DNA of 64,000 bases, from positions 124,093-188,092 of the forward strand of contig JBNLCO010000010.1 of NCBI GenBank assembly GCA_050303855.1, read 5' to 3'. Of this stretch, positions 1 through 64,000 are shown piece after piece (within the stretch, counting starts at the first letter, position 1; the number at the start of each line of letters is the position of its first letter). The notes below the pieces were generated by a model. That model was not told where the DNA came from, did not search any database, and saw nothing but the letters and a program-made list of their open reading frames with translations. The position numbers and the translations under genes are program-made. The DNA comes from Candidatus Pacearchaeota archaeon (lineage in GTDB: Archaea; Nanobdellota; Nanobdellia; Pacearchaeales; GW2011-AR1).

Positions 1-1098
1 AGTATTTGTCCTGCAAGAAAGGCTGACTTCTCGCTAAGGTCTTCTGGACCTTCTTCGGAAGGATTGAGAACTTTGATTATGTCAATTAGTTCTAGGATGG
101 GCCCAATTCCATTTCCTATAGGCTCGTTTCCATTTGTCAAAACAACTTTTATGTTTATTTTGAAGTGTTTCCCTAATTTTTCAAAATCTTTCTTAAGCTT
201 TAGTGCTTCAATTTTTCCAACTTTTGCGGTTTTACCGTAAGGGATATCAATTAGAATGTGTTTGCTTCCTGCAGCAATTTTCTTGGACATTATTGAAGCT
301 AATAACTGTGATCTTGGATCAACTTTTAGCATCTTTTCTACTTTAAGGATTTTAGAATCAGCGGGCACAAGGCCTAAAGAACCTCCCCAAATAAGGAATG
401 CTCCCGTCTTCTTTATTATGCTCTTGAGTTCTTTTAGATTAAACTCTACTTTTGCAATCGCCTCTATCACATCTGCAGTTCCAGCCGCACTTGTAATTGC
501 CTTTGAAGAAGATTTAGGAAATATCAGTCCTGATGCGGCACAAATTGCAACTACGATAGGAGTTGTTCTGTTTCCAGGAATTCCCCCAATACAATGCTTA
601 TCTACAACTATCCCTCTACTGAATTTCAAAATGTTTCCAAATTTTAGGAAAGAATTTATTGTGCTCACTGTTTCTTTAAAATTCATTTTATTTTGGTATA
701 TTGCAGAAATGAACAGAGCTATTTCTGGTTCAGAAAGAGAATTATCTACTACGTCTTTTACAATTTCATCTATTTCTTGGGGAGTCAATCTTTTTCCATT
801 TAGTTTTTTTCTTATGTAGCTTAAACTCATAGGAGATTTAGCAAGGTTAACATCTATTTTTTGTCCATCTCTTAAACCCAAATGATTTGTTATTTCTGTA
901 GATATTCCAAGCTCACCTTTTTTTACTAACTTATTTACAATATCAACAATAGTAGAAAACTCCCCATCTTTTTTTGATAGAGGGGTTATTGAAATTCTAT
1001 CGCCTTCATGAACTCCAATTTCTGAAGAAGTATCCCTATGAAGCATAGCAACAGGCAATCCGGCAGACCAATCTAGAATTTTTACTTTTAATTCCATT
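1..1098 (-). CDS. AMP phosphorylase / thymidine phosphorylase family protein. Partial: the gene runs off the window start, so the C-terminus is missing.
   Basis: Manual minus-strand translation from the ATG at 1098 gives MELKVKILDWSAGLPV...KHCIGGIPGNRTTPIVVAICAASG. The N-terminal extra domain plus the glycine-rich phosphate-binding loop are typical of archaeal DeoA-type AMP phosphorylase. The plus-strand ORF 256..819 is its antisense shadow. Confidence 0.7.
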
Positions 1099-1100
1099 GT

Positions 1101-2135
1101 TTATCTTGGGCTTTCTATAAATGCCCCTGGAACTTTTTTATCTCTATAAATTTCAAGAACTATAAGCAAGTAAGCTAGTATTAACGGCCCCAAAATAATT
1201 CCCATTATTCCGAATAAGAATAATCCTCCAATCATACCTATAAGTATAACAGAAGAATTCATTTGAGTTCTTCTTGATACAAACACTGGTTTTATGAAGT
1301 TCTCTATGATTGAAGATATCACCCCAAATATTGCAACACCAAATGCACCAAAGGTATTTCCACCTATGAGAAGATATATTGTAACGGGGATCCAAATAAT
1401 GGTCGTACCAATTATAGGGAATATACCTGCAAGAGCTGCAAGGGCGGTAAGCAATAACGCGTTAGGAACTTTAAACAAGTAGAAACCAATACCTGCAACA
1501 ATACCCTGCACAATACCAATAATTATTTGTCCGTATAAAACAGAAAGTGTTATGTCTTTAGAAGATTTGAATAATTTCTTTTCTACTTCTTTAGAGAAAG
1601 GTATCAAACTTTGTATATAGGCTATCATTTCTTTTTTGTCCCTTAAAACAAAATAGAAAGTGAAGAAGGTTACCAATAATTGTAAAAATAATGTTGGGAA
1701 ATTTAAAATCAAGTTAGAAAGAGAATTTGTCATAGAATTTGTTGTTCTTGTTACAAAGGTTCTTATGGCAGATCCAATTTCATTTGAGAATGCTTCAGAT
1801 TGGAATAGCGAAGGGAAAATCTTTTGGAAAGGTGTAACAAAATCAATTTGTTGTGAAGCTAAGTAGAATTTTATTGACTGCTGAATCATTATTGGAGCAA
1901 GGTACCAAATAGGCAAGACTATCAAAACCAATAAAATCAAACAAACAATCGTAGCAGAAATATCCTTAGAACGTAACATTTTGTAGAGCCATTGATATAT
2001 TGGCATAAAAATAAAGGCCAATAATATACCTATGATAATTGCCATTAGTATCGGTTTTAGAAGTAGAAAAGATAAAACTATCAAAACTGCTAGAATAATT
2101 GTTGTGGAAATCTTTTTGAAATAATCGTCAACCAT
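1101..2135 (-). CDS. AI-2E family (UPF0118/PerM-like) membrane transporter
   Basis: 344 aa with multiple predicted TM helices. The overall pattern is typical of AI-2E family permeases. Confidence 0.55.
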   Translation of the reverse strand: MVDDYFKKISTTIILAVLIVLSFLLLKPILMAIIIGILLAFIFMPIYQWLYKMLRSKDISATIVCLILLVLIVLPIWYLAPIMIQQSIKFYLASQQIDFVTPFQKIFPSLFQSEAFSNEIGSAIRTFVTRTTNSMTNSLSNLILNFPTLFLQLLVTFFTFYFVLRDKKEMIAYIQSLIPFSKEVEKKLFKSSKDITLSVLYGQIIIGIVQGIVAGIGFYLFKVPNALLLTALAALAGIFPIIGTTIIWIPVTIYLLIGGNTFGAFGVAIFGVISSIIENFIKPVFVSRRTQMNSSVILIGMIGGLFLFGIMGIILGPLILAYLLIVLEIYRDKKVPGAFIESPR

Positions 2136-2241
2136 TTTTTTAACCTCTTTTAACGTTAATGGGAAGAAGATTGTATATTTAAAGTTTGTCCATATAAGAA
2201 TGGTTAAAAAAATTTATAAAGACAGTTGATAGAATCTATTT

Positions 2242-2949
2242 ATGAATTTCATAAAAAAAGTTGCTGATAAGCATTTTGATGAGTCTGTTCATTTGCAGTT
2301 TCAAAAATTCTCTAAAGGAGAGTTCAGAAATAGGGCTATAATTGAAGCTAAAAATTCTAAAGGAAAATATACAATCAAAACTTCTGCGGAATTCTCCAAT
2401 GAACTCGTTAGAGATGTTGCTGAAAAACTTGGAAGTAATAAATCAAAAATTACAGGAGCGATTGTTTCTACCTCTGATCTAAAGGGAGAGTTAGAATTTA
2501 AAGAAGTTAAGCAATTTCAAGGCGTTAAAAGATATTTGATTGATAGTGAAATGTCGGGCGAGGAGATTATCAAGTTATTGGATAAATTCCCAAAGAATTT
2601 CTTTGCACTTTCTTTCAAATTGGAAGATGGAACTGAACTTAAGATAAAACCCAAAGCTCCTAAATCAGGAAAACCGGGGAAGGGAGAGGAAGCTCCTAAA
2701 GCAGATTTCTGTGTTTTGAAAACCACAGATAAAGATTTAGCAGAAGGATTTATCTTTGAGCAACCAATGTTTAAGACTGCAAAGATTAATCATACTTTCT
2801 TTATTGATAAAATAGAGATACCAGAAGATTTGAAGAGTTCTAAAGATTTTGCAATGATAAGGGAAATGTCAAAAAGAATTGGGAGAATTATAAGAAATGC
2901 TGAAATTGATGATAAAAAGCTTGAGGAAGAATTGAGCTTTGAGGCTTAA
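2242..2949 (+). CDS. hypothetical protein (lysine-rich, no recognisable domain)
   Basis: 235-aa ORF divergent from the transporter gene and immediately upstream of the r-protein operon. Coding-like composition. Confidence 0.4.
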   Translation: MNFIKKVADKHFDESVHLQFQKFSKGEFRNRAIIEAKNSKGKYTIKTSAEFSNELVRDVAEKLGSNKSKITGAIVSTSDLKGELEFKEVKQFQGVKRYLIDSEMSGEEIIKLLDKFPKNFFALSFKLEDGTELKIKPKAPKSGKPGKGEEAPKADFCVLKTTDKDLAEGFIFEQPMFKTAKINHTFFIDKIEIPEDLKSSKDFAMIREMSKRIGRIIRNAEIDDKKLEEELSFEA

Positions 2950-3089
2950 ATGAGGATTAGGCCTTTATTTGCATGGTATGATTTTTGGGTTGGATTATTT
3001 TGGGATAAAAACAAGAAAATACTCTATTTCTTTCCTATTCCCATGTTTGGACTAAAGTTCGTGTTCTGATCTATGGGATCTACCCACAC

Positions 3090-3125
3090 AAGGTTTATAA
3101 ACCGAAATTTTCTATGATTTATATT
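3090..3125 (+). promoter_or_regulatory. Candidate archaeal TATA/BRE promoter for the L3-led ribosomal operon
   Basis: TTTATAAA at 3094-3101 and TTTATATT at ~3117 in the 220-bp intergenic region upstream of the ATG at 3172. Confidence 0.3.
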
Positions 3126-3171
3126 CCAGGGTAGGACAAAATGAGATCCGCATCATTGACAATTATAGAAA

Positions 3172-4128
3172 ATGCCAACAAGAAAATCACCAAGAAAAGG
3201 AAGCTTGCAATTTTGGCCTCGAAAGAGGATCAACAAATTTTTGCCTAGAGTTAACTGGAGTGCTATTAATTCTGATAAGAAATTGAAGGGATTTGTTGGA
3301 TATAAGGCAGGGATGGTTTCTGTTGAAGTTAAGGATTTAACTGCCAATTCAATGACTAAAGATAAGAAGATAATTATTCCGGCTACAGTTATTGAATGTC
3401 CTAAGATGAAAATCTTTTCGGTTAGATTCTACAAAAATGGGGTCGTTAAGAAGGATGTTTTAGCTGAACAATTCGACAAGGAACTTAAGAAAAAGGTTAA
3501 GGTTCCAAAAGAGAATAAATTGAAGCTTGATTCTGTAAAAAGTGAGAATTATGATGATGTTTCTGTTATTGCTTATACTGTTGTTAAGAAAACAGGATTG
3601 AAGAAGAAACCAGATATGGCTGAAATTGGTATTTCAGGTTCAAGTGTTGATGAGAAATTAAGTTTTGTTAAAGAGAATTTGAATAAAGAGTTGAGTGTTA
3701 CGGATTTATTCGCTTCAGGAGATTTAGTTGACTTTAGAGGTTTAACTAAAGGTAAAGGTCTTGTTGGTCCTGTAAAGAGATTTGGAATTACATTAAAAGC
3801 TCATAAGTCGGAGAAAGGTGTTAGAAGACCAGGTAATGTTGGTCCGTGGCATCCTGCAAGAGTTACTTTTAGAATCCCTATGGCAGGTCAATTAGGGAAG
3901 TTTACAAGAGTACATTATAATCAAAAAGTTATTGTAACTGGAAATGATGAAGAAGTTAAGAAATCTTTGAAAGCGATAAAGAACTATGGAAATGTTAACA
4001 TGGATTATGTTATTGTTTCTGGTTCAGTTCAAGGTCCAGCAAAGAGACAAGTGTTTATTACTGCTCCTTTGAGAAAAAGTAAAATGTCTGCAAAGAAGAA
4101 TTATGAATTCGGGAGAATATTGAGATAA
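3172..4128 (+). CDS. rpl3: 50S ribosomal protein L3
   Basis: MPTRKSPRKGSLQFWPRKR... is the typical archaeal uL3 N-terminus. Sits at the canonical operon position. Confidence 0.9.
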   Translation: MPTRKSPRKGSLQFWPRKRINKFLPRVNWSAINSDKKLKGFVGYKAGMVSVEVKDLTANSMTKDKKIIIPATVIECPKMKIFSVRFYKNGVVKKDVLAEQFDKELKKKVKVPKENKLKLDSVKSENYDDVSVIAYTVVKKTGLKKKPDMAEIGISGSSVDEKLSFVKENLNKELSVTDLFASGDLVDFRGLTKGKGLVGPVKRFGITLKAHKSEKGVRRPGNVGPWHPARVTFRIPMAGQLGKFTRVHYNQKVIVTGNDEEVKKSLKAIKNYGNVNMDYVIVSGSVQGPAKRQVFITAPLRKSKMSAKKNYEFGRILR

Positions 4129-4129
4129 A

Positions 4130-4375
4130 ATGGATATTGGAGAATCAATGGCGAAGAGAAAAATGATTGAAGAATTTAAGAAGTTAGAAATTGTAGCAGA
4201 AGCATTTTCTGAGGTTAAGGGGAATGTTGCTAAAGACAAAGATCTTGGGATGAGGATTGATGAAACAACAGAATTTCATTATAATATTAAAACAAATTAT
4301 GAAGAAGCAAAGGGAAAATTCGTTGGAGAAGATGGAATGCAATATGCTTTTGAAATAAGGAGATATAACGATTAA
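4130..4375 (+). CDS. hypothetical small protein inserted between L3 and L4
   Basis: 81-aa ORF. TAAAATG junctions on both sides match all neighbouring r-protein genes. No recognisable family. Confidence 0.45.
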   Translation: MDIGESMAKRKMIEEFKKLEIVAEAFSEVKGNVAKDKDLGMRIDETTEFHYNIKTNYEEAKGKFVGEDGMQYAFEIRRYND

Positions 4376-4376
4376 A

Positions 4377-5216
4377 ATGAAAACTAAAACATACGATTTA
4401 ACAGGGAAAGAAAAAGCAGAAATTGCATTACCCAAAGAATTTAGTTCTAAGGTAAGAGAAGATATTGTTTCTAAAGTTCTTGAAGCTGCAAAGAAACATC
4501 AACCTTACTCTCCAAGTCCTGTTGCAGGAAAACAACATTCTGCCAAAGGAAAGATTGTACATAGAAGACATGTTTGGAGAAGTGGTTATGGTAGAGGAGC
4601 ATCAAGAGTACCAAGAAAAATATTCTCACAGAAAGGTTCAAGATTTAATTGGGAAGCTGCAGAAGTTCCATTCGCAAGAGGCGGTATGAGAGCTCACCCT
4701 CCAAAGATAGAACACTTCTTAAAAGAACTTAAGATCAATAAGAAAGAATTAAAGATTGCTTTTGTATCTGCATTGAGTGCAACAGCTTCTGAAAAATATG
4801 TTGTTGATAAATATGCTACAGTAAATAAATTGAATAAAAAAGTGCCATTCATCTTAACTCTTGGAAATACTGAAAACTTGAAAGTTAAAGATTTACTTAA
4901 TGGTTTGAAAGGTATGCTTGGAGAAGAACTTTACAATATTGCAATAAAGAAAAAATCAATTAGGGCTGGAAAAGGAACAATGAGAGGTAGAAAATACAAA
5001 TCAAATGCAGGTATGCTTTTAGTTGTTGGAAAAGATGAAATTGGAAAAGTAAAAACTAAAATGTTTGAAGTTGTTTCGGCTGGAGAACTTGGAGTTACAG
5101 ATCTTGCCCGAGGAGGATTAGGAAGATTAACTGTTTATACTGAAAATTCTGTTAAAGAATTAGAAAATAAGTTTAATGGTAAAACTGAAAAGAAAGTGGA
5201 GGAAAAGAAAAAATGA
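4377..5216 (+). CDS. rpl4: 50S ribosomal protein L4 (uL4) with K/E-rich C-terminal tail
   Basis: HRRHVWRSGYGRGASRVPRK motif region. Position after L3. Confidence 0.85.
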   Translation: MKTKTYDLTGKEKAEIALPKEFSSKVREDIVSKVLEAAKKHQPYSPSPVAGKQHSAKGKIVHRRHVWRSGYGRGASRVPRKIFSQKGSRFNWEAAEVPFARGGMRAHPPKIEHFLKELKINKKELKIAFVSALSATASEKYVVDKYATVNKLNKKVPFILTLGNTENLKVKDLLNGLKGMLGEELYNIAIKKKSIRAGKGTMRGRKYKSNAGMLLVVGKDEIGKVKTKMFEVVSAGELGVTDLARGGLGRLTVYTENSVKELENKFNGKTEKKVEEKKK

Positions 5217-5545
5217 ATAGTGTAGAAATTAAAGTTGTTGAAAATTGGGAAAAACCTGAAGTTTTCAGGACTTTAAAAGAAAAAGATTTGATAAGTGATA
5301 AAGAAGTTGTATTTGAATCCTTCAAGTTGAGAGGAGAAGGAACTTCTTTAATTCATACGCTCCAGAGAGTCAAGCCAGGAATTGTGAAGGTTAAAAAATA
5401 TTATTTTGAATCAGGTAAATTGAGCAGTAACGCAGGAGTGGATTATTGGACCAATTCACTGGATATAGGATATAATCCAGAAGCAAAATCAGATCAAATA
5501 CTTTATGATGCAGAAGATAAATTCCTAAGAGAGGCAGGATTATGA
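5213..5545 (+). CDS. hypothetical small protein inserted between L4 and L23
   Basis: 110-aa ORF with ATGA overlaps at both ends (L4 stop and L23 start). No recognisable family. Confidence 0.45.
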   Translation: MNSVEIKVVENWEKPEVFRTLKEKDLISDKEVVFESFKLRGEGTSLIHTLQRVKPGIVKVKKYYFESGKLSSNAGVDYWTNSLDIGYNPEAKSDQILYDAEDKFLREAGL

Positions 5546-5778
5546 GACCAATAGCAACTGAAAAAGCAGTAATGAAAATTGAAGCAGAGAATGTAATGAC
5601 CTTTGAATTTGATAAAAGAATGAATAAAGAGGACATTAAGAAAGAAATTGAAGAGCTTTTAGATGTTAAAGTTGATTCGGTTAAAACGCAAATAAGAAAG
5701 AACAAGAAAATTGTTTACGCTAAATTAAATAAGAAGAACCTTGCAATTGATCTTGCAACTAAATTAGGAATGATGTAA
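5542..5778 (+). CDS. rpl23: 50S ribosomal protein L23 (uL23)
   Basis: 78 aa, MRPIATEKAVMKIE.. Canonical position before L2. Confidence 0.85.
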   Translation: MRPIATEKAVMKIEAENVMTFEFDKRMNKEDIKKEIEELLDVKVDSVKTQIRKNKKIVYAKLNKKNLAIDLATKLGMM

Positions 5779-5779
5779 A

Positions 5780-6478
5780 ATGGGAAAGAGAATAATACAA
5801 CAGGCACGGGGAAAGGGAAGTTCAACTTATAGAGTTAAGAGAAAAGCTTTCAGTCACAAAATCCAATATCCAAGAGGATTAACTGGAGAAGGAAGAATTG
5901 TAAAGTTATTCTTAACTGGTGGACATAGTGCTCCGCTTGCAAAGATAAACTGGTCTGGAGAGAGTTTTTATGTTCCTGCATTCAAAGGAATGGTTCAAGG
6001 AGAGAAGATTAATTTTGATTCAAAAGAAATTGTTAAAGGAAGTATCCTTGAGTTAGGAGATATTCCACTTAAGACAAAGATATTTTGCATTGAATCGAGA
6101 CCTGGAGATGGTGGAAAGTTCATAAAGACTGCAGGAAGTTCTGCAGAAGTTGTTAGAAGGGTCGGCAAAAATGTTCATGTATTAATGCCGTCGAAAAAAG
6201 AAAAACCTTTTAACCCGAAATGTCGGGCTATTATTGGTGAAGCTGCTGGTCATGGTAGAACAGACAAACCAATAATGAAAGCTGGAAAGCAACATCATAT
6301 TAAGAAAGCAAAAAGTAAATTATGGCCAAGAACAGGTGCATTGAAAGTTAATGCTATCGATCATCCTTTCGGTTCAGGTAGAGGAAAGAACCCTAAGAGC
6401 AAGATTGCAAAGAGAAATTCAGCTCCTGGTCAAAAGGTTGGTTTATTGAGACCAAGAAGGACAGGTAAGAGAAAGTAA
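5780..6478 (+). CDS. rpl2: 50S ribosomal protein L2 (uL2)
   Basis: GKRIIQQARGKGSSTYRV... and ..GGHSAP.. motifs. 232 aa. Confidence 0.9.
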   Translation: MGKRIIQQARGKGSSTYRVKRKAFSHKIQYPRGLTGEGRIVKLFLTGGHSAPLAKINWSGESFYVPAFKGMVQGEKINFDSKEIVKGSILELGDIPLKTKIFCIESRPGDGGKFIKTAGSSAEVVRRVGKNVHVLMPSKKEKPFNPKCRAIIGEAAGHGRTDKPIMKAGKQHHIKKAKSKLWPRTGALKVNAIDHPFGSGRGKNPKSKIAKRNSAPGQKVGLLRPRRTGKRK

Positions 6479-6479
6479 A

Positions 6480-6848
6480 ATGGAAATGAAATTACAAACA
6501 ACTGGAATAAAGTATGAAAATCTAGTTGGAAAAGGATTAGAACTTTTTTGTGAAAGTGCGGTCAATAAAGATGAAAATGTTGTGGGAAGGTATCTTCCTG
6601 GAATTGAGGGACAAGAGATAACCTATTTAGGAAATTTAGGACATAGATTCGGAGAAAGAGATTTATTTGGATTTGAAGAAGACAATAAATTGACTGTCCT
6701 TGTTGGAAACATAAAAGACATTACTGGAAACAGGGCAACGTTAAGCACCTTTGTTCAAAGCATTTCCCCAAATTTTTACGGAACTGAAAATTTGAGTGAT
6801 GAGATTTTAAAACAATGCAAAGAGATTTTGTCAGGAGTAAAAGAATAA
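6480..6848 (+). CDS. hypothetical protein inserted between L2 and S19 (possible divergent small beta-barrel protein)
   Basis: 122-aa ORF with TAAAATG junctions both sides. Weak LVGxxLEL...VVGxxxGIEG pattern faintly reminiscent of RNase P Rpp29-type barrels. Confidence 0.4.
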   Translation: MEMKLQTTGIKYENLVGKGLELFCESAVNKDENVVGRYLPGIEGQEITYLGNLGHRFGERDLFGFEEDNKLTVLVGNIKDITGNRATLSTFVQSISPNFYGTENLSDEILKQCKEILSGVKE

Positions 6849-6849
6849 A

Positions 6850-7254
6850 ATGGTAGATATAGGATCACAAAAGAAACAATTCAAGTATCGAGGCAAAGAT
6901 ATTGAAGAGTTGAAGGCTTTAGATACTCGAGAGGTTGCAAAATACCTTGATTCGAGAGCTAGAAGAACTGTACTTAGAAACTTCCAAGAAATTGAGGATT
7001 TCCTTCAGAGAGCTAAGAGAAAACAATCAAAGAATAAGAAGATTAAAACTCATAAGAGAAAATTGATAGTTGTTCCTCAAATGGTTGGAATGCAAATCCA
7101 AGTACATAACGGAAGAATGTTTATTCCAATTGAGGTTGTCCCGGAGATGATCGGACATTATTTGGGAGAATTTTCATTAACAAGGGCAAAAGCTTCACAT
7201 AGTAAATCAGGAGTTGGTGCTACTAAGGGTAGTAGAGCCAAATCCAAGAAGTAA
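6850..7254 (+). CDS. rps19: 30S ribosomal protein S19 (uS19)
   Basis: HKRKLIVVPQMVGMQIQVHNGRMFIPIEV.. GHYLGEFSLTR motif. Confidence 0.85.
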   Translation: MVDIGSQKKQFKYRGKDIEELKALDTREVAKYLDSRARRTVLRNFQEIEDFLQRAKRKQSKNKKIKTHKRKLIVVPQMVGMQIQVHNGRMFIPIEVVPEMIGHYLGEFSLTRAKASHSKSGVGATKGSRAKSKK

Positions 7255-7259
7255 GTAAA

Positions 7260-7871
7260 ATGACAGAAAAACAATACGCTCCAAGTGCTAAAGAAAAGAA
7301 GATGTCTACAAAGAAAGTAGAATCCCCAGTAGCAGAAGCTCCTAAAAAGGTTGAAGCTAAAGAAAATAAAACTGAAGAGAAAAAAGTTGAAGAAAAGAAA
7401 ACAGAAGTAAAGCAACCTGTTAAAGTTACAAAAGTTAAGAAAGATCTTGCTGTAGTTAATGCAAACAATTCAAAAGTTTCATTAAAATATGCAATAAGCA
7501 TTTGTAAATTCATTAAAGGCAAAAGAATTGGCGATGCGATAAGAGATTTAGAAGCAGTTGTTGTTAAGAAAAAGGCAGTTCCAATGACTGGAGAGTATGC
7601 GCATAAGAAAAGTGTAAAGAAATATGCATCAGGTGCTGGAAAATACCCTGTTAATGCTGCAAAGGCTTTCCTTGTGTTGGTTAAAAGCCTTTTAGGAAAT
7701 GCTAATGCAAATGACATAAATGAACCTGTAATCACTGAATGTATTGCAAACAAAGCCCCCAAACCAATGGGAAGATTTGGAAGATGGGAAAGAAAAAGAT
7801 GCCACATCAAATTGGTTGCAAGAGAAATTAAAGTTAAAGAGAATAAAGCTAAGACAGAGGAAAAGAAATAA
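7260..7871 (+). CDS. rpl22: 50S ribosomal protein L22 (uL22) with ~60-aa K/E/A/P-rich N-terminal extension
   Basis: Core NNSKVSLKYAISICKFIKGKRIGDAIRDLE.. after a low-complexity lysine-rich N-terminus. Confidence 0.85.
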   Translation: MTEKQYAPSAKEKKMSTKKVESPVAEAPKKVEAKENKTEEKKVEEKKTEVKQPVKVTKVKKDLAVVNANNSKVSLKYAISICKFIKGKRIGDAIRDLEAVVVKKKAVPMTGEYAHKKSVKKYASGAGKYPVNAAKAFLVLVKSLLGNANANDINEPVITECIANKAPKPMGRFGRWERKRCHIKLVAREIKVKENKAKTEEKK

Positions 7872-7872
7872 A

Positions 7873-8565
7873 ATGGAAGAAAAACAAACTGTAAAATTCA
7901 AGAAGGAAGACTTTGCTATAAAGGAAATCATAAGAAAGACAATTGGAAAGGGAAAGATGAGCAGAGTTAGAATTGAATATACTCCGGTTGGAGAAAAAGT
8001 AATAATCTCCACAGATAAACCAGGTTTGGTTATTGGAAGGGGTGGAGAGAGTTTGAACGAATTAAGTGATATGCTTAGAAAGAATTTCAAATTCCAAAAT
8101 TTACATATTGAAATTGAAGAAATAAAAGAACCTGAATTTGACTCTCAAACTATTGCAGATGAGATTGCTTTAGGTTTAGAGAGAGCTGGACCATTAAAGT
8201 TCAAGGTTATTGCTTACAGAACACTTGAGAAAGTGATGAAAGCGGGAGCATTAGGTTGTGAAATAAGATTAAGCGGAAAACTTCCAAGTTCAAGAGCTAA
8301 GACATGGAGATTCGCTCAAGGATATTTAAAGAAAACAGGAGACTCTGCAAAGGTTGTAAGTCGTGCTCAAGCAAGAGCTGAGACTAAGCCGGGAACTGTG
8401 GGAGTTAAGGTTAGTATATTATCACCGCATGCAATATTGAAAGATAGAATAAAGATCAACGAAGATTTGATAAACCAGTTGAAAGAAAACGCTGAAAAAT
8501 TAAATGAAGTTCCAGAGAAGAAAACTAAGAAAAAAGCTAAGACTGCTAAGGAGAGTAAAAAATGA
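7873..8565 (+). CDS. rps3: 30S ribosomal protein S3 (uS3)
   Basis: KH-domain GRGGESLNEL. True start taken at the TAAAATG junction at 7873 rather than the longer track ORF starting 7744. Confidence 0.9.
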   Translation: MEEKQTVKFKKEDFAIKEIIRKTIGKGKMSRVRIEYTPVGEKVIISTDKPGLVIGRGGESLNELSDMLRKNFKFQNLHIEIEEIKEPEFDSQTIADEIALGLERAGPLKFKVIAYRTLEKVMKAGALGCEIRLSGKLPSSRAKTWRFAQGYLKKTGDSAKVVSRAQARAETKPGTVGVKVSILSPHAILKDRIKINEDLINQLKENAEKLNEVPEKKTKKKAKTAKESKK

Positions 8566-8756
8566 AACACTCAGAAGTAAAGAAATTAAGTAAGACAGAC
8601 AGAGATAAGAAATTAAAAGAACTAAAGTTGGAATTAGTTAAAGAAAACGTATCAAAGCAAGGCGGAAATAAATCTGCTAAAATAAGAAAAATAATCGCAA
8701 GAATACACACACTCAACAACATGGAAAATAAACCCAAGGAGTTGAATAACAAATAA
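8562..8756 (+). CDS. rpl29: 50S ribosomal protein L29 (uL29)
   Basis: 64 aa, helical, ..LKELKLELVKEN... Canonical position. ATGA overlap with S3. Confidence 0.75.
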   Translation: MKHSEVKKLSKTDRDKKLKELKLELVKENVSKQGGNKSAKIRKIIARIHTLNNMENKPKELNNK

Positions 8757-8760
8757 AACA

Positions 8761-9060
8761 ATGGAAATAGATCCAAAAACAGGATTGCCAGTTCAGGCAA
8801 TGGAGTGGGAAGACCTTGCAAAGGGTTCCCAAAAAATACGGGTAACGACCGATAAAAAAAGATACGGAAAGATCGTTACTCTAGTGAGTGGTTTCGACAA
8901 AGGAATCGACATAAAGAAAACCGCAAAGGCATTGAAGAATGAACTTGCGTGTGGCGGGACCTTTAAGGACGATGCAGTTGAACTGCAAGGAGACCACACA
9001 AAGAAAGTAAAGCAAGTCCTTGTAAAAATGGGATTTGACGAAAGCTCCATAGAAGACTGA
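8761..9060 (+). CDS. translation initiation factor SUI1 (eIF1/aSUI1)
   Basis: 99 aa, ..KIRVTTDKKRYGKIVTLVSGFD...ACGGT..ELQGDH.. is the SUI1 fold signature. Archaeal operon position between L29 and S17. Confidence 0.8.
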   Translation: MEIDPKTGLPVQAMEWEDLAKGSQKIRVTTDKKRYGKIVTLVSGFDKGIDIKKTAKALKNELACGGTFKDDAVELQGDHTKKVKQVLVKMGFDESSIED

Positions 9061-9078
9061 AGAGGTGAAAAATAAAAA

Positions 9079-9423
9079 ATGGAAAGTAAGAAAATGAAAA
9101 AAACAGAAGTAAAAGAATCAAAAATAGTTGGAACTGAAAAGAGTATAAACCCAAGAGGAAAGATCTTCGAGGGAGTTGTAACAGCAAAGTTCCACAAGAG
9201 AATAACAATCGAATTCGAAAGAATGGTTTATATTAGAAAGTATGAAAGATATGCAAAGTCGAAGACAAAAATCCATGCAAGACTCCCAGTTTCAATGGAA
9301 AACGAAGTTAATGTTGGAGATTTGATAAGAGTTCAAGAGTGTAGACCTTTAAGTAAGATAATCCATTTCATCGTGGTTAAGAAATTAAAAGATGCTTCAG
9401 AAATTTTAGGAGGAAAGAAATAA
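9079..9423 (+). CDS. rps17: 30S ribosomal protein S17 (uS17)
   Basis: ..GVVTAKFHKRITIEFERMVYIRKYERY..HARLP.. motifs. Confidence 0.85.
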   Translation: MESKKMKKTEVKESKIVGTEKSINPRGKIFEGVVTAKFHKRITIEFERMVYIRKYERYAKSKTKIHARLPVSMENEVNVGDLIRVQECRPLSKIIHFIVVKKLKDASEILGGKK

Positions 9424-9424
9424 G

Positions 9425-9826
9425 ATGAAAGCAATAAGTTCAAGAGCTACAGAAGGATTGAATTTGGGGGCAATAATGGTTGCTGCAGACAATAGTGGGG
9501 CTAAAGTTGTAAAATTAGTTTCGGTTAAGAAAGCTAAAGCTAAGAAGGGAAAACAAGTTGCTGGAAAGATTGCTGACTGGGTTAAAGTATCCGTAAGAAA
9601 AGGTGTTCCAGATATGAAAGGAAAAGTGTTTGATGCAGTAATAGTTAGACAGAAAAAACCATGGAGAAGGAATACGGGGGAGAGAGTTGCATTTGAAGAT
9701 AACGCTGTTGCAATCTTGAAAGACGATAAAGGTAATCCGAAAGGAACTCAAATTAAAGGACCAATTGCAAGGGAGGTTCAGGAGCGATGGCAATCTGTTG
9801 CTAAAATAGCTCAAACTGTTTATTAA
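9425..9826 (+). CDS. rpl14: 50S ribosomal protein L14 (uL14)
   Basis: ..ADNSGAKVVKLVSV..GDWVKVSVRKG.. motifs. Confidence 0.9.
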   Translation: MKAISSRATEGLNLGAIMVAADNSGAKVVKLVSVKKAKAKKGKQVAGKIADWVKVSVRKGVPDMKGKVFDAVIVRQKKPWRRNTGERVAFEDNAVAILKDDKGNPKGTQIKGPIAREVQERWQSVAKIAQTVY

Positions 9827-9827
9827 A

Positions 9828-10325
9828 ATGAAGAACAAATTTTCAACAAAATGGAAGGCAAGTAAGAGACCTTCAAAGCAGAGAAAGTATTTAGCAAATG
9901 CTCCTTTACATATAAAGGCAAAACTAGTTAGCGTAAATCTTGCAAAACCTCTTAGAAAGACTTCAGAAAAGAGAAATGTTCCAGTAAGAAAGGATGACAA
10001 GGTAAAGATTATGAGAGGTAAATTCAAAGGGAAAGAAGGAAAGGTTTTGAGTGTAAGTACAAAATATTCAAAAGTAATTGTCGAAGGAATAACAATCAAG
10101 AAAATGGATGGTTCACAAGCAAATGTTCCATTAAAACCTTCAAACTTACAGATAATTGAGATGACAGATAGAAAACAAAAAGCAGTTTCTGAGAAGAAGA
10201 CTGAAGTAAAAAAAAGAGTCTCTGAAACAAAGTCTCAGGACTCATCCGCTGTAGCGACGTCGAACGAAACACCTAAAAAGGAAGTTAAAGAAGTAAAAGA
10301 TAAAGGTAAGGAGAATAAAAAATGA
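9828..10325 (+). CDS. rpl24: 50S ribosomal protein L24 (uL24) with K/E-rich C-terminal extension
   Basis: KOW motif KDDKVKIMRGKFKGKEGKV. Confidence 0.85.
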   Translation: MKNKFSTKWKASKRPSKQRKYLANAPLHIKAKLVSVNLAKPLRKTSEKRNVPVRKDDKVKIMRGKFKGKEGKVLSVSTKYSKVIVEGITIKKMDGSQANVPLKPSNLQIIEMTDRKQKAVSEKKTEVKKRVSETKSQDSSAVATSNETPKKEVKEVKDKGKENKK

Positions 10326-10972
10326 AACATCTAAAGAGAGAAGTAGTACCAAAGAGTTGGCCAGTTCCAAGGAAAGGAACAACTTTTGTAGTTAGATCTA
10401 ACTCAAATCCTGAAAAGGGTGTTCCAATGTTGATATTCCTTAGAGATATGGTAAAGGTTTCTCAAAATAGAAAAGAAGTGAAGAGAGCTTTAGTTAACAA
10501 GAATATTCTAATTAATGGAAAATACGTTTCAGATGAGAAAAACGCAGTTGTATTACTTGATGTTGTTACAATTGTTCCATCAAAGAAATATTTCGTTCTT
10601 GATTTAACAGAAAACGGAAAGTTCGTTGCTAGAGAAATATCTGAGAAAGAGTCAATGAATAAAGTTTCAAAGATTACCGGAAAGAAATCTCTAAGAGGGA
10701 AGAAAACTCAAATTAATTTGATAGACGGAAGAAATTTCATCTCAAATGTAAAATGTGTAGTAGGAGATTCTGTTTTGATTGATTTCAAAGGAAATAAAAT
10801 TGAGAAATGTGTTCCATTGAAAGATAAAGCGAAAGTAATTATTTTTGCAGGAAAACACGCAGGAATGAAAGGAGAAATAGAAAAGATTGACGAGGAAAGA
10901 AAGATGGCTTCAGTGTCTTCAAATGGAGAAAAAATAAATGTTCTTGTTGAACAACTAATGGTAACAGAATAA
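10322..10972 (+). CDS. rps4e: 30S ribosomal protein S4e
   Basis: MKHLKREVVPKSWPVPRKGTTFVV.. is a typical eS4 N-terminus. Archaea/eukaryote-specific. Confidence 0.85.
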   Translation: MKHLKREVVPKSWPVPRKGTTFVVRSNSNPEKGVPMLIFLRDMVKVSQNRKEVKRALVNKNILINGKYVSDEKNAVVLLDVVTIVPSKKYFVLDLTENGKFVAREISEKESMNKVSKITGKKSLRGKKTQINLIDGRNFISNVKCVVGDSVLIDFKGNKIEKCVPLKDKAKVIIFAGKHAGMKGEIEKIDEERKMASVSSNGEKINVLVEQLMVTE

Positions 10973-10973
10973 A

Positions 10974-11492
10974 ATGGCAGAAGAAAAAACTGAAAAAGTA
11001 AACCCTATGAATGAGGTTAAAATTGAAAAGGTAGTTTTAAGCATAGGTGGGACTGGAGATTATTTGGATAGAGGTTACAGATTGTTGAAATATCTTACAG
11101 GAAAGAATCCTATGAAGACAAAGGCTCAGAAAAGAATTCCAGCATGGGGGGTTAGACCTGGTTTGGAAGTTGGAGCAACAGTAACATTAAGGAAAGATGC
11201 TATTGATTTTTTGAAGAGAATGTTGGTTACAATAGATAATAACTTGAAAAAGAAGCAAGTAAGTGAAAATAGTCTTTCATTTGGAATAAAAGAGTATATT
11301 GAAATACCTGATGTAGAATATCAAAGGGATATCGGTATAATGGGGTTCGATGTAACAATAACATTTAAGAGATCAGGAAGAAGAGTTAAATTAAGAAAGA
11401 TAAAATCTGGAAAAGTTGGAAAAAAACAGATTATAAAGAAGGAAGAAATAGTAAAATATATGGAGGATAATTTCGGAACGGAATTTATATAA
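10974..11492 (+). CDS. rpl5: 50S ribosomal protein L5 (uL5)
   Basis: ..MKTKAQKRIPAWGVRPG...GIMGFDV.. motifs. Confidence 0.9.
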   Translation: MAEEKTEKVNPMNEVKIEKVVLSIGGTGDYLDRGYRLLKYLTGKNPMKTKAQKRIPAWGVRPGLEVGATVTLRKDAIDFLKRMLVTIDNNLKKKQVSENSLSFGIKEYIEIPDVEYQRDIGIMGFDVTITFKRSGRRVKLRKIKSGKVGKKQIIKKEEIVKYMEDNFGTEFI

Positions 11493-11493
11493 A

Positions 11494-11760
11494 ATGGCAA
11501 ATAAAATAACTTTAAAGAATAGGGAGAAATTGAGGGAAGAGCTTGAGAAGTTAGTTGTACAAGTTGATGAGATAAACGACTTCATGGGGCAGTTACCTCA
11601 TAACAATCATGGGCAGGCAACTAGGAGCTTAAACCCTAAGAAAGGTGAATATTTAAGTCACTTTGATGGAAATAGCGAAGGCATAGTTGGAAAATATCGT
11701 TCAAAAAATGGAGAGGTTTATACTATTAGCGTATCAAAAGAATACGGAGGTGGAAAATAA
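11494..11760 (+). CDS. hypothetical small protein inserted between L5 and S14
   Basis: 88-aa ORF with TAAAATG junctions both sides. No recognisable family. Confidence 0.45.
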   Translation: MANKITLKNREKLREELEKLVVQVDEINDFMGQLPHNNHGQATRSLNPKKGEYLSHFDGNSEGIVGKYRSKNGEVYTISVSKEYGGGK

Positions 11761-11761
11761 A

Positions 11762-11992
11762 ATGACAGCAAGCAATTACGAAAAGATGTTGAAGCAATTA
11801 AGAAGCAAACCTGCAAAGATGCAGAGATACTTGAAGCACAATAAGCCAAAAACTAGAACTACTGGTAAGGCTTTGAGAAGATGTGAACAGACGGGACAAT
11901 TCGGAGGACACATAAAAATGTACGGATTGAACTTATGTAGACAGGCATTCAGAGAAATAGCGGAGGAATTAGGATTTAAGAAATACTCTTAA
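11762..11992 (+). CDS. rps14: 30S ribosomal protein S14 (type Z, zinc-binding)
   Basis: ..RRCEQTGQFGGHIKMYGLNLCRQ.. zinc-knuckle. Start chosen at the TAAAATG junction (11762), not the longer track ORF starting 11687. Confidence 0.8.
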   Translation: MTASNYEKMLKQLRSKPAKMQRYLKHNKPKTRTTGKALRRCEQTGQFGGHIKMYGLNLCRQAFREIAEELGFKKYS

Positions 11993-12006
11993 ATTGCAAA
12001 AGTAAA

Positions 12007-12387
12007 ATGAGTCACGATGTTGTAGCAGATGGATTGAATATGTTGAGAAATGCAGCTGTAGCTGGAAAAGAAACCGTGAAGATAAATAGAATCTCAAATG
12101 TTTTGATAGAAGTTCTTAAAATAATGAAGCAAGATGGAGCAATAAAGAAATATAAAATAGATTCTGAAGATAAATCTCTTACAGTTACAATAGACAAATT
12201 AGATGAATGTAAGGCAATAAAACCAAGATTCACTTGTGATGTTTCGCAAATAGAGAACTATAGAAGAAGATATCTTCCAGCAAGAGATGTTGGAACAATG
12301 ATACTTTCTACAAACAAAGGGTTAATGACTCACAAAGAGGCAACAGAAGAAAATATTGGAGGATGCCTAATTGCATATTTCTATTAA
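12007..12387 (+). CDS. rps8: 30S ribosomal protein S8 (uS8)
   Basis: MSHDVVADGLNMLRNA.. is a canonical uS8 N-terminus. Confidence 0.9.
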   Translation: MSHDVVADGLNMLRNAAVAGKETVKINRISNVLIEVLKIMKQDGAIKKYKIDSEDKSLTVTIDKLDECKAIKPRFTCDVSQIENYRRRYLPARDVGTMILSTNKGLMTHKEATEENIGGCLIAYFY

Positions 12388-12388
12388 A

Positions 12389-12931
12389 ATGAAAAAACCT
12401 TTATCAAAAATAATTGAAATTCCTGAAGGAGTGGAAGTTGCTCTAGATGGAAGAGATGTTAAGGTAAAAGGCCCAGAAGGAGAGATAACTAAAGATTTTG
12501 ATTTTGGGACTTTAGATATTGTTATCAAAGATGGAAAGATAGAATTAAGCCATAAAAGTGCAACAAAGACTGAAAAGAGAACAATGAATACTTTTGCAGC
12601 GCATATACTAAACATGATTAAAGGTGTTCAAGAGAAATTCGAATATACGCTTAAGGTTGCTTCAAGCCACTTCCCTATGACTGTGAAGGTAGAAGGAAAC
12701 ATTGCAACAATAAAGAATTATTACGGAGAAAAAACTGATAGAAAAACAAAAATTCCGAAAGGAGTTGAGGTAGAAGTTAACAAAGATTCAATTGTTGTTA
12801 AGTCTGTTGATAAAGAACTTGCAGGTCAGGCTGCAGCAAATTTCGAGAACGCTACAAAAGTTAGAAATAGGGATAGAAGAATTTTCCAAGATGGAATTTA
12901 CATAACTAAAAAACACGATAAAGCTATTTAA
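12389..12931 (+). CDS. rpl6: 50S ribosomal protein L6 (uL6)
   Basis: ..IPEGVEVALDGRDVKVKGPEG.. Start at the TAAAATG junction. Confidence 0.85.
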   Translation: MKKPLSKIIEIPEGVEVALDGRDVKVKGPEGEITKDFDFGTLDIVIKDGKIELSHKSATKTEKRTMNTFAAHILNMIKGVQEKFEYTLKVASSHFPMTVKVEGNIATIKNYYGEKTDRKTKIPKGVEVEVNKDSIVVKSVDKELAGQAAANFENATKVRNRDRRIFQDGIYITKKHDKAI

Positions 12932-12936
12932 TTAAA

Positions 12937-13341
12937 ATGACCGAAAAGAAAAAACCAAATTTCAAGAGAAAGGACTCACACAAGTATTCTAAGCTTGGAA
13001 AGTCAAGAAAGAATAAACAGAAGTGGAAGAAACCTACTGGAAGAGATAACAAAATGCGTGAGAAGAAGAAGGGTCATCCAGCGGTTGTTTCAATAGGGTA
13101 TAAGACAAACACTTCAATAAGAGGAAAAGTGGAAGAAAAGAAACCAGTTTATGTTTACAACATCAAGGATTTGGAAAATGTAAACACAAATGAAATTGTA
13201 ATTGTTGGAAATGTTGGGATGAAGAAGAAAGTAGAAATTACAAAGGTTGCAAAAGAAAAGAAAATCAAAATAAAAAACATTAATGAGAAAAAATTAATGA
13301 AGAAAGTTAAGAAAAAAACAACTAAGGAGAGTAAAAAATGA
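12937..13341 (+). CDS. rpl32e: 50S ribosomal protein L32e
   Basis: ..KWKKPTGRDNKMR.. eL32 motif. Archaea/eukaryote-specific. Confidence 0.8.
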   Translation: MTEKKKPNFKRKDSHKYSKLGKSRKNKQKWKKPTGRDNKMREKKKGHPAVVSIGYKTNTSIRGKVEEKKPVYVYNIKDLENVNTNEIVIVGNVGMKKKVEITKVAKEKKIKIKNINEKKLMKKVKKKTTKESKK

Positions 13342-13805
13342 ATTTGAGATCAAAGAAGGAGCTAGCTGCAAGAACATTCAAGGTTGGTAAAGAAAGAATT
13401 ACTTTCATTAAAGAAAGATTGGATGAAGTAAAAGAAGCTATAACTAAACAAGATATGATTGGTTTGGAGAAAGACGGAGCAATAAAGGTAAAGGAAGTAA
13501 GTGGGAGAAAGAAGGTACATACTGTAAGAAATAGAAGCCCAGGGAACGTAAGAAAGAAGGTTAACACTAGAAAAAGGGACTATGTTATCATGACTAGAAA
13601 GCTTAGACAACACGTTAGACACCTTAAATCCAATGGAGAATTAAGCCCTGAAGAAGTTAAAGAAATAAGAAAAAGAATAAGAAACAAAGGATTTAAGAGT
13701 AAAGCACATATGAAAGAACAGATAGCAACAAAGAATTATTCCTCTGTTCAAGTATCAGGAAAATCAAAAAATAAAAAAACTAAATCAAGTAAAAAGAAAA
13801 AATGA
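13338..13805 (+). CDS. rpl19e: 50S ribosomal protein L19e with K-rich tail
   Basis: MNLRSKKELAARTFKVGKERI.. is a typical eL19 N-terminus. Confidence 0.8.
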   Translation: MNLRSKKELAARTFKVGKERITFIKERLDEVKEAITKQDMIGLEKDGAIKVKEVSGRKKVHTVRNRSPGNVRKKVNTRKRDYVIMTRKLRQHVRHLKSNGELSPEEVKEIRKRIRNKGFKSKAHMKEQIATKNYSSVQVSGKSKNKKTKSSKKKK

Positions 13806-14290
13806 AAGTACAAAAACGAAGAAGAAGAGAAAATAAGACAGACTATCTTAAGAGAATGAAGCTTCTTAAGAGCGCAAAGCCAAGAGTAGTATTCAGAAAA
13901 ACAAACAAATATGTTATTGCGCAATATGTTGTTAGTGATGAAGCTAAAGATAAAGTTGTATTTGGAGTAAGTTCAAAAGATTTGTTAAAGAAAGGTTGGG
14001 ATGAAAATGCTAAAGGATCTTTGAAGTCAATACCTGCAACATATTTAACAGGGTATTATGCTGGTAAAAAAATCTTGAAAGAAGGGCTTGAAACTCCAAT
14101 AGTGGATTTAGGTATGATAAAAACTTTACATAAAACAAAGGTTTTTGCTTTTATCAAAGGTTTAATTGATTCTGGAGTAGAAATTGGATCAAAAGAAGAA
14201 GCATTCCCTGAAGAAGAAAGAATAAATGGAGAAAGTTTAAAGAACAAGGTAGACATTCAAAAAATTAAATCAAGTTTAGATAAAGAATAA
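13802..14290 (+). CDS. rpl18: 50S ribosomal protein L18 (uL18)
   Basis: ..RRRRENKTDYLKRMKLLKS..PRVVFRKTNKYVIAQ.. motifs. Confidence 0.8.
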   Translation: MKVQKRRRRENKTDYLKRMKLLKSAKPRVVFRKTNKYVIAQYVVSDEAKDKVVFGVSSKDLLKKGWDENAKGSLKSIPATYLTGYYAGKKILKEGLETPIVDLGMIKTLHKTKVFAFIKGLIDSGVEIGSKEEAFPEEERINGESLKNKVDIQKIKSSLDKE

Positions 14291-14291
14291 A

Positions 14292-15158
14292 ATGACCGAA
14301 AAAGAACTTAATAAAAAAACTGCAGAAGCATACAAAGATAATTTGAATACTGACGCGGAAGAAGCTACAGAGAAAATGATAAAGGATGAAGAAAATGATG
14401 AATATGCAGAAGTTCCTGAAGAAGTTTTAGATGAGAAAGAACTTAAGGAATTAAAAGAGATGGAAAAGGACACTAAGAAGCCTGGAAGGGACAGAAGAGA
14501 TAGCGCTCCTGCAGAAGCATGGTCTCCTATTACAAAGTTAGGGGTTGCTGTAAAAGAAGGAACAATCAAAGATATTGATGAAATTATTGAGAAAAAAATG
14601 AAGATCCTTGAACCAGAAATAGTTGATAAATTAATACCTGTTGAATCAGATTTAATTTCTATAGGGCAATCTAAAGGTAAGTTTGGTGGTGGAAAAAGGA
14701 GAGCATGGAGACAGACTCAAAGAAAAAAGAAGGAAGGAAATGTTGCTACATTCTCAGCTATGGCCGTTATTGGCGATGGTAATGGTCATGTGGGTATTGG
14801 AACAGGAAAGTCTACAGAGACTCTTCCAGCAAGAGATAAAGCTACAAGAAAAGCTAAAATTAATGTAATAAAAATTATTAGGGGGGATGGAAGTTTCGAT
14901 TCTGTTGGAGGAGGAAATACAAGTATTCCATTCAAAGTTTCAGGTCAAGCAGGAAGTGTAAGAATTACTTTAATGCCTGCTGCTCCAGGTACAGGTCTTG
15001 TTGCAGGGGATGAAATGAAGAAGATACTTAGAATTGCAGGAATAAAAGATATATACTCAAAAACAGAAGGAAAATTGTCTACAAAGTTTAACCTTGCAAA
15101 AGCAACAATAGATGCACTTAAGAAAACAAATCCTTTGTATAAGAGGGCAAAACAATAA
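14292..15158 (+). CDS. rps5: 30S ribosomal protein S5 (uS5) with acidic/K-rich N-terminal extension
   Basis: ..GGGKRRAWRQTQRKKKEGN...AVIGDGNGHVGIGTGKS.. motifs. Confidence 0.9.
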   Translation: MTEKELNKKTAEAYKDNLNTDAEEATEKMIKDEENDEYAEVPEEVLDEKELKELKEMEKDTKKPGRDRRDSAPAEAWSPITKLGVAVKEGTIKDIDEIIEKKMKILEPEIVDKLIPVESDLISIGQSKGKFGGGKRRAWRQTQRKKKEGNVATFSAMAVIGDGNGHVGIGTGKSTETLPARDKATRKAKINVIKIIRGDGSFDSVGGGNTSIPFKVSGQAGSVRITLMPAAPGTGLVAGDEMKKILRIAGIKDIYSKTEGKLSTKFNLAKATIDALKKTNPLYKRAKQ

Positions 15159-15159
15159 A

Positions 15160-15522
15160 ATGAAAATCGCAGTAATAAGGATAAAAGGAATGGTTGGACT
15201 AAAAACAGACATAGCTGAGACTTTGGATAGATTAAGATTGAGAAGAAAATATGCGTGTGTGGTTATAGAAGATACACCAGAGAATTTAGGAATGATAAAG
15301 AAGGTTGGAGACTTTGTTGCACATGGCCCTATTGATGAAAAAACCTACAAAGAATTAGTTGATAAGAGAGGAAAGAAAGATTCTGAAGGCAAACTTAAAC
15401 CATTCTTTAGATTGCACCCTGCTAGAGGCGGAATGGAAACTAAAAAACACTTTGGAGTGGGTAAAGGAGTTTTAGGAAATAATAAAGATAAAATAAATGA
15501 ATTAATAGGGAGGATGTTGTGA
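15160..15522 (+). CDS. rpl30: 50S ribosomal protein L30 (uL30)
   Basis: MKIAVIRIKGMVGLKTDIAETLDRLRLRRK.. Start taken at the internal Met at the TAAAATG junction. Confidence 0.8.
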   Translation: MKIAVIRIKGMVGLKTDIAETLDRLRLRRKYACVVIEDTPENLGMIKKVGDFVAHGPIDEKTYKELVDKRGKKDSEGKLKPFFRLHPARGGMETKKHFGVGKGVLGNNKDKINELIGRML

Positions 15523-15523
15523 A

Positions 15524-15742
15524 GTGTCCGAGTACTATAAGGGCAAAAAAATTAATGGCGAGCTTATTTGCGGAGTGAGTGATCAGGGAAACTACAATCC
15601 TATAATTACAACCGTTTCAAAGTCAGAGGACGAGAATTTAAGGAATACTTATGTTCTCAAAGAAGACATCCTTGAGTTTGTCAAGGCCGATCCGCTAACA
15701 GACAAACAAGCTAGAAATTACATAAACAAATCAAAAAGATAA
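15524..15742 (+). CDS. hypothetical small protein inserted between L30 and L15 (GTG start)
   Basis: 72-aa ORF with one Cys. GTG start one base after the L30 stop and a TAAAATG junction into L15. No recognisable family. Confidence 0.35.
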   Translation: MSEYYKGKKINGELICGVSDQGNYNPIITTVSKSEDENLRNTYVLKEDILEFVKADPLTDKQARNYINKSKR

Positions 15743-15743
15743 A

Positions 15744-16235
15744 ATGGCGCAAAGAACACATAAAAGAAAAAAATCAACAAGATACCATGGAAGGAATATG
15801 GGTACTTCTAGCAATGGTTCTAGAAAAACACATAGAAGTTCAGGTAATAAAGGTGGAACGGGATTATCTGGTACTGGAAAGAGAGCAGACCATAAGAAAA
15901 CATTGATAAACAAATTATACGGAAATAATTACTTTGGGAAACAAGGAATTACCTCTAAGAAGACTCAGAGAGATAAGAGATTAAGAATAACTCTTTCTCA
16001 AATAATGAATAACCTTGAAAGCTATGGAAAAAAGACTGCAAAAGGTTGGGAAATTGATTTAAGCAAGTACAAAATACTTGGTAAAATTGAAGTTAAGGAA
16101 AAATTAATAATAAAGGCTCTTGAAGCATCAAAAGGAGCAATTGAATCGGTTAAGAAATCTGGTGGAGAGATAGTTTTGCCTGTTCCTAAAAAGAAGGTTG
16201 AAGTCAAAAGTTCCGACGATGGCAAAGAAGAATAG
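15744..16235 (+). CDS. rpl15: 50S ribosomal protein L15 (uL15)
   Basis: ..HKRKKSTRYHGRNMGTSSNG..GGTGLSGTGKRADHKK.. motifs. Confidence 0.85.
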   Translation: MAQRTHKRKKSTRYHGRNMGTSSNGSRKTHRSSGNKGGTGLSGTGKRADHKKTLINKLYGNNYFGKQGITSKKTQRDKRLRITLSQIMNNLESYGKKTAKGWEIDLSKYKILGKIEVKEKLIIKALEASKGAIESVKKSGGEIVLPVPKKKVEVKSSDDGKEE

Positions 16236-16266
16236 TTTTAAAAACACTCTTTCTTAATTCTATACT

Positions 16267-17661
16267 ATGGCAAATCTTACGAAGATATTCTCTTTAATTC
16301 CTGAAGTTAGGAATCCAGATGAAAAGAAGCTAGCTTTTAATGTGAAGCTTAAGTGGACACTTGTTGTATTGATAGGATTTTTTATTTTAGCAAACATACC
16401 TTTGTTTGGTTTGACGAATAATGCTTTGGAGAGATTCCAATATTTAGCTATAATTTTAGGGACAGATTTTGGTTCAATAATTTCTTTAGGTATTGGTCCG
16501 ATCGTTATGGCTTCGATTATATTGCAGTTGTTAACGGGAGCGGGTATTTTAAACATAAATACAAACACTGCAGAAGGAAAGAAGTTTTTCCAAGGAGTTC
16601 AGAAATTAATGGTGTTCTTCTTTATATTATTTGAAGCCACAGTTTATGTATTAATGAAAGGTCTTGAAGCTGCCCCTGGACTTGCAGGAATAGTTATCTT
16701 CCAACTTATAATTGGAGGTATTGCGATTTACTATATGAATGAACTTTGTGAAAAATGGGGATTCGGTTCGGGAGTTAGTTTGTTCATTGCAGCGGGAGTA
16801 TCTTGGAATCTATTTACTGGTGCATTCCAGTTCATAAATCAGCAAGGTAGAAACTGTCTTGCAGATTTCTCGGGAACTGCATGTTCAGGAAAGATTTTCG
16901 TATTAATACAATCAATTGTGAATAAGTACCCTGTTGAATTTATGTCCGCACTTGGGGCTATTGTAGCAACGGTTGCTATATTTTTGTTGGTAGTTTGGGC
17001 CCAATCGCTTAAGGTAGAAATTCCTTTGAGTTTTGGAAGAATTAGAGGATATGGTGTAAAGTGGCCTTTGAGTTTCTTCTACGCTTCAGTTATCCCTGTT
17101 ATTTTAACTGCTGCTTTAGTTGCAAACATACAACTATTTGGAGGGCTTTTGGAGAATTGGAGAGGTCATGCAACATTCCTAGGTCATTTCGTAAATGGTC
17201 AGGCAGTGTCCGGTTTAGGGTTCTGGCTTGGGCATACGAATTTGCTTGAATTGGCAATAAGAGGAGGATTCTTACCTAGGTTCTTAGTCCAAGGATTGAC
17301 GCACATAATATTCTATACTGGACTTGCAATGTTGTTCTCGATATTTTGGGTTAAAAGTTCTGGAATGGACTCAAAAGCTCAAGCTCAAAAGATATCTTCA
17401 TCAGGATTACAAGTTGCAGGTTTCAGACAAGATAACAGAGTTTTGGAAAGCATATTAGATAGATATATAATGCCTTTAACAGTTATGGGAGGAGCGGCAA
17501 TAGGATTGCTAGCTGCTTTAACAGACTTGTTAGGTGCTATGGTTTCAGGAACAGCGATACTTTTGGTTATCATGATAATGTTCCAATTCTATCAGAGTAT
17601 TGCACAACAACACATGACAGATATGAATCCTGCTATGAGGAAGTTTATGGGAAATGCATAA
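16267..17661 (+). CDS. secY: preprotein translocase subunit SecY
   Basis: 464 aa, 10 TM. ..LGIGPIVMASIILQLL.. plug/TM2 region. Canonical position after L15. Confidence 0.9.
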   Translation: MANLTKIFSLIPEVRNPDEKKLAFNVKLKWTLVVLIGFFILANIPLFGLTNNALERFQYLAIILGTDFGSIISLGIGPIVMASIILQLLTGAGILNINTNTAEGKKFFQGVQKLMVFFFILFEATVYVLMKGLEAAPGLAGIVIFQLIIGGIAIYYMNELCEKWGFGSGVSLFIAAGVSWNLFTGAFQFINQQGRNCLADFSGTACSGKIFVLIQSIVNKYPVEFMSALGAIVATVAIFLLVVWAQSLKVEIPLSFGRIRGYGVKWPLSFFYASVIPVILTAALVANIQLFGGLLENWRGHATFLGHFVNGQAVSGLGFWLGHTNLLELAIRGGFLPRFLVQGLTHIIFYTGLAMLFSIFWVKSSGMDSKAQAQKISSSGLQVAGFRQDNRVLESILDRYIMPLTVMGGAAIGLLAALTDLLGAMVSGTAILLVIMIMFQFYQSIAQQHMTDMNPAMRKFMGNA

Positions 17662-18376
17662 GATGACAGAAGAAGAAAATACAAAAAAAGAGGAAGTGGA
17701 CGATACTGTTTCTGAAGAAGTTTTGAAGGTTGAAGAGAAAACTCCCGAGGAAGATAAAAAAACTGAAGAAGTTAAAGAGGAAATTGTTCAAGAGAAAAAA
17801 ACTGATCCAAGGAATTCAAGCAACCTTATGAAAGATAAGAATGCTAAAGAAGGAAGTTTTACACCATTAGTTTTGATTATGATTGCTTCACTAGTTATTG
17901 CATTTTATTGGGATAAAATATCATTCATAAAAGAAGCGATACACTTTATTTTTAATCCAACCGCTGGAGCATTATTGGATTGGAATTTAAACATTGGTAT
18001 GTTGATTATAGTTTTTATTATTTCTATTATTACAACACTAGTTCAGAAATATGCAACGGACCAAGATAAGTTGAAAGAATTGAAGAAAGAGCAGAAAGAA
18101 ATACAAAAGCAGATGAAAGAGTTCAAGAATCATCCTGAGAAAATCATGGAGTTGCAGAAAAAACAATTTGCAATGATGCCAAAGCAGATGAAGTTGTCTA
18201 TGAGAGGTATTGCTTATACAGGTATACCGTTTATATTGTTCTTTAGATGGTTTAATGATTATTTCTTAGCTGCAGGAAATCCAAAATTCATTCTTGGATT
18301 GAGTTGGTTCTGGTTCTATTTGATATTTGCAATGGTATTCAGTTCTATCCTTAGGAAGAAAATGGATGTTGTTTAG
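17654..18376 (+). CDS. DUF106 family membrane protein (archaeal YidC/Oxa1/EMC3-like insertase) with acidic/K-rich N-terminal extension
   Basis: Arrangement TM1 - charged coiled-coil hairpin (KELKKEQKEIQKQMKEF) - TM2 - TM3 matches DUF106. Conserved archaeal position downstream of secY. Confidence 0.55.
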   Translation: MHKMTEEENTKKEEVDDTVSEEVLKVEEKTPEEDKKTEEVKEEIVQEKKTDPRNSSNLMKDKNAKEGSFTPLVLIMIASLVIAFYWDKISFIKEAIHFIFNPTAGALLDWNLNIGMLIIVFIISIITTLVQKYATDQDKLKELKKEQKEIQKQMKEFKNHPEKIMELQKKQFAMMPKQMKLSMRGIAYTGIPFILFFRWFNDYFLAAGNPKFILGLSWFWFYLIFAMVFSSILRKKMDVV

Positions 18377-18418
18377 ACCATTCAAAACCCTTAAAAATGC
18401 TTTTTATCTGGATTATTC

Positions 18419-18820
18419 ATGGCTAAAAGTGAGAAATCAGAACAAGAACTTATGATGAAGTTTAGTATGTTTGAACAGCAAATAAGACTAATTCAAGATC
18501 AACTTCAGGCAGTTGAACAGAAAATACTAGAATTGAAAGATATAGAATTAGGCCTTGAAGAATTAATCGGTAAAGCGAACTCAGAAATCTATGCTCCAGT
18601 TGGAAGCGGAATATATGTTAAAGCAAAATTGGAATCAGAAGAGTTATTAGTTAATGTTGGAGGGAGAAACCTTATTTCAAAAGATATTCCTGAAACAAGA
18701 AAGATTTTACAAGAACAAATAAAGAAATTAGAGGGAATAAGAGGGGACTTGAATAAAGAAATGGATAAAATCAATGACGAAGTAACTAAGGTTTTTATGG
18801 AACACAAAGAAAATAACTAA
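18419..18820 (+). CDS. pfdA: prefoldin alpha subunit
   Basis: 133 aa. Coiled-coil, then two beta-hairpin segments (IYAPVGSGIYVKAKL / LLVNVGGRNLISKD), then coiled-coil. Confidence 0.6.
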   Translation: MAKSEKSEQELMMKFSMFEQQIRLIQDQLQAVEQKILELKDIELGLEELIGKANSEIYAPVGSGIYVKAKLESEELLVNVGGRNLISKDIPETRKILQEQIKKLEGIRGDLNKEMDKINDEVTKVFMEHKENN

Positions 18821-18823
18821 TAA

Positions 18824-19642
18824 TTATTTCATCATTTTTCTTATGAAAGTATTGTAGGACATAAAACCCTCTTCAGTTATTATTCCAGAAATGTATTTTT
18901 TATCGATAAATTCAAATGCGGGATTTTTTATTTTTATTTTTCTTGGAGCGTTATCCCAAATTTCATTTAATTTTCTTTGTTCAATAGGCACAGGGCTTTT
19001 TGTGAATTTCCAAGAGTCTGCAACTATGTAAAAAGGTATTTTTTCGTCCTTGGCGATTCTGGCTACAAGTTCCGAACCCACTTTATTGATAACTCCATTT
19101 TTTGTCAGGGCATCGGCTCCAAGAAAGACAATTGAGACTTTTTTTGTTCCTTGTTCCTTCCCAAGTGCAATTCCAATAGCAGAATCTACAAACATAGTAA
19201 CTTTTATTCCTGCTTTACGAAGTTCTTTTGAAGTTTTTCTTCCTTGGAATAGAGGTCGAGTCTCAGTGTTATACACTTCAAACTTTTTTCCCTTATTATG
19301 AGAATATTTTAGAGCATTAGAAACATTTGTAGAATGGCAATGTGTGAATATTACTGAATTTGGTTTTATTATTTTATGAACGTAAGAATTTATTTTATCT
19401 TGAGCGGAATCAAAATGGTATAGAATTGTCTCTTTTGGAATTCCCAATTCGGCCATTTCCAACACATTTTCCATCATTGGCTCGGTAGGTCTAGATTTAA
19501 GGAGGGCTTTCTTTGATTTCTTTGAAGGAACTAAGAAATAAGCTTTTATTGCTGCTTTAGCAACATTACGCGCCCCTTGTATTTTTACGGATTTTATATC
19601 CCTTACAACTTTATCAAACTTCTTTTGTTTTGAAAACATCAT
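18824..19642 (-). CDS. eIF-2B alpha/beta/delta family protein (ribose-1,5-bisphosphate isomerase / aIF-2BII-like)
   Basis: ..VFLGADALTKNGVINKVGSELVA.. IF-2B family signature. 272 aa. Confidence 0.6.
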   Translation of the reverse strand: MMFSKQKKFDKVVRDIKSVKIQGARNVAKAAIKAYFLVPSKKSKKALLKSRPTEPMMENVLEMAELGIPKETILYHFDSAQDKINSYVHKIIKPNSVIFTHCHSTNVSNALKYSHNKGKKFEVYNTETRPLFQGRKTSKELRKAGIKVTMFVDSAIGIALGKEQGTKKVSIVFLGADALTKNGVINKVGSELVARIAKDEKIPFYIVADSWKFTKSPVPIEQRKLNEIWDNAPRKIKIKNPAFEFIDKKYISGIITEEGFMSYNTFIRKMMK

Positions 19643-19752
19643 ACACCTCTTTGAGTCTTAAGAAAGATGAATATAAAAATTGTTCGTAAGAATATTATTT
19701 CTAATGTGTCCAACCTAAGAACATTTAAAAATATCTTTTATTATTTTTAGTT

Positions 19753-20619
19753 ATGCTTGAAAGAATAATAAGCCCAAAAACAGGTGAGAAATATCCGTGG
19801 AGAATGTTCTTTGTAGGAATAATTTACGCTTCTCTTTCACTATTGCTTGTTCATTGGTTGTTTGGAGATGACCCTAGTCTGTCTGGAGCATCAGGGATGA
19901 TGGTTGTTCTATTTTGCATAATGTTTACATTACCTTATATGTATTTTATAATACGTAGAGAGGAAAGAGAAGACGAAGGCGTAGAGGGTTTCTTTGGTGT
20001 TTGGAAAGTTCATAAAGACGCAATTTATTCCCTTATGTGGTTGTTCTTTGGTTTTATAGTTGCTTTTGCTTTCTGGAATATGATCTTGCAAGACCCAAAT
20101 CTTCTAAATTTCCAAGTTCAAACTTACTGTCAAATAAATGATCCTGCAAATGTTTCAAGATGTGTCTCTGACTATTCATTTGAAAGTATTGGGCAGTCTC
20201 TTGGAACTGGTGCTGCAACAAAGGAATTAAGATTGTTGGCAATTATCGAAAATAATGTATATGTTATGATCTTTACTTTAATATTTTCATTGTTGTTTGG
20301 TGCTGGAGCAATATTTATTTTGGTATGGAATGCTAGCGTTATATCCGCAGCAATAGGTATTTTCTCCAGATATAATCTGAAAGATCTTCCATTGGGCATT
20401 GCAAGATATATGATCCATGGATTCCCTGAAATCGCAGCTTACTTCATAACGGCTCTTGCAGGAGGAATGTTTGGAGTAGGAATTTTAAGGCATGGCTTCA
20501 AGGATAAAAGAACACTTAGAGTAATTGAGAATTCTATAATACTTCTGTTTATTGCAATAATTGTAATTATTCTTGCAGGGATTATTGAGGTTTATATAAC
20601 TCCTCTTCTGTTTGGGTAG
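19753..20619 (+). CDS. SpoIIM-like (DUF95) integral membrane protein
   Basis: 288 aa, ~6 TM, ..WNASVISAAIG...HGFPEIAAYF.. pattern. Confidence 0.4.
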   Translation: MLERIISPKTGEKYPWRMFFVGIIYASLSLLLVHWLFGDDPSLSGASGMMVVLFCIMFTLPYMYFIIRREEREDEGVEGFFGVWKVHKDAIYSLMWLFFGFIVAFAFWNMILQDPNLLNFQVQTYCQINDPANVSRCVSDYSFESIGQSLGTGAATKELRLLAIIENNVYVMIFTLIFSLLFGAGAIFILVWNASVISAAIGIFSRYNLKDLPLGIARYMIHGFPEIAAYFITALAGGMFGVGILRHGFKDKRTLRVIENSIILLFIAIIVIILAGIIEVYITPLLFG

Positions 20620-20649
20620 ATTTAAAAAAACCCAAATCAATAGAAAAGT

Positions 20650-21636
20650 ATGGAACCCTTAATTGCAATAACAATTTTTGCGAGTTTTTTTTGCTCATTT
20701 TTGATAACACCCCTTTGGATAAGGAAAGCCAAGTCTTTAGGGTTAACAGGTAAAGATATTCACAAGAAAAAATCTGAAGAGGTAGCAGAAGGGGGAGGAG
20801 TAGGTATCTTGTTTGGATTTACAATAGGCGTTTTACTTTATGTTGCAATAAATACGTTCTACTTTAACAATACTACCAAACTTACAGAAATATTTGCTTT
20901 ACTTTGTGTTATATTCATAGGGTCAATTGTAGGAATAGTTGATGATTTGACTGGATGGAAAAAGGGGTTGAGTAGGAAGATAAGAATTGCGATAGTTGTA
21001 TTTGCTGCAATTCCTTTAATGGTTATAAACGCGGGGGAATCTTCTATACTTGGAATAAATCTGGGCATATTCTTCCCATTGATAGTTATACCTCTTGGGA
21101 TTGTTGGGGCGACAACAGTTTACAACACTCTAGCTGGATACAATGGTCTTGAAACTTCGCAAGGTATGCTTTTACTTGGAGCTTTGGCTTATATTACATA
21201 CATTACGGGAAACCCTTGGTTAAGTGTTGTTGCATTGTGTATGGTTGCTGCTCTTCTTGCATTCTACTTTTTCAATATGAATCCTGCTAAAATCTTCCCA
21301 GGAGATATTACAACATACTCAATTGGGGCTCTATTTGGGGGGATTGCTATAATTGGAAATGTAGAAAAAATAGCTTTGTTCTTTTTCATACCCTATATAT
21401 TTGAGATCATATTAAAGATCAGAGGTAAATTGGAAAAGGAGAGTTTTGGTAAATTAAACCAAGATGGAGAAAGTCTTGATTTGAGGTATAATAAGATATA
21501 TGGTCTTGAACATCTTGCTATAAAAATATTAAAGAAAGTCAAGAAATCTGGAAAAGCATACGAAAACGAAGTGGTCTGGTTGATAAATGGTTTCCAATTA
21601 TTAATAATTATTCTTGGACTTTTGATATTCTTTTAA
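20650..21636 (+). CDS. aglH: UDP-HexNAc:dolichyl-phosphate HexNAc-1-phosphate transferase (GT4 MraY/WecA/AglH family)
   Basis: Polytopic membrane protein with ..IVGIVDDLTGW.. and ..NTLAGYNGLETSQG.. motifs of the GPT/MraY family. Confidence 0.75.
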   Translation: MEPLIAITIFASFFCSFLITPLWIRKAKSLGLTGKDIHKKKSEEVAEGGGVGILFGFTIGVLLYVAINTFYFNNTTKLTEIFALLCVIFIGSIVGIVDDLTGWKKGLSRKIRIAIVVFAAIPLMVINAGESSILGINLGIFFPLIVIPLGIVGATTVYNTLAGYNGLETSQGMLLLGALAYITYITGNPWLSVVALCMVAALLAFYFFNMNPAKIFPGDITTYSIGALFGGIAIIGNVEKIALFFFIPYIFEIILKIRGKLEKESFGKLNQDGESLDLRYNKIYGLEHLAIKILKKVKKSGKAYENEVVWLINGFQLLIIILGLLIFF

Positions 21637-21673
21637 TAAAAAAGGTTTTAAATGATCATTATTTATCAAGAAG

Positions 21674-24415
21674 ATGAGTGATAAAGAATTTTCCCTAAAT
21701 GTTAAGGAAATTAAGAGTAGTTACAAAAAATCTAAGCATTTCTTTATGGACAAAAGAGTACAATTAATCCTTACTGCAGTTATTTTTCTTATTATACTAA
21801 TATCTGCTTCTGTAATAAGAACCTCCAATTTGGACAATCTTAAAGACATGACTACCGGAAACTATTCTGCAGCAGATCCAGATGCTCTTTATTTCCTAAG
21901 GCTGTCCCACGTTGTTCTTGACCAAGGAAATTTAAATGGTGTTGATGCTTTAAGGGCTCCAGGTTTAAACATACCTTATCTTAAGGAGATTGCCCCTTAC
22001 ACAATTGTTGGAATTTACAAAATAGCTAGTGTGTTTAGCCAGGGGGCAGATCTTAACTTCATTGCGGTAATTTCGCCAGTAATATTCTTCATTTTGGGAC
22101 TAATTGTCTTTTTCTTTCTCTGTTATTATTTAACAAAATCAAAACTTGTTGCTTTACTTTCTTCCGCATTTTTAGCATTTTCACCTGCATATTTGTTTAG
22201 AACTATGTCTGGAGTTTTAGATCACGATTCTATAGGTATGTTGGGAATATTTGCGACACTACTCGTTTTTGCTGTAGGCTCTAAGAGATATAATAAATCA
22301 AAAAATAAAACTTTGTTGTGGGGAGGAATTTTGGGCCTATCAACAGCATTCGCATTGGGAGCATGGGCAGGAGGGGTTACATTCTTGTTTATGATTATAC
22401 CTCTTGCAATAATTGTTAATTACTTGTTTAACCTTGAAGGGAAAAAGGAGGAAAAAGAGAAACTAATTTTATTCAATATAACTTGGCTTGTTTCATATGT
22501 AATCTTCACTAGAATCATTGGATTTGCTATGTCTGATATACTTAATCGGTTGACAAATCCTTCAAGTATGTTGGTATTACTCGTCTTAGGTTTTATCGTG
22601 GTGGATTATCTTGTTGAAAGAAACATGAAGAAGTTGAAAATGATTAAAGAAGAAAATAGGGTTGCTTATTCTATTGTTGCAGCAATAATTTTGGGAATCT
22701 TATTATTGACTTTGACGGGAAACAATTTCTTCTCTATGGTCTCTCAAATATATTATAAAATCTTGAATCCTTTCGGTTACGGAGGAAGATTAGGTTCCAC
22801 CGTTTCAGAAAATGCCCAACCGTATCTAACCTCTTGGATAAGCCAAATAGGAAAGGGTCTGTTCGCTTTATTCTTTGCAGGAATGGTTCTTATGGGGTTT
22901 GATTTTTCTAAGAAGATCGGCTCTAAAAAACACCGTATTTATTTTGTTGCGTTTTGGATAATCCTTATATCAGGGATATTATTTAGTAGAATCTCTCAAG
23001 GCCATATACTAAACGGAGAAAATTTCATAAGTCAAATATTTTACATTGGAGGATTTTTATTATTCCTTATTTATTTCGTAAGACTATATTTCAAAAACAG
23101 ATTTGAGATAGACAAAGACATGATCTTGGTTTTCTCTTGGATGTTATTCATGTTAGTTCTTAGTAGGGCTGCTGCAAGAACAATATTTGTTGCAACACCC
23201 TTTGCATGTTTCGCTGCAAGCTATTTGCTTGTTGGGTTGGGAAAGAGATTGAGAAAACCTAGAGAAGATACGATGAAAATGATTCTTTGGTTAATTTTCA
23301 TAATAGGAGTTATACTTGCATTCGTTTCTTTATTTGGAAACCCTTTAACTCAGTCTCCAGGTACGTATCAAATACTTAAGAATCAGGCGTCAGGCATCGG
23401 TCAAGCAGCAAATTATCAATGGCAATACGCAATGGAGTGGGCAAGAGATAATACTGGAGAAGGAGATATTTTTGTACACTGGTGGGATTATGGGTATCTC
23501 GTCCAAACCCTAGCAAATAGAAAGACCGTTAGTGATGGAGGTCATGCTGCAGGAGATTCAGGAGACCATAATGTAGGGAGATACATCTTAACAACCCCTA
23601 ACCCTATTACTGCCTTGAGCTATATGAAGACTTGGAATGTTTCCTATTTGATAATTGATCCAACAGATCTTGGAAAATATGGAGCATATTCAAAGATTGG
23701 AAGTGATAAGGATTATGATAGATACTCAGCTCCATTTGCTTTAGCAAAAGAAGATAGTCAAACTGTTGAAACTTCTTCAGGAAACAAATTTGTTTACCAA
23801 GGAAGTAGTTTTGTTGACGGAGATATCAGCTATCAAGATATATTCATCCCTGGACCAAGCTTTACAGAATCAGGACAAGCAACTGCGAACGCATACATTA
23901 TAGGATTACTTTTAGAAACCTCCGATGTGTCGGAAGGAAGAACCGAGATAAAACAACCCCAAGCAGTATTCTACTATAAAGATAAACAATATCAAATTCC
24001 CATAAGATATGTGTATTATCAAGGAAGGATTATGGATTTCCAATCAGGTATAGAATCAACATTCGTTTTGATTCCTAAAGTAAATGAAGACTCTTTAGGG
24101 TCAATAGGCATTGATTATACAGGGGCAGGAATGTATTTATCAGAAAAAGTCTCCGATAGTCTATTTGCAAACCTTTATTTGATGGATGATCCATTCAATA
24201 AATACCCTACAATCACTCTTGCAAATTCTGAAGATGATTACGTTGTTAATGCTTTGAAACAACAGGGTGCAGAGGTTGGGGACTTTGTATATTATGGTGG
24301 TTTCAGAGGTCCTTTAAAAATTTGGAAAGTAGAATACCCTCAAGGAACTGAAACACATGATGAATTCTTGCAGTTGACTTCTAATTGGGAAGGAGAATTA
24401 GATAAATTATTTTGA
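21674..24415 (+). CDS. aglB: oligosaccharyltransferase AglB / STT3
   Basis: 913 aa, N-terminal multi-TM domain, WWDYGY catalytic motif (..VHWWDYGYLV..), large C-terminal soluble domain. Confidence 0.85.
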   Translation: MSDKEFSLNVKEIKSSYKKSKHFFMDKRVQLILTAVIFLIILISASVIRTSNLDNLKDMTTGNYSAADPDALYFLRLSHVVLDQGNLNGVDALRAPGLNIPYLKEIAPYTIVGIYKIASVFSQGADLNFIAVISPVIFFILGLIVFFFLCYYLTKSKLVALLSSAFLAFSPAYLFRTMSGVLDHDSIGMLGIFATLLVFAVGSKRYNKSKNKTLLWGGILGLSTAFALGAWAGGVTFLFMIIPLAIIVNYLFNLEGKKEEKEKLILFNITWLVSYVIFTRIIGFAMSDILNRLTNPSSMLVLLVLGFIVVDYLVERNMKKLKMIKEENRVAYSIVAAIILGILLLTLTGNNFFSMVSQIYYKILNPFGYGGRLGSTVSENAQPYLTSWISQIGKGLFALFFAGMVLMGFDFSKKIGSKKHRIYFVAFWIILISGILFSRISQGHILNGENFISQIFYIGGFLLFLIYFVRLYFKNRFEIDKDMILVFSWMLFMLVLSRAAARTIFVATPFACFAASYLLVGLGKRLRKPREDTMKMILWLIFIIGVILAFVSLFGNPLTQSPGTYQILKNQASGIGQAANYQWQYAMEWARDNTGEGDIFVHWWDYGYLVQTLANRKTVSDGGHAAGDSGDHNVGRYILTTPNPITALSYMKTWNVSYLIIDPTDLGKYGAYSKIGSDKDYDRYSAPFALAKEDSQTVETSSGNKFVYQGSSFVDGDISYQDIFIPGPSFTESGQATANAYIIGLLLETSDVSEGRTEIKQPQAVFYYKDKQYQIPIRYVYYQGRIMDFQSGIESTFVLIPKVNEDSLGSIGIDYTGAGMYLSEKVSDSLFANLYLMDDPFNKYPTITLANSEDDYVVNALKQQGAEVGDFVYYGGFRGPLKIWKVEYPQGTETHDEFLQLTSNWEGELDKLF

Positions 24416-24420
24416 GAACA

Positions 24421-25221
24421 ATGGATGGCAAAATTAAGAATAGCTTGAAAGAGAACTATGTCAAAAGAATAGCTAATAGAGTGATGAACACGCTTTATAT
24501 CTACCCTTTCTTCAAACTAAAGGGTCCTTTGAAAGGCCATACGGCAAAAATAATTAATTTGCATTACATAGAGAGGGCTCCAGAAACTCAAGTTGCGGAA
24601 ATAATTGAGAGTAAAGTAAACCTCGGAGACAAGGTAATTGATGTGGGAACACATTTTGGATACTATACCTTACTCATGGCAAAGAAGGTTGGATCGGAAG
24701 GAAAAGTCATATGTTTTGAGCCTTCTAAAGAGACAAGAAATATTCTTAGGAACAATATTAAGAAAAATAAATACCAAGATAGAACAATAATTGAGAGCAA
24801 AGGCGTTTCCAATGAAAGAAAAACTCTCCCATTTAGCGTTAGGAAATTTAGTCCAATGAATACTTTTACGATTGAGGAATATGGAAATGTCAAAAAAATT
24901 GAATGTATTGATTTAGACACTTATTGTAAAGAGAAGGATATTACCCCTTCTTTCCTAAAGATTGATGTAGAGGGTGTGGAAAAAGAAGTTATTGAAGGTA
25001 TGAAGAAGCTAATAAGAATAAGTAAACCAAAGGTTCTCCTTGAAGCTTCAAAAGAAACAGAAGGTATGGAAGAAATATTTGATATGTTTATTAAAAATGG
25101 ATACAAAGTTTACACTTGGAGAACAAGGGTTGATGAGGACTCTTGGAAAGATCTGGTTGAAATAAAAAGGCCAGGAGAAGTGATTACAAAACACATCTAC
25201 TTCGAGTATCCTCTTTTCTAG
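24421..25221 (+). CDS. FkbM-family SAM-dependent methyltransferase
   Basis: ..VIDVGTHFGYYTLLMAKKVGSEGKVICFEPS.. motif. The track ORF (24412) starts at a TTG overlapping the aglB stop. The ATG at 24421 is more likely. Confidence 0.6.
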   Translation: MDGKIKNSLKENYVKRIANRVMNTLYIYPFFKLKGPLKGHTAKIINLHYIERAPETQVAEIIESKVNLGDKVIDVGTHFGYYTLLMAKKVGSEGKVICFEPSKETRNILRNNIKKNKYQDRTIIESKGVSNERKTLPFSVRKFSPMNTFTIEEYGNVKKIECIDLDTYCKEKDITPSFLKIDVEGVEKEVIEGMKKLIRISKPKVLLEASKETEGMEEIFDMFIKNGYKVYTWRTRVDEDSWKDLVEIKRPGEVITKHIYFEYPLF

Positions 25222-26324
25222 TTTATCGCTTTAGAATATATTTCTCTTAGAATTTCATTTCTTTTTTCTATGGAAAATTTCTCTTTTGATTCTTTTATAG
25301 CATTCTTAGACATTTTATTAAGTAGTTTTTTATTCTTTATTAGCAATGAAGTTTTCTCAACAAGATTACTTATGAACGTTTCATCCATTTCAGCATACCC
25401 TTTCCAATTTTTAGGAAGATCTATTAGAAAACCTGTTTTCCCTTCAGAAACCAATTCTGATTTTGCAAAACTATTTGTTGTTATTACAGGTAATCCGTAC
25501 GCCAATGCTTCTGGAACTGCAAAACCATAAGAATCTCCAAACCCGGGGTAAAAGAATATATCTGAAGAAGGATAAATTTCTTTGAATAACTTCTCTTGAG
25601 GAATAAGGTCCATTATTTTTATCTGTTTGTTTTTAGAATACTTATCTTTAAACTCCTTTGGAATCGGACAGAGAAATATAAATTCAACATTCTTATGATT
25701 TTTTGATAAACGATCAAAGACCTCCAAAGTTTGACGGCCCCCTTTTGCATCAAACCACCTTGCAACGAATAAAACTCTTGTTTTTTTGTGAGGTATTTTC
25801 TTAAAATTAACGGGAGGTGTTGCGAAAGGCACAATAGCCATTTTGTCTAAGATCTTTCTATTTCTATGGAATGCTTTTTCAAAAGTTTTTTTGCAATCTT
25901 CTGACCAAACCAATATTTTCTTACAATATTTACTCTCTAGCCTATTTCTTATTATTGCTTTTCCTAAGCCCTTTGTGGCAGTATTTCTACCTGCAGAAGC
26001 TAATTGATCATAAACTTCAGTATCTACCACCCATGGTTTCCTATTTAAGCTTAAACAGTGAGCACAATGAATTAGATCAAAATTTCTTGAGGTAGTAAAG
26101 GTTAAGTTAGGCAAGTGGATCAGCCTCAATAATTTCCTTATTCTATTTTTGAAAACCCTCATAGATTCGAATTTCCTTCCAGATCCAATAATTTCCATTT
26201 TCTTTGAATTCTTTTTGTAGTTAACATAACTAATATTTTTTGGAGGAAAATCAAGAATGTTTTTGTAGTATGAACTATCTGGAAATTTCCATGGATATTG
26301 CAGATGAACCTTGATTTCTTTCAT
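25218..26324 (-). CDS. glycosyltransferase, GT1-fold (CAZy GT4-like)
   Basis: C-terminal ..FFYPGFGDSYGFAVPEALAYGLPVITT..E..K.G motif. Confidence 0.7.
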   Translation of the reverse strand: MKEIKVHLQYPWKFPDSSYYKNILDFPPKNISYVNYKKNSKKMEIIGSGRKFESMRVFKNRIRKLLRLIHLPNLTFTTSRNFDLIHCAHCLSLNRKPWVVDTEVYDQLASAGRNTATKGLGKAIIRNRLESKYCKKILVWSEDCKKTFEKAFHRNRKILDKMAIVPFATPPVNFKKIPHKKTRVLFVARWFDAKGGRQTLEVFDRLSKNHKNVEFIFLCPIPKEFKDKYSKNKQIKIMDLIPQEKLFKEIYPSSDIFFYPGFGDSYGFAVPEALAYGLPVITTNSFAKSELVSEGKTGFLIDLPKNWKGYAEMDETFISNLVEKTSLLIKNKKLLNKMSKNAIKESKEKFSIEKRNEILREIYSKAIN

Positions 26325-27570
26325 ATATATTTTGCATACCAGAAGAGTTTATAAAATTATAACCTTGATAATAAGTATGGTTAAGGAAGTGGACGCGGTT
26401 TACGTTGTTGCATCCAAATTGGGAAGTATTGGAATGGGTTCTGCAGCATATAGTGCTATAAAAGGTATTGATAAATCAAAAGACATATCTTATAGAATTT
26501 TCTGTAGAGGATATAATTCTAAAGTTAAAATAAATAAAAAAAATCTTATTTCTTATGGATATTTAGAATATCTTTCTTACCCTTTTCGTTTTTTGGAGAA
26601 AAAACTTAAGATAAAGATTGATTCATTCAAATGGGTAAACTATCTTTTTGGCAAAAGAATTTATAAAAATCTGCCAAAGTGTAAGATCTACCATACTTGG
26701 ATGGGGATATCTCCAGAAGCGATAAAAAAGGCAAAAAAGAACGGAGCAATATTGATTCTAGAAGCGGCAAATTCCCACCCCCTAAATTTCTTAAATCTTA
26801 TTAATGAAGAATACAAAACTTTTGATTGCGATAAATTCATTTTAGAAACTGAAAAATTTAAGAAAGATGTGGAATACATAAAATCATTTGACTATATTTC
26901 TTGCCCGTCTGATTTCGTTTATAATTCTTTTTTGGAAGAAGGCTTTGCAAAAGAAAAACTAATAAAGATTAACTATGGGGTTGATGTGGACAAATTTTCT
27001 CCTTCTAGAAGAAAGAAAGATAAGAAATTTCGGGTGTTATTTGTGGGATCAATACAAATGAGAAAAGGAATTCCTTATTTACTAAAAGCGTGGGAAGAAT
27101 TGAATTTAAAAGATTCTGAACTAGTTGTTGTAGGAAGTGTTTATCCTGAAGCTGTTCAAATTATTAAGAAATATTTAAAAAACCCTTCAATAAAATTCTG
27201 CGGTTTTAACCCTGATTTGAGGGAATACTATTCAAATGCGGATGTTTTTGTATTTCCTTCTATTGAAGAGGGTTCTGCTTTAGTTAATTATGAGGCTATG
27301 GCTTCAGGTTTACCATTAATCACAACATTTAATTCAGGAAGTGTTGCAAGAGACGGAAAGGAGGGATTTATTATACCTATAAGAAATACAGAGAAGTTAA
27401 AAGAAAAAATAAAATTTATGCATGACAACCCTAAAAAACGTATTCAAATGGGCAAAAATGCTAGAAAAAGAATCGAAGAATTTACTTGGGACATATACGG
27501 AAAGAAGTTATCAAATCTTTATCGAGATCTCCTGAAGAAATCAAAATATACTTCTCTTACAATTATTTAA
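26311..27570 (+). CDS. glycosyltransferase, GT1-fold (CAZy GT4-like)
   Basis: ..VFVFPSIEEGSALVNYEAMASGLPLITT..G..EGFI.. motif. True start possibly at the internal Met (~26377). Confidence 0.7.
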   Translation: MISFIYILHTRRVYKIITLIISMVKEVDAVYVVASKLGSIGMGSAAYSAIKGIDKSKDISYRIFCRGYNSKVKINKKNLISYGYLEYLSYPFRFLEKKLKIKIDSFKWVNYLFGKRIYKNLPKCKIYHTWMGISPEAIKKAKKNGAILILEAANSHPLNFLNLINEEYKTFDCDKFILETEKFKKDVEYIKSFDYISCPSDFVYNSFLEEGFAKEKLIKINYGVDVDKFSPSRRKKDKKFRVLFVGSIQMRKGIPYLLKAWEELNLKDSELVVVGSVYPEAVQIIKKYLKNPSIKFCGFNPDLREYYSNADVFVFPSIEEGSALVNYEAMASGLPLITTFNSGSVARDGKEGFIIPIRNTEKLKEKIKFMHDNPKKRIQMGKNARKRIEEFTWDIYGKKLSNLYRDLLKKSKYTSLTII

Positions 27571-27589
27571 GAATAATAATGTTTATTAA

Positions 27590-28612
27590 ATGTCATTTTT
27601 TGAGGTTCTTATGGATTTAACAAATGAATATTTGAATAAAAAAGTATTGATTACAGGCGGTGGCGGCTTTATTGGAAGCAACCTTGCAATAAAATTAGTA
27701 GAATTAGGCGCAGAAGTTTCGGTAATGGATTCGAAATTAAAGCCTTATGGGTTTAATTTGTTTAATCTTGATCCAGTGTTGGATAAAATAAATATAGATT
27801 ATTCGGATATAAGGGATAGAAATGCTGTTGAAAGGAATATTGCTGGACAAGATATAATCTTTAATTTGGCTGCACAGGTAGGTGAAAAAGTAGGAGAGGA
27901 AAATCCTTTTTTAGACTGGGACATAAATGTTAGAGGGCACATGGAAGTATTAAATGCATGCAAAAACAAAAATAAAGAAGCAAGAATAATATTTCCAGGT
28001 TCAAGGTTACAATATGGTAAGACAAATGGGGCAGAGATAATTTCTGAAAGCCACCCCATGAACCCCTTAACTAATTATGCCAGAAACAAAGTCGTGGGGG
28101 AAGAAATGTACCAAAAACTTAACAAAGAGGGTTTAGAAACGGTAACATTTAGAATTGCTAATCCTTTCGGTCCTCGTGCATCAATTAATAATCCTGGTTA
28201 TTGTATTGTCAATTGGTTTATTGGTAGGGCCTTGGATGGAAAAGATTTACCCATTTATGGAGAAGGGTCTCAGGCAAGAGATTATATTTTTATAGAAGAT
28301 TTAACAGATGCTATGGCAATCGCAGGAGTCCATAAAAATTCTCCAGGAAACACTTACAATTTAGGGTCAGGCCAGAAGACTTTATTCAAAGATATGGCTG
28401 AGAAAATAGTTGCACTTTCAGAAAATAATTATTCAAAAATAAATTTTGTTGAATGGCCAAAAGATGCAAAAGAAAGAGAGACTGGAAATTTTGTCGCAGA
28501 TATCTCAAAGATAGAAAGAGAATTGGGTTGGAAGCCTAAGTATAGTTTAGAAGAGGGTCTGAAAAGAACAATTGAATTTTATAGAGAAAATAAGAACAAT
28601 TATATTGGATAA
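27590..28612 (+). CDS. NAD-dependent sugar-nucleotide epimerase/dehydratase (extended SDR)
   Basis: TGGGGFIGSNL Rossmann motif. YxxxK region present. Confidence 0.7.
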   Translation: MSFFEVLMDLTNEYLNKKVLITGGGGFIGSNLAIKLVELGAEVSVMDSKLKPYGFNLFNLDPVLDKINIDYSDIRDRNAVERNIAGQDIIFNLAAQVGEKVGEENPFLDWDINVRGHMEVLNACKNKNKEARIIFPGSRLQYGKTNGAEIISESHPMNPLTNYARNKVVGEEMYQKLNKEGLETVTFRIANPFGPRASINNPGYCIVNWFIGRALDGKDLPIYGEGSQARDYIFIEDLTDAMAIAGVHKNSPGNTYNLGSGQKTLFKDMAEKIVALSENNYSKINFVEWPKDAKERETGNFVADISKIERELGWKPKYSLEEGLKRTIEFYRENKNNYIG

Positions 28613-28694
28613 AATCACGAGAATATTTATAAAATAGAAAAAAATTCTAGATGAATGAGGAATAATTTTATTACATTTTGTAGGAGGTTATTGG

Positions 28695-29279
28695 ATGGAA
28701 GATCAAGAAAGTAAAGTTTATTTTTCGATTGGGGAGAGTATAAATGCAAAAAAATCTTTTTATAGTCGCCCAAAAGATCTTGTTGATATTTCAAACAAAA
28801 TTTATGAGTCTTTAAATAAAGGTCAAAAAATACTTGTTTTTGGGAATGGAGGTAGTGCGGCAGATGCACAACACATTGCAGGAGAGTTAGTTGGAAGGTT
28901 TAAGAAAGAACGTAAAGCTTTAGCAGCAATGGCTTTAACCACAGATACATCCGTAATAACATCATTATCTAATGATTATGATTATTCAAAGGTATTCGAG
29001 AGGCAAATTGAAGCATTTGCTAGGGAAGGAGATATTTTATGGGGAATTTCAACCTCAGGAAACTCGGAAAACGTTATTAAAGGTCTTGAAAAAGGAAGAG
29101 AAATAGGCACTTATAATTTTTCTATGACTGGTAAAGATGGAGGCATAGTAAAGAAATTAAGTGATTTTAATATAAATATTGATTCTAAAAACACTCCAAG
29201 AATTCAGGAAGCACATCAATTGGCGTACCATATTATTTGCGAATTGGTTGAAGATAAAATATATCATAATAATCTTTAA
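28695..29279 (+). CDS. gmhA: SIS-domain sedoheptulose-7-phosphate isomerase (GmhA-like)
   Basis: ..ILVFGNGGSAADAQHIAGELVGRF...GISTSGNSENVI.. GmhA signature. Confidence 0.7.
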   Translation: MEDQESKVYFSIGESINAKKSFYSRPKDLVDISNKIYESLNKGQKILVFGNGGSAADAQHIAGELVGRFKKERKALAAMALTTDTSVITSLSNDYDYSKVFERQIEAFAREGDILWGISTSGNSENVIKGLEKGREIGTYNFSMTGKDGGIVKKLSDFNINIDSKNTPRIQEAHQLAYHIICELVEDKIYHNNL

Positions 29280-29305
29280 AAAGAAAAACAAAGTTTTAGG
29301 AAGGT

Positions 29306-30286
29306 ATGGTAAGAAATCTTATAACAGGCACTACAGGGATGGTGGGTTCTCATTTGGCAGAATTTCTTTTGGACAAAGGGGAAGAAGTTTATGGAACACG
29401 TCGTTGGCGAAGTAGGATGGATAATTGTAGAGGATTTGAGGACAAAATAAATTGGGTGAATATGGAATTAATTGACGCCCATTCTGTTAGAAATGCTATT
29501 GAAAGTGTAAGACCTGATGTGATCTATCATCTTGCTGCACAAAGCTATGTTGTTGATTCAAAAGATGAGCCTGTAGCCACAATGGAAATTAACGCCCATG
29601 GAACTGCTCATATTCTTGAAACCGTGAAGGAAATGAAGAAAAGAGATGGGTACAACCCTGTTATTCATGTTTGTAGTAGTAGTGAAGTTTATGGGCAGGT
29701 GAATCCGGACGAAGTTCCAATAAAAGAAACAAACCAATATCGACCGGCCTCTCCTTATGCGATAGGAAAGCTAGGAGCAGATATGCTTGCTAGGTGGTAT
29801 TTTGAAGAATATGATCTGAAGACGATACGTACAAGAATGTTTACTCATACAGGGCCAAGAAGAGGGGATGTTTTTGTAGTTTCAGCTTTTGCCAAACAAA
29901 TTGCAAAAATTGAGAAAGGATTACAAAAACCAAAATTAAAAGTAGGTAATCTAGAATCTGTTAGGACTTTTGCAGATGTTAGAGATACTGTGCATGCATA
30001 CTATCTCTTAACTAAGCATTGTAAGCCTGGAGAAGTCTATAACATAGGAGGAAATAGAACAATGAAGATTGGAGAGATGTTGGATATCCTTTTAAGCTAC
30101 TCTCCAATGAAAGATAAAATAGAAGTTGAAGTGGATCCGAATCTTCTAAGAAAAACTGATGTAACATATCAAATACCCGACACATCTAAGTTCAAAAAAG
30201 AAACCGGATGGGATAGCCCAATTCCTCTTGAGAAGACTTTAGAAGACACCCTAGACTATTGGAGAGGGGAATTTAAGAATGAGTAA
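29306..30286 (+). CDS. nucleotide-sugar 4,6-dehydratase (GDP-mannose 4,6-dehydratase-like extended SDR)
   Basis: ITGTTGMVGSHLAEFLL..., RPASPYAIGK, ..FTHTGPRRG.. resemble Gmd/4,6-dehydratase motifs. Confidence 0.65.
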   Translation: MVRNLITGTTGMVGSHLAEFLLDKGEEVYGTRRWRSRMDNCRGFEDKINWVNMELIDAHSVRNAIESVRPDVIYHLAAQSYVVDSKDEPVATMEINAHGTAHILETVKEMKKRDGYNPVIHVCSSSEVYGQVNPDEVPIKETNQYRPASPYAIGKLGADMLARWYFEEYDLKTIRTRMFTHTGPRRGDVFVVSAFAKQIAKIEKGLQKPKLKVGNLESVRTFADVRDTVHAYYLLTKHCKPGEVYNIGGNRTMKIGEMLDILLSYSPMKDKIEVEVDPNLLRKTDVTYQIPDTSKFKKETGWDSPIPLEKTLEDTLDYWRGEFKNE

Positions 30287-31349
30287 AGAAGTAAAAGTAA
30301 AATTAAATCATTTTTCTGGGGAATATGAAAATGATGAAGAGTATTATGAGAAATATTGGTCAATTAAAGTTTTGTTAGATAATTTTAATGTAAAAATTGT
30401 AGATAATGTGAAAGAGGCGGATGTTATATTTGAACAGTGTACAAGAGGAAGTAATTATAATTTTTTAAATGAAAAGAATAAAAAAATAGTGCTCTTTTCT
30501 TCAGAAGATCTATATAAAAAAAGAGATATTTTTAATTTAATAGAATCCTTTCTTTATAAGGTAGGATTGGGGGATAAAAAGTGGAAAATTATAGATAAAC
30601 TAGATAGTATTATTCCTTCAAGTATCTCAAGCATTCCATTGAAATATTTTCTACCAAAACATTTGAAGTTTGTGAGAAAAATTTCAGAAGGAAAAATAAA
30701 AAATGCATACGCAATTGTTCAAAATGATATAAAAGGGGAAAACATCTTGATAATTCCCTGTTTCTTGCATGTTTTTTATTATAATTTGAAAGATTTCACA
30801 AAAAAGAAAAAACAGGAATCAAGTAAAAGGAAGAAATTTTGTGCGTTTATTGTATCTAGCAATTCCTCTAGGGAAAGGGTTAAATTTTTTAAGAAATTGT
30901 CCAAATACAAGAAAATTGATTCTTATGGAAGGGTCATGAATAATATGGGAGATAGTATTTTTAATGGCCACTGGAGTGGAACCCACCCGGAGATATATAA
31001 AGACTATAAATTCGTGATTTGTTTTGAGAATAGTTTTACAAAAGAGTATATTTGTGAGAAATTGCCTAGGACTATGCTTTCTGGAGCAATACCTATATTC
31101 AGAGGTGCTCCAAACATTGGAGAATATTTCAATAAAAAATCTTTCATTAATTATGATAATTATGGAAGTTATGAAAATATGATAAAGAAAATTATTGAGT
31201 TGGATAGTGATGATAAAAGATATGAATCATTCCTAAGAGAACCTTGGTTCAAAGATAACAAGATTCCAAAGATATTTAGAGATAAAGAGAAAGAATTAAT
31301 TCAATTTTATACCAAGATTTTTGGACCTCCAAAGAGAAAATTAAAATGA
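30279..31349 (+). CDS. GT10-family alpha-1,3-fucosyltransferase-like glycosyltransferase
   Basis: ..YKFVICFENSFTKEYICEKL.. matches the GT10 FucT motif (YKFxLxFENS...YxTEK). Confidence 0.5.
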   Translation: MSKEVKVKLNHFSGEYENDEEYYEKYWSIKVLLDNFNVKIVDNVKEADVIFEQCTRGSNYNFLNEKNKKIVLFSSEDLYKKRDIFNLIESFLYKVGLGDKKWKIIDKLDSIIPSSISSIPLKYFLPKHLKFVRKISEGKIKNAYAIVQNDIKGENILIIPCFLHVFYYNLKDFTKKKKQESSKRKKFCAFIVSSNSSRERVKFFKKLSKYKKIDSYGRVMNNMGDSIFNGHWSGTHPEIYKDYKFVICFENSFTKEYICEKLPRTMLSGAIPIFRGAPNIGEYFNKKSFINYDNYGSYENMIKKIIELDSDDKRYESFLREPWFKDNKIPKIFRDKEKELIQFYTKIFGPPKRKLK

Positions 31350-32002
31350 ACAATATTTTTTATGGAATACTTTCTGTAGGGTTTGACATCGATCAAACAA
31401 TGTACGCAAAAAATAGTGAAATAGACTTAATTATTCAAGATGAAATTGCGAGGAAGATTCTTGAAATAAAACCTTCTTTCAATAATCTTGAATCAGCAAA
31501 AGAATTTTCTGAAAGAAGATATTCTGAATTAGGGAGCCGAACAAGTGTGTTAGAAGAGGTTGGCTATAAAAATGCTCAAGAAATCTTGTACGGATGCATT
31601 TCAAGTGATAAAACAATAAACCCTCTCCAGAAAGACGAAAGGCTTCAGGAAATGATTTCAAGATTGGGACATAAATATGATCTTTTTTTAATAACTAATA
31701 ATTCGGAGGATATTGCGACTAAAAAATTAGATCGATTAGGTGTTGACAAGTCTTTATTTAACCTAAAATTTTATGGAGACACATTACCTGGAATAAAAAA
31801 ATCTGATGGTTCTTTGTTCAAATATTTCCTAAGTAGGTCCAAACATTCCCCTGAAAACCACATATATGTCGGAGATAGCCTTAATGCAGACATAATCCCT
31901 TCTAAAAAGCTAGGTTTCAAAACAATTTGTGTAGGAAATCACTTTCTTGAAGCGAATTATTCTGTTAAAGAAATTTATGATATAGAAAATCTTCTTCTAT
32001 AA
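31346..32002 (+). CDS. HAD-superfamily hydrolase (candidate heptose-bisphosphate phosphatase)
   Basis: DxDxT-like ..GFDIDQTM.. N-terminus. Context next to GmhA/HddA. Confidence 0.4.
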   Translation: MNNIFYGILSVGFDIDQTMYAKNSEIDLIIQDEIARKILEIKPSFNNLESAKEFSERRYSELGSRTSVLEEVGYKNAQEILYGCISSDKTINPLQKDERLQEMISRLGHKYDLFLITNNSEDIATKKLDRLGVDKSLFNLKFYGDTLPGIKKSDGSLFKYFLSRSKHSPENHIYVGDSLNADIIPSKKLGFKTICVGNHFLEANYSVKEIYDIENLLL

Positions 32003-32061
32003 GGCAATTTAGGGTAACCTAGGACATAAATTCTTTTAAAGGAATCACCCATCAAATATTA

Positions 32062-33849
32062 ATGAAGTTAGCAGATTATGTTATTGATTATTTTGGAGAT
32101 AAGGGAGTGAAGGATATATTTGAGGTCTATGGTGCTGCGAATGGTGATTTGATTGATGCTTTTACGAGAACAGATAAAACAAGATATGTTGCTATAATGC
32201 ACGAACAAGCTGCAGGGTTTGCTACAGAATGTTATTCTAAGATCAGCGGTAAGCCAGGTGTTGCGATAGCCACAAGTGGCCCTGGAGGCCAGAATTTTGT
32301 GACTCCAATTGCAAATTGTTATTATGATTCTGTTCCGGCAATTTTTATAACAGGTCAGGTAAACTCCAGATTTTTAAGGCCTGATGAAAGTATAAGACAG
32401 AGAGGATTCCAAGAAACCCCTATTGCAGAAATTGTTGCTCCCATAACAAAATATTCTAAAATGATTACAGACCCAAGCACAATAAAACATGAACTTGAAA
32501 AAGCATGGTATATTTCCCAAGAAGGAAGACCAGGCCCAATTCTTCTTGATCTTCCGATAGATATTCAAAAAGCGGAAGTAGATCCGTCAAAACTATTTGG
32601 GTTTAATTCAGAAACTTATAAAACCAATTTTAATATGGAACAGGTTAATAACCAGATAGACCACTATCTTGAAGACTTGTCCCGTGCTGAAAGACCAGTT
32701 ATTCTTGTTGGAGGAGGAGTAAGACCTTCAGGAGGAATAGAAAAACTTCTGAGTTTGGGAGAGAAATTAAAAATTCCGATGTTCCCCACATGGAATTCAT
32801 TAGATATTGTTACTTCTGATTACAATTACTATGGAGGAAGGGTTGGAACTTATGGCGGAAAAGGAAGAAACTTTGGTTTGCAGAACTCCGATTTAGTTTT
32901 GGCTTTGGGAAGCAGAATTTCTGGAAGACTTTATGGAAGCCAGACAAAGGCTTTCTTAAGAGATGCAAAGAAATATGTAGTAGATATTGATAAAGCTAAC
33001 TTACAACAAATATTCCAAGAAGTTCCCTTTGACGAGAACATTTTTTGTGACGCGAAAACTTTTATAGAAAGTTTAGATAAAAAGTTGGAAGGTGTTCCTA
33101 AGAAAGATTTCTCTTCATGGACAAGTAAAGTTATGGGTTGGAGAAACAAGTATGACCCTGTAAAGAAAGAATTTTTTGAGGCTAATGAGAATGCAAACCC
33201 CTATGCTTTTTTTAGAACACTTTCTCAAGAAATGAAATCTGGAGATATCCTTGTGGGAGACTGTGGGGGAAATATTGTTGTTGCTAGTCACGCTTTTGAA
33301 ACAAAGAAAGGGCAAAGATTCATTACAAATAATGGAAACTCCCCTATGGGATTTTCATTTTCAGGAGCCATGGGGGCCTACCTTGCTGCAAATGAAGGCC
33401 AAAATGTAGTTTGCACGATTGGAGATGGAGGTTTCAATATGAATATCCAAGAACTACAAACTTTAAAGAATTATGATCTAAATTTCAAGACATTCATAAT
33501 TAACAATGGAATTTATGGTATCACTAAAGCATTCCAAGAAAAGAAGTTTGAGGGTAGGGCTGAAGCATGTGGTCCAAAAGGCTATGTTCCTCCTAATTTT
33601 ATGGCCATATGTGATGCTTACGGAATTAAAACCGAATCTATAAAAGGAAATGATATTGATAGCATGAGAGAGAAAATTGGAGATGTTTTGAATTCAAAAG
33701 GTCCTGTTGTGTGTGATGTAAGTTGTCCAGACTGGCATACTTACGAACCAACAGTTTTTGGATCAGTCCCAATCGAAGAAATGCACCCTCAGTTGCCTGA
33801 AGAAGAATTCAGAGAAAATATGATTATAAAACCTTGGAAAAAGAAATAA
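32062..33849 (+). CDS. thiamine-diphosphate-dependent enzyme (acetolactate-synthase/YerE-like)
   Basis: 595 aa. Pyr domain (..AIMHEQAAGFATECYSKI..), central domain, PP domain with ..GDGGFNMNIQEL.. ThDP-binding motif. Confidence 0.75.
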   Translation: MKLADYVIDYFGDKGVKDIFEVYGAANGDLIDAFTRTDKTRYVAIMHEQAAGFATECYSKISGKPGVAIATSGPGGQNFVTPIANCYYDSVPAIFITGQVNSRFLRPDESIRQRGFQETPIAEIVAPITKYSKMITDPSTIKHELEKAWYISQEGRPGPILLDLPIDIQKAEVDPSKLFGFNSETYKTNFNMEQVNNQIDHYLEDLSRAERPVILVGGGVRPSGGIEKLLSLGEKLKIPMFPTWNSLDIVTSDYNYYGGRVGTYGGKGRNFGLQNSDLVLALGSRISGRLYGSQTKAFLRDAKKYVVDIDKANLQQIFQEVPFDENIFCDAKTFIESLDKKLEGVPKKDFSSWTSKVMGWRNKYDPVKKEFFEANENANPYAFFRTLSQEMKSGDILVGDCGGNIVVASHAFETKKGQRFITNNGNSPMGFSFSGAMGAYLAANEGQNVVCTIGDGGFNMNIQELQTLKNYDLNFKTFIINNGIYGITKAFQEKKFEGRAEACGPKGYVPPNFMAICDAYGIKTESIKGNDIDSMREKIGDVLNSKGPVVCDVSCPDWHTYEPTVFGSVPIEEMHPQLPEEEFRENMIIKPWKKK

Positions 33850-34479
33850 TTAAATTAATATTTTCTCTAATTCGTTTATAAATTTCTTTGAACCTTTACG
33901 AACTATTTTTTTATCTAAATAATTTTCTTCGGTATTGAGAACTAAATAGGAAACAAAATCAACCCCTGGATATTTGAAGTCAAGGTCTATATCTTCCCAG
34001 TACTTTGCTGTTTTATCCCAAACAGATACGTCTGAAGGATCTGAGATAAGTCCATCTGAAGGGGGCCTAGATTTCATTCTTTTCTTTGCTTCAGCCTCAG
34101 AACAAACACATTCTACAACAATTACATTCTTTCCTGCACCCGAAGCTACACCATAAATCTGTTGTCTTCTAAAGGTATGTCTATTTACGCTATCGATTAT
34201 TACCCCTTTCCCTTTGGTTAAATAATCCATTGCAGTCCGATCAATAAGCCTTAAAGTTTCTTCTTGTTTCTTTGGCATTTTTTTTAGTCCTAAATTACGT
34301 CTTACTTCGTTTTGAGAAATATATTCATAATTTTGGAGGCCTTTAGCCAATTTAGCAGAAGCACTAGTTTTACCTGTACCGGGGAAACCAGTCATCAAAA
34401 TGAGGTAATTTTCCATATAACCCCAATTTTTATTTAATTTAAATAGATTTATGTCTTTGTTTAGAATGTTTTCTTCCAT
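33850..34479 (-). CDS. P-loop NTPase/kinase (AAA_33-like)
   Basis: Walker A GFPGTGKTS. ~200 aa. Confidence 0.45.
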   Translation of the reverse strand: MEENILNKDINLFKLNKNWGYMENYLILMTGFPGTGKTSASAKLAKGLQNYEYISQNEVRRNLGLKKMPKKQEETLRLIDRTAMDYLTKGKGVIIDSVNRHTFRRQQIYGVASGAGKNVIVVECVCSEAEAKKRMKSRPPSDGLISDPSDVSVWDKTAKYWEDIDLDFKYPGVDFVSYLVLNTEENYLDKKIVRKGSKKFINELEKILI

Positions 34480-35128
34480 CTAAAATGAGTTCAGATTTTT
34501 TTTCTTTGTATGCAGCAAATATTTCTTCTGAAACATATTTTGGATCCATGGAGTTTTCTCTACCAGGTCGAGTTCTTATTCTAGTTGGATAAACTCCCAT
34601 CACATGTATTCCGTTTTCAATTGCTTCCAAATTTAAGCTATCTGTGAAACCCTTAAGCCCGTATTTGCATGCTGAAGCCACGCTACGAAACTTTTTGCTT
34701 TCAAGGCCCATTATTGAGTTAATATTTATGATTGTTCCAGAGTTCTTCTTTAAAAAAAGAGGATAAATTTCCTTAGATAATTTTATTGGAGCATATAGAT
34801 TTGTTTCGAGTAATTCGTCTACTGTTTCTCTGGATATTTTATCTAAGGGTAAACCAGGACAAAAAACCCCTGCATTATTTACTAAAATTGACAAGTCTTT
34901 TTTCTCTGCAATGTTTGCCAAGTCCTTAATAGTCTTCTCGGATCTTAAATCTCCATAAACCACTTCCACCTTTGACCCGTATTTTAGTATTTCTCTCTGA
35001 GAATCATTTAAGCTAGTTTTATCCCTTCCATGGATTATTAAATTGTAACCTTCTCTTGCAAAAGTTAAAGCTAATTCCTTTCCAAGACCTTTGCTAGAAC
35101 CAGTTATCAGAACAGATTCTTTTTTCAT
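34439..35128 (-). CDS. short-chain dehydrogenase/reductase (classical SDR)
   Basis: ITGSSKGLGKELA cofactor motif. ..NNAG.. and YxxxK regions. Confidence 0.7.
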   Translation of the reverse strand: MKKESVLITGSSKGLGKELALTFAREGYNLIIHGRDKTSLNDSQREILKYGSKVEVVYGDLRSEKTIKDLANIAEKKDLSILVNNAGVFCPGLPLDKISRETVDELLETNLYAPIKLSKEIYPLFLKKNSGTIININSIMGLESKKFRSVASACKYGLKGFTDSLNLEAIENGIHVMGVYPTRIRTRPGRENSMDPKYVSEEIFAAYKEKKSELILDGRKHSKQRHKSI

Positions 35129-35132
35129 TTTT

Positions 35133-36044
35133 TTAATTCGAAGAATTTTTTGAATACCAATCCAAAGTTTTTACAATACCTTCTTCAAGCGGGACTTTTT
35201 GAGACCACCCAATTTCATTTGCTTTGGTACAATCTAAGGATAGATTCATCTTAATCGTAGGTTTTGTTGTATCATGCTCAATTTTCAAATTCTTTCCGGA
35301 GGCATTAATGATCTTCTTTGTTAAGTCATTAACTGGTACTTGCTCTCCAGATCCAACATTATAAACCCCATCAAGTTCTTTTTCAAGAGCAATTTCCACA
35401 AAATCTACAAAATCAGAAACATACAAGAAATCTCTTTTTTCTTTTCCATCTCCCCAAATTACAATGCTTTCTCCGTCTGGAGTATTAGTAACTTCATTAA
35501 TTTTTGCTGCAAAAACATGAGAAGTAGCCAAATCAAAATTATCGTTAGGTCCGTAAATATTGGAGTGTCTCATCACAGTATGTTTTGTTCTTCCCAATCC
35601 AGAATAAAAATTGCACATATTTTCAAGATAAATCTTTGTACCTCCTCCACCTGAATATTTTACATTTGGAGAAGTGGGATCTGTTTCCTTATGGGGTTTA
35701 TCGCTTGAAGGGTAAACATTTGTACAGCTTGGAAATATAAACTGTTTAACATTATTTTCAAAAGCACTTCTTAACAAAAGAGAATTCATTACTGCATTAT
35801 CGGTTACATGAATATAAGGCCTCTCTATTATATCTTTAACCCCTGTACTCGTAGCAGCCATTTGAATTATAACGTCTTGACCTTTTACTACCCTTTCAAC
35901 GTCTTCTTTTCTAGTTAAATCGGCATATACATCTGATTTATTTCTAAATCCAACTCCTGTAACATCATATTTATCTTTTAGTCTTTCATATATGTTACTT
36001 CCTAAGAATCCTGTTGCTCCAGTTATTAACACTTTCTTTTTCAT
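35133..36044 (-). CDS. NAD-dependent sugar-nucleotide epimerase/reductase (extended SDR)
   Basis: ITGATGFLGSNIYERL motif. Confidence 0.7.
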   Translation of the reverse strand: MKKKVLITGATGFLGSNIYERLKDKYDVTGVGFRNKSDVYADLTRKEDVERVVKGQDVIIQMAATSTGVKDIIERPYIHVTDNAVMNSLLLRSAFENNVKQFIFPSCTNVYPSSDKPHKETDPTSPNVKYSGGGGTKIYLENMCNFYSGLGRTKHTVMRHSNIYGPNDNFDLATSHVFAAKINEVTNTPDGESIVIWGDGKEKRDFLYVSDFVDFVEIALEKELDGVYNVGSGEQVPVNDLTKKIINASGKNLKIEHDTTKPTIKMNLSLDCTKANEIGWSQKVPLEEGIVKTLDWYSKNSSN

Positions 36045-36081
36045 TATATATCTTCCTTTACTTTTTACTTTTTATATTTTA

Positions 36082-37062
36082 TCATTCAAAGATATTATAT
36101 CTTTTATTTACAATATCTTTATTTTCTTTATACCAATCCATTGTTCTCCGAACTCCCTCTTCTAGAGATACTTTTGGATTCCATCCAAGAGACTTTGCTC
36201 TTGATACATCCATTAACCTTATTTTATCTCCTCTTGGCATAGAAGGATCCCATTTTATGGAGGGTTTTCCTTCAATGTTATTTACAATTATATTTGCTAA
36301 TTCTTTTATGCTCTTTCTTTCCCCTGATCCAAGATTTAAAGGGTAGTCTGGGCCTGGAGCCTTTTCTAAAGCCACAAGCATTCCTTCAGCAACATCCTCT
36401 GAATAAATGAAATCTCTTATTGGACTTCCATCTCCTCCTACTTTAAGGGGATTTTCTCCATCAACAGCCCTTTTTATCAATGAAGGTATTACCATTGCGT
36501 TATTCACATCAAAGTTATCAAAAGGCCCGTAGACATTTGCAGGTCTTACTATTGCTGTTTTATCCCACCCATGTTGAATTTTATATGCCCTTGCTTGTAA
36601 TTCACCAGATCTCTTTGCATAACCCCCAAACAAATCATTCTCGGAAGGAAGCGTTTTGAAAACGTCATCCTCTCTCAAAATTTCGGCAGGTTGATAAACA
36701 CCTATTGTGCTTGTAAACAAGAATCTTTCTGTCCCCTCTTTTCTAGCAGCTTCCATCAAATTTGTATTAAATTGGAGAACAGGAACAAGAAAATTAGCTG
36801 GTTTTTCCAAGGTCATTTTTGGAGAACCTTTTATTCCAAGAAGATTAAAAACATAATCCTGTCCTTCGCAAGCAATTTCACAGTTGTGATAATTGGTTAG
36901 ATCAAGTTTCAAATATTCTGAATTGGGATTTGCCCTTGAAGGATCATCCATTGAAACAACTCTTACATTTGCACCTTCCTCAAGAAGTCTATTTACTAGA
37001 GGCTTTCCAATAAGTCCGGTTCCCCCTGCGACAAGAACGTTTTTTCCCTCATAAAAACCCAT
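36082..37062 (-). CDS. NAD-dependent sugar-nucleotide epimerase/reductase (extended SDR, GDP-fucose-synthase-like)
   Basis: VAGGTGLIGKPLVNRL motif. Confidence 0.7.
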   Translation of the reverse strand: MGFYEGKNVLVAGGTGLIGKPLVNRLLEEGANVRVVSMDDPSRANPNSEYLKLDLTNYHNCEIACEGQDYVFNLLGIKGSPKMTLEKPANFLVPVLQFNTNLMEAARKEGTERFLFTSTIGVYQPAEILREDDVFKTLPSENDLFGGYAKRSGELQARAYKIQHGWDKTAIVRPANVYGPFDNFDVNNAMVIPSLIKRAVDGENPLKVGGDGSPIRDFIYSEDVAEGMLVALEKAPGPDYPLNLGSGERKSIKELANIIVNNIEGKPSIKWDPSMPRGDKIRLMDVSRAKSLGWNPKVSLEEGVRRTMDWYKENKDIVNKRYNIFE

Positions 37063-37173
37063 AAAGAGATGTATTTCCTTTTCTTTTTAAGGATTTGTTT
37101 TATTGATAGTATATTTACAAAACATACAGAAAAGAACAATTAATTTTATAAACAATTATAGCCCAGGTTCAGG

Positions 37174-38304
37174 ATGGGAATTTCTTTTGGAGATTTGAGA
37201 GTCAGTAAGGAGTCTAGAAAACATCTTGAAGACTGTCTCAATAATAATATGATTTCTGGAGGAGATAAAGTGAAAATCTTGGAGGATTCTTGGGGAAAAC
37301 TTTTTGGATATAAATATAATGTTGCTATGGGTTCTGGAACAGATGCAGATATGGCTGCTGCAATGACTCTTTATGATACAGTGGAAGCCAAACCAGGTGA
37401 TGAGGTTATCGTTCCTGCTCTTGCATTTGCAGCCGTAGGGAATAGTGTAAGAGCTGCAGGTTTTACACCTAAATTTGTTGACATAGAAAGAGAAACATTA
37501 AACATCAACCCTGATTTGATTGAAGAAAAAATAACTCCAAAAACAAAGGCCATAATGGCAGTCCATACAATGGGAAAACCAAATGAGATGGACAAAATAA
37601 CTCAAATTGCAAACAAGTATAACCTAAGGGTTTTAGAAGATTGTTGTGAATCTCATGGGGGAGAATATAAGGGGAAGTTTTTAGGTAGCTTTGGGGATGC
37701 ATCTGCATTTAGTTTTTATGTTGCACACATTGTTTCTTGTGGTGATGGAGGCATGCTTTCAACAAACTCTGAAGAGATAAGCGATTTAGCCGATTCAGTA
37801 AAACACCACGGAAGAAAACCTAGAACAATTTATTTTGATCATCCAAGATTTGGTATGAATTTTAGGATGAATGCCTTGACAGCTTCCATAGGCATCCCCG
37901 AAATACAAAATTTTTGGAAGATTTTTGATAAAAGAAAAGGCAATTTGAATTATTTACTGGATTCAACAAAAGACCTTCAGGATTTTGCTTATTTTGTTAA
38001 GGAGGAACCTCATGAGGTTGTCTCTCCTCACGCTTTTAGTATAACTCTTAAAAATCCGGATCACGATTTCAAAGGATTGTATGCATTCTTAGAAAAAAAT
38101 GATATAGAATGTAAAAGAAACTTCGGGAGTATGCCAACACAGCATAAAGCTTTTGAATATCTTGGATACAAGAAAGGTGAATTTCCTGAAGCAGAGTATG
38201 TTGGAGATAATGGGTTGCATTTTGGAATCCATCAATTCTTAGAAAAGAGTGATTTAGATTATGCTTCAGAAAAAATCCACGAATATTTTAAAAAATTTAA
38301 ATAA
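37174..38304 (+). CDS. DegT/DnrJ/EryC1/StrS-family PLP/PMP enzyme, ColD/E1-type sugar 3-dehydratase candidate
   Basis: Family fold. Active-site motif reads SFYVAHIVSCGDGG with His where aminotransferases of this family have Lys. Confidence 0.65.
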   Translation: MGISFGDLRVSKESRKHLEDCLNNNMISGGDKVKILEDSWGKLFGYKYNVAMGSGTDADMAAAMTLYDTVEAKPGDEVIVPALAFAAVGNSVRAAGFTPKFVDIERETLNINPDLIEEKITPKTKAIMAVHTMGKPNEMDKITQIANKYNLRVLEDCCESHGGEYKGKFLGSFGDASAFSFYVAHIVSCGDGGMLSTNSEEISDLADSVKHHGRKPRTIYFDHPRFGMNFRMNALTASIGIPEIQNFWKIFDKRKGNLNYLLDSTKDLQDFAYFVKEEPHEVVSPHAFSITLKNPDHDFKGLYAFLEKNDIECKRNFGSMPTQHKAFEYLGYKKGEFPEAEYVGDNGLHFGIHQFLEKSDLDYASEKIHEYFKKFK

Positions 38305-38310
38305 AAAAAT

Positions 38311-39168
38311 TTATTTTTTAGAATCTAAAGATTGAATATAGTTCTTTATTTCATTCAAATTGTCTTCGGATATTTTGTAGAAAAGGTTTTCTTCGGGAAA
38401 ACTTCCAGATCTTATTTCGTTTACATAACTAGACAAACCTTTCTTCATTTCACTTCCAACATCTGAGAATTGTTTTACAAACTTAGCTTTTATTCCGCCT
38501 AAACCAACCACATCGTTAACTATTGCCAAGATACCGTCTACGTTTTTTCCAGCCCCGATTCCGTAAACAGGAATGTTCAAAGATTTTGCGATATATCCTG
38601 CAGGTTCATTTGGAACAGCTTCCAAAAGTATTGCGCAAGCTCCCGCGTCCTGTAATGCTTTTGAATCATTATAGAGGGTTTTGAATCCGTCTAAACTTTT
38701 TGATTGTACAACCCCCATTAGATCTGTTGATTGGGGTGTATATCCTATATGCCCTATTGTCGCTATCCCAGCATCTTTCAAGGCCTTTACTCTTTGAGTT
38801 ACTCTTTCTCCCCCTTCAAGCTTAACTGCATCAACACCTGCTTCTTTCATAAATCTTAATGCATTGAAAGTTGCATTTTCATTAGAAATTTGGTAAGAAC
38901 CTAAAGGCATATCCCCCACAATAAAAGTATTTGGAGCTCCTCTACGGACTGCTTTTGTTAACATGATCATCTCATCCATTGTTACTGGAATAGTATTTTC
39001 ATAACCTAGAAGATTATTTCCTGCAGAATCTCCAACAAGGATCATATCCACTCCAGACTCTTCAGCTATTCTTGCTGTTTGAAAATCATAAGAAGTTATC
39101 CATGTGACTTTTTCCCCTTTTTTTTTCATCTTTACAAGATCTCCGAGGGTTTTTCTCTTTCCTTCCAT
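38311..39168 (-). CDS. 3-methyl-2-oxobutanoate hydroxymethyltransferase (PanB) family protein
   Basis: ..ITSYDFQTARIAEESGVDMILVGDSAGNNLLGYENTIPVTMDEMI..VGDMPLGSY.. matches PanB family signatures. Confidence 0.65.
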   Translation of the reverse strand: MEGKRKTLGDLVKMKKKGEKVTWITSYDFQTARIAEESGVDMILVGDSAGNNLLGYENTIPVTMDEMIMLTKAVRRGAPNTFIVGDMPLGSYQISNENATFNALRFMKEAGVDAVKLEGGERVTQRVKALKDAGIATIGHIGYTPQSTDLMGVVQSKSLDGFKTLYNDSKALQDAGACAILLEAVPNEPAGYIAKSLNIPVYGIGAGKNVDGILAIVNDVVGLGGIKAKFVKQFSDVGSEMKKGLSSYVNEIRSGSFPEENLFYKISEDNLNEIKNYIQSLDSKK

Positions 39169-39394
39169 ATTCTTTGGTACAGGCTATTCTTTTTAAAATT
39201 AATTATATCCTAAAATACACTAAATAAAGGATGCTTTGATAAATTCAATTGTTTAACTAAGTTTTAGATTAAATTTATAACAATCCTTTTGGAAAAAATG
39301 TCTTTTACCCTATAAATATTTATAAACAATTTTCTTATTATTGGAAAATGAGGTTTATCATCTTTTTGAATAAAGTATTGATTGCAGGCAAAAG

Positions 39395-41440
39395 ATGAAA
39401 GCATTGATACTTGCAGGAGGATTTGGTACCCGACTTCAAGGGGTTGTTAAAGATGTTCCAAAACCAATGGCCTCTATTGCGGGAAAACCTTTTTTGGAGC
39501 ATCAGATACGTTATTTGAAAAGACAAGGAATTAACGAATTTATCTTGGGAGTTCATTATAAATCAGATGTCATAAAATCTTATTTTGGCAACGGTATGAG
39601 GCAAGATGTAAGCATAACTTATTCTGAAGAGGATTCTCCTCTTGGAACAGGGGGAGCAATAAAACTCGCGCAGAAATTCATTGACGGGCCATTTTTAGTT
39701 TTGAATGGGGACTCGTATACTGATTTGGATCTGGGCAAATTTATGAGATTCCATGAAAAAAATAATTCTGTTGCAAGCATGGTCTTGCAAAAAATGGAAA
39801 AGGATAATTCCCACTATGGAAATGTTGAATTAGAAGGGGATACAATAAAGAGATATTCCGAAAAAAAATCAGTTGGCAAAGGACTGTCCAATTCAGGAAT
39901 CTATTTATTTGATCAAGAGATATTTGACTACATTCCTGGATCTAAAAAGATTTCTTTGGAAGAAAGAGTGTTTCCTGAACTGGTAAAGAAGGGTGCTATT
40001 TCTGGATTTGTCAACAAAGGTTATTTTGTCGATATCGGAAGACCCGAGACCTATCTTCAATTTAAAAAAGATTTTATTGAGAAATTGCAATCTTCAAAAG
40101 ACATTATTTTAAGAGATGCTATAAAAAAGATGTATGAAAATGGTTCAGACATATTGTTTATGGTTAATGAAGAGAAAGAATTTCAAGGTTTGCTAACAGA
40201 TGGAATTATTAAAAGATACCTAATAAGAGGGGGAGAATTTGAAGCAGGAGTTGATGAAGCCATGATAGAAAAACCAGAAAGGATTGCTACAATAAAAGAC
40301 AGTGAGGATAAAATAAGAGGTTTCTTAAAAGAAGGGGTCAAGAATCTTCCAATACTGGACGAACAAGGAAAAATATACGATATTCGATTTAGAACCGAAG
40401 AGGTAAAAGGAGAAGAATATCCAACCATTAGAGGTAAAACTCCTTTGAGAATAAGTTTTGCAGGAGGCGGTACAGATATGCCCTATTTTTTTGAGAAATA
40501 CGGAGGGGCTGTAATAAGCACAACTATTGATAAGTATTGCAACATTACTGCAAAAAAAAGAGGGGATTCCAAAATCGTAATTAATTCGGATATTTTAGAG
40601 GAGGAAGTGATTTTGGATGCCGGGAATTTAAAATATGATAGAAGTAAATTTGATCTAGTAAAATCAGTATATAATCTTGTAAACCCGGGGTGTGGTGTTG
40701 ATCTCCATTTGAATAATGACGTACCTCCAGGAAGAGGTCTTGGTTCATCTGCATCATTTGCAGTTCTTTTAACTAAAATTTTGGGCAAGCTAAAAGGGAG
40801 TAATTTGAGTGATGAGGAAGTTGCAGAATTTGCTTATAGAGCAGAAGTTGAAGAATTGGGAATAAGAGGAGGCAAGCAAGATCAATACGCTGCAGTATTT
40901 GGAGGATTTAATTGGATGGAATTTGAAAATGGAAATAGAAAAATAATGACATCCCTTAGAATAAAAGAAGATACTTTGAATGAATTGAAAGATCATTTAA
41001 CTTTATGCTACACTGGCAAAGAACATGAATCAATCCATCAACAGAAGTTATTGGAAGACAAATTTAAAAAAGAGAACCAGAGTGCAATTGAAAGGCTAAA
41101 AAGAATGAAACTTAATGCACGAGAAATAAAGAATTATCTTCTATCTCCGACCCCCGATTTTCAAAGGATAGGCGAGATAACCCATAAAATCTGGACAGAT
41201 AAAAAGAAGACTTCTTCGAAAGTAACCAGCAAAGTTATTGAAAACCTTTATGAAGTGGGAATGACTAATGGATCATATGGAGGTAAGCTTTTAGGTTCTG
41301 GTGGGGGAGGCTACTTGTTATTTTTCCATCCTCCAGAAAAAAGGAACAAATTAGAGAGAGGATTATCTCAGGAAGGTGGAGAAATCATGAACTTCAATTT
41401 TACTGAAGATGGTGCCAAGATATGGGTTCCGAACAAATAA
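39395..41440 (+). CDS. Tri-domain protein: sugar-1-phosphate nucleotidyltransferase (HddC-like) + CBS pair + GHMP kinase (HddA-like heptose-7-phosphate kinase)
   Basis: N-terminal MKALILAGGFGTRL. Middle ..GLLTDGIIKRYL...LPILDEQGKIYDI.. CBS-like. C-terminal GHMP motif PPGRGLGSSASFAV. Confidence 0.7.
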   Translation: MKALILAGGFGTRLQGVVKDVPKPMASIAGKPFLEHQIRYLKRQGINEFILGVHYKSDVIKSYFGNGMRQDVSITYSEEDSPLGTGGAIKLAQKFIDGPFLVLNGDSYTDLDLGKFMRFHEKNNSVASMVLQKMEKDNSHYGNVELEGDTIKRYSEKKSVGKGLSNSGIYLFDQEIFDYIPGSKKISLEERVFPELVKKGAISGFVNKGYFVDIGRPETYLQFKKDFIEKLQSSKDIILRDAIKKMYENGSDILFMVNEEKEFQGLLTDGIIKRYLIRGGEFEAGVDEAMIEKPERIATIKDSEDKIRGFLKEGVKNLPILDEQGKIYDIRFRTEEVKGEEYPTIRGKTPLRISFAGGGTDMPYFFEKYGGAVISTTIDKYCNITAKKRGDSKIVINSDILEEEVILDAGNLKYDRSKFDLVKSVYNLVNPGCGVDLHLNNDVPPGRGLGSSASFAVLLTKILGKLKGSNLSDEEVAEFAYRAEVEELGIRGGKQDQYAAVFGGFNWMEFENGNRKIMTSLRIKEDTLNELKDHLTLCYTGKEHESIHQQKLLEDKFKKENQSAIERLKRMKLNAREIKNYLLSPTPDFQRIGEITHKIWTDKKKTSSKVTSKVIENLYEVGMTNGSYGGKLLGSGGGGYLLFFHPPEKRNKLERGLSQEGGEIMNFNFTEDGAKIWVPNK

Positions 41441-41442
41441 AA

Positions 41443-42314
41443 TGAATAATAATAAATCCAAGAAATTTGATTTGAATACTCCTGTTTTATTTTTAGTATT
41501 TAATCGATTAAATTCTACAAAAAAAGTTTTTGAAGAAATTAAGAAAGCTAAGCCAAAAAAAATATTCATAGCTGCAGATGGGCCTCGGAATCAAGAAGAA
41601 AAATCTAAGACAGATTCTGTTAGAGAATATATTATAAAAAACATTAAATGGAAATGTCAGGTCAAAACTCTTTTTCGGGAAAAAAACCTTGGTTGCAAAT
41701 ATGCAGTATCTTCCGCGATTGATTGGTTCTTCAAAAATGTTGAAAGAGGGATTATATTAGAGGATGATTGTTTGCCTAACCAAAGTTTCTTTAGATTTTG
41801 TCAAGAAATGCTTGAAAAATACAGGGATAACGAGAAAATAATGCATGTTTCAGGGACCAATATTGAAGAAGTCTCAAAAATTCCAGAGAGTTATTTCCTC
41901 TCAAGATGCACCAACGTTTGGGGATGGGCTACATGGAGAAGAGCTTGGAAAGATTATGATGTTGAAATGAGAAAATGGCCAATTTGGAAAATAAAAATTC
42001 TTGGTCTGATGAAAAATTATGGACTATTTAACAAAATAAAATCTTGGAGGTTGTATGAATTAACTTATAGAAATAAGATAAATACGTGGGACTACCAATG
42101 GGATTTCTTATGTAGAATAAAAAAAGGACTAAGCATTGTTCCAAAGGTTAATTTGATAACCAATCTCGGTTTTATTGAAGGAACCCATACAGTCAATTAT
42201 CAAAAAAATGAAAAAACATTAAAGAGGAGAGAGCTAAAATTCCCTTTAGAATCCAGAAAAATCAATATTTTGGAAGAATATCAGAAGAAATATTTTAGAT
42301 TCTTTGGGAAATAA
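41443..42314 (+). CDS. putative glycosyltransferase (HlpA-like nucleotide-diphospho-sugar transferase fold)
   Basis: ..VLFLVFNRLNSTKKVFEEI...ILEDDCLP.. pattern. Start at the TAAAATG junction. Confidence 0.4.
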
Positions 42315-42351
42315 GGAATATTTTTAAAAAGTGTATGGAATTGGTTAATCA

Positions 42352-43005
42352 ATGGTCGAAAAGCTTAGGGGAGATTATTCACTCCATACTTTCAAAAAAG
42401 AAATTTTTAGAAGAGTTCCAAGAAATTCTAAGGTTTTGGAAGTTGGATGTAATTTTGGTCTTTTAGGAAAAGCCCTTAAAGATAAAAAAGAATGTACTGT
42501 TTACGGTATAGAGATTTATGAGCCTGCTCTGAAGAAGGCTAAAGAGAATCTTGATTTAGCAAAGAAAGTAGATTTGGAAGATTATTCTTTACCATTTAAG
42601 GAGAAATTTGATGTAATAATCTTTGAAGATGTTCTCGAGCATATACGATACCCAGAAGTTACACTTAAATTATATAGGGATATGCTTACCCCAAAAGGAA
42701 AAATCATCATATCTCTTCCAAATGTTGCAAACATAAAAATTAGATTTAAACTTTTATTTGGAAAATGGGACTATGAAGATGAAGGGATACTAGACAAAAG
42801 TCATTTTAAATTTTATACAAGAAAAACTTCTCTTCTTCTCCTAAGAAATGCAGGCTACTCTGCAAAAATAGTAGACTTTACTCCAGGTTTTAGTTTTATA
42901 TTTTTTAGGTTTTACCCCTTATTAAAGAGAATAAGGAAGGTTCTATGTTCAATAAACCCAAAATTATTTTCACAACAGTTTATCCTAGAAGGAAAATTAA
43001 GATGA
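42352..43005 (+). CDS. class I SAM-dependent methyltransferase
   Basis: ..VLEVGCNFGLLGKAL... motif I. ..IIFEDVLEH.. motif. Confidence 0.6.
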   Translation: MVEKLRGDYSLHTFKKEIFRRVPRNSKVLEVGCNFGLLGKALKDKKECTVYGIEIYEPALKKAKENLDLAKKVDLEDYSLPFKEKFDVIIFEDVLEHIRYPEVTLKLYRDMLTPKGKIIISLPNVANIKIRFKLLFGKWDYEDEGILDKSHFKFYTRKTSLLLLRNAGYSAKIVDFTPGFSFIFFRFYPLLKRIRKVLCSINPKLFSQQFILEGKLR

Positions 43006-43886
43006 AATCCAAACCATTTGTAAATATTGTATTGCTAAATTTAAACAATTATTTGGATACAGTAGAATGTTTGGATTCGATTAAAAATATAGAATATAAG
43101 AAATGGGGCATAACGCTTTTAGATAATGGATCTACAGACAATTCTTTTGATAAGTTGAAGAAGAAATATGGAAAGAACAAGAAAATAAAATTCATGTCAA
43201 ACAAAACAAACTTAGGATTTGCTAAAGCAAACAATCAGGCTATGAAAAAGGACCTATTTGACTCTGATTATTTTCTTTTGTTAAATAATGATACAATTGT
43301 TAAGAGAGATTTTTTAACAAAACTTGTTCATGAAGAAAAAGATCTAATTTCTCCTTTAATTTACAACTACTATTCTAAGAAAGAATTGAGTAGAAACGAT
43401 TTTCCAGGAAAATTCAATCTTTTTATTGGAGGGGGGAGAGCAATCAACCCTGTGAGAGATAAAACAACCAAGGTAGATTATGCTTCAGGGTGTTGTTGGT
43501 TAATAAAGAAGTCATTATTCAAAGAAACAAACGGGTTTAACGAGGAATATTTTGCATATAATGAGGAAGTTGAGTGGGCGTATAGGTTGAGAAAATCAGG
43601 CTATCAATTTTACTTGTCCGGCCATTCAAAGATCTGGCACAAAGGGGCAAAAACCTCTTCTAAAATATCAGGTTTCAAAATGAAATTTATGAACCGAAAT
43701 ATAATCTGGTTTGAAAAAAAATATGCCGGATGGAAATATCCTATTTTCCTAATATATTTATTTTTATATAGGGTTCCAAAGAACATTATTAAGATTATCG
43801 TCTCGAGGAAAGAAGTTGTTAAAAACATAAAGAGTTTTTTTTCAGGTCTTGGAGAAGGTTTATTTTCAAAAGAGGTAAATCAATAA
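42945..43886 (+). CDS. GT2-family glycosyltransferase
   Basis: ..IVLLNLNNYLDTVECLDS.. and ..LLNNDTIV.. (DXD-region). Probable true start at Met ~42981. Confidence 0.7.
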   Translation: MFNKPKIIFTTVYPRRKIKMKSKPFVNIVLLNLNNYLDTVECLDSIKNIEYKKWGITLLDNGSTDNSFDKLKKKYGKNKKIKFMSNKTNLGFAKANNQAMKKDLFDSDYFLLLNNDTIVKRDFLTKLVHEEKDLISPLIYNYYSKKELSRNDFPGKFNLFIGGGRAINPVRDKTTKVDYASGCCWLIKKSLFKETNGFNEEYFAYNEEVEWAYRLRKSGYQFYLSGHSKIWHKGAKTSSKISGFKMKFMNRNIIWFEKKYAGWKYPIFLIYLFLYRVPKNIIKIIVSRKEVVKNIKSFFSGLGEGLFSKEVNQ

Positions 43887-43910
43887 AAACCCTTTTTTAC
43901 TGAAGAAAGT

Positions 43911-45716
43911 ATGTGTGGAATAAACGGATTTAATTTTTTAGACAAAAAAACTCTAAGATCTATGAATGGGTCTCTGAGTCATAGGGGCCCTGACGGATCA
44001 GGAGAATTCTTTGATACAAGGGGCAAAGTTTCACTCGGGCATCTAAGACTTTCTATTATTGACTTATCTAAAAAAGGATCTCAGCCAATGACTTATACCC
44101 ACAAAGGGAAGAAGGTAGTTATTGTATTTAATGGGGAAATCTATAATTTTATGGAAATAAAAGAAGATCTCTTGAAAAAAGGACATAGGTTTAAATCAAA
44201 TTCGGATACGGAGATTATAACTGCAAGTTATTTGGAATGGGGAAAGGAATGTGTAAAGAAGTTCAACGGTATGTGGGCTTTTTGTATCTATGATCCTCAA
44301 AAAGAAATCTTGTTCTTATCCAGAGACCGAATTGGAAAAAAGCCAATTTACTATTACTTTGATAAGAAGAAATTTATTTTTTCATCAGAAATAAAGGGTA
44401 TATTGGAACATAAAGTAAAGAAAAAAATAAATCCAGAGTCATTGGATCTTTATTTCTCTCTAGGATTCATCCCTGCTCCTTATTCAATTTATGAGAATAT
44501 ATTTAAGCTAGAGCAAAGACAATCAGTGATATTTGATTTGAACAAGAAAAAACTTACAAAAGAATATTATTATCACTGGCCCGAATATTCACCAAAGAGA
44601 AATAAAGATAAGAATATCGAAGAAATAAAGAATCTTCTGAGGGACTCGGTTAAGAGGAGAATGATTTCTGATGTCCCTTTAGGCGCTTTCCTTTCTGGAG
44701 GTCTCGATAGCTCGACAATAGTTAACTTTGCAAAGAAACTAAACCCAAACATAAATACTTATTCAATTGGATTTGAAGGCAAATATGATGAAACCCAAAA
44801 CATAAACCAAATAGTTAAAAAATTCAAGACAAAACACCACCATAAATATTATCACGAATCTGATTTCAAAAAAGGTTTAAAGAAAATATTTTATTACTAT
44901 GATGAGCCTTTTTCGGATCCTTCCATGTTTCCAACTATATTTCTTTCAAGGTTTGCTCGTCAAAAAATCACAGTATCTCTTAGCGGAGATGGAGGGGATG
45001 AAATTTTTGGAGGTTATCCAAGGTACAAAAAAGCAAAACAACTTGAGAAATTAATGAAAATCCCAAGATTTTTAAGAAAAATTGTTTTACATCTCCCCCT
45101 GCCTTATTCTCTCAAAGAAGGAATCAAATTAAGTTTGAATAAAAAGGATTTGTTCTATTCTGAAGCAAGAAGTGATTTCTATAAACCATTCGTTACTAAG
45201 AATCTGCTTCAAGAAAAATTAGCATCGTGTCTTAAAAGAACAAAAGGCAACCTTGTAGAGGCAGTTAGGCTGATGGACATTGAATTTTATACTCTTCCGG
45301 ATAATTTCTTAACTAAGGTAGACCGAGCTTCTATGGCCAATGGATTAGAGATTAGATGTCCTTTTTTAGATTACAAAATTATAGAATACTCTATGAAAAT
45401 TCCAACAAAATATAGGGTTTCATTATTTAGAGATAAAATTCTTTTTAAGAAAATTATAAAGAATTTCTTGCCCAAAAAGATTATCTCACAAAAAAAGAAA
45501 GGATTTACTCCTCCAATAAATGATTGGATTTCTCGAAAAGAGTACGGAGATACACTCAACAAAATCATATCTGAATTGGAAAAAAATAAGGTGTTGTCTG
45601 GAGATTGGATCAATTTTTATAAAAAAAGGATACTGGATAGAAACTCTCTTGTTGAAAATAACTATAAAATAAGACTTTATTTGTTCTATGAATGGTATAA
45701 ACTTTGGATTAAATAG
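43911..45716 (+). CDS. asnB: asparagine synthase (glutamine-hydrolysing)-family amidotransferase
   Basis: MCGINGF N-terminal nucleophile. ..SGGLDSS.. PP-loop. Confidence 0.8.
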   Translation: MCGINGFNFLDKKTLRSMNGSLSHRGPDGSGEFFDTRGKVSLGHLRLSIIDLSKKGSQPMTYTHKGKKVVIVFNGEIYNFMEIKEDLLKKGHRFKSNSDTEIITASYLEWGKECVKKFNGMWAFCIYDPQKEILFLSRDRIGKKPIYYYFDKKKFIFSSEIKGILEHKVKKKINPESLDLYFSLGFIPAPYSIYENIFKLEQRQSVIFDLNKKKLTKEYYYHWPEYSPKRNKDKNIEEIKNLLRDSVKRRMISDVPLGAFLSGGLDSSTIVNFAKKLNPNINTYSIGFEGKYDETQNINQIVKKFKTKHHHKYYHESDFKKGLKKIFYYYDEPFSDPSMFPTIFLSRFARQKITVSLSGDGGDEIFGGYPRYKKAKQLEKLMKIPRFLRKIVLHLPLPYSLKEGIKLSLNKKDLFYSEARSDFYKPFVTKNLLQEKLASCLKRTKGNLVEAVRLMDIEFYTLPDNFLTKVDRASMANGLEIRCPFLDYKIIEYSMKIPTKYRVSLFRDKILFKKIIKNFLPKKIISQKKKGFTPPINDWISRKEYGDTLNKIISELEKNKVLSGDWINFYKKRILDRNSLVENNYKIRLYLFYEWYKLWIK

Positions 45717-46821
45717 TTTCAAATATTTTTATAAACCTTTTAGAGAATTTTTTTAATTCAAATTCCTTTATGAATTTTTTTCTTCCCGTAAGACCCATTT
45801 TTTTCCTTTTGTTGAAATTCTTTAACTTTAAAACAGCCTCCGCTATTTCTTCGGGTTTATTTTCCTTTAGAACGAATCCTGTTTTTTCATCATCAATTAT
45901 TGAGGGTATGGTTGCTATTCCATTTGCAACAACAGGGATCCCAAACATCATCCCTTCAATTATAACCCTTCCAAAAGTCTCCAAGGGATATTCTGTTGGA
46001 AATATTATAATATCAGACTTACTTAGGACCATGTTTTTTTCCTCTCCTGATTTTTTTCCTAGGTAAGAGATGTTCTCTTGTAGATTGTGTGATGTGGCAA
46101 AATTCTTGAATAAATTGAATTCGTTTTTTCCAGGAAAAGCGCCAACAAAAGCACAATTAAATTTTAATCCAGATTTTTTTAATAAAACACAAGATTGAAG
46201 TAGTTTCATCCATCCTTTGGAGATATCCATATTTGATAAAAAAAGAAGGTCAAGTTTTCGTTTTGAACTTTTTTTGTTTATAAGTTTACTTAGTTCTTTT
46301 TCGGATACCACGTTCTCAATTGCGTTAGGAAGTAAAATTATGTTCTCTCTAGATATTGAACCGTGTAGATCTTTGATAAGTTCTTCTCCTAACAGAATGA
46401 TTTTTTGGTTTTTAATCATCTTTGATAATTTTCGCTTAAACGATTTTTTTCCCCAATCGTTATCAAGAATCCTACTCCTTAGATGAAAAATAATCTTTCC
46501 CGCATAATTCTTCTTTATTTGTTTCCAGAATAAATAATCTCTCTTGAAACCCCAGGAAGAAGTTGCAGGGACAAAATATATTACGTCTGGGTTAAATTTC
46601 TTTAAAGTCTTTTTAATCATAGATCTTACCTTAAAAAAACCCCTTATTTTTTCGATATTGAATTTTCCTATATCAGATATTTTTTTAGAATAGTTTAGAC
46701 GAATGTTTTCTACATCAAATTTTCTAGAATCATTTAATATCTTAAGGCACATCTCGCTAGAAAGTGCACTCCCGTAATTAGGGGGAGGTAACGGACTTAT
46801 GAACAAGATTCTCTTTTTCAT
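45709..46821 (-). CDS. glycosyltransferase, GT1-fold
   Basis: ..IIFPTEYPLETFGRVIIEGMMFGIPVVA...GFV.. C-terminal GT-B motif. Confidence 0.65.
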   Translation of the reverse strand: MKKRILFISPLPPPNYGSALSSEMCLKILNDSRKFDVENIRLNYSKKISDIGKFNIEKIRGFFKVRSMIKKTLKKFNPDVIYFVPATSSWGFKRDYLFWKQIKKNYAGKIIFHLRSRILDNDWGKKSFKRKLSKMIKNQKIILLGEELIKDLHGSISRENIILLPNAIENVVSEKELSKLINKKSSKRKLDLLFLSNMDISKGWMKLLQSCVLLKKSGLKFNCAFVGAFPGKNEFNLFKNFATSHNLQENISYLGKKSGEEKNMVLSKSDIIIFPTEYPLETFGRVIIEGMMFGIPVVANGIATIPSIIDDEKTGFVLKENKPEEIAEAVLKLKNFNKRKKMGLTGRKKFIKEFELKKFSKRFIKIFETI

Positions 46822-47549
46822 TTTATCAAGGTTGTGTGTTTAAGGAGGTATTTATTTGCCATAAAACTTCGTTTCACTTTTTTCCAAGTATGTCTGAAAT
46901 CGGTTATTAACCTATAGAACCATTCCAAACCAATAGATTGGAAAAACGTTGGAGATTGTTTTTTGTTCCCTTTTGCATAATCAAAGAATGCACCGACATT
47001 AAAGAAAAAAGACACATTTACTTTTTCTGATAAATCGTTAGATAAAATTTCCTGTTTGGGGTTTCCAATTGCAATCCAAACATAATCTGTCTTTATTTTT
47101 TTTATCTTTTTTACTAATTCACTGTCATCAAATTTCTCTTTTTTTAGTTGAGGAAGCCCGTAGTAAAAACAACTTGTTTTTTTTAATAAAGGGTATTTTT
47201 CAACAATGTTTTCTATATCTTCTTCTGAAAAATTTCCAATAAATAAATGTCTTTTTCCTTTTAGAATAGCCTCATTTTTCATAAAAGAATCTGAGAAATC
47301 AGGACCCTTCAATCTTTTTACGGGTTTTAGAAATTTGAAGGATAATATAATGGAGAGGATAAAACCATCAACAAAGTTATAATTTTTGTCTTTTAATATA
47401 TGTTCTCTAAAAATTTTGTGATTTCTGAACAAATATACAGTGTGAGAATTTACAAAATTAAAAATAGAATTTTTTGGGAATTCATTCTGAGAGATTCTTT
47501 CAAATAAACCATTAATTGACGTTTCTGTTAAACCTAATGATTCTTTCAT
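46818..47549 (-). CDS. WecB/TagA/CpsF-family (GT26) glycosyltransferase
   Basis: ..FVNSHTVYL...YVWIAIGNPKQE...GLEWFYRL.. family motifs. Confidence 0.7.
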   Translation of the reverse strand: MKESLGLTETSINGLFERISQNEFPKNSIFNFVNSHTVYLFRNHKIFREHILKDKNYNFVDGFILSIILSFKFLKPVKRLKGPDFSDSFMKNEAILKGKRHLFIGNFSEEDIENIVEKYPLLKKTSCFYYGLPQLKKEKFDDSELVKKIKKIKTDYVWIAIGNPKQEILSNDLSEKVNVSFFFNVGAFFDYAKGNKKQSPTFFQSIGLEWFYRLITDFRHTWKKVKRSFMANKYLLKHTTLIK

Positions 47550-47585
47550 GTAAATTTAAGAAATAAGCCCATTAAAAGGGTTTTG

Positions 47586-48980
47586 CTACCCTCTATTTCT
47601 TCTCCGAGAATAAATTATACCCACAAAATAAATTAGTCTGCTTGCTATCGTAGCGAAACAAGCTCCAAGTACTGCTTGAAACATTCCAGGGGGACCAAAG
47701 AAGCCATGATTTAAACCATAAGTTATTCCGAAATAGTTAAACCCAATATTAAAAATTGTACTTACGATTAGAAGCTTTGCAATTACACTTGTTTTCTTTT
47801 GTGAAATCATATAGTTATCGTATATTCCTGAAATCGGAAGTAAGAAAATTATAGCCGCTAGAAGTTTTAGGATAGGAACGGCTGTCAGATATTCTGAACC
47901 ATAAGCAATTTTAACAACATAATAAGCGATAAAATAAGTTATTATTGCAGATAAAAATGCGATTAGGAAAGTTATATTTCTAGATTTCTTAAATAATCTT
48001 TCTAGAGATCTACCTTCAAGTTTAGCAAATAAAGGGAATAGTGCTGCAGCAGTAAAACCGATTATTGCTGTGGCAGAACCCACCAAACTAAATGCTGCCC
48101 CATAATATGCTATAAATTCTTCTGAAACAAAATGTCCAAGCATAAGAGTATCAATATATCCAAAAAACACTCCCGAAAGGGCTGTGACCGTTAAAGGGAG
48201 AAGGAATTTCTTTACTTCTTTTACTTCTTGTTTATCTAATTTTCCAGCTTTCCCTTTTACGAAAGAGACTTTCTTCCTTGCCATGAGGGCAAATATGAAG
48301 AGACTAATTGCATAACAAATCGTTAAAGAAAGTAAAACAAGTGCTACAACGGTTCCATTTGATAAACTTGTCTTTAGCAAGAACAAAATAGTCAAAGGAA
48401 CAATTGTCAATCTTAGGGTCTGAAATATTATTTCCTTTACAAGAGGCATCTTGAAATTATTTGTTGCTTTAAAAGACTGCTCAAAGAAATTTAGGAATCC
48501 TACAATTGGTATATAAAGGCCTCCTACCAGCAAAGCATAGAATATTGGTTTGTTATAATATCCATTTGCAACAAAATAAGCACTTGCTAGGAGAACTAAG
48601 GAGCACACTGTGGTTAAAACAAATTTCCATCTTAATAAGGTTCTGAAATATTTTTTAGCTTTTTCTAGATCTTTTCTTCCAAGAACTTTAGAAATAAACG
48701 TGACAACGCCTGTTGATATCCCAAAATCAGAAAATGCAGAAAACAAAACAATTGTGGATAGTGCAAGTGAATAAAGGCCCATTCTCTCTGGCATAAGTAG
48801 TCTTGCAACGATTATTGTGAAAAAAAGTGATCCAAACTTAATTGTCAAATTTTCTGCTAATTGGTAACTAGAATTCTTTATAGCTTGTCCAGTGTTTCCT
48901 GAAAAATCTCTCTTCTTAAAACGCCTGAAAACATTTCTCGCATCTCCTTCTTCCTTTTCTAAAAAATCATCCATGAACAA
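47586..48980 (-). CDS. MOP-superfamily polysaccharide/oligosaccharide flippase (Wzx-like)
   Basis: 464 aa, ~12-14 TM, typical PST-family layout. Adjacent to GTs. Confidence 0.65.
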   Translation of the reverse strand: MFMDDFLEKEEGDARNVFRRFKKRDFSGNTGQAIKNSSYQLAENLTIKFGSLFFTIIVARLLMPERMGLYSLALSTIVLFSAFSDFGISTGVVTFISKVLGRKDLEKAKKYFRTLLRWKFVLTTVCSLVLLASAYFVANGYYNKPIFYALLVGGLYIPIVGFLNFFEQSFKATNNFKMPLVKEIIFQTLRLTIVPLTILFLLKTSLSNGTVVALVLLSLTICYAISLFIFALMARKKVSFVKGKAGKLDKQEVKEVKKFLLPLTVTALSGVFFGYIDTLMLGHFVSEEFIAYYGAAFSLVGSATAIIGFTAAALFPLFAKLEGRSLERLFKKSRNITFLIAFLSAIITYFIAYYVVKIAYGSEYLTAVPILKLLAAIIFLLPISGIYDNYMISQKKTSVIAKLLIVSTIFNIGFNYFGITYGLNHGFFGPPGMFQAVLGACFATIASRLIYFVGIIYSRRRNRG

Positions 48981-49024
48981 CGAAGGAGGATTTTATTTTT
49001 ATATATATTGGATTTAAAGAAATC

Positions 49025-50542
49025 TTAATCTTTATGAATCTTTTTTATTATCTCGCCAAATGCAGGTCTTGTAATGAAAACCCCTACAGAAATACCAATT
49101 ATTGTTGTTATTGCGAACCCTTTTAATAAACCTGCTCCAGCCCACATTAGAGGAAGTAGTGAAACCAATGCGGTGAAATAAGCTCCCATAATTATTGCAA
49201 ATGCCCTTTTCAACCTTTGCTTGAGGCTCATAACCGTCTTGTTTCTAGATTCGTCAAGCAAAACAATTTGATCATCAAATCCTGTACCAATTGTAGCCAG
49301 TATTCCCGCAATTCCCGCTAAATCTATGTTCCAATCTATTAAAGAAGCTATCCCTAAAATAATTATAATTTCTGAAAAACTAACCACAACTAGAGCTATT
49401 GAAGACTTAAAATCACGGTATCTAATGAACACCACAATTGATGCTGCTATAAGTGCGGCTATTCCAGCAAGCATGATGAATTTTATGAAATTATTTCCAA
49501 GGGTGGGAGATATTGTATCAAGCTTTACAATTTCTAATTGGTAAGGCAAGCTACCTGTTATTAAAACTGTTTTAAGTCTATTCATTTCTGCCTGAGCGTT
49601 GTCGTATGCTTCTTCGATAGTTGCCCCTGATTCTGAACCCGAAATAGAAATTCTTGTTTCTAATTGGCCTTTAAGTCCTGTACTAATTTGTAAGCTACTT
49701 ACAAGAGAATCATCAACATAAAGGTCAAGTGATTCTTCCAAATAAGTTGGATTGGAATCATTTGATGAAAGATTAGACGTTACTTTTGCGAATTTCTTTG
49801 CTGCTTCTGGGCTTAGAGTTATTCCGAATTGGAAACTACAAACTGGATCGTTGGTAGGGCAGGACACATAAGACTCTTGGGCATTGTTACTTACGGAAGC
49901 TATATCTTTATCCCCTCCAATAAATACAATTTCATCCCCGATTTTGGCTTCAAATTTACCTTGATTTTCGATTAGATCTTTCAAGTCTTTAGGGGTAGAT
50001 CCTGCAATCTCTATTAACATGAAATAATTCCCATCCAAATCTCTTACTGGGCTTACCTTAACATCGGATAAACCATATACGTTTAATCTGTTTGTTGTAA
50101 TTGAAACCAAATCGCTTATTTCTTCTGAATTTAATTCTTGCCCTTTAGCTTTGATTAACGCTCTTGCCCCTCCTGATAAATCCAACCCAGTTTTTATAGA
50201 AGTTTTGGGTATTTGGGCAACGGTTATTTCAGGGGCTGAACTAGAATAATAAATTATCTCTGAACCCTTTGTTTGAAAAACCATTTTTGTGTTTCCATTC
50301 AAGAATTTCCCTTGCAAATAATTTGAGAAATCTGAAAGGTTTTCTATTTTTACATTGTCAATAGAAGTTATTATTTGTCCTTGCCGGAATCCTTGGTCAA
50401 AAGCGGTAGAATTGGCTTCTACGCTAGTAACCAAAACTCCTTTTTGTAAAATGGTAAAACCATTTGATGAAACGAAAATAGACAATAAGGAGATCAAAAT
50501 TAGGATTAACCAGATCCAAGTCTTAATTCCAAGTTTCTTCAT
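49025..50542 (-). CDS. secD: protein-export membrane protein SecD
   Basis: 505 aa, large extracytoplasmic domain with TGLDLSGGARAL motif, C-terminal 6-TM RND-like bundle. Confidence 0.8.
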   Translation of the reverse strand: MKKLGIKTWIWLILILISLLSIFVSSNGFTILQKGVLVTSVEANSTAFDQGFRQGQIITSIDNVKIENLSDFSNYLQGKFLNGNTKMVFQTKGSEIIYYSSSAPEITVAQIPKTSIKTGLDLSGGARALIKAKGQELNSEEISDLVSITTNRLNVYGLSDVKVSPVRDLDGNYFMLIEIAGSTPKDLKDLIENQGKFEAKIGDEIVFIGGDKDIASVSNNAQESYVSCPTNDPVCSFQFGITLSPEAAKKFAKVTSNLSSNDSNPTYLEESLDLYVDDSLVSSLQISTGLKGQLETRISISGSESGATIEEAYDNAQAEMNRLKTVLITGSLPYQLEIVKLDTISPTLGNNFIKFIMLAGIAALIAASIVVFIRYRDFKSSIALVVVSFSEIIIILGIASLIDWNIDLAGIAGILATIGTGFDDQIVLLDESRNKTVMSLKQRLKRAFAIIMGAYFTALVSLLPLMWAGAGLLKGFAITTIIGISVGVFITRPAFGEIIKKIHKD

Positions 50543-51432
50543 CTTGAACCTCCGTGTTTTTTATGGAAGTACCACTTAAGTATTGAAACATTGGTGATCC
50601 AAGTGTTTATCATATCAAAGAATAATCCTATTACAAGGATTGTGAAAATTTGAGTTAAAATTTCTGAGAAAGATGAGGCAACAAACAGAGCTATTGCCAT
50701 AGCAAAAAATGAAGTTAAAGTCATAGTCATACCGGTCTTAAAAGCCCCAGATATTCTTTCGTTTAGAGAGCCTTCGTGACGTTTCAATACTCTGTTTGTA
50801 AGAAGGATATCCGTATCCACAGAATAACCAATAAGCATAAGCAAAGCAATTATTCCTGCGCTAGACATCTTTATTCCAAAGAGATTTATTGCAACAAGGG
50901 TTAACAGGATATCTGCAAAAGCAGAAATTATAACTGCTCCTGAAGGAATTAGATCTTTGAAAATTATGAAAACAACTATTGCCATAAATAAGAATGCTAC
51001 AAGAACTGCAATTATCAATTGCTTATAGAAACTTTCACCAAAAGAAGATCCTGTTGAAATTATGTCTGAATTCTCTCCAGATATTAATTCGTAACCCAAG
51101 AATGTCTCTAATTCGGCTTTAGCTGTGTCAACATCTGAAGTAGTTTCTATTGTGAGGGCTATTTGCTCTTGAGTTAGAAGATCAGAGATTTCTCTTACTG
51201 CGAGATTATCCAATTTTGGTTCTAGAGCTAAGGTTAATTCGGAAGCGGATATTTTATCATAAACAGTTATTGAAGTTCCCCCTGTAAGGGAGATATCTTT
51301 CTCAAAGAATGCTCCGTGGTTTGAATTATAAACTCCAAGATAAACTAGTGAAAATAGGATTAAAACTGCAGGGATAATTAGCAAATATTTGTAAGATTTA
51401 TCATGCCAGTGTTTTTTTGTTGATTCTTCCAT
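50539..51432 (-). CDS. secF: protein-export membrane protein SecF
   Basis: 297 aa, ..DISLTGGTSITV.. motif. Overlaps the secD start. Confidence 0.8.
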   Translation of the reverse strand: MEESTKKHWHDKSYKYLLIIPAVLILFSLVYLGVYNSNHGAFFEKDISLTGGTSITVYDKISASELTLALEPKLDNLAVREISDLLTQEQIALTIETTSDVDTAKAELETFLGYELISGENSDIISTGSSFGESFYKQLIIAVLVAFLFMAIVVFIIFKDLIPSGAVIISAFADILLTLVAINLFGIKMSSAGIIALLMLIGYSVDTDILLTNRVLKRHEGSLNERISGAFKTGMTMTLTSFFAMAIALFVASSFSEILTQIFTILVIGLFFDMINTWITNVSILKWYFHKKHGGSR

Positions 51433-51443
51433 TTGAAATTCTA

Positions 51444-51531
51444 TGCGCGGACCGGGGATCGAACCCGGATCAACTGGTCTCTTCAGACAACCTGTGGAAG
51501 CCAGTTATTCTAACCATTAAACTATCCACGC
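51444..51531 (-). tRNA. tRNA-Gly (anticodon UCC) with a 16-nt canonical intron between positions 37/38
   Basis: Reverse-complement folds into a cloverleaf. Acceptor GCGUGGA/UCCGCGC, discriminator A. T-arm CCGGG-UUCGAUC-CCCGG. Anticodon stem ACUGG/CCAGU enclosing CUUCCA|CAGGUUGUCUGAAGAG|A. Confidence 0.8.
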
Positions 51532-51891
51532 CTATTTATCTATATTGTGGGTGTGTTTTAAAGGTTTTTGCTTTTCCCAATGTAATTTTCTATGGCAGTT
51601 GGCACAAAGCACTTTGCATTTTTTAATCTCATGAAGTATCCTCTTAATTGAATATCCTTCGGAAACCATCTTGGCAACTTCCATTTCTTTATCATCCCTT
51701 TGGTGATGAAAATCTATTGTGGCGGGATGGTTTTCTTTGCAAATTGTGCAACCCAAACTATCCTTATAGTTGCGAAACCAGGATTTTATTTCTTTTTTCC
51801 TTCTTGCCACGTGCTTTATCTCTGATTCCTTATTTTTGCTGTACCAATTTTTCCGATACTCCAATCTTTTTTTACGGTCTTTGAAGGGCAT
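51532..51891 (-). CDS. HNH endonuclease-family protein (small, standalone)
   Basis: ..CTICKENHPATIDFHHQRDDKE...KVLCANCHRKLH is an HNH zinc-finger nuclease motif. The gene abuts tRNA-Gly and lies between two tRNA genes. Confidence 0.55.
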   Translation of the reverse strand: MPFKDRKKRLEYRKNWYSKNKESEIKHVARRKKEIKSWFRNYKDSLGCTICKENHPATIDFHHQRDDKEMEVAKMVSEGYSIKRILHEIKKCKVLCANCHRKLHWEKQKPLKHTHNIDK

Positions 51892-51945
51892 ATAAATTTC
51901 AGGATTTAAACCATTATAAAAGGTTGTAACCTCTTAAGAATAAAA

Positions 51946-52021
51946 CGCCCGAGACAGGATTTGAACCTGCGACCTATTCCTTAGGAGGGAATCGCTCTAA
52001 TCCAGGCTGAGCTACCCGGGC
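51946..52021 (-). tRNA. tRNA-Arg (anticodon CCU)
   Basis: 76-nt cloverleaf on minus strand. Acceptor GCCCGGG/CUCGGGC. Anticodon loop CUCCUAA. T-arm GCAGG-UUCAAAU-CCUGU. Confidence 0.85.
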
Positions 52022-52104
52022 AATTGTTCTCAGAACAAGAAAAGGAGATTTAAATGTTATGCAAGGAACTAAATCTTTAATAATAAGGCTTTAGATGCGA
52101 AATA

Positions 52105-52920
52105 ATGGTTACAAAGAACATCATATCTGACTATGAAATTGAAAAAGGTAGGAAAGTTCTTGAAAACCACCTTGTTTACCCTTTAACAAAAGAAGGAGCA
52201 TTTGAATCAGGATTGTGGTGCATAAGCAGTCAGGCAACACCTTGGGAAATGGCCTCCAACATAATCTATAAACTTAGGGAAAATTCTTATCCAGGAGACC
52301 CTCATGCAAAAAAGAAGATTTCTCGGATGGAAACTCTTAAGGATGTAGGAGAAGTTAACAAGTCTGCTAAAGAAGCGGGATGGAGGTTTGCAAAGGGAAA
52401 TAGATTCAACGATTTTATTAATTATTTCTCAAAAGAGGAAATATCTTCAAAGGACTGGCACTATGAAGTTAGAGATGCCAATAATGAATATAGAAAACAA
52501 ATTGTGAAGGATGTTGGGTGGCTAGGCTTGAAGACTTTCTCATTTTGGAACATCTGTTTGGGAGGAAAAGATTTTCTTGCATTAGATGTATGGATTCTAA
52601 AAGATCTTAAGAAATTAGGTTTAGATATAAAAGAGGAATATGTTGTAGCTCAGAGTAGGAATGTGGGAAAACAAAAAGTAAGGAAGACCCCTAGGGAAAA
52701 AGAATATTGTAAGGTAGAAAACGAAGCAAGAGAATTATTTTCTAAAGATAAAAGATTCCTACAAGAAGATGGAAAGGTCGACCTTGCTTTAGTAGATAGT
52801 GTTTTATGGTGGAGAGGTGCAAACAGAGGTACTTTGTATCAGCAGTCTCTTTTTGAAGAAGAAGTACTTTTAGAAATGCCTTATCAAAATATGCGGAGAA
52901 CAGGATTCGAACCTGCGTAG
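52105..52920 (+). CDS. Ogg2-type 8-oxoguanine DNA glycosylase-like (HhH-GPD) protein with ~130-aa N-terminal extension
   Basis: ..VKDVGWLGLKTFSFWNICLGGKDFLALDVWILKDL.. parallels the archaeal Ogg2 catalytic-Lys and helix-hairpin-helix region. The last ~10 codons overlap tRNA-Leu on the other strand. Confidence 0.45.
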   Translation: MVTKNIISDYEIEKGRKVLENHLVYPLTKEGAFESGLWCISSQATPWEMASNIIYKLRENSYPGDPHAKKKISRMETLKDVGEVNKSAKEAGWRFAKGNRFNDFINYFSKEEISSKDWHYEVRDANNEYRKQIVKDVGWLGLKTFSFWNICLGGKDFLALDVWILKDLKKLGLDIKEEYVVAQSRNVGKQKVRKTPREKEYCKVENEARELFSKDKRFLQEDGKVDLALVDSVLWWRGANRGTLYQQSLFEEEVLLEMPYQNMRRTGFEPA

Positions 52921-52975
52921 GCACTAAGCCATAAGAGCCTTAATCTTACCCATTTGACCACTCTGGCATCTCCGC
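52892..52975 (-). tRNA. tRNA-Leu (class II, long variable arm); anticodon reads AAG by hand-folding
   Basis: 84 nt. Acceptor GCGGAGA/UCUCCGC, discriminator A. T-loop UUCGAAU. Anticodon stem UAAGA/UCUUA, loop UUAAGGC. Confidence 0.7.
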
Positions 52976-53075
52976 ATAAGCACAGAAAAACAAACTTCAG
53001 ACCCTATAAAAAAGTTTGGAATGTGGTCTGTAAAGACATAAATGTTTTTAAAATTGGGAGGGTTTGATAAAACCA

Positions 53076-53230
53076 TGACAGATGAATTAGTTCTTAAAAT
53101 GGCGGTTATTGCAGGTGCGTCAAACGCTCTTAAGTTAAAAGAGAAGAATCCTAGTTGGAATGATGATAAAATATTCCAGAAGATCAACGATCAAATTCTT
53201 GAGATTTTAAGCAAACTCGATAGAGAATAA
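53076..53230 (+). CDS. hypothetical small protein (51 aa from the ATG at 53076)
   Basis: Short ORF between tRNA-Leu and the 5S gene. GGGAGGG purine tract ~12 nt upstream of the ATG. Weak support. Confidence 0.2.
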
Positions 53231-53235
53231 AAAGG

Positions 53236-53243
53236 TTTAAATA
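53236..53243 (+). promoter_or_regulatory. candidate TATA box for the 5S rRNA gene
   Basis: TTTAAATA centred ~27 nt upstream of the predicted 5S 5' end. Confidence 0.3.
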
Positions 53244-53264
53244 GCCCTTATTTCTTGAAAAATT

Positions 53265-53379
53265 AAGACGGCCATAGTAGCGATGGTTCCACCTGGTCTC
53301 TTTCCGAACCCAGAAGTTAAGCATCCTACGTTGTTACCGGTACTGTCCTGCAAGATGGGAAAGTAACAAGCTGTCCTAC
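53265..53379 (+). rRNA. rrf: 5S ribosomal RNA (unlinked copy)
   Basis: GACGGCCAUAGUAGCG...CCUGGUCUCUUUCCGAACCCAGAAGUUAAGC...GUACUGUCCUGCAAGAUGGGAAAGU...GCUGUC matches the archaeal 5S consensus. Helix I pairing between 53267-72 and 53370-75. Confidence 0.8.
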
Positions 53380-54119
53380 TTTTTTTTATAGAATTTATTT
53401 AATATTTGAACATATTCTTTATTTATTCCTTCTAACCTAAAAATGACTACTTTCTTGAACCCAGATTTTTTTACAAAGTTCAGATCTTTTTCTAAATTCT
53501 CTGGAGAGAGGATTGGTTCGTTTCCAAGAATCCCTATCGCAATTGTCCCGAGAGATATAGAATGGTTCTCTTTATTTCTCAGCCCCATTAAATTAGATTT
53601 AACCCTTTTATTAAAAGCTCTTGGAAACATACTTGAATACCACATTATGCTCCGCTCATAATTGAGATTATAATTTAACCCAATTAACTTCATAAATTTT
53701 GAAACAAATGCGAAGGGATATTCTGCGGTAGTTACTCTTTCCTTGTTGTTCTTCAAGAATTCTAGGATAAGCTTTTTGTTTTTCTTAAAGTGAAAAATAT
53801 TTCTAAAGTACATCTTCCATTTATTTCTTAGAGGCAGCTCCAGATCAATAAGAAGATGATTTTTTATGGAATTTAATTCATGGAATAATTCCTTAAGATC
53901 TTCTGTGTTGGAAAATGGAGAAATCCAATAAGAATTTTTTACAATAGGCCAATATGCTACTTCAAGATCTTTTTTGTAAGACTTAGCTATCTTTTCGTAT
54001 TTTTGGAATTCATTAATTGATTTAGAAGCAATAAATATTTTTGTTGGATATTTTATTAATTTTAGTTTAGAAAGATTTTCTTCATTTGGAAATTCTTCAT
54101 AAAATTCTATCTCCATCAA
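53376..54119 (-). CDS. hypothetical protein (247 aa, K-rich, no recognised domain)
   Basis: Long ORF with coding-like composition. Its 3' end abuts the 5S gene on the opposite strand. Confidence 0.4.
   Translation of the reverse strand: MMEIEFYEEFPNEENLSKLKLIKYPTKIFIASKSINEFQKYEKIAKSYKKDLEVAYWPIVKNSYWISPFSNTEDLKELFHELNSIKNHLLIDLELPLRNKWKMYFRNIFHFKKNKKLILEFLKNNKERVTTAEYPFAFVSKFMKLIGLNYNLNYERSIMWYSSMFPRAFNKRVKSNLMGLRNKENHSISLGTIAIGILGNEPILSPENLEKDLNFVKKSGFKKVVIFRLEGINKEYVQILNKFYKKK
53380..53390 (+). terminator. oligo-T archaeal transcription terminator after the 5S gene
   Basis: Run of 9 T immediately following the 5S 3' end. Confidence 0.4.
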
Positions 54120-54146
54120 TTAATATAAATAAAGAAGCTCTTAAAA

Positions 54147-54347
54147 TTAACTCTTCTTGAACTTAGAAATAATTTCAATTGTATCTGTTTGACCTAAGAA
54201 GATTGATCTGCAACACATTCTTTCAAGACCTAATTCATCTAGAACTTTTTTTGGGTTCTCACTATTTTCTTGTGTTCTCTTTTTGAACTCTTCCCACAAG
54301 TGACCAAGAGGCTTTCCACAACTCATACATCTTACTGGAACTATCAT
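54147..54347 (-). CDS. rpoN: DNA-directed RNA polymerase subunit N (Rpb10)
   Basis: MIVPVRCMSCGKPLGHLWEEF...LDELGLERMCCRSIFL matches the RpoN zinc-bundle signature. Confidence 0.8.
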   Translation of the reverse strand: MIVPVRCMSCGKPLGHLWEEFKKRTQENSENPKKVLDELGLERMCCRSIFLGQTDTIEIISKFKKS

Positions 54348-54465
54348 GATATTAAAGACAATTGGCTATTTTTAAAGCTTTTGATGTAAGAAATATTCTG
54401 ATTTATACAAATCTTTAAAAAGAAATTTTCTCTAAGAATTTGATTAATCAAAAAAAGGTGTGCTA

Positions 54466-54663
54466 ATGTCAAAAAAGTGTATTTATTGTAAATCTGAGAT
54501 ACCTGATGAATCCGTAATAGATTTCTGCAATAGGTGTGGAGTTAGTGTCTGGGGAGAAAAGATGTTTGAAGCGATAGTTAAGAATATGGAAGATGCGAGA
54601 GATAACGACGATCTCTGCAGAACAAATATGAACCCGGATCAGATTGGAGAAACTCCAAGATAA
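54466..54663 (+). CDS. small zinc-ribbon protein
   Basis: CxxC...CxxC pairs (CIYCKSE...CNRCG) in a 65-aa ORF. Start taken at the second Met. Confidence 0.35.
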   Translation: MSKKCIYCKSEIPDESVIDFCNRCGVSVWGEKMFEAIVKNMEDARDNDDLCRTNMNPDQIGETPR

Positions 54664-54706
54664 AACAAAAGGATAGTTTTTTAAAGAGAATATTTCTGGA
54701 TATTTT

Positions 54707-54961
54707 ATGGCAAACAAGAAACCAATAAGGACAAGAGGAAAAATAAGCCTTAGTAGATACTTTAGAAGATATAATGATGGAGATAGAGTATCTATTGTTG
54801 AAGAAAGATCTGTTCCAAAGAATTTTCCTGGGAGATTACAAGGTAGGACAGGGATAGTGGAAGGAAAACAAGGAAGGTCTTATAGGGTGAAATTGAAGGA
54901 TCAGAACAAGGAAAAAGTATATCTTGTGCAATCAGCACATTTAAAAAAAATAAAAAACTAA
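54707..54961 (+). CDS. rpl21e: 50S ribosomal protein L21e
   Basis: ..RTRGKISLSRYFRRYNDGDRVSIV...GRTGIVEG.. is the eL21 pattern. Confidence 0.8.
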   Translation: MANKKPIRTRGKISLSRYFRRYNDGDRVSIVEERSVPKNFPGRLQGRTGIVEGKQGRSYRVKLKDQNKEKVYLVQSAHLKKIKN

Positions 54962-54968
54962 TTATAAA

Positions 54969-55274
54969 ATGATAAAAAGCTCACAACAACTAAGTACGCC
55001 AGAAGCAATGGAATATGTAGATGGTAAAAGCGAACAAGGTGCAAAAGTACTAGCTTTTGCTAAGAAGTTTGGAGCAATAAACCCAAAGAAAGCTAATGAA
55101 ATGAGAGAGAAACTATTGGAAGTTAACTCTATAAAAATAAATGAGGGGCATATAGCTAAGATAATTGAGTTTATGCCTGAGAATTCTGAAGAAGTGAATA
55201 AGATATTCACTGAATTAAGTTTGGAAGAAGATGAAAAGAATAAAATACTTGACATCGTCAACCAGTTCAAATAA
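54969..55274 (+). CDS. rpoF: DNA-directed RNA polymerase subunit F (Rpb4-like)
   Basis: ~100-aa helical protein at the conserved position between rpl21e and the DUF655 gene. Confidence 0.5.
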   Translation: MIKSSQQLSTPEAMEYVDGKSEQGAKVLAFAKKFGAINPKKANEMREKLLEVNSIKINEGHIAKIIEFMPENSEEVNKIFTELSLEEDEKNKILDIVNQFK

Positions 55275-55311
55275 AGGGACCAAAATCTTATATCAAGAGC
55301 GAGGAAATTAA

Positions 55312-55851
55312 ATGGCAAAAGAAGAAAAAGCAATAATTTTAGAATATTTACCTAACGGATATCCCCTATCAAAGAAGATGTTGCCAGTTGCACAGGCAAT
55401 AGGGGAGAATAACTTGACACTTTTAGAGCTTGTTCCAAGAAAAGGCGTTGGCTTAGAACTGGGAGAGGAAGTTTACATTGGAGAAGGTAAAAGAGATAAA
55501 ATATACTATATTTTGGGCAGATTACATAGAGAAAAGCTTACAGAAACTGCTAAGAATCAATTAGAAGAATTTATAAAGGGTGTTGTCAAGAAAAGAGAGA
55601 AGGAATTTGTAGAATTCTTCAATAAGGCAGATGCCATAAACAAAAGAATTCATCAGATTGAACTTCTTCCTGGTATGGGAAAAAAACATATGCAGGAGAT
55701 ATTAAAGCAAAGAAAGGAAAAGGATTTTGAGTCCTTTGACGACATGAAGGCGAGAGTACCTAACCTCCCTGACCCTGAAAAAGCCGTCGAAAAGAGAATT
55801 TTTCAGGAGTTAACGAATTTGGAAAGGTACAACTTGTTTACAGGAAACTAA
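55312..55851 (+). CDS. DUF655 (COG1491) predicted RNA/nucleic-acid-binding protein
   Basis: ..AIILEYLPNGYP.. N-terminal OB region and C-terminal HhH-like region. Conserved archaeal neighbour of rpl21e-rpoF. Confidence 0.7.
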   Translation: MAKEEKAIILEYLPNGYPLSKKMLPVAQAIGENNLTLLELVPRKGVGLELGEEVYIGEGKRDKIYYILGRLHREKLTETAKNQLEEFIKGVVKKREKEFVEFFNKADAINKRIHQIELLPGMGKKHMQEILKQRKEKDFESFDDMKARVPNLPDPEKAVEKRIFQELTNLERYNLFTGN

Positions 55852-55852
55852 G

Positions 55853-56320
55853 ATGGAAAAACCAATACAACAGAAAGACTCCGAAAGAATAGTAAGAATT
55901 TTATCTAAAGATATAGAAGGAAATACAACAGTTTATTCTGGATTAACTCAAATAAAGGGTGTTTCATGGAGTTTTTCAAATGCAGTTTGTAGAATTCTTG
56001 GAATCGACAAAAAAAAGAAAATTGGATCACTTACTTCTGAAGAAGTGAAAAAAATTGAAGATTTTATAAAAAATCCGCAATTACCTGAATATTTGTTGAA
56101 TAGAAGAAAGGATCTCGAAACAGGAAATGATAAGCATTTGCAAGGAACAGATTTGGAATTAAGAAAAGACTTTGATGTTAAGAGATTAAAACAAATAAGA
56201 AGCTACAGAGGTTTAAGACACACTCTTGGGTTACCTATGAGAGGTCAAAGAACAAAAGCTAATTTCAGAAGAAATAGGAAGAAAGGTTCAGGAATTAAAA
56301 AAAAGAACGTAAAGAAGTAA
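55853..56320 (+). CDS. rps13: 30S ribosomal protein S13 (uS13)
   Basis: ..RILSKDIEGNTTVYSGLTQIKGVSWSFSNAVCRILGID.. motif. Confidence 0.85.
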   Translation: MEKPIQQKDSERIVRILSKDIEGNTTVYSGLTQIKGVSWSFSNAVCRILGIDKKKKIGSLTSEEVKKIEDFIKNPQLPEYLLNRRKDLETGNDKHLQGTDLELRKDFDVKRLKQIRSYRGLRHTLGLPMRGQRTKANFRRNRKKGSGIKKKNVKK

Positions 56321-56321
56321 A

Positions 56322-56831
56322 ATGAAAAGAAAACATAAGATATATTCGAGACCAAAGAGACCTTTTGATAAGAAAAGGATAGAAGAAGAAGGAAAAATCA
56401 AAGAAGAGTTTGGTTTAAAGAATAAGAGAGAAATCTGGAGAGCAGAAGCAAAAATAAAGGTTATAAGAGAAAGGGCTAAGAAACTTGTTTCAGCAAAAGA
56501 TGAAGAGAAGAAAGCGTTCTTTGATAAATTGAATAAACAAGGTTTCAAAGTAACTTCTATTGCAGAGGTTCTTTCATTAACAAAAGAAGATTATCTTAAT
56601 AGAAGATTGCAAACAATTGTTTTTAAGAAAGAGTTAGCAAAGACTCCAAAAGAAGCAAGACAGTTAATAACTCATAAGAAAGTTATTATTGGGGATAGCA
56701 TAGTTAATATTCCCTCTTATTTGGTTTCTATTGAAGAAGAAGGTAAACTGAAAGTTAAAGAAAAGAAGGTTAAGGCTAAGCCGGTAGAAGCTTCAAAAGA
56801 AGAACCAGAGGAGGAAGATAAATCAGAATAA
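56322..56831 (+). CDS. rps4: 30S ribosomal protein S4 (uS4) with acidic/K-rich C-terminal tail
   Basis: MKRKHKIYSRPKRPFDKKRIEEE.. and S4 RNA-binding domain ..EDYLNRRLQTIV... Confidence 0.85.
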   Translation: MKRKHKIYSRPKRPFDKKRIEEEGKIKEEFGLKNKREIWRAEAKIKVIRERAKKLVSAKDEEKKAFFDKLNKQGFKVTSIAEVLSLTKEDYLNRRLQTIVFKKELAKTPKEARQLITHKKVIIGDSIVNIPSYLVSIEEEGKLKVKEKKVKAKPVEASKEEPEEEDKSE

Positions 56832-56832
56832 A

Positions 56833-57315
56833 ATGGCAAAAGAAATAGAAGAAAAAAAAGAAGAAATTGTTGAAGATAATAAGGAAGAGGCTTCGAAAGA
56901 AGAAGTTAAAGAAAAGACTGAAGTTAAGAAAAAAAAGGAGAAGGAAATAGAAGCTGTTGTTAACATTTATACTTCATTCAATAACACAATAGTTCATGTT
57001 ACAGATATGTCTGGGAGGACTCTTGCAAAAGTTTCTGGAGGAATGGTCACAAAGCATTCTAGACTTAAGGCAAACCCTACAATTGCGATGTTTATAGCTA
57101 AAAGAATTGCAGAAAATATGAAAGAAAAAGGAGTCAAATCTCTTTATATTAAAATAAGAGCTAAGACTGGAAATCCAACTCCGGGTCCTGGAGCTAATGC
57201 TATCGTTAAGAGTCTTACAAAGGAAGGTTTTAGAATATTAAATATCTTAGATGTTACACGTGTTCCAAGAGGAGGTCCAAAGAAGAAAGGTGGAAGACGT
57301 GGTAGAAGGCCGTAG
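56833..57315 (+). CDS. rps11: 30S ribosomal protein S11 (uS11) with K/E-rich N-terminal extension
   Basis: ..AVVNIYTSFNNTIVHVTDMSGRTLAKVSGGM.. motif. Confidence 0.85.
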   Translation: MAKEIEEKKEEIVEDNKEEASKEEVKEKTEVKKKKEKEIEAVVNIYTSFNNTIVHVTDMSGRTLAKVSGGMVTKHSRLKANPTIAMFIAKRIAENMKEKGVKSLYIKIRAKTGNPTPGPGANAIVKSLTKEGFRILNILDVTRVPRGGPKKKGGRRGRRP

Positions 57316-57354
57316 ACCCCTTAAATTTAAAAAACCCCAAAATAACCTAATAAT

Positions 57355-58059
57355 ATGGAAAAAATAAACGAAACAAAGGATAAGCTTGTATTTAAGGCAG
57401 AAGTTGATGAGAGCTTAGCTAACGCCGTTAGAAGGTATGTTCACCAGATACCTGTGGTTGCTGTCGATAGTGTAGAAATCTCAAGAAACGATTCTCCTTT
57501 GTATGATGAAACCGTTGCTCATAGAATTGGATTAATCCCTTTGAAACAAAATAAAAAAGAAGGAACAATGAAATTAAAGGTGAGTAAAGAAGGATTTGCT
57601 TATTCCGGAGAATTTGAAGGAGACATTAGTGTAGTTTATGATGGAATACCAATAACTTTGTTGAATAAAGGACAAGAAATTGATTTAACTGCTACTGCAA
57701 AGACTGGAAAGGGTGCAGACCATTCTAAATTCTCTCCTGGATTATTTTATTACAGAAAAGTGTTAGAGCTATCTATGGAGAAAGATGTTGCAGACAGATT
57801 AAAAAGAATGTATCCAGAAATAGAAATTAAGACAAAAGGTAATAAAGCGGTAGTTATTGATGATCAAGAAAGAGAAGTTTATGATTTTTGTGAGGGAGTT
57901 AGTGAAAAGGAAGGAAAGGAAGTTGAAGTTAAACCAATGAAAGAGTTGGTTGTTACAATTGAATCATTTGGCCAGATCCCTGCTAAAGATATTTTTACTA
58001 AATCATTAGATGTTTTGAAAAAAGATTTAGAAGATTTTGCAAAAAAAATAGCAAAATAA
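57355..58059 (+). CDS. rpoD: DNA-directed RNA polymerase subunit D (Rpb3-like)
   Basis: ..LANAVRRYVHQIPVVAVDSVEISRNDSPLYDETVAHRIGLIPLK.. motif. Conserved position after S13-S4-S11. Confidence 0.8.
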   Translation: MEKINETKDKLVFKAEVDESLANAVRRYVHQIPVVAVDSVEISRNDSPLYDETVAHRIGLIPLKQNKKEGTMKLKVSKEGFAYSGEFEGDISVVYDGIPITLLNKGQEIDLTATAKTGKGADHSKFSPGLFYYRKVLELSMEKDVADRLKRMYPEIEIKTKGNKAVVIDDQEREVYDFCEGVSEKEGKEVEVKPMKELVVTIESFGQIPAKDIFTKSLDVLKKDLEDFAKKIAK

Positions 58060-58525
58060 TTTTTCTAAAAAATAAAATATAATTTTGGATTTTTGTGACA
58101 AGAAATTTGTCTTTGGAAGTAATAATTTAATGAAATAGGGTATTTCGGGTAGGCTTATTTTTGGAAATTTTGCAAAAAAAATATCCCAAAACCAAATTAA
58201 TGATTCGGGGATATTTTGTGAATTTAATGTAACGAATGATAAAGCTTCTGCGGGGGCAAAAGAATTTTAAAGAAATCACCGGAATTAAGGAAGTATAAAT
58301 AGAATTCAAATGAATCCCCTCCTTTATTTAAATAGAGGACCCAGCAATAATTTTCTTCCCAAATTAGCTTCGCTTTATTTCTTAATTCTCCCCAGCTAGG
58401 ACTAGTTTTTGTAAGCGACCAGTCATTTGTTTGAATTACTCCGAATATCGAATTAGGAGAATTTTCTTTATTGAAAGCTTCTTTTACAATTTCTAAATCA
58501 TTTTTCATACCATTTTATTTTAAGG

Positions 58526-59092
58526 TTAAGCAAAATAATTAATTGAGATGAAATTAAGAGGGTGGAATTCGCCTTGTTCTTTTTCAGATTTTATTTTCTC
58601 ATGAGACCTCCAAACCTTTCCATCTTGTCCAATCAATATGGCCTTATCGCCAGCGTAAACAATGTACTTGGGTCTTGGATCTACCTGATAAACATAATCC
58701 TCTTCGGCACTGTAATTATCACAGAAATCTTCATAATCTTCTATCTTTAATGACCGCCCGCTCTTAAATATAACTCTAACAGAGAGAGGGTTTTCTTTTA
58801 GGATAGGTTTCAGATCATCATATTTCCAAAATTCTTTGAATGGGACAAAACGAACAACTTTGACTAAAGAATCTTCTCCTTTAATCGAATATCCTTCCGT
58901 GTTTATTAGTTTGGATTCCTTTTTCTTCAGGAATCCTTTTTCTTCAACAAATTTTGCGGCGTCAGTCACAAAATCTTCAAGCGTTGCCTCTTTTGGAGGT
59001 TTTACTATTTTCTCCTGAGTTTTAGGAGATTTTTTATTGCAACCAGAAATAAAAAGTGCAATAATTACTAAAATAACGATACGTGTTTTCAT
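58526..59092 (-). CDS. predicted lipoprotein (unknown function)
   Basis: Signal peptide MKTRIVILVIIALFISGC with lipobox-like ISGC. Confidence 0.45.
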   Translation of the reverse strand: MKTRIVILVIIALFISGCNKKSPKTQEKIVKPPKEATLEDFVTDAAKFVEEKGFLKKKESKLINTEGYSIKGEDSLVKVVRFVPFKEFWKYDDLKPILKENPLSVRVIFKSGRSLKIEDYEDFCDNYSAEEDYVYQVDPRPKYIVYAGDKAILIGQDGKVWRSHEKIKSEKEQGEFHPLNFISINYFA

Positions 59093-59118
59093 AATTATAA
59101 ATTTAATTTGGATAATTT

Positions 59119-59460
59119 TTAAAACAAAAGACTAAAATAATTATCAATTTCATTATCAGATACGGCCTCTTCAAAATTCTCTATATTTTTTACAGCAAGT
59201 TTTAATTTATTAAAACAATCTTCTGTAATGATCAAAAAAGGCGATTCTTTATAAGGGACCTTAATAGTGATGATGTAATCTTGATTTCTTAGAAGAGGAA
59301 TAATCTTCTTATAATGCTTATAGAATTCATCGGAATCTGACATGAAACCAAGCGCAATGAGCTCTTGAATTGCTTCTATAGTTAAACGTGTTATCCCGGG
59401 CTCTTTTAAAGTCTTTATAACATCTTTATTGTTCATCTTTTTATCAATTATATTAAACAA
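59119..59460 (-). CDS. hypothetical protein (113 aa, no signal peptide)
   Basis: ORF co-directional with, and tightly spaced to, the neighbouring secreted-protein genes. Confidence 0.35.
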   Translation of the reverse strand: MFNIIDKKMNNKDVIKTLKEPGITRLTIEAIQELIALGFMSDSDEFYKHYKKIIPLLRNQDYIITIKVPYKESPFLIITEDCFNKLKLAVKNIENFEEAVSDNEIDNYFSLLF

Positions 59461-59533
59461 AAAGAAAAGGCATAAGCTATTGCTCTTTGCCTTTTCTAAG
59501 TTAGAGATTGGTATAGAAGAAATTAATAGGAGA

Positions 59534-60397
59534 TTAATTTGTATTAGTTTGGGTTGTTGATGGATTGCTTAATACTTCAAACCTTTCTTTAATCATTGTT
59601 ATGGAAAGCTTCTTGTGGGTATTGGAGGCGTATCCCATATTAACAACAACCAAATATTGTCCTGGTTCAAGTTCCAGCCCGATATTTTTGCCTTGTACAA
59701 ACTTTTCAAAACGATTATTGTAACCGTTACCTCTTATCTGAAAAGTTTCAACTTTCAAGACCTTTCCAGTTGAAGCGTCATATATTTTTGCATTAATACA
59801 AGGTATATCTTTTGATAACATTTTAATATAAAATGCAAAGTTTATTTCTTCTCCTTGAACGAATGATCTTTTCTTGCCTTGGAATTCATCTATTTGAGCA
59901 AGACCATCTCTGTTAAAATCAGAATACCAATTGTACATGAAAATATTGCCCAAAGTGGCATAATCCTTTACTCCAAAAGTATTTGAGGGTATGTATGCAA
60001 AGTTTACTAACTCATTTTGAGTATACTCTGGAAGAGTATGGGAGACAGAAACGGGGGTGTGTATAACGTTAAAGTCGCCTGGATCTTCGTTTGCCCAGGT
60101 GTATCCTTCATCAGGGTACACTCTCCTAGTGCCATCAACTTCTAAAACATGAGTATTTGGATAGTTATGCGTTACATTTATGTTTTGGGTGGAAGTATTT
60201 GAAGCGGTAGTAATCTCCATAGTGTATTCCATTTCACCAGATGTTGTAAGAGCCTTTCCCAATACACGGGAAAATTTATTTGCACCATTTTCTACTAAAA
60301 ACTCTCCAGCAATAATTTTCGCCTGAGTTTTAACTGATTGCGCACTTGTACCTAGTACAAGTAGAACCATTACTGAAATAAAAACTAATTTTTTCAT
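59534..60397 (-). CDS. secreted hypothetical protein
   Basis: N-terminal Sec signal MKKLVFISVMVLLVLGTSAQS. 287 aa, Asn/Thr-rich. Confidence 0.45.
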   Translation of the reverse strand: MKKLVFISVMVLLVLGTSAQSVKTQAKIIAGEFLVENGANKFSRVLGKALTTSGEMEYTMEITTASNTSTQNINVTHNYPNTHVLEVDGTRRVYPDEGYTWANEDPGDFNVIHTPVSVSHTLPEYTQNELVNFAYIPSNTFGVKDYATLGNIFMYNWYSDFNRDGLAQIDEFQGKKRSFVQGEEINFAFYIKMLSKDIPCINAKIYDASTGKVLKVETFQIRGNGYNNRFEKFVQGKNIGLELEPGQYLVVVNMGYASNTHKKLSITMIKERFEVLSNPSTTQTNTN

Positions 60398-60478
60398 CTT
60401 ATTTAATTTTTGTTAATAAATGTTATTTTTAATAAAAAAGAAACCTCCAGAGAGGTTTCATAAAAATTGCTTAAGAAA

Positions 60479-61207
60479 TTATTCTTTCTTAACAAAAATT
60501 CGAGAATAATTATTTATTCCAAGAAGCAATTGGTTTGAACAAATATAAACCAAATTTGTGACTATTTGACATCTAAAAGCCCCGTTTATGGAATTAGAGG
60601 GGTGCATTAAACTGATCTTATGATCTCCGTTTCCTTGTGTGGGCACCCCATATTCATCAATATCTCCATAATAACGCCACTTAGCTGAATAATCCTCAGA
60701 CCAAATAGATCTTTCTGTAAGATCGAATAACCCTTCCTTAGTTAATTCTAATCCCGGAAGATCAATTTTAAGAGGAATTTTTAATTTTCCAAAAGAATCA
60801 ATCTCTCCAAGAGATTTTTTGAATGATTTGAACTGGTTGATCAAATGGGTTGCATCTCCCTTATTTATACTCACTCCGTTAAGATAAATCCCTGCTTCAA
60901 CCAAGTGTTTTCCAAAGAATATTTTTTGGTTATTGTAACATTGATATGTTGTCAAAGGATTGTTTTTCAGACCTTCAGTATTTACCCACATATCATAAAG
61001 AACAATGAACTTTGGGTTAGCACGAATAATATCTACTTTTCCGGTTGAATAAACAATATCTTTTGTCATTAATTCGAAAACTTCTTTTCTAAGAAAAGAT
61101 CTTCCGAACCTGAGAACTTCTTTGAATATTTCAACATCTGAAAGCATTTCTCCATTCACTTTTAAACTTAATTCATGGAAAGGGTTTGATCTTAAAATAT
61201 TTTCCAT
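60479..61207 (-). CDS. hypothetical protein (242 aa)
   Basis: Long ORF, no signal peptide, no recognised domain. Confidence 0.4.
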   Translation of the reverse strand: MENILRSNPFHELSLKVNGEMLSDVEIFKEVLRFGRSFLRKEVFELMTKDIVYSTGKVDIIRANPKFIVLYDMWVNTEGLKNNPLTTYQCYNNQKIFFGKHLVEAGIYLNGVSINKGDATHLINQFKSFKKSLGEIDSFGKLKIPLKIDLPGLELTKEGLFDLTERSIWSEDYSAKWRYYGDIDEYGVPTQGNGDHKISLMHPSNSINGAFRCQIVTNLVYICSNQLLLGINNYSRIFVKKE

Positions 61208-61370
61208 AATTGTTGTTTTACATTATACATTATTTTTTCTTCTTGTTGAAACCTTTCTTCCTATTATATTCCAACCTTCTTTTTATCTTCTCTGGATTTA
61301 CCTCAGAAGAATCAATAAAATCTTCTTGCAAAAATAGATTGTTTTTCATAAGAACTAATTTAAATTATAA

Positions 61371-62561
61371 CTACTCTTTAATCCCTGTTATCCGGATTTT
61401 ACGGAGGTGTAGATATTCATTCTTTTCTTTTAGGAATTTATCATATTTTGCCACCACTCCTATCTTTATTATCCCTTCACTTTGATTAATTGACTTATTA
61501 AATTTTGTTAGATAATCTAAAGGGTCTTCCCAATTAAAGTCAGGGATTGGAGAAGAATAAATATCAAAAAGAAGGAAAATGTTTCCAAGACTATCTTGTC
61601 CAAATATTTCCAAATGACCTCCCTTTTTATTCCCCGCATCAAAAGATAGTTTTGTAATTGCATAACCTGACTCTGAGAACAAATCATCAAACCAAATAGT
61701 GTCCTTACACCCATATAATTTAAAGGGCCCTTCAATTTTGGAAGTCTCTTTTGGGATAAAGGTTGTATCTCCAGGGGCGAAAACAAATACAGAATCATAA
61801 ATCACAAGAGTATCTTTACTTGAAATGAAAACGCTGTCTATGCTATACACTGTGTCTTTCTGGTAAATGTAAATATACTCTATATTATAAATTGTATCAA
61901 GTTCAAAAGTAAAAATTGAATCTATACTAAAAACCGTATCTTTTTTATAGATAATAACAGAATCTATACTAAAAATAGTGTCAAAGAAATTATTTACAAC
62001 AAATACTGTATCTAACTTCGATATTATAAGTGTGTCCACATTGGAAATTATTTCTCTTATAGTATCATAAAAGAAATAAATTTTTGTCTGAACAATTGTG
62101 TCTTTTTCCACAATCCAATTAATTTTTCCACAAACTGTATCTTGAAGCAATAAAACATCTTCTTCATAAAACAAATAAATGTGGCACAAATCATTAAGGG
62201 CAACTGCCTCAAAATGAAAGTCGGGTTTTGTAACTTGGCTTGAATCGCCTTTTGGACCTTGAGGACCCCTATCTCCATTACAAGTAGTGTCTCTATATAT
62301 GAACCTGTCAACACCTTCATTATAGGTGGCATCTTCATCAAGGTTTTGATAAAGTGTTCTCACCCGGCACAATTCATCTATCTTTTTTGATTCAGAAAGA
62401 ATTGGGGGCCACTCTGGAGATCCGATATAGATTGTATCCACCCTGCCTTCTGGAGAGTTTATAGTTACATCAATAGAAACATTTGTTTCTTCCAAATAAT
62501 CTTCACAAGAGATAATTGTAAAGATTGTAATCACTATTACTAAATAGATTAAATTTCTCAT
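61371..62561 (-). CDS. predicted lipoprotein with internal 14-aa tandem repeats and a short collagen-like G-X-Y stretch
   Basis: MRNLIYLVIVITIFTIISC lipobox. Six DT[VI]xSIDSxF-type repeats. GDRGPQGPKGD. Confidence 0.5.
   Translation of the reverse strand: MRNLIYLVIVITIFTIISCEDYLEETNVSIDVTINSPEGRVDTIYIGSPEWPPILSESKKIDELCRVRTLYQNLDEDATYNEGVDRFIYRDTTCNGDRGPQGPKGDSSQVTKPDFHFEAVALNDLCHIYLFYEEDVLLLQDTVCGKINWIVEKDTIVQTKIYFFYDTIREIISNVDTLIISKLDTVFVVNNFFDTIFSIDSVIIYKKDTVFSIDSIFTFELDTIYNIEYIYIYQKDTVYSIDSVFISSKDTLVIYDSVFVFAPGDTTFIPKETSKIEGPFKLYGCKDTIWFDDLFSESGYAITKLSFDAGNKKGGHLEIFGQDSLGNIFLLFDIYSSPIPDFNWEDPLDYLTKFNKSINQSEGIIKIGVVAKYDKFLKEKNEYLHLRKIRITGIKE
61797..62057 (-). repeat. ~42-nt tandem coding repeats (6 units) inside the lipoprotein gene
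   Basis: Recurring gaatctatactaaaaa... DNA units and the DTVFSIDSxF peptide periodicity. Confidence 0.5.
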
Positions 62562-62588
62562 AAATTTAAAGATTTAAAGGGTTATTAG

Positions 62589-63479
62589 TTAAAATTTTAT
62601 TTTTAAGCCTGCACCATATTGAGAGGTTTCTAATTCAAAAGAATTCAACAATTTGTATTGGTTTTTTATTTCTCTGAATTTTCTTCCAAATATTCCATCC
62701 AAAAGAATTATGCCGCCTGCTGTTATTAAAACTGGCTTAAAGGGGTTCATCGTTTCCTTATAGGATTCAATTTTAGTCGAAACTTCAACACCATCCAAGT
62801 TTAAGTTAATGTCTTGGTTCGTTCTTTTAATTCTATCAGGTAGAAAAAACCCTCCAATAATTAAACCTGATCCAAGAGCGGTTTCGTAGTTTAGAAAATC
62901 ATTAAATTTCCATTTCAAAGTTTCTTCAAGAGACAAGAGGGATTTTTTTGAGAGTAAATTACAAGGATATTCAAAATAATGGTACATTGAATCAATATCT
63001 CCTTTATAGTCTAAAAGAATTAATGTATCTTTTCTAGAATATTCTTCAATAACAATATACGAATCTTTTGGGCATTCTTTTTTATCAGTTTTTCCCAATT
63101 CAATAGAAGGTTCACTGTTATTACTCTCATTTCTGGAGGAATCAATCGTCACACCTTTATTTGCAGAAAAGGTTGAATTCTTCTTATGCGATCCAACCTT
63201 GGATCTGGAAGGTTTTCTATTAGTTTGTCCTTTAATTTTAGGACATGTGCAGCAACAAGTGTCTACTTTTTCTTCTAGTTTCCTTAATTTATCTGAAAGG
63301 ATAATCATTTCATCAGTTAAAGTATTCAAATTTAATTTATTTCTGAGTACTTCACTTTCGAGTGGAGATATACTTCCATTGGAGGAGCTTTTATCTTTCC
63401 AAAAAGTTCCGTACGCTACAAAACAAAGTATCGCAAAAAGCAATACAGTGTTTATGTGAGAATTTTTGATTGTTTTCAT
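62589..63479 (-). CDS. membrane-anchored/secreted protein with coiled-coil, Cys-cluster and C-terminal beta-rich domain ending in Phe
   Basis: N-terminal hydrophobic anchor. CCCTCPK cluster. C-terminal ..YGAGLKIKF-stop. Confidence 0.45.
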   Translation of the reverse strand: MKTIKNSHINTVLLFAILCFVAYGTFWKDKSSSNGSISPLESEVLRNKLNLNTLTDEMIILSDKLRKLEEKVDTCCCTCPKIKGQTNRKPSRSKVGSHKKNSTFSANKGVTIDSSRNESNNSEPSIELGKTDKKECPKDSYIVIEEYSRKDTLILLDYKGDIDSMYHYFEYPCNLLSKKSLLSLEETLKWKFNDFLNYETALGSGLIIGGFFLPDRIKRTNQDINLNLDGVEVSTKIESYKETMNPFKPVLITAGGIILLDGIFGRKFREIKNQYKLLNSFELETSQYGAGLKIKF

Positions 63480-64000
63480 TTTTAAAATTTTAAAGTTTTA
63501 AACTATTTTCAGATTATTTCTTGAACAAGAGGACAAATTAATATAACCTGATATTAAATTTTGGTTATTATTTTTCTTTGAATCCTTTCTTGAGAGATTT
63601 TCGATTCTAAATAAAATGATCTTTTTTCTCATTTTTCTACTATTTTTTGAGGATTGTTTTTTAAATAAACTAAAATATTATCAAACTCATGGAAGGCTCA
63701 ATACCGATATCTGGATCATCTGGAAAGTTATCTCCATAGTTATAATAGATGTCGTATTGATCCTCCTCAAAAAAATATTTTAAATTCATAATTTTATCTC
63801 CTATTTTTAATTATATCTTTTAAAATTAAATTCTCTCGGCTCTTATGAACATGTCTCGGTAGGCATGTTTTTGGTTTCTAAATAGATTCCTCCAAGAACT
63901 TCTTCTCAAGATTATCTTTGCCAAAGTTTTAGACACGGCTATTGGATTCCAAAGCAAAGGAATCTCGGGAGATCTATAAATCTCTGTTTGAATTATTTTA

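Follow-up and report, generated by a model that had tools for sequence, protein, structure and literature searches.

A panB gene in the glycan locus of an archaeon raises the question of whether its product serves the synthesis of coenzyme A or that of a sugar. The gene lies at positions 38311-39168 (minus strand) of a 64-kb stretch of DNA from a Candidatus Pacearchaeota archaeon, hereafter called the window. The open reading frame has exactly these boundaries, starts with ATG, and encodes a full-length protein of 285 amino acids that belongs to the 3-methyl-2-oxobutanoate hydroxymethyltransferase family. The protein matched the Pfam profile PF02548 (Pantoate_transf) over positions 2-259 of 259 with 307 bits (E = 1.4e-91; cut-off 28.7), and it exceeded the curated cut-offs of both the NCBIfam panB equivalog model TIGR00222 (253 bits; cut-off 207.6) and NF001452 (305 bits; cut-off 272). 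Full-length alignments were obtained with the solved PanB structures 1oy0 (220 bits), 1o66 (174 bits), and 1m3u (169 bits). The preliminary description had recognized an unmistakable PanB-fold protein, transcribed divergently from a kinase/nucleotidyltransferase gene. Both statements held, the latter with a partner gene at 39395-41440 and an intergenic gap of 226 bp. On its other side, the panB gene is convergent with a DegT-family gene (37174-38304). PEP mutase was rejected as an identity, as the Pfam match was weak (22.7 bits, below the cut-off) and reflected superfamily similarity only. The nearest named relatives of PanB, and likewise those of the ThDP enzyme described below, came from Nanoarchaeota, Pacearchaeota, and Nanoarchaeia; together with archaeal marker genes in the window, they place the DNA in the DPANN group. 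A viral sequence collection yielded a single match, which was identical to the metagenome locus L074.

Canonical PanB (KPHMT, EC 2.1.2.11; 1m3u from E. coli and 1oy0 from M. tuberculosis) and the window protein share not only the family but also identical catalytic and ligand-binding residues. The equivalents of E. coli D45, S46, D84, K112, E114, H136, and E181 were retained in the window PanB and in every homologue that is paired with a ThDP-enzyme gene (see below). In the structures of the E. coli and M. tuberculosis enzymes, these residues serve Mg2+ binding, carboxylate binding (S46 and K112), and catalysis. In the alignment to the PanB structures, the residues for the 2-oxoacid carboxylate, the keto group, and Mg2+ were all unaltered. 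Judged by its conserved residues, the window PanB is catalytically intact. Its chemistry is most likely the same as that of canonical PanB, that is, the Mg2+-bound 2-oxoacid is enolized and a C1 unit is added at C3.

A "lone panB" had been proposed for this region, which proved correct within the 64-kb window: tblastn searches with Pfam-verified queries (E <= 1e-3) detected no PanC, PanD, or PanE, and Pfam scans of 50 of the larger open reading frames of the window revealed no pantothenate or CoA gene other than panB. The same pattern emerged when PanB loci from other sources were compared. An ALS-like ThDP-enzyme gene was found within 6 kb of panB in 26 of 125 distinct PanB loci, and in none of these 26 did panC, panD, or panE occur within 10 kb. 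Among the unpaired PanB loci with at least 3 kb of flanking sequence on both sides, a pan gene was nearby in 31 of 49 (Fisher p = 1.1e-8). In a neighbor-joining tree without support values, the ThDP-paired PanBs fell into one clade, which holds no pan-linked locus and is separate from the PanBs of Bathyarchaeota. The clade also includes unpaired PanBs of Terriglobia and Elusimicrobia, whose gene contexts are unrelated and which may be ordinary enzymes. Because the paired PanBs share a clade, are not linked to panC, panD, or panE, and stand apart from the Bathyarchaeota PanBs, the window PanB probably functions in sugar tailoring and not in CoA synthesis.

The partner of panB in the window is the gene at 32062-33849 (plus strand), which is 4.5 kb away on the opposite strand. 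In most paired loci, the two genes are less than 500 bp apart in either orientation, and the reading frames even overlap in L058 (4 nt), L060 (13 nt), L144 (4 nt), and L146 (1 nt); at the other extreme, about 12 kb separate them in the P0003 genome. The association was also seen from the opposite side. A panB gene adjoined, or was located in the same locus as, the gene for each of six sampled homologues of the ThDP enzyme (61-78% identity), which originated from an archaeon, Nanoarchaeia, Oligoflexia, Liptonbacteria, a TARA marine contig, and a metagenome-assembled genome. The Fisher p of 1e-8 and the six positive results out of six in this reverse test led us to reject chance co-location. The pair occurs in DPANN archaea, CPR bacteria, an Oligoflexia bacterium, and a marine sample, in loci that are otherwise rearranged. 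In some loci it is accompanied by GHMP-kinase/nucleotidyltransferase/SIS and ColD-like pathways, and in others by CDP-hexose-style E1/E3 pathways. The pair is constant while the sugar-activation pathway varies, which links PanB to the ThDP step rather than to any one sugar. We conclude that PanB and a YerE-like ThDP carboligase form a conserved two-gene module.

The assignment of the partner as YerE-like is based on the following comparisons. The protein comprises the three domains of the ThDP decarboxylase superfamily (TPP_enzyme_N, TPP_enzyme_M, and TPP_enzyme_C). Its match to the acetolactate synthase equivalog model TIGR00118 reached 365 bits and thus remained under the cut-off of 538. Searches against the PDB gave 311 bits for 8rph and 273 bits for 5ahk (PpYerE), followed by plant AHAS (242 bits) and E. 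coli AHAS I (213 bits). The best match of the window enzyme and of three divergent partners was either 8rph or 5ahk, 50-75 bits above the best true AHAS. The entry 8rph represents JanthE, a YerE-like enzyme (PMC12188165). Judged among solved structures, the window enzyme is therefore nearer to the YerE-like enzymes, namely YerE of Yersinia pseudotuberculosis (yersiniose A), JanthE, and PpYerE, than to the acetohydroxyacid synthases. Pfam scans of the window locus found no ilvN/H, ilvC, or ilvD. A true acetolactate synthase that feeds 2-oxoisovalerate to PanB was ruled out, given the scores below the ALS cut-offs, the YerE-like structures as closest matches, and the lack of ilvN, ilvC, and ilvD nearby.

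An initiating phosphoglycosyl transferase of the GT4 family (Glycos_transf_4; PF00953, 99.5 bits) and an AglB/STT3 oligosaccharyltransferase (PF02516, PF21436) are encoded at 20650-24415 (plus strand), which identifies the locus as an archaeal protein-glycosylation locus. At its right-hand end is a polysaccharide flippase gene (Polysacc_synt/MatE; PF01943, PF13440; 47586-48980, minus strand), and SecDF follows at 49025-51432. With many glycosyltransferases and sugar-nucleotide enzymes encoded in addition, the locus has the glycan setting that had been described for it. The DegT-family gene at 37174-38304 (plus strand; PF01041, 276 bits) encodes a predicted PMP-dependent sugar 3-dehydratase of the E1/ColD type, in which His replaces the Schiff-base Lys. 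The best PDB match of this protein was E1 (3bcx), with SFYVAH opposite the SFYPAH of E1; the variant 3bb8 has K there. Dehydratases of the E1/ColD type make the keto-sugar that is accepted by YerE-type enzymes. Such a His-type 3-dehydratase was present in 10 of the 11 paired loci that have a DegT-family gene. The genes next to it in the window encode candidates for the remaining steps of sugar activation. In the protein encoded at 39395-41440 (plus strand), a sugar-1-phosphate nucleotidyltransferase is fused to a GHMP sugar kinase (NTP_transferase, GHMP_kinases_N, GHMP_kinases_C); this protein best matched HddA (NF049969, 246 bits) and HddC (NF049965, 197 bits), both under the cut-off. In L144 and L145, separate GHMP-kinase and NTP-transferase genes adjoin the pair. 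A GmhA-like sugar-phosphate isomerase (SIS_2; PF13580, 91 bits) is encoded at 28695-29279 (plus strand) and also in L052, L056, and L145. Two SDRs are encoded on either side of it on the plus strand, one an extended SDR resembling NDP-sugar 4,6-dehydratases/epimerases (27590-28612; Epimerase 151 bits, GDP_Man_Dehyd 150 bits) and one resembling GDP-mannose 4,6-dehydratase (29306-30286; PF16363 GDP_Man_Dehyd, 256 bits), the latter being a candidate for making the 4-keto-6-deoxy intermediate. With the 3-dehydratase and these 4,6-dehydratase-like SDRs, the ThDP gene is co-located with genes of a putative NDP-4-keto-3,6-dideoxy sugar pathway. Related gene sets occur in L079 and L100: each comprises genes for a nucleotidyltransferase, a 4,6-dehydratase, and an E1-type enzyme, to which L079 adds an E3-like reductase gene.

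Based on Pfam domain matches, three SDRs encoded at 34439-37062 (minus strand) are candidates for a reductase of the branch carbonyl. One is a classical short-chain dehydrogenase that might act like YerF (34439-35128; adh_short, 131 bits), and an adh_short gene is again found beside the ThDP gene in L061 and L143. The other two are extended SDRs of the Fcl-like epimerase/reductase type, encoded at 35133-36044 (Epimerase 152 bits; NF047922 149 bits, below the cut-off) and at 36082-37062 (Epimerase 151 bits; GDP-L-fucose synthase model 147 bits, below the cut-off), of which the latter is a candidate sugar or branch reductase. Further companions of the pair are a P-loop kinase (AAA_33; PF13671, 64 bits; 33850-34479, minus strand), which recurs in L058, L061, L143, and L147, and a hydrolase/phosphatase (HAD_2; PF13419; 31346-32002, plus strand), which recurs in L061, L143, and L147.

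By analogy, the closest precedent for this arrangement is the erwiniose cluster. The clusters for erwiniose, caryophyllose, and gastriose (ErwE/ErwI/ErwF, MMAR_2332, and MyGE/MygI/MygF) have been combined in a "unifying scheme for acyl-branched sugars" (PMC9306805). In these systems, ErwE, MMAR_2332, and MyGE use gamma-hydroxy-2-oxoacid donors provided by an aldolase that is encoded next door, and ErwE accepts 4-hydroxy-2-oxobutanoate but rejects pyruvate (PMC9306805). The window shares with such clusters a YerE-like ThDP enzyme, an adjoining gene for an enzyme that makes a gamma-hydroxy-2-oxoacid (here, as proposed, PanB), candidate NAD(P)H reductases, a putative pathway to an NDP-4-keto-3,6-dideoxy sugar with an E1/ColD-type dehydratase, and glycosyltransferases. 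The donor-making enzyme differs, being a pyruvate aldolase of the BphI/HpaI type in the erwiniose-type clusters and the C1-transferring PanB (PF02548, ICL/PEP-mutase superfamily) here. Pfam scans of the window locus revealed no aldolase, and the equivalent position beside the ThDP gene was held by panB in 26 + 6 loci. The scaffold genes of the window are GDP-heptose-like (SIS, GHMP kinase, ColD-like) rather than CDP-glucose-like, and the window comprises an archaeal AglB locus rather than an LPS O-antigen locus. The hosts of the pair also set it apart, as they are DPANN archaea, CPR bacteria, and other uncultivated lineages. The window enzyme resembles YerE in its co-location with a 3,6-dideoxy-4-keto sugar pathway. 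YerE uses pyruvate, however, and its cluster has no donor-making enzyme, whereas the ThDP family of the window was coupled to PanB in every sampled context.

Taking these observations together, we consider it reasonably probable from the sequence comparisons that PanB was drawn from pantothenate metabolism into the tailoring of nucleotide sugars, where it would form a two-enzyme module with the YerE-like ThDP carboligase. The wide spacing of the two genes in the window and in the P0003 genome weighs against this reading. PanB most likely supplies a 4-hydroxy-2-oxoacid donor rather than hydroxymethylating the sugar directly, because its products are 4-hydroxy-2-oxoacids like the aldolase-made donor of ErwE. 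E. coli PanB converts a range of 2-oxoacids into 3-substituted 4-hydroxy-2-oxoacids, even without folate (PMC7610986, PMC7611260). The scheme that follows is inferred in its order of reactions, its 2-oxoacid, its C1 donor, and its product. PanB would place a C1 unit on C3 of a 2-oxoacid, using methylene-tetrahydrofolate (or an equivalent) or free formaldehyde as its source, with ketopantoate from 2-oxoisovalerate and 4-hydroxy-2-oxobutanoate from pyruvate as the candidate donors. The ThDP enzyme would decarboxylate the donor and add the acyl-anion equivalent to an NDP-4-keto-3,6-dideoxy sugar at the C4 keto group. The adjacent kinase/nucleotidyltransferase, 4,6-dehydratase, and His-type 3-dehydratase would provide this acceptor. 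After YerF-like reduction of the branch carbonyl by an SDR, the resulting C4-acyl- or hydroxyalkyl-branched sugar would be incorporated into the AglB-dependent glycan. With PanB in place of the aldolase, the side chain is predicted to be longer by one hydroxymethyl carbon. Donor supply by PanB, as proposed here, is a new form of a known type of acyl-branched-sugar pathway.

We also considered whether the active site of the paired PanBs carries a signature of its own. Compared with pan-linked PanBs, the paired enzymes displayed W21, L179, V208, L212, and I214, and positions 212 and 214 of E. coli KPHMT are known to determine the substrate scope. L179, L212, and I214 were also present, however, in unpaired PanBs of free-living bacteria (Neomoorella, Symbiobacterium, and spirochaetes), the remaining signature residues were shared with the unpaired PanBs of Terriglobia and Elusimicrobia within the clade, and W21 was absent from the PanBs of L144-L146. 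The signature was therefore rejected as a sign of new specificity. We found no residue change that sets the paired PanBs apart from their unpaired relatives, and a changed PanB specificity is thus unsupported.

Among the alternatives, an inverted order of the two enzymes survives best, although we regard it as unlikely. The ThDP enzyme would first attach a pyruvate-derived acetyl branch, as in yersiniose, and PanB would then hydroxymethylate its methyl group to give a 3-hydroxypropanoyl branch. The gene pairing is equally compatible with this order, and we infer that the tertiary hydroxyl group and the ketone of such a branch could chelate Mg2+ like a 2-oxoacid. An analogous action of the aldolase after branching was taken seriously for ErwE and needed experimental exclusion (PMC9306805). 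The characterized precedent, however, is that the donor is made first. Moreover, S46, K112, and the whole 2-oxoacid site of PanB are invariant, and 40-55% identity to ordinary bacterial PanBs leaves little room for remodeling the site to fit a bulky NDP-sugar.

Slightly less likely still is a ThDP enzyme that does no more than decarboxylate or ligate the PanB product, yielding an aldehyde or acyloin such as hydroxypivaldehyde and no C-C branch on a keto-sugar. After reduction, and phosphorylation by the AAA_33 kinase, this compound would be linked to the glycan as a non-sugar substituent. Such a route would account for the AAA_33 kinase, the HAD hydrolase, and the adh_short dehydrogenase that recur beside the ThDP gene and are otherwise unexplained; indeed, the kinase, the hydrolase, and the B12-radical-SAM companions recur yet fall outside the donor-supply model. 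It would also suit L145, whose 12 kb contain, apart from the pair, only genes for a kinase, a nucleotidyltransferase, and an SIS protein. The ThDP partners are, however, closest to the ketone-accepting YerE-like enzymes, and the classic makers of the YerE acceptor, the His-type 3-dehydratases, accompany nearly all paired loci with a DegT-family gene.

We consider it improbable that PanB has its ordinary role, namely the provision of ketopantoate for pantothenate and CoA, and that its position in the glycan locus is incidental. The protein does pass the panB equivalog model with an unaltered active site, and the unpaired PanBs of Terriglobia and Elusimicrobia may be ordinary enzymes despite falling into the same clade. 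Nevertheless, the association with the YerE-like enzyme survives the rearrangement of loci in archaea, CPR bacteria, Oligoflexia, and marine samples, the reading frames overlap in some pairs, no paired locus is pan-linked, and neither the Fisher test nor the reverse test is explained by chance. The window-type PanB thus differs from canonical PanB in its missing linkage to panC, panD, and panE and in its tie to a YerE-like ThDP gene in glycan loci.

The preliminary description had suggested that PanB hydroxymethylates an NDP-4-keto sugar next to the keto group to create a C-hydroxymethyl branch, with no part for the ThDP enzyme; although PanB indeed lies beside enzymes that make 4-keto sugars and has no pan-gene linkage, this is very improbable, as it leaves the constant YerE-like partner in 26 loci and six of six reverse tests unexplained, the 2-oxoacid/Mg2+ site is unaltered, and the sugar scaffold varies from locus to locus while PanB does not. 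We therefore retained the sugar-tailoring role, which the clade, the lack of pan linkage, and the glycan locus make probable, and abandoned direct hydroxymethylation of the sugar. The logic of erwiniose synthesis, in which an aldolase makes the donor for a YerE-like enzyme (PMC9306805), is preferred as the better account of the pairing.

The literature that we searched contained nothing that links PanB with branched sugars or panB with DPANN, and we know of no branched sugar with a PanB-derived side chain. If the donor-supply reading is true, PanB would for the first time have a function outside CoA synthesis, and Archaea would have their first acyl-branched sugar pathway; the sugar structures that this reading predicts are so far undescribed. 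The ThDP-dependent route to acyl-branched sugars would be extended to Archaea, to protein N-glycosylation loci, and to a donor supply in which C1 transfer replaces the aldol reaction. PanB may act as a folate-independent aldolase in folate-free organisms. The engineering of KPHMT and that of YerE have so far been pursued as separate fields, and a natural PanB/YerE-like pair would be of use in biocatalysis for tertiary alcohols with quaternary or hydroxymethylated side chains. PanB is everywhere annotated as a vitamin B5 gene; if this subfamily does serve sugar branching, automated reconstructions misread it when they call a "partial pantothenate pathway" in reduced genomes such as those of DPANN and CPR. 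We see an even chance that PanB and its dedicated YerE-like enzyme form a widespread, unrecognized module for a new class of C4-branched sugars with a hydroxymethylated acyl side chain, such as 3-hydroxy-2,2-dimethylpropanoyl or 3-hydroxypropanoyl, and that the surfaces of DPANN archaea, CPR bacteria, and marine bacteria carry glycans decorated with them.

The panB reading frame reported in the preliminary description was found at exactly 38311..39168 (minus strand) and encodes 285 aa. Pfam PF02548 (Pantoate_transf) covers the protein from end to end (E = 1.4e-91), and PanB passed two curated NCBIfam cut-offs, among them that of the TIGR00222 panB equivalog (253 bits vs. a cut-off of 207.6). 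Full-length alignments were obtained with three PanBs of known structure, namely 1oy0 from M. tuberculosis (220 bits), 1o66 from N. meningitidis, and 1m3u from E. coli. According to the 1m3u alignment, along which the E. coli numbering was counted, the equivalents of D45, S46, D84, K112, E114, H136, and E181 are all kept, residing in the motifs GDS, GDMP, KLEGG, GHIG, and LLEAVP. These residues presumably provide the Mg2+ ligands, carboxylate binding, and the general base. As described previously, panB and the nucleotidyltransferase/GHMP-kinase fusion gene (39395-41440) are transcribed divergently; a DegT-family gene (37174-38304) is convergent with panB. By tblastn, no PanC, PanD, or PanE-like sequence was detected across the 64-kb window. 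Among named relatives, those nearest to PanB and to the ThDP enzyme (32062-33849, plus strand) come from MAGs of Nanoarchaeota, Pacearchaeota, and Nanoarchaeia, which makes a DPANN archaeon the most likely host.

Besides a ribosomal-protein/SecY block of archaeal type, the window (G+C content ~33%) encodes an RNA polymerase subunit of the Rpb3 type, prefoldin, a single 5S rRNA, and three tRNAs. Its glycan locus of ~28 kb, situated between SecY (16267) and SecDF (49025-51432), encodes an initiating Glycos_transf_4 enzyme, the AglB/STT3 oligosaccharyltransferase, methyltransferases, an AsnB-like amidotransferase, a flippase, GT1, GT2, GT10, and WecG glycosyltransferases, a SIS_2 isomerase, two 4,6-dehydratase-like SDRs, three other SDRs, an AAA_33 kinase, a HAD hydrolase, the three-domain ThDP enzyme, the DegT-family protein, PanB, and the kinase/nucleotidyltransferase fusion. 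Just downstream of the fusion gene lies a conserved 301-aa ORF without Pfam match (41409-42314); at the same position, the homologous loci L051, L052, and L143 have an ORF of 286-290 aa for which no Pfam hit is recorded. Seven further ORFs of 188-396 aa (58526-63479 and 52105-54119) lack Pfam matches at E ≤ 1e-5. The 5S rRNA gene (53264-53379) is isolated, with 16S and 23S rRNA genes absent from the window. An 88-nt tRNA (51444-51531; Rfam tRNA, 57.5 bits), whose anticodon was left unassigned by ARAGORN, may contain an intron.

All relatives with a PanB 56-68% identical to ours have it in a glycan locus, and an ALS-like ThDP gene (565-606 aa) almost always adjoins it; the ThDP and panB frames overlap in loci L058 and L060. 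The sample was widened by genome, metagenome, and viral scans, and 125 distinct PanB loci were scored by tblastn. A ThDP gene lay within 6 kb of PanB in 26 of them; it was usually no more than 500 bp away, and its orientation varied. PanC/PanD/PanE, represented by Pfam-verified ORFs of one Staphylococcus locus, were found by tblastn within 10 kb in 0/26 paired loci, versus a pan gene nearby in 31 of 49 unpaired loci flanked on each side by ≥3 kb of sequence (Fisher p = 1.1e-8). In a neighbour-joining tree of 108 PanBs, calculated without support values, the paired sequences all fell into one clade devoid of pan-linked members, and the Bathyarchaeota PanBs were placed outside this clade. For the reverse test, we took six homologues of the window ThDP enzyme (61-78% identity) from widely differing sources: an archaeon, Nanoarchaeia, one bacterium each of the Oligoflexia and the CPR group Liptonbacteria, a marine TARA contig, and a further MAG. 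A PanB gene was present in all six cases, adjacent in five and overlapping in two of these five. The sixth, genome P0003, had seemed the sole exception to the pairing until its PanB was seen ~12 kb from the ThDP gene in the same AglB locus.

Five positions (21, 179, 208, 212, and 214 in E. coli numbering) differ between paired and pan-linked PanBs; of these, 212 and 214 are known to determine substrate scope in E. coli KPHMT. The L179/L212/I214 combination is seen in free-living bacteria with an unpaired PanB as well, and the remaining signature residues are common to paired PanBs and unpaired in-clade bacteria. We therefore rejected the signature as proof of a specificity change and regard it as a lineage mark.

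The window ThDP enzyme scored below every acetolactate synthase cut-off. Among solved structures, it matched JanthE (8rph, 311 bits) and 5ahk (273 bits), which we take to be PpYerE, better than plant AHAS (242 bits) and E. coli AHAS I (213 bits). JanthE is a characterised ketone-accepting YerE-like enzyme (PMC12188165). Three divergent partners, 31-37% identical to the window enzyme, likewise had 8rph or 5ahk as top match, with a lead of 50-75 bits on the best true AHAS. Because all four enzymes show this preference, the partner of PanB is consistently, as judged from sequence, a YerE-class carboligase.

The best match of the window DegT-family protein is E1, the CDP-6-deoxy-4-hexulose 3-dehydrase (3bcx). 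At the position of the Schiff-base lysine, the window protein has a histidine ('SFYVAH' aligned with 'SFYPAH' of E1); the variant entry 3bb8 and the aminotransferase 7b0m have K there. Since this histidine replaces the lysine as in E1, the protein is a predicted E1/ColD-type 3-dehydratase. Such enzymes yield 4-keto-3,6-dideoxy sugars, the acceptors of YerE-type enzymes. Eleven paired loci have a DegT-family gene; in 10 of them it is of the His type, most products being only 25-33% identical to the window protein. Loci L079 and L100 carry a CDP-hexose-style set (small nucleotidyltransferase, 4,6-dehydratase, and E1-type gene of ~440 aa), in L079 accompanied by an E3-like flavin reductase. The window, L143, L144, and L145 carry a set made up of GHMP kinase and nucleotidyltransferase, to which the window and L145 add SIS_2. 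The sugar scaffold varies between loci; PanB and the ThDP enzyme are constant.

The products of PanB are 4-hydroxy-2-oxoacids. ErwE, the YerE-like enzyme of the erwiniose cluster, receives its gamma-hydroxy-2-oxoacid donor from an aldolase of the same cluster; it rejects pyruvate and accepts 4-hydroxy-2-oxobutanoate, and a YerF-like reductase afterwards reduces the branch (PMC9306805). The PanB of E. coli accepts various 2-oxoacids for hydroxymethylation, also without folate if formaldehyde is given (PMC7610986, PMC7611260). The best-supported reading, which we hold to be fairly probable, is that PanB replaces the aldolase as donor maker for ThDP-dependent branching of an AglB-glycan sugar. 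PanB would form ketopantoate or a smaller 4-hydroxy-2-oxoacid, which the ThDP enzyme would decarboxylate and add to C4 of an NDP-4-keto-3,6-dideoxy sugar; an SDR would reduce the branch, and the branched sugar would enter an AglB-dependent glycan. It is unlikely that PanB works on an acetyl branch after the ThDP step. Given the 3-dehydratase genes, we consider it quite unlikely that the ThDP enzyme makes a non-sugar substituent from the PanB product. An ordinary CoA role at an incidental location is improbable. Least probable is direct hydroxymethylation of the keto-sugar by PanB, as proposed in the preliminary description.

The pair has further neighbours. A B12-binding radical SAM gene, not found in the window, lies beside it in five independent loci (L056, 8761-10524; L058, 8081-9697; L144, 7060-8562; L146, 11836-13365; L147, 14454-15953); the enzyme may further modify the branch or sugar, e.g. 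by methylation. A sub-cassette abutting the ThDP gene, comprising an AAA_33 P-loop kinase (33850-34479 in the window), a HAD_2 hydrolase (31346-32002), and a classical adh_short dehydrogenase (34439-35128), recurs in L061, L143, L147, and L058 and is not accounted for by the proposed pathway. In L100, a class I/II aminotransferase encoded directly downstream of PanB (9319-10461) could convert an amino acid to the 2-oxoacid substrate. Near the pair, split ThDP genes of the transketolase-like or E1_dh kind occur in L073 (12664-14416), L079 (9318-9872), and L147 (15960-17186); therefore, some pathway versions may include a second ThDP-dependent step. On the 42.7-kb contig of L060, a terminase gene (weak match) and a gene for a phage portal are located 6.5 kb from the pair (13440-16660). 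The 181-kb contig of L074 (= L142) is a viral genome per IMG/VR, yet its layout matches the Pacearchaeota MAG contig L007. This suggests viral carriage of the module or else misclassification.

Our search of one literature library revealed no paper linking PanB or KPHMT to branched sugars and none discussing panB in DPANN archaea. Pathways that combine a YerE-like enzyme and an enzyme forming its donor are already known. What appears to be new is PanB in the donor-forming role, the setting in archaeal N-glycosylation, and the wide spread of the module over uncultivated lineages.

Follow-up and report, generated by a model that had tools for sequence, protein, structure and literature searches.

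Does a single archaeal open reading frame (ORF) encode two enzymes that act at separate points of nucleotide-heptose synthesis, and what is the role of the CBS pair that lies between them? The window that we analysed is a 64-kb (64,000-nucleotide) stretch of DNA from a Candidatus Pacearchaeota archaeon, and the ORF in question had been read in a first-pass annotation as an HddC-CBS-HddA fusion in which two non-consecutive steps of the pathway are joined around an inserted CBS pair. We found that the fusion is real and conserved, that its parts are known although their arrangement is novel, and that it is not a novel kind of system. We are fairly confident that this gene of a DPANN archaeon specifies a bifunctional enzyme that belongs to the GDP-D-glycero-α-D-manno-heptose pathway.

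Three domains in one reading frame

The ORF has an ATG start, zero internal stops and a length of 681 aa (ORF list), and its product has a 100% match in the NCBI data (P0001; assembly GCA_050302495.1, contig JBNLBP010000001.1). Clustering at 90% identity sorts the full-length relatives, which are about 670–690 aa long, into more than 115 clusters. These relatives are 47–71% identical to the window protein at a query coverage of 99–100%, they were drawn from many samples (with NCBI, JGI, ENA, Logan and Tara as sources), and nearly all of their hosts are DPANN archaeal MAGs. Our literature search turned up no description of the tri-domain fusion, and the papers on DPANN and other archaea that it found mention heptose only incidentally. 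The coordinates of the three domains and of the genes in the surrounding glycan island are collected in the table.

Table. Features of the fusion gene and of the glycan island, with positions counted from the first nucleotide of the window
Feature	Residues	Position	Strand	Evidence
HddC-like / CBS pair / HddA-like tri-domain protein		39395..41440	+	complete 681-aa ORF
HddC-like sugar-1-phosphate nucleotidyltransferase domain, predicted guanylyltransferase	1-228	39395..40078	+	Pfam, NCBIfam, PDB, motifs
CBS pair (Bateman-type module), final alpha-helix of CBS2 missing from the models	229-342	40079..40420	+	family profile, Pfam in relatives, model and Foldseek, motif frequencies
HddA/WcbL-like GHMP sugar kinase domain	343-681 and stop codon	40421..41440	+	NCBIfam, PDB, residue alignment
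GT4-family initiating transferase and AglB/STT3 oligosaccharyltransferase		20650..24415	+	Pfam Glycos_transf_4, STT3, STT3-PglB_core
GmhA-like sedoheptulose-7-phosphate isomerase, pathway step 1		28695..29279	+	TIGR00441, PDB 1tk9, identities
GDP-D-glycero-D-manno-heptose 4,6-dehydratase-like SDR		29306..30286	+	PDB 7us5; bacterial homologues
HAD-IA hydrolase, sole phosphatase candidate of the island		31346..32002	+	Pfam HAD_2/Hydrolase
Two GDP-L-fucose-synthase-like SDRs (GDP-sugar epimerase/reductases, predicted downstream action)		35133..37062	-	NCBIfam GDPFucSynFcl top for both
DegT/DnrJ/EryC1 sugar aminotransferase (predicted downstream modification)		37174..38304	+	Pfam E 8e-82

Pfam matches NTP_transferase at residues 2–226 (E 8e-35), GHMP_kinases_N at residues 421–504 (E 5e-20) and GHMP_kinases_C at residues 587–660 (E 9e-5). 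The CBS domain stays below the gathering score on the window sequence and is confirmed by the family profile and the predicted fold. One uninterrupted polypeptide thus carries all three domains, with the ORF, the Pfam and NCBIfam matches, and the CBS profile and fold in agreement.

In the C-terminal domain, the top NCBIfam model is HddA (NF049969) at 245.8 bits, far under its cut-off of 600, and a sequence search of the PDB matches 4n3o (E 1e-61) and WcbL 4usk (E 3.5e-55). WcbL 4usk also matches the kinase domain of the AlphaFold model at a TM-score of 0.88, normalised to the target (Foldseek). Mutagenesis of WcbL has identified five essential sites: R13, D22, S118-120, Q162 and D163 (PMC4691232). 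In a pairwise alignment these sites correspond to R352, D361, S451/S452/A453, Q495 and D496 of the window protein; R352, D361, S452, Q495 and D496 are invariant across 50 family members and S451 is nearly invariant. The domain is predicted to 1-O-phosphorylate heptose-7-phosphate with ATP. The WcbL structures are mannose complexes only, and for this reason the paper that describes them defines no 7-phosphate-binding residues that discriminate heptose-7-phosphate from a hexose (PMC4691232).

In the N-terminal domain, the top NCBIfam model is HddC (NF049965) at 197.3 bits, under its cut-off of 300, and YpHddC (6jq8/5xhw) matches at E 4e-39 in the PDB sequence search and at a TM-score of 0.88 in Foldseek (5xhw). 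The G-x-G-x-R signature is present as L6-A-G-G9-F-G11-T-R13, and the EXXPLGTGGA motif is intact as E79-D-S-P-L-G-T-G-G-A88. Among 50 family members, G9 and E79 are invariant, while G11 and R13 are nearly so. E79 aligns with Glu80 of YpHddC, which lies within the EXXPLGTGGA motif and binds N1 and N2 of guanine (PMC6981941). However, MurU has the equivalent Glu and yet uses UTP (PMC6981941), and therefore the motif is no proof of GTP use. The intact E79 motif and the GDP-sugar enzymes encoded nearby together suggest that the N-terminal domain would use GTP on α-heptose-1-phosphate. Because both catalytic domains score under their NCBIfam equivalog cut-offs, orthology in the strict sense is putative.

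Origin and possible role of the CBS pair

On the full window protein, Pfam gives only a weak CBS match at residues 238–276 (E 0.012; 16.3 bits vs a gathering score of 24), and the excised CBS segment reaches 22.4 bits, which is still below that score. When we scanned the family, Pfam CBS matched at E≤0.01 in 32 of 32 members (best 1e-12). A profile of residues 226–346 built from these 32 members matches solved CBS pairs over both motifs (3kh5, E 3e-13; 2rc3, E 1e-11) and finds 77 PDB chains at E≤0.01. The AlphaFold model of the CBS segment alone has a pLDDT of 89.4, and when it was used to search the PDB with Foldseek the top 50 of 50 matches were CBS pairs, with TM-scores of about 0.63–0.75. 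Domain searches thus support the CBS pair, with two tandem CBS motifs in the β-α-β-β-α pair fold, through the family profile, the relatives and the predicted fold. The last helix (α2) of CBS2 is absent from both the full-length and the CBS-only model.

The CBS pair had been described as inserted; instead, a huge family of CBS-HddA kinases has it as an ancestral module at the N-terminus. The bacterial members of this very large family are about 453 aa long and are annotated as 'sugar kinase' or 'CBS domain-containing protein'; they are without a fused HddC domain. We found that the CBS-GHMP kinase portion of the fusion aligns to these bacterial kinases as one continuous unit. In Sulfurimonas (L089) and in a gammaproteobacterium, an NTP_transferase gene is followed by a CBS-GHMP kinase gene with a 14-nt overlap, and the window domains are 38% (nucleotidyltransferase), 24–30% (CBS) and 38–43% (kinase) identical to the separate bacterial gene products. 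The Sulfurimonas pair has a GmhB-like HAD gene upstream and an SIS gene two genes downstream, so that in at least one case the bacterial CBS-kinase unit also has the same neighbours as in the archaea. Since an hddC-like gene precedes and overlaps cbs-hddA, a fusion of the two places the CBS pair between the catalytic domains. Comparison of the predicted proteins and of their gene order shows how the fusion arose: an upstream hddC gene was joined to the gene of a CBS-HddA kinase, and the CBS pair came from that kinase ancestor.

In a neighbour-joining tree, the kinase domains of CBS-bearing proteins all fall in one large group with few CBS-less proteins within it, and this tree, which is without support values, suggests that HddC was fused to CBS-HddA more than once. 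Among the best 80 of 584 matches, no single-ORF HddC-HddA fusion was evident in bacterial loci, with reading frames checked in the four loci where hddC directly precedes hddA. In these four (L008, L009, L011 and L017), the HddC and HddA matches span about 1.6–1.7 kb and lie in different reading frames; they are therefore separate genes. No study of the bacterial CBS-HddA-like kinases turned up in our literature search, which was aimed at the fusion and not at the kinase family.

To ask what the CBS pair might do, we compared its motifs with the canonical adenosyl-binding CBS motif, G-h-h-T/S-x-x-D/N. In CBS1 the motif reads G265-h-h-(N/T)268-(D/E)-x-I271: the final Asp/Asn (the ribose-binding Asp) is lost, and position 271 is Ile in 33 of 50 sequences and otherwise another hydrophobic residue. 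In CBS2 the motif reads D329-h-x-F332-x-x-E335; here neither the Gly nor the Thr/Ser remains, but the acidic residue is kept. Across the same 50 sequences, Phe332 is invariant. The idea that the CBS pair points to regulation of heptose activation by an adenosyl ligand finds no support in the form first put: it is a generic expectation for CBS pairs, and here both binding motifs have lost some of their canonical residues and the models lack the last helix of CBS2. The CBS pair is most likely a dimerising and/or nucleotide-sensing module on the kinase.

It is quite possible that the enzyme assignment is right and that the CBS pair is purely structural, a dimerisation element or a spacer that joins the catalytic domains and binds no regulatory ligand. 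The hydrophobic residue in place of the ribose-binding Asp of CBS1, the invariant Phe332 and the Asp329 in place of Thr/Ser and the leading Gly of CBS2, and the final helix that both models lack all favour such a role, as does the make-up of the invariant positions in the module, which are chiefly Gly, Pro and Phe (G265, P319 and F332). In addition, when proteins are clustered at 50% identity, about 9 representative clusters hold direct HddC-HddA fusions that have no CBS pair. However, thousands of CBS-HddA kinases retain the CBS pair, and bacterial members keep the canonical G-x-x-T-x-x-D in CBS1, as seen in the L089 sequence. Within the fusion family itself, E335 (the last motif position of CBS2) and N/T268 are each about 98% conserved, and the nearest folds, the CBS pairs of IMPDH, OpuCA and MgtE, are ligand sensors.

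More doubtful is the proposal that, in the DPANN tri-domain enzymes and in thousands of bacterial CBS-HddA kinases, the CBS pair works as a genuine allosteric sensor and would bind a nucleotide (reading the ATP/ADP/AMP balance, or GTP, or GDP-heptose as the end product). Such a sensor would gate whether sedoheptulose-7-phosphate enters surface-glycan synthesis; in the fused protein, it might link the active sites of the two non-consecutive steps or recruit the GmhB phosphatase for direct hand-on of the bisphosphate intermediate. The bacterial CBS-bearing heptokinase-like family is very large (Campylobacterota, Flavobacteriales, Gammaproteobacteria), and the regulation of these enzymes could matter for capsule and glycan biosynthesis.

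The glycan island and the proposed heptose pathway

Although DPANN archaea have minimal genomes, a glycan island of about 28 kb is kept around the fusion, and because it includes a GT4 initiating transferase and AglB/STT3 we assign it to N-glycosylation. The GmhA-like gene lies 10 kb upstream of the fusion. Its product scores 201 bits on TIGR00441 gmhA (cut-off 209), matches the phosphoheptose isomerase 1tk9 at E 2e-49 and is 41–52% identical to most of the gmhA products encoded between bacterial hddA and hddC. The dehydratase-like SDR has GDP-D-glycero-D-manno-heptose 4,6-dehydratase (7us5) as its top PDB match at E 2e-88, as compared to E 3e-41 to 6e-34 for the best GDP-mannose 4,6-dehydratases, and it is 45–52% identical to homologues beside bacterial hddA-gmhA-hddC clusters; this enzyme would consume the predicted product of the fusion. 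In the PDB, the two Fcl-like SDRs match GDP-L-fucose synthases (E 1e-35 and 2e-29), and the DegT/DnrJ/EryC1 aminotransferase gene is also directly upstream of the fusion in a syntenic relative (L091).

We then examined gene context in relatives, using exact protein look-ups for the DPANN loci; a scan of species-representative genomes gave at least two DPANN loci among the matches listed. In five relatives (L003, L005, L085, L087 and L092), the gene immediately before the fusion encodes a GmhB-like HAD-IIIA protein, and in three of them (L003, L087 and L092) the end of this gene overlaps the start of the fusion by 4 nt. L092 is the closest relative, with a fusion that is 71% identical and a GmhB-like protein of 183 aa encoded upstream of it, and the GmhB-like protein of L003 reaches 145 bits against NF006506 and exceeds the TIGR01656 cut-off. 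L085, L087 and L092 each have an SIS/GmhA gene next to the fusion or close by; the window GmhA-like protein is 62% and 55–57% identical to those beside the fusion in L085 and L087, respectively. The two catalytic steps of the fusion are thus non-consecutive, as the first-pass annotation had proposed, since these relatives encode the GmhB-like 7-phosphatase, which would act between them, in a gene of its own.

In the window itself, the GmhB-type signature ([hydrophobic]2-D-x-D-G-T/V) is absent from all six frames (motif scan), and tblastn with three DPANN GmhB-like proteins and the HAD-IA protein of L001 gave no match. The HAD-IA hydrolase of the island has a D-x-D-x-T motif and is not GmhB-like by NCBIfam. 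The syntenic relative L091, which is also without gmhB beside the fusion, has the same 218-aa HAD in the same position, and the HAD-IA protein is possibly a substitute for GmhB.

The fusion lies in an island with AglB, a GmhA-like gene and a GDP-heptose dehydratase-like gene, and a GmhB-like gene overlaps it in the closest relative; it is therefore likely that its two enzymes catalyse the second and fourth steps in the synthesis of GDP-D-glycero-α-D-manno-heptose. In the pathway that we propose, the separate GmhA would convert sedoheptulose-7-phosphate to heptose-7-phosphate (step 1), and the GHMP kinase domain would phosphorylate O1 with ATP to give heptose-1,7-bisphosphate (step 2), with D496 as the presumed catalytic base and R352 stabilising the phosphate being transferred. 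A separate phosphatase would take off the 7-phosphate (step 3), the GmhB-like HAD-IIIA protein in relatives and possibly the HAD-IA protein here. The N-terminal domain would then join heptose-1-phosphate and GTP to form GDP-heptose, with E79 reading the guanine (step 4), and the heptose 4,6-dehydratase-like enzyme, the Fcl-like reductases and the aminotransferase would modify GDP-heptose for the AglB-dependent N-glycan (step 5). The fusion thereby points to a GDP-heptose branch, probably of 6-deoxy- or amino-heptose, in DPANN N-glycosylation.

An improbable alternative is a salvage enzyme of the FKP type, in which the kinase acts on the anomeric carbon of a free sugar (mannose, heptose or a deoxy sugar) and the N-terminal domain activates the product directly, which would make the steps consecutive and a phosphatase unnecessary. 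FKP of Bacteroides (L-fucokinase / GDP-fucose pyrophosphorylase) resembles the fusion in its domain order, with a sugar-1-phosphate guanylyltransferase at the N-terminus and a GHMP anomeric kinase at the C-terminus of a single chain, and the Foldseek matches include full-length FKP (9iit). Salvage would be favoured by the host dependence of DPANN archaea, by the failure of tblastn to find a GmhB homologue in the window and by the plain mannose that WcbL binds in crystals. In contrast, FKP is about 950 aa long, performs consecutive steps on a free sugar and is without a CBS pair, and its model (NF009948) matches only the kinase part of the fusion, weakly, at residues 430–643 (75 bits vs a cut-off of 721). 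The same island has a GmhA-like gene whose product yields heptose-7-phosphate, the neighbouring dehydratase fits the heptose-specific enzyme far better than the GDP-mannose dehydratases, and in five relatives, the closest among them, the fusion is immediately preceded by the GmhB-like gene. These data favour the heptose pathway with the phosphatase step between the two fused activities.

Relation to known enzymes

Bacterial hddC-like and CBS-kinase genes are adjacent and overlapping, so that one sequencing error, such as a stop lost between hddC and cbs-hddA in one MAG, could mimic a fusion through assembly or gene calling, but this explanation has practically no chance of being correct: more than 115 independent clusters at 47–71% identity share the uninterrupted full-length architecture, which therefore is no frameshift artefact or misread stop, the linker region aligns without gaps throughout the family, and the full-length AlphaFold model is confident (pLDDT 88.4, pTM 0.83).

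As is predicted for the fusion, HldE (RfaE) combines steps 2 and 4 of the nucleotide-heptose pathway in one polypeptide, with a separate GmhB acting between them. In HldE, a ribokinase-type (PfkB) kinase is joined to a cytidylyltransferase-type transferase. In contrast, the window protein combines a GHMP kinase with an NTP_transferase domain, which are other enzyme families, and we found no PfkB or CTP_transf_like match in the 681-aa protein by Pfam or NCBIfam; the likeness to HldE is functional only. The order of the domains is also reversed, HldE is without a CBS pair, and the predicted nucleotide and anomer differ (GTP and alpha for the fusion, ATP and beta for HldE). The pathway and the bifunctional HldE (heptose-7-phosphate kinase / heptose-1-phosphate adenylyltransferase, forming ADP-heptose) are described in the WcbL paper (PMC4691232). 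After HldE, the tri-domain protein would be the second independently evolved fusion of steps 2 and 4, and this recurrence suggests a selective advantage of co-expression or co-localisation around the phosphatase step. The fused enzyme could also serve as a compact catalyst for chemo-enzymatic GDP-heptose synthesis.

The stand-alone HddA/WcbL and HddC enzymes of Yersinia, Campylobacter and Burkholderia give the best sequence and fold matches to the fusion, all known functional residues are conserved, and gmhA, gmhB and GDP-heptose 4,6-dehydratase are common partner genes. However, identity to these enzymes is only 30–37%. In bacteria, HddA and HddC are encoded by separate genes, typically in the order hddA-gmhA-hddC, whereas in the archaeon they are fused with the CBS pair between them.

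The reading frame and its domains

The first-pass annotation had read HddC-like, CBS and HddA-like domains in one frame, and this reading stands: the ORF starts with ATG and runs for 681 codons with no internal stop, and Pfam and NCBIfam place both enzyme ends. At the N-terminal end the top NCBIfam model is HddC (NF049965; residues 1–225, 197 bits) and at the C-terminal end it is HddA (NF049969; residues 344–677, 246 bits); both scores lie below the equivalog cut-offs (300 and 600, respectively), so we call the domains HddC-like and HddA-like. Among solved structures, Yersinia HddC (6jq8/5xhw, E 4e-39) comes closest to the transferase part, and the putative heptokinases 4n3o (Campylobacter, E 1e-61), WcbL 4usk (Burkholderia, E 3.5e-55) and 3k85 (Bacteroides) come closest to the kinase part. 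The AlphaFold model of the whole fusion is confident (pLDDT 88.4, pTM 0.83), and its top Foldseek matches are WcbL and YpHddC (target-normalised TM 0.88 each), with full-length FKP also among them.

The CBS pair was the point most exposed to refutation, and in the window protein by itself it is sub-threshold in Pfam (E 0.012, 16.3 bits vs a gathering score of 24). When we excised residues 226–346 from an alignment of 50 family members and searched with this profile, we found that 77 solved chains matched at E ≤ 0.01, that all those listed are CBS-domain proteins and that the alignments cover both CBS motifs (MJ1225 3kh5, E 3e-13; 2rc3, E 1e-11). All 32 excised family segments searched matched Pfam CBS (E ≤ 0.01). 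A model of the CBS segment alone (pLDDT 89.4) had CBS pairs as 50 of its 50 top Foldseek PDB matches (TM ~0.63–0.75), including OpuCA, the cystathionine β-synthase regulatory domain, IMPDH, MJ0100, MgtE and KpsF-type isomerases. Family profile, Pfam matches and fold thus agree that the pair is present.

A frameshift or misread stop is excluded by full-length relatives that keep the same architecture across independent assemblies. An identical protein is present in NCBI (GCA_050302495.1, contig JBNLBP010000001.1). A word-indexed protein search with the fusion gave 667 matches at E ≤ 1e-10; among the best 120, nearly all are ~670–690 aa (a few are 704–728 aa) with 99–100% query coverage and 47–71% identity, and few are fragments. 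These 120 come from NCBI, JGI, ENA, Logan and Tara assemblies, and all organism names attached to them belong to DPANN archaea (Nanoarchaeota, Pacearchaeota, Woesearchaeota, Nanoarchaeia). Among the best 150 matches of an exhaustive search of 50%-identity representatives, we found four full-length tri-domain clusters (P0030, P0122, P0123, P0129; 681–700 aa), ~9 HddC-HddA clusters without the CBS pair (552–602 aa), ~40 CBS-HddA clusters (442–481 aa) and one CBS-HddC cluster (349 aa). The tri-domain cluster P0129/P0270 (MSO89949.1; 700–706 aa), which shares only 33% identity with the window protein, has an annotation that assigns it to a Rhodospirillaceae MAG, so the architecture is not strictly archaeal. 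Database labels for the fusion are generic automatic names; literature searches found no published description of an HddC-CBS-HddA fusion and, being aimed at the fusion, surfaced no paper on the CBS-HddA family. The fusion is real, conserved and biochemically uncharacterised.

Catalytic residues and the phosphatase step

In WcbL, R13, D22, S118–S120, Q162 and D163 are essential by mutagenesis and complementation, with D163 as the catalytic base and R13 stabilising the transferred phosphate (PMC4691232). These sites align pairwise to R352, D361, S451/S452/A453, Q495 and D496 of the fusion; across 50 aligned sequences S451 and A453 are nearly invariant and the others invariant. In Yersinia HddC bound to GMPPN, Glu80 of EXXPLGTGGA hydrogen-bonds guanine N1/N2, and E80Q loses the GTP preference (PMC6981941). 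The fusion carries E79-D-S-P-L-G-T-G-G-A88, with E79 invariant in the family alignment, and a G-x-G-x-R loop in its transferase domain. The motif favours GTP use but is not proof, because MurU retains the equivalent Glu and uses UTP (PMC6981941). Every residue compared agrees with the prediction that the two domains catalyse the HddC and HddA reactions.

In the established pathway, the phosphatase GmhB acts between kinase and transferase (summarised in PMC4691232). The fused steps had been called non-consecutive, and the relatives support this: a separate GmhB-like HAD-IIIA gene (170–183 aa) lies immediately upstream of the fusion in five loci (L003, L005, L085, L087, L092), and in three of them (L003, L087, L092) its last 4 nt overlap the beginning of the fusion. 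The fusions are 50% (L003), 57% (L085), 52% (L087) and 71% (L092, the closest relative) identical to the window protein. Against the GmhB model NF006506 (cut-off 178) the GmhB-like protein of L003 reaches 145 bits, and it passes the models for HAD-IIIA and histidinol-phosphatase domains. The loci L085, L087 and L092 also have a SIS/GmhA gene next to the fusion or close by. In the 64-kb window, a six-frame motif scan and tblastn found no GmhB homologue. HAD-IA hydrolases take GmhB's place in L001 and in the syntenic L091, where the 218-aa HAD encoded at 31346..32002 of the window recurs at the corresponding position. We infer that in the window's sub-lineage GmhB was replaced by a HAD-IA phosphatase or is encoded elsewhere in the genome.

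Like HldE, the fusion is predicted to join steps 2 and 4 in one protein with GmhB acting between; in contrast to HldE, its domains come from unrelated families, stand in reversed order, and would serve the GDP/α branch of heptose synthesis. It resembles FKP in architecture, but the surrounding genes speak against salvage.

Origin and role of the CBS pair

The pair had been described as inserted between the two enzymes, which our data contradict. The alignment of CBS-HddA proteins with the window protein forms one unbroken stretch (~residue 230 to 678), and one of these proteins (P0139), used as query, has 7,458 relatives at E ≤ 1e-40, with names including Flavobacteriales, Sulfurimonas, Campylobacterota and Gammaproteobacteria. 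In a Sulfurimonas locus (L089) and a gammaproteobacterial locus (L090), an NTP_transferase gene (234–237 codons) overlaps a following CBS-GHMP kinase gene by 14 nt; in L089 the two are preceded by a GmhB-like HAD gene, with a SIS gene two genes further on. The window domains are 38% (transferase), 24–30% (CBS) and 38–43% (kinase) identical to these separate products, and if such a pair of genes lost a single stop codon, exactly the tri-domain protein would result. Given this continuity and these adjacent bacterial genes, the CBS pair is the kinase's own N-terminal module.

In a rough neighbour-joining tree of kinase domains, without support values, all CBS-bearing proteins fall within one large group, which also takes in a few CBS-less proteins (kinases standing alone, plus two direct fusions or fragments). 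Inside this group, tri-domain proteins occur at three places, hinting that HddC was fused to CBS-HddA repeatedly. P0129/P0270 groups there with a bacterial CBS-HddA protein, suggesting that it was fused independently or that the gene crossed from one domain of life to another.

The canonical adenosyl-binding CBS motif is G-h-h-T/S-x-x-D/N. The family has G265-h-h-(N/T)268-(D/E)-x-I271 in CBS1 and D329-h-x-F332-x-x-E335 in CBS2, each keeping some canonical elements and losing others, and bacterial CBS-HddA proteins have a canonical G-x-x-T-D-G-D in CBS1. In both models CBS2 is without its final α-helix, and the chain passes straight into the kinase domain. Retention in thousands of kinases argues for a functional module; degeneracy of the motifs, absence of the helix and the occurrence of CBS-less fusions argue that this function could be structural.

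In L089 (9359..12551) and L090 (9359..11251), the hddC-like and CBS-kinase genes are followed by a ~630-codon NeuB/SAF + AP_endonuc_2 fusion gene. In L089 two more genes come next, the SIS gene and one resembling CMP-sugar synthetases (CTP_transf_3). This hints that the bacterial module may supply a pathway of the ulosonic-acid type, in place of or besides ordinary GDP-heptose use. In a single-cell genome of Nitromaritima (Nitrospinota), the gene for a 477-aa CBS-CBS-GHMP kinase (L007, 2239..3672) is flanked by genes for B12-binding and SPASM radical SAM proteins and for a separate, divergent NTP_transferase; the B12-binding radical SAM type recurs beside DPANN fusions in L001, L003 and L087.

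The glycan island around the fusion

The fusion lies inside an archaeal N-glycosylation island (20650..48980, ~20.6 to 49 kb of the window), and both the island and its adjacency to SecDF are kept in L003, L085, L086 and L087. Its glycosyltransferases include GT1, GT2, GT10 and WecG types, alongside several SDRs.

Features of the fusion and its surroundings, in gene order
Feature	Position	Strand	Basis
SecY (flank)	16267..17661
GT4-family initiating transferase and AglB/STT3 (913 aa)	20650..24415	+	Pfam
Methyltransferases (FkbM-type and others), GT1 enzymes	after AglB/STT3
SDR	27590..28612
GmhA-like isomerase	28695..29279	+	TIGR00441 201 bits vs cut-off 209; PDB 1tk9 E 2e-49
SDR	29306..30286	+	nearest solved relative Campylobacter GDP-D-glycero-D-manno-heptose 4,6-dehydratase 7us5, E 2e-88
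GT10 enzyme	after preceding SDR
HAD-IA hydrolase	31346..32002	+
ThDP enzyme, acetolactate-synthase-like	32062..33849	+	TPP_enzyme_N/M/C
KTI12/AAA_33-type P-loop kinase (209 aa)	33850..34479	-
Two GDP-fucose-synthase-like SDRs	after ThDP enzyme		NCBIfam, PDB
DegT aminotransferase	before PanB
PanB (ketopantoate hydroxymethyltransferase)	38311..39168	-
Fusion	39395..41440	+	ORF listing
NTP_transferase	residues 2-226 of fusion		Pfam, E 8e-35
GHMP_kinases_N	residues 421-504 of fusion		Pfam
GHMP_kinases_C	residues 587-660 of fusion		Pfam
301-aa ORF	41409..42314	+	no Pfam/NCBIfam matches
Further glycosyltransferases, Asn-synthase-like amidotransferase, flippase	downstream of fusion
SecDF (flank)	49025..51432

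The SDR following the GmhA-like gene matches the best GDP-mannose 4,6-dehydratases only at E 3e-41 to 6e-34. Among the best 80 of 584 matches, bacterial species-representative loci with all three genes mostly have them separate, in the order hddA-gmhA-hddC; the window GmhA-like protein is 41–52% identical to most of their gmhA products, and the dehydratase-like protein is 45–52% identical to homologues beside those gmhA genes.

The 301-aa ORF shares its first 32 nt with the 3' end of the fusion. In L091 and L092 the position after the fusion is likewise taken by ORFs lacking matches, of 286 and 313 aa; judged by position, it may be a conserved partner, possibly an unrecognised glycosyltransferase. 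The ThDP enzyme gene, within a sugar-modification cluster, is kept in L091, and in L001, L003, L085, L087 and L092 E1_dh/transketolase-like genes lie beside the fusion instead; such genes could supply sedoheptulose 7-phosphate or, as YerE does, attach a two-carbon branch to a keto-sugar. The position of panB holds a gmhB or HAD gene in most relatives and is empty in L091, where panB lies elsewhere in the island, indicating local rearrangement. The P-loop kinase gene is also kept in L091.

Follow-up and report, generated by a model that had tools for sequence, protein, structure and literature searches.

A probable homing-endonuclease-type HNH gene in the tRNA-Arg/tRNA-Gly spacer of a Pacearchaeota-type archaeal chromosome

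Background

Why should a small nuclease gene stand between two tRNA genes on the chromosome of a small-genome archaeon, and does it persist there as a mobile element, as the remains of one or in the service of its host? The question is raised by a 64,000-nucleotide stretch of DNA from a Candidatus Pacearchaeota archaeon (the window; contig JBNLCO010000010.1 of assembly GCA_050303855.1), in which an earlier reading, referred to below as the original prediction, had picked out an HNH endonuclease gene flanked by tRNA-Gly and tRNA-Arg. It weighed a homing-endonuclease or mobile-element remnant against a domesticated nuclease, possibly one involved in RNA processing, and preferred the latter.

Free-standing homing endonucleases are already known from phage tRNA clusters, including T4 SegB, the T5 HNH enzymes and those of mycobacteriophage tRNA arrays. 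We consider it likely that the gene in the window is of this free-standing homing-endonuclease type, forming a cassette of about 410 bp that comprises its own putative promoter and a 119-aa HNH nuclease and occupies the spacer between tRNA-Arg(CCU) and tRNA-Gly(UCC) of a Pacearchaeota-type (DPANN) chromosome; its cleavage activity and homing are what we infer from the comparisons that follow.

Results and discussion

An intact HNH nuclease gene under purifying selection

The gene encodes an intact protein with a basic helical hairpin at its N-terminus (residues 6-44) and a putative zinc-bound beta-beta-alpha core (residues 59-108), and its AlphaFold model (pLDDT 90.5) shows a core made of a beta-hairpin and a helix. 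The motif residues are C48-x2-C51, H55, H62-H63, C92 and C96-x2-C99-H100-x3-H104; the pattern given in the original prediction was approximate but right. Across 35 homologues C48, C51, H62, H63, K68, E88, C92, C96, N98, C99 and H100 are invariant and H104 is nearly so; the invariant set includes the H-N-H series of catalytic His, structural Asn and metal-ligand His (H63 with H62, N98 and H100) and both CxxC pairs for structural zinc (C48-x2-C51 and C96-x2-C99). Pfam and NCBIfam scans of the ORF gave no HNH match, the Pfam HNH profile PF01844 producing sub-threshold matches to 8 of 35 family members (best E = 0.0038), and fold searches with the protein returned nothing significant. HNH endonuclease families of PHROG match the protein with E = 1.7e-24 and 7.7e-22, and a profile of the family matches the HNH core of McrA (6ghc) with E = 2.6e-4. 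On the strength of the PHROG profiles, the McrA profile match and the invariant motif, the protein is an HNH DNA nuclease by assignment from its sequence.

The ORF is more than a chance reading frame because it has 105 homologues at E ≤ 0.001, in a family of about 23,000 clusters at 50 % identity, and because non-synonymous change is far below synonymous change (pN of 0.14-0.27 against pS of 0.6-0.9). As synonymous sites are saturated, dN/dS is not meaningful and was dropped in favour of the comparison of pN with pS, by which, for the same genome pairs, the HNH gene is about as constrained as SecD and SecF.

A compact insert between two tRNA genes

The flanking tRNA genes, and the tRNA-Leu and 5S rRNA genes that the original prediction placed nearby, were all located (Table 1). 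Plain ARAGORN reported the tRNA-Gly gene as 'tRNA-???', a call that was resolved by Rfam together with intron-aware ARAGORN. The predicted Ogg2-like glycosylase is more weakly backed, the neighbouring ORF matching Pfam and NCBIfam profiles well short of their curated cut-offs.

Table 1 Features of the HNH locus in the window (positions are those of the window)
Feature	Position	Strand	Details
tRNA-Gly(UCC)	51444-51531	-	72 nt plus a 16-nt intron at 37/38 (intron about 51479-51494); Rfam 57.5 bits, intron-aware ARAGORN
HNH (His-Me finger) nuclease gene, by assignment	51532-51891	-	ATG to TAG, 119 aa, intact
TATA-like box of the tRNA-Gly promoter	51556-51563	-	CTTTAAAA on the minus strand; 25-32 nt 5′ of the tRNA, within the 3′ end of the HNH ORF (codons K-P-L-K)
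T-arm-like box	51902-51912	-	GGTTTAAATCC; 11-21 nt 5′ of the ATG, downstream of the TATA box and ahead of the presumed transcription start
TATA-like box of the putative HNH promoter	51915-51922	-	TTTTATAA on the minus strand; -31 to -24 from the ATG; read from the sequence
Conserved upstream box of the HNH gene	51924-51933	-	consensus aGGgaTTACAA; here GAGGTTACAA on the minus strand
tRNA-Arg(CCU)	51945-52022	-	ARAGORN; Rfam 63.3 bits
Neighbouring ORF, 'Ogg2-like glycosylase'	52105-52920		Pfam Ogg-HhH E = 0.019; NCBIfam E = 0.0024; both well short of curated cut-offs
tRNA-Leu(AAG)	52891-52976	-	
5S rRNA	53264-53379	+	

The HNH gene is intergenic, lying outside any intron or intein, and its fit between the tRNA genes is tight. 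Its stop codon directly adjoins the first base of tRNA-Gly(UCC), while 53 nt separate the 3′ end of tRNA-Arg(CCU) from its start codon, a spacing that recurs at 50-54 nt in the homologous loci L001, L003, L005, L007, L016, L097, L107, L117 and L146. The insert thus consists of one ORF and a 53-nt upstream region. The original prediction had reported neither an integrase nor direct repeats. As to repeats this stands, only short ones at chance level occurring in 51350-52150, and there is no integrase-sized ORF between tRNA-Arg and tRNA-Gly. It had also proposed a search for target-site duplications, which revealed no convincing duplication and no convincing terminal inverted repeats at the insert.

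Presence and absence in related loci

The other proposed comparison, of the spacing between the two tRNA genes in relatives, uncovered a presence/absence polymorphism. We gathered 80 SecF-anchored metagenome loci independently of the HNH gene, which share a backbone of tRNA-Leu, tRNA-Arg(CCT), tRNA-Gly(TCC), secF and secD. The HNH gene is present in seven of these loci, every time between tRNA-Arg and tRNA-Gly, while another 38 have both tRNAs and no HNH gene, leaving 45 informative loci. A bare Arg-Gly spacer of 35-60 bp is found in 15 of the 38 HNH-free loci; the longer HNH-free spacers contained no HNH remnant in six-frame translations searched with the family HMM, and no match in an Rfam scan. 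Synteny with the empty loci extends over both flanks of the insert, with RpoN, 5S and tRNA-Leu to one side and secF and secD to the other, and the gap between tRNA-Leu and tRNA-Arg holds other variable genes in relatives. Loci with and without the HNH gene interleave on the SecF tree, the window grouping with HNH-free L086, the occupied L001 with the empty L094 and the occupied L107 with the empty L103. Since most related genomes are without the gene at this exact site, the cassette appears to behave like a selfish, homing-type element of a familiar kind.

No pair of occupied and empty alleles above 85 % DNA identity, in which the exact junction and any co-conversion tract would show, was found; exact-protein look-ups for strain-level pairs gave nothing beyond the same strain, identically arranged. 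Inspection by eye of the listed tRNA-Arg and tRNA-Gly sequences revealed no obvious position that separates alleles with the HNH gene from those without. Raw counts of the tRNA-Gly intron differ between occupied loci (about 17 of 25) and HNH-free loci (about 14 of 42). The idea that introns protect against the nuclease was rejected on comparison of sister pairs in the SecF tree, two of which were for it and two against, with the rest tied.

Divergence among the HNH copies was compared with that of the neighbouring sec genes by identity, where the short HNH protein correlated with SecD at a Mantel r of 0.49 and SecF correlated with SecD at 0.79. Discordant pairs, which like the weak correlation may point to horizontal movement, occur in both directions, L010 and L097 having identities of 0.72 for HNH and 0.56 for SecD, and L011 and L015 of 0.53 and 0.72. 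In the clade of L004, L008, L010 and L018 the divergence of HNH equals that of SecD and SecF, and this co-divergence, taken with the strong selection on the gene, fits either long vertical retention or a benefit to the host. Decay was seen in a frameshifted copy (L117) and in one in which the motif N is replaced by S (L095); 24 of the 26 copies examined are intact, which exceeds what a simple cycle of invasion, decay and loss predicts.

Putative promoter elements and their fit to the tRNA-Gly gene

Upstream of the HNH gene lie three short elements that may form its own promoter and regulatory region. A TATA-like box of the TTTTATAA type precedes most of the Pacearchaeal homologues compared with the same spacing, including those at loci without an upstream tRNA-Arg. 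Its distance from the ATG implies a leaderless or near-leaderless HNH mRNA, probably a leaderless one. The adjoining aGGgaTTACAA box is kept in most of the loci compared, is missing from empty sites and travels with the HNH gene; it is possibly a BRE or a regulator site. Between the TATA-like box and the presumed transcription start, GGTTTAAATCC agrees with the tRNA T-arm consensus GGTTCRAATCC at 10 of 11 positions and forms direct repeat D3 with the T-arm of tRNA-Arg. This box is found at -21/-22 in 19 of 23 loci, and over all 23 it has a mean of 2.8 mismatches compared with 4.9 in shuffles and 4.8 in control promoters, an enrichment that is suggestive only because it concerns one shared element.

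At its other end the gene runs into the presumed promoter of tRNA-Gly. Of 45 related loci, 40 have a TATA-like box starting -30 to -34 of tRNA-Gly, whether or not they contain the HNH gene, and the TAA stop of the HNH gene falls within this box in most homologues. In the window a one-base difference of frame extends the ORF as far as tRNA-Gly, and its last nine codons cross the tRNA-Gly promoter, in which the box reads CTTTAAAA. To judge from the retained box, the cassette leaves the tRNA-Gly promoter intact, and a stop codon placed inside a TATA box with the tRNA promoter undisturbed is a neat example of an element that avoids harm to its host.

A family associated with tRNA genes in cells and viruses

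The association with tRNA genes extends well beyond this locus. A tRNA gene lies within 60 bp of 62 of 80 cellular homologues and within 150 bp of 69, in hosts that span archaea and bacteria (Pacearchaeota, Halobacteriales, Acidobacteriota, Saccharibacteria, Chloroflexota, Myxococcota and others). These genes adjoin no fewer than 12 different tRNAs in three relative orientations, tandem paralogues occur, and the side and orientation of the tRNA vary between clades. Of 80 homologues on viral contigs, 22 have a tRNA within 60 bp, and arrays are a frequent setting. Among annotated proteins the closest relatives are phage HNH endonucleases, and tblastn identified gp59 of Haloarcula virus HCTV-16, gp264 of HGTV-1, gp050 of Pseudomonas phage PaoP5 and gp144 of Mycobacterium phage Myrna as viral relatives with 39-48 % identity (E = 7e-14 to 6e-23). 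A search for a viral vector gave a best viral homologue of 54 % identity and none closer.

Comparison with known systems

T4 SegB is encoded within a tRNA cluster, its cleavage target is a tRNA gene of phage T2, and the RNA processing that matures the adjacent tRNA-Arg severs the segB transcript after the last sense codon, just ahead of the stop (PMC2330249); across phages SegB is tied to tRNAs with no isotype preference (PMC13096335). The archaeal gene resembles segB in being a free-standing nuclease gene between tRNA genes and in having its end tight against the next tRNA, here with the HNH stop adjoining tRNA-Gly. It differs in fold (HNH here, GIY-YIG in SegB) and in lying on a cellular chromosome rather than a phage genome. 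Activity and homing are experimental findings for SegB, whose target is the tRNA gene of an endonuclease-free relative, whereas activity, homing and target are all proposed here.

[quoted passage not shown] 2004, as cited in PMC2330249 and PMC5714182). Like the protein studied here they are of HNH type, and their ORFs are interspersed with tRNA genes, which some T5 ORFs overlap; unlike the 119-aa protein, the T5 heg proteins have 165-227 aa with extra DNA-binding domains. Membership of the same family was rejected, as the family HMM detected no homology to hegA, hegC, hegD, hegE or hegF (E ≥ 0.1 for all), and on this profile comparison the T5 HNH enzymes are analogues and not close homologues. 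The archaeal gene may accordingly be regarded as analogous to both T4 SegB and the T5 HNH enzymes.

The HNH genes of HCTV-16, HGTV-1, PaoP5 and Myrna belong to the same family and, as here, have tRNA genes a few bases from their ORF ends. To our knowledge none of these four relatives has been biochemically characterised. HNH genes have also been reported in mycobacterial tRNA arrays, where they are regarded as homing endonucleases that shape the arrays (PMC5966550, PMC6582537). The viral and mycobacterial-array genes lie in multi-tRNA arrays on phages, plasmids and acquired islands, unlike the gene in the window, which stands beside secDF between apparently ordinary chromosomal tRNA genes of a DPANN archaeon. 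The nearest solved structure by sequence is that of McrA, a type IV restriction enzyme of E. coli, which shares the HNH core motif C-x-LC-x-NCH-x3-H over about 20 aligned residues. McrA has 277 aa (287 residues in the 6ghc chain) with an N-terminal domain for binding 5-methylcytosine that is lacking here, and its biology differs from that of the 119-aa HNH protein.

Alternative explanations

A domesticated nuclease would be kept by host selection rather than by homing, for a function at the tRNA locus such as tRNA-gene conversion or repair, the guarding of an integration hot spot or an action on RNA. The low pN relative to pS, as in SecD and SecF, the co-divergence with both in the clade of L004, the intactness of nearly all copies, the conserved promoter with its tight coupling to tRNA-Gly and the retention of the gene in very small DPANN genomes all agree with such a role. 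It is nevertheless a fairly unlikely one, as the gene is scattered on the SecF tree and absent from 38 of the 45 informative relatives, all with the same tRNA cluster, its closest annotated relatives are phage endonucleases and it resembles no housekeeping nuclease family. A role that needs co-transcription is hard to square with the side and orientation of the tRNA, which vary from clade to clade. Against an action on RNA in particular, HNH enzymes are DNases; the archaeal tRNA-processing enzymes RNase P, tRNase Z and EndA are unrelated to them. The preference of the original prediction was thus not borne out, whereas its mention of a homing-endonuclease remnant was right in part: the homing type is favoured by the occupation of 7 of 45 loci, the interleaving on the SecF tree, the relatives in viral tRNA clusters and the one frameshifted copy, but the label of remnant fails because the gene is intact and under purifying selection. 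For the same reason it is improbable that the gene is an inactive relic of one old homing-endonuclease invasion, now neither moving nor cutting and lost lineage by lineage. A patchy distribution with no close occupied/empty allele pair, the L117 frameshift and L095 substitution and the vertical co-divergence in one clade would suit a relic, but a relic would have decayed, and here the catalytic and zinc residues are invariant, with strong selection even where synonymous sites are saturated; the similarities of HNH and SecD are also discordant in both directions.

The resemblance to McrA raises the possibility that the protein serves restriction or defence as a type IV nuclease against modified DNA and that its gene lies beside tRNA genes by chance. 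Apart from the McrA match with the family profile, the PADLOC model mREase_IV matches with E = 2.4e-4; both matches, however, span just the HNH core (roughly 20-80 residues), and a protein of this length has no modified-DNA-binding domain. Because a tRNA lies nearby in 69 of 80 cellular homologues, the adjacency is not a matter of chance, and we regard this origin as very improbable. As tRNA genes are common integration sites, the insert might instead mark one end of a larger integrated element or a provirus with a tRNA gene as its attachment site, in keeping with the other variable genes that fill the neighbouring Leu-Arg gap in relatives. That explanation is close to refuted, since the same two tRNA genes bound the insert and have 35-60 bp between them in 15 of the 38 HNH-free loci, both flanks are syntenic with empty loci, and between the tRNAs there is no integrase-sized ORF and no att-like repeat.

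A model for the spread of the cassette

For a free-standing homing-type gene, the enzyme would nick or cut cassette-free alleles at or near the junction of the tRNA-Arg 3′ end with the tRNA-Gly promoter, or in a tRNA gene. Repair from a cassette-bearing copy would then copy the gene in, so that homing would proceed by gene conversion and involve no transposition. Sequence conserved in tRNA genes could serve as both target and homology, which would explain moves among many tRNA genes and from viruses to cells or back. By analogy with I-TevI, the T-arm-like box that follows the TATA box is a candidate operator through which the enzyme may repress its own gene. Once established, the gene would pass through long vertical inheritance within lineages.

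A broader and unlikely extension of this model is that the gene represents a very large HNH family, missed by Pfam, that is specialised on the tRNA genes of archaea, bacteria and viruses. Its members would recognise the near-universal T-arm DNA GGTTCRAATCC, hop between isotypes and between virus and host, repress themselves through their own T-arm-like box and be kept for remodelling or protecting tRNA loci (inversions, duplications and same-junction insertions) rather than as purely selfish elements.

Conclusions

The HNH cassette leaves current concepts unchanged. What it adds is that a life-style familiar from phage tRNA clusters probably also occurs on the chromosome of a DPANN archaeon with a small genome, among apparently ordinary tRNA genes and with the empty site clearly visible in most relatives. 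The family to which it belongs, missed by Pfam and NCBIfam and found near tRNAs in both domains, is a good candidate for a family of nucleases that target tRNA genes.

The HNH gene and its neighbours

The ORF in the original prediction is real, as are the flanking tRNA-Gly and tRNA-Arg genes (Rfam, ARAGORN), both on its strand, and the nearby tRNA-Leu and 5S genes. In the window the first base of tRNA-Gly(UCC) directly follows the HNH stop codon. This tRNA, 72 nt plus a 16-nt intron, was recovered by intron-aware ARAGORN and as a full tRNA by Rfam, having gone unnamed in the default ARAGORN run. secF-secD lies on one flank of the locus and rpoN on the other, and the source names of homologues place the window in a Pacearchaeota-type DPANN archaeon.

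Features of the tRNA/HNH locus
Feature	Position	Strand	Remarks
HNH ORF	51532-51891	-	ATG to TAG, 119 aa
tRNA-Arg(CCU)	51945-52022	-	same strand as HNH ORF; 53 nt upstream of HNH ATG
tRNA-Gly(UCC)	51444-51531	-	same strand as HNH ORF; Rfam 57.5 bits; intron-aware ARAGORN
tRNA-Gly intron	51479-51494	-	16 nt at canonical 37/38
tRNA-Leu(AAG)	52891-52976		confirmed
5S rRNA	53264-53379		confirmed
271-aa 'Ogg2-like' ORF	52105-52920	+	between tRNA-Arg and tRNA-Leu

The neighbouring ORF predicted to encode an Ogg2-like glycosylase is present, but its glycosylase identity is weakly supported, the sub-threshold matches (E=0.019 and 0.0024) falling far under curated cut-offs. Its 3′ end overlaps tRNA-Leu by 30 nt and it has no counterpart at the same position in any of about 100 related loci. 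The Leu-Arg gap is often only a few nt in these loci; in others it is occupied by a gene resembling an NAD-dependent epimerase (L005, L012, L016) or by small membrane ORFs (L001), so that the whole tRNA cluster is an insertion hot spot.

No HNH match to the ORF was found in Pfam or NCBIfam, and across 35 family members the Pfam HNH model scored only below threshold, in 8. PHROG profiles labelled HNH endonuclease matched nearly the full-length protein (E=1.7e-24 and 7.7e-22), and a profile built from the family matched the HNH core of McrA (6ghc; E=2.6e-4). Among 35 homologues C48, C51, H62, H63, K68, E88, C92, C96, N98, C99 and H100 never vary and H104 hardly does, a residue set that reads as the classical zinc-containing HNH signature. 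The confident AlphaFold model (pLDDT 90.5) places a basic helical hairpin (6-44) at the N-terminus, then two short strands and a helix, the arrangement expected of a beta-beta-alpha-metal core. On the sequence evidence we accept the ORF as an HNH nuclease. Its family is very large: at E<=1e-10 it numbers 22,984 cluster representatives (50% identity), and many of these are two-domain fusions.

Patchy occupancy of the Arg-Gly spacer

secF-secD adjoins the HNH gene in all of the closest Pacearchaeota-type homologue genomes (L001-L019, L022). As this homologue-first set is biased towards carriers, metagenome contigs were searched with a SecF alignment, disregarding the HNH gene, and the best 80 loci (51-70% SecF identity to the window) were scored. 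Their common backbone is tRNA-Leu, tRNA-Arg(CCT), tRNA-Gly(TCC), secF, secD. Seven carry the HNH gene (L095, L097, L099, L107, L117, L146, L153), which lies between tRNA-Arg and tRNA-Gly in all six with both tRNAs on the contig; the L153 contig starts inside the HNH gene, with tRNA-Gly just downstream. Another 38 loci have both tRNAs and no HNH gene, their spacer being 35-60 bp in 15; the family HMM found no degenerate HNH in six-frame translations of the longer spacers. Comparison with relatives, proposed alongside the original prediction, revealed a patchy distribution of the gene. In a SecF neighbour-joining tree, a simple distance tree, carriers and non-carriers are intermixed: the window neighbours non-carrier L086, carriers L001 and L107 neighbour non-carriers L094 and L103 respectively, and the carriers L003/L146 fall within the non-carriers L112/L119. 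The 38 empty loci and this interleaving rule out conservation in all relatives. A closely related pair of occupied and empty alleles did not turn up; searching with the window's exact SecF and with the closest HNH relative gave only the same strain and one distant relative.

Four loci without the HNH gene carry another insert of roughly 95-140 nt in this spacer (L086:98-238, L114:2643-2797, L118:2628-2874, L127:1772-1949; two tandem copies in L118). It starts with GGATTTGAAnCC, which is the T-loop region in reverse complement, ends by repeating the final ~19 nt of the neighbouring tRNA-Arg and has no Rfam match; it looks like a partial 3′-end tRNA duplication at the junction used by the HNH cassette. 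About a third of carriers (L095, L097, L099, L117, L146, L002, L003, L004, L008, L010, L018) have the tRNA-Arg/HNH/tRNA-Gly module in inverted orientation with respect to secF. Among non-carriers the inversion occurs in L112 and L119, which on SecF are the nearest relatives of the inverted carrier locus L003/L146; in L143 tRNA-Arg alone is inverted. The inversions could be a by-product of DNA breaks at the locus, or merely inherited from a common ancestor.

Anatomy of the insert

Comparison of occupied and empty sites defined an insert of about 410 bp consisting of promoter and ORF. Empty sites have a conserved box, gtAAACTTTA(A/TT)AAAc, 0-15 nt past the tRNA-Arg 3′ end, with tRNA-Gly about 24 nt further on. 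Irrespective of HNH presence, a TATA-like box starts at -30 to -34 of tRNA-Gly in 40 of 45 loci; by its position and sequence this box is the putative archaeal promoter of tRNA-Gly. Occupied sites show a conserved ~50-nt element after tRNA-Arg, or after another gene in rearranged loci, with the consensus aGGgaTTACAA-N-TTTATAA-GTTTGgAAaCC, then 8-10 nt, then ATGCC. With the centre of its TATA-like box about 27 nt ahead of the ATG, the HNH mRNA is probably leaderless.

The ORF ends ...AAT AAA CTT TAA in most homologues, which would set the HNH stop codon inside the TATA box of the putative tRNA-Gly promoter. In the window the frame differs by one base, the same DNA is read as K-P-L-K (AAA CCT TTA AAA), and the ORF is thereby 9 codons longer, ending at the TAG that touches tRNA-Gly; two database relatives share this C-terminal tail. 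The cassette leaves the candidate downstream promoter intact. A tRNA lies within about 110 nt downstream of 27 of ~30 Pacearchaeal HNH genes, counting intron-bearing tRNAs found by Rfam and missed by ARAGORN. As originally noted, direct repeats are lacking: a check for target-site duplications found neither direct nor inverted repeats beyond chance level at the insert flanks.

tRNA-Gly(UCC) introns of 16-50 nt are frequent in the group (L001-L019, L085-L164), and default ARAGORN misses them or mis-names the genes ('???', Trp, SeC). Raw counts gave introns in about 17/25 tRNA-Gly genes next to an HNH gene versus about 14/42 in loci lacking one, an excess that disappeared when sister pairs were contrasted on the SecF tree.

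Selection and history

All available pairs are saturated at synonymous sites (pS 0.6-0.9) while pN is low (0.14-0.27), resembling the values for SecF and SecD across those genome pairs and indicating purifying selection on the HNH protein. In the clade of L004, L008, L010 and L018 HNH divergence matches that of SecD and SecF, a pattern that indicates long vertical inheritance. Across loci HNH and SecD similarities are only moderately correlated (Mantel r=0.49, against 0.79 for SecF vs SecD). Outlier pairs, differing by more than three sampling SDs (SD about 0.05, our estimate for a 105-residue alignment), occur in both directions (L010/L097, HNH 0.72 and SecD 0.56; L011/L015, HNH 0.53 and SecD 0.72) and point to some horizontal movement or independent acquisition. 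Decay is also seen, L117 being frameshifted and L095 divergent with the motif Asn changed to Ser. The secF homologue at L005:4472-5326 has an in-frame stop, which may reflect misassembly or a pseudogene and distorts SecF comparisons for that locus.

Association with tRNA genes across the family

Among the best 80 genomic homologues a tRNA gene lies within 60 bp in 62 and within 150 bp in 69, where we estimate, without a computed control, chance adjacency of <1% for a genome of roughly 50 tRNAs. Hosts include Pacearchaeota, Halobacteriales, Pyrinomonadaceae and other Acidobacteriota, Saccharibacteria, Chloroflexota, Myxococcota, Planctomycetota and others. Which tRNA is the partner depends on the clade: Pacearchaeota have Gly-UCC and Arg-CCU, haloarchaea and CPR bacteria Gln-CUG, Pyrinomonadaceae Trp or Met, and Myxococcota and a few other bacterial loci Pro-UGG. 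The partner may be downstream on the same strand, convergent or upstream, which argues for a link at the DNA level and against one through co-transcription.

Tandem paralogues are common among these 80 homologues. Many bacterial and haloarchaeal relatives have two or three tandem copies beside one tRNA or ~200-aa two-domain fusions (L048, L050, L061, L065-L068, L070, L074, L075, L077; proteins P0107-P0256), and of the 150 top-scoring hits in the representative library most contain two matched stretches.

The family occurs in 284 phage records, lying between tRNA genes in Haloarcula virus HCTV-16, HGTV-1, Pseudomonas phage PaoP5 and Mycobacterium phage Myrna, and also in T7-like phages with no tRNA annotated under the match. 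On IMG/VR contigs 22 of 80 homologues have a tRNA within 60 bp, often in arrays of up to 25 tRNAs, while another 55 have none within 2.5 kb.

A candidate homing endonuclease

The original prediction offered a homing-endonuclease or mobile-element remnant or a domesticated nuclease, for example one related to RNA processing. The motif is intact, the protein is under selection, the cassette is discrete and occupies one site in some relatives and not in others, there is no transposition signature, and the family is tRNA-linked; taken as a whole, we regard the HNH gene as probably a homing endonuclease. An inactive relic, a restriction enzyme and the edge of a larger element are all unlikely. An ancient gene lost many times could in principle give such a patchy distribution. 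Because selection on the HNH gene is as strong as on housekeeping genes, we leave a small probability to a domesticated function.

As a homing endonuclease, the enzyme would cut or nick cassette-free alleles near the junction of the tRNA-Arg end and the tRNA-Gly promoter, or in a tRNA gene, and recombinational repair would then copy the cassette into the cut allele. Between the TATA box and ATG of the window, a box at -21/-22 matches the tRNA T-arm consensus GGTTCRAATCC at 10 of 11 positions. Over 23 loci it averages 2.8 mismatches, versus 4.9 in shuffles and 4.8 in tRNA-Gly promoters, although, the element being shared by all of them, it amounts to one observation, with a chance probability of roughly a few percent. 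I-TevI represses its own promoter. By analogy, the box, if real, suggests that the HNH enzyme would bind T-arm DNA and repress its own promoter.

Free-standing homing endonuclease genes in tRNA clusters are already established. T4 SegB, a GIY-YIG enzyme encoded in a tRNA cluster, cleaves a phage T2 tRNA gene and promotes inheritance of its own region, and the segB transcript is cut between the final sense codon and the stop during processing of the neighbouring tRNA-Arg to its mature form (PMC2330249), a close parallel to the HNH/tRNA-Gly arrangement in the window. Across phages SegB homologues show a statistical association with tRNAs, and SegB can amplify tRNA segments (2026 study, PMC13096335). 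Among coding sequences in mycobacterial tRNA arrays, HNH genes are the most widespread (PMC5966550, PMC6582537). Phage T5 has several HNH endonuclease genes between and overlapping tRNA genes; its HNH proteins are not detectably of the same family, so the resemblance is one of life-style. Less familiar is the tightness and breadth of the HNH-tRNA link in cellular genomes, of which the literature searched, incomplete in coverage, yielded no description. Less familiar too is the setting on a small-genome archaeal chromosome, between seemingly ordinary chromosomal tRNA genes.
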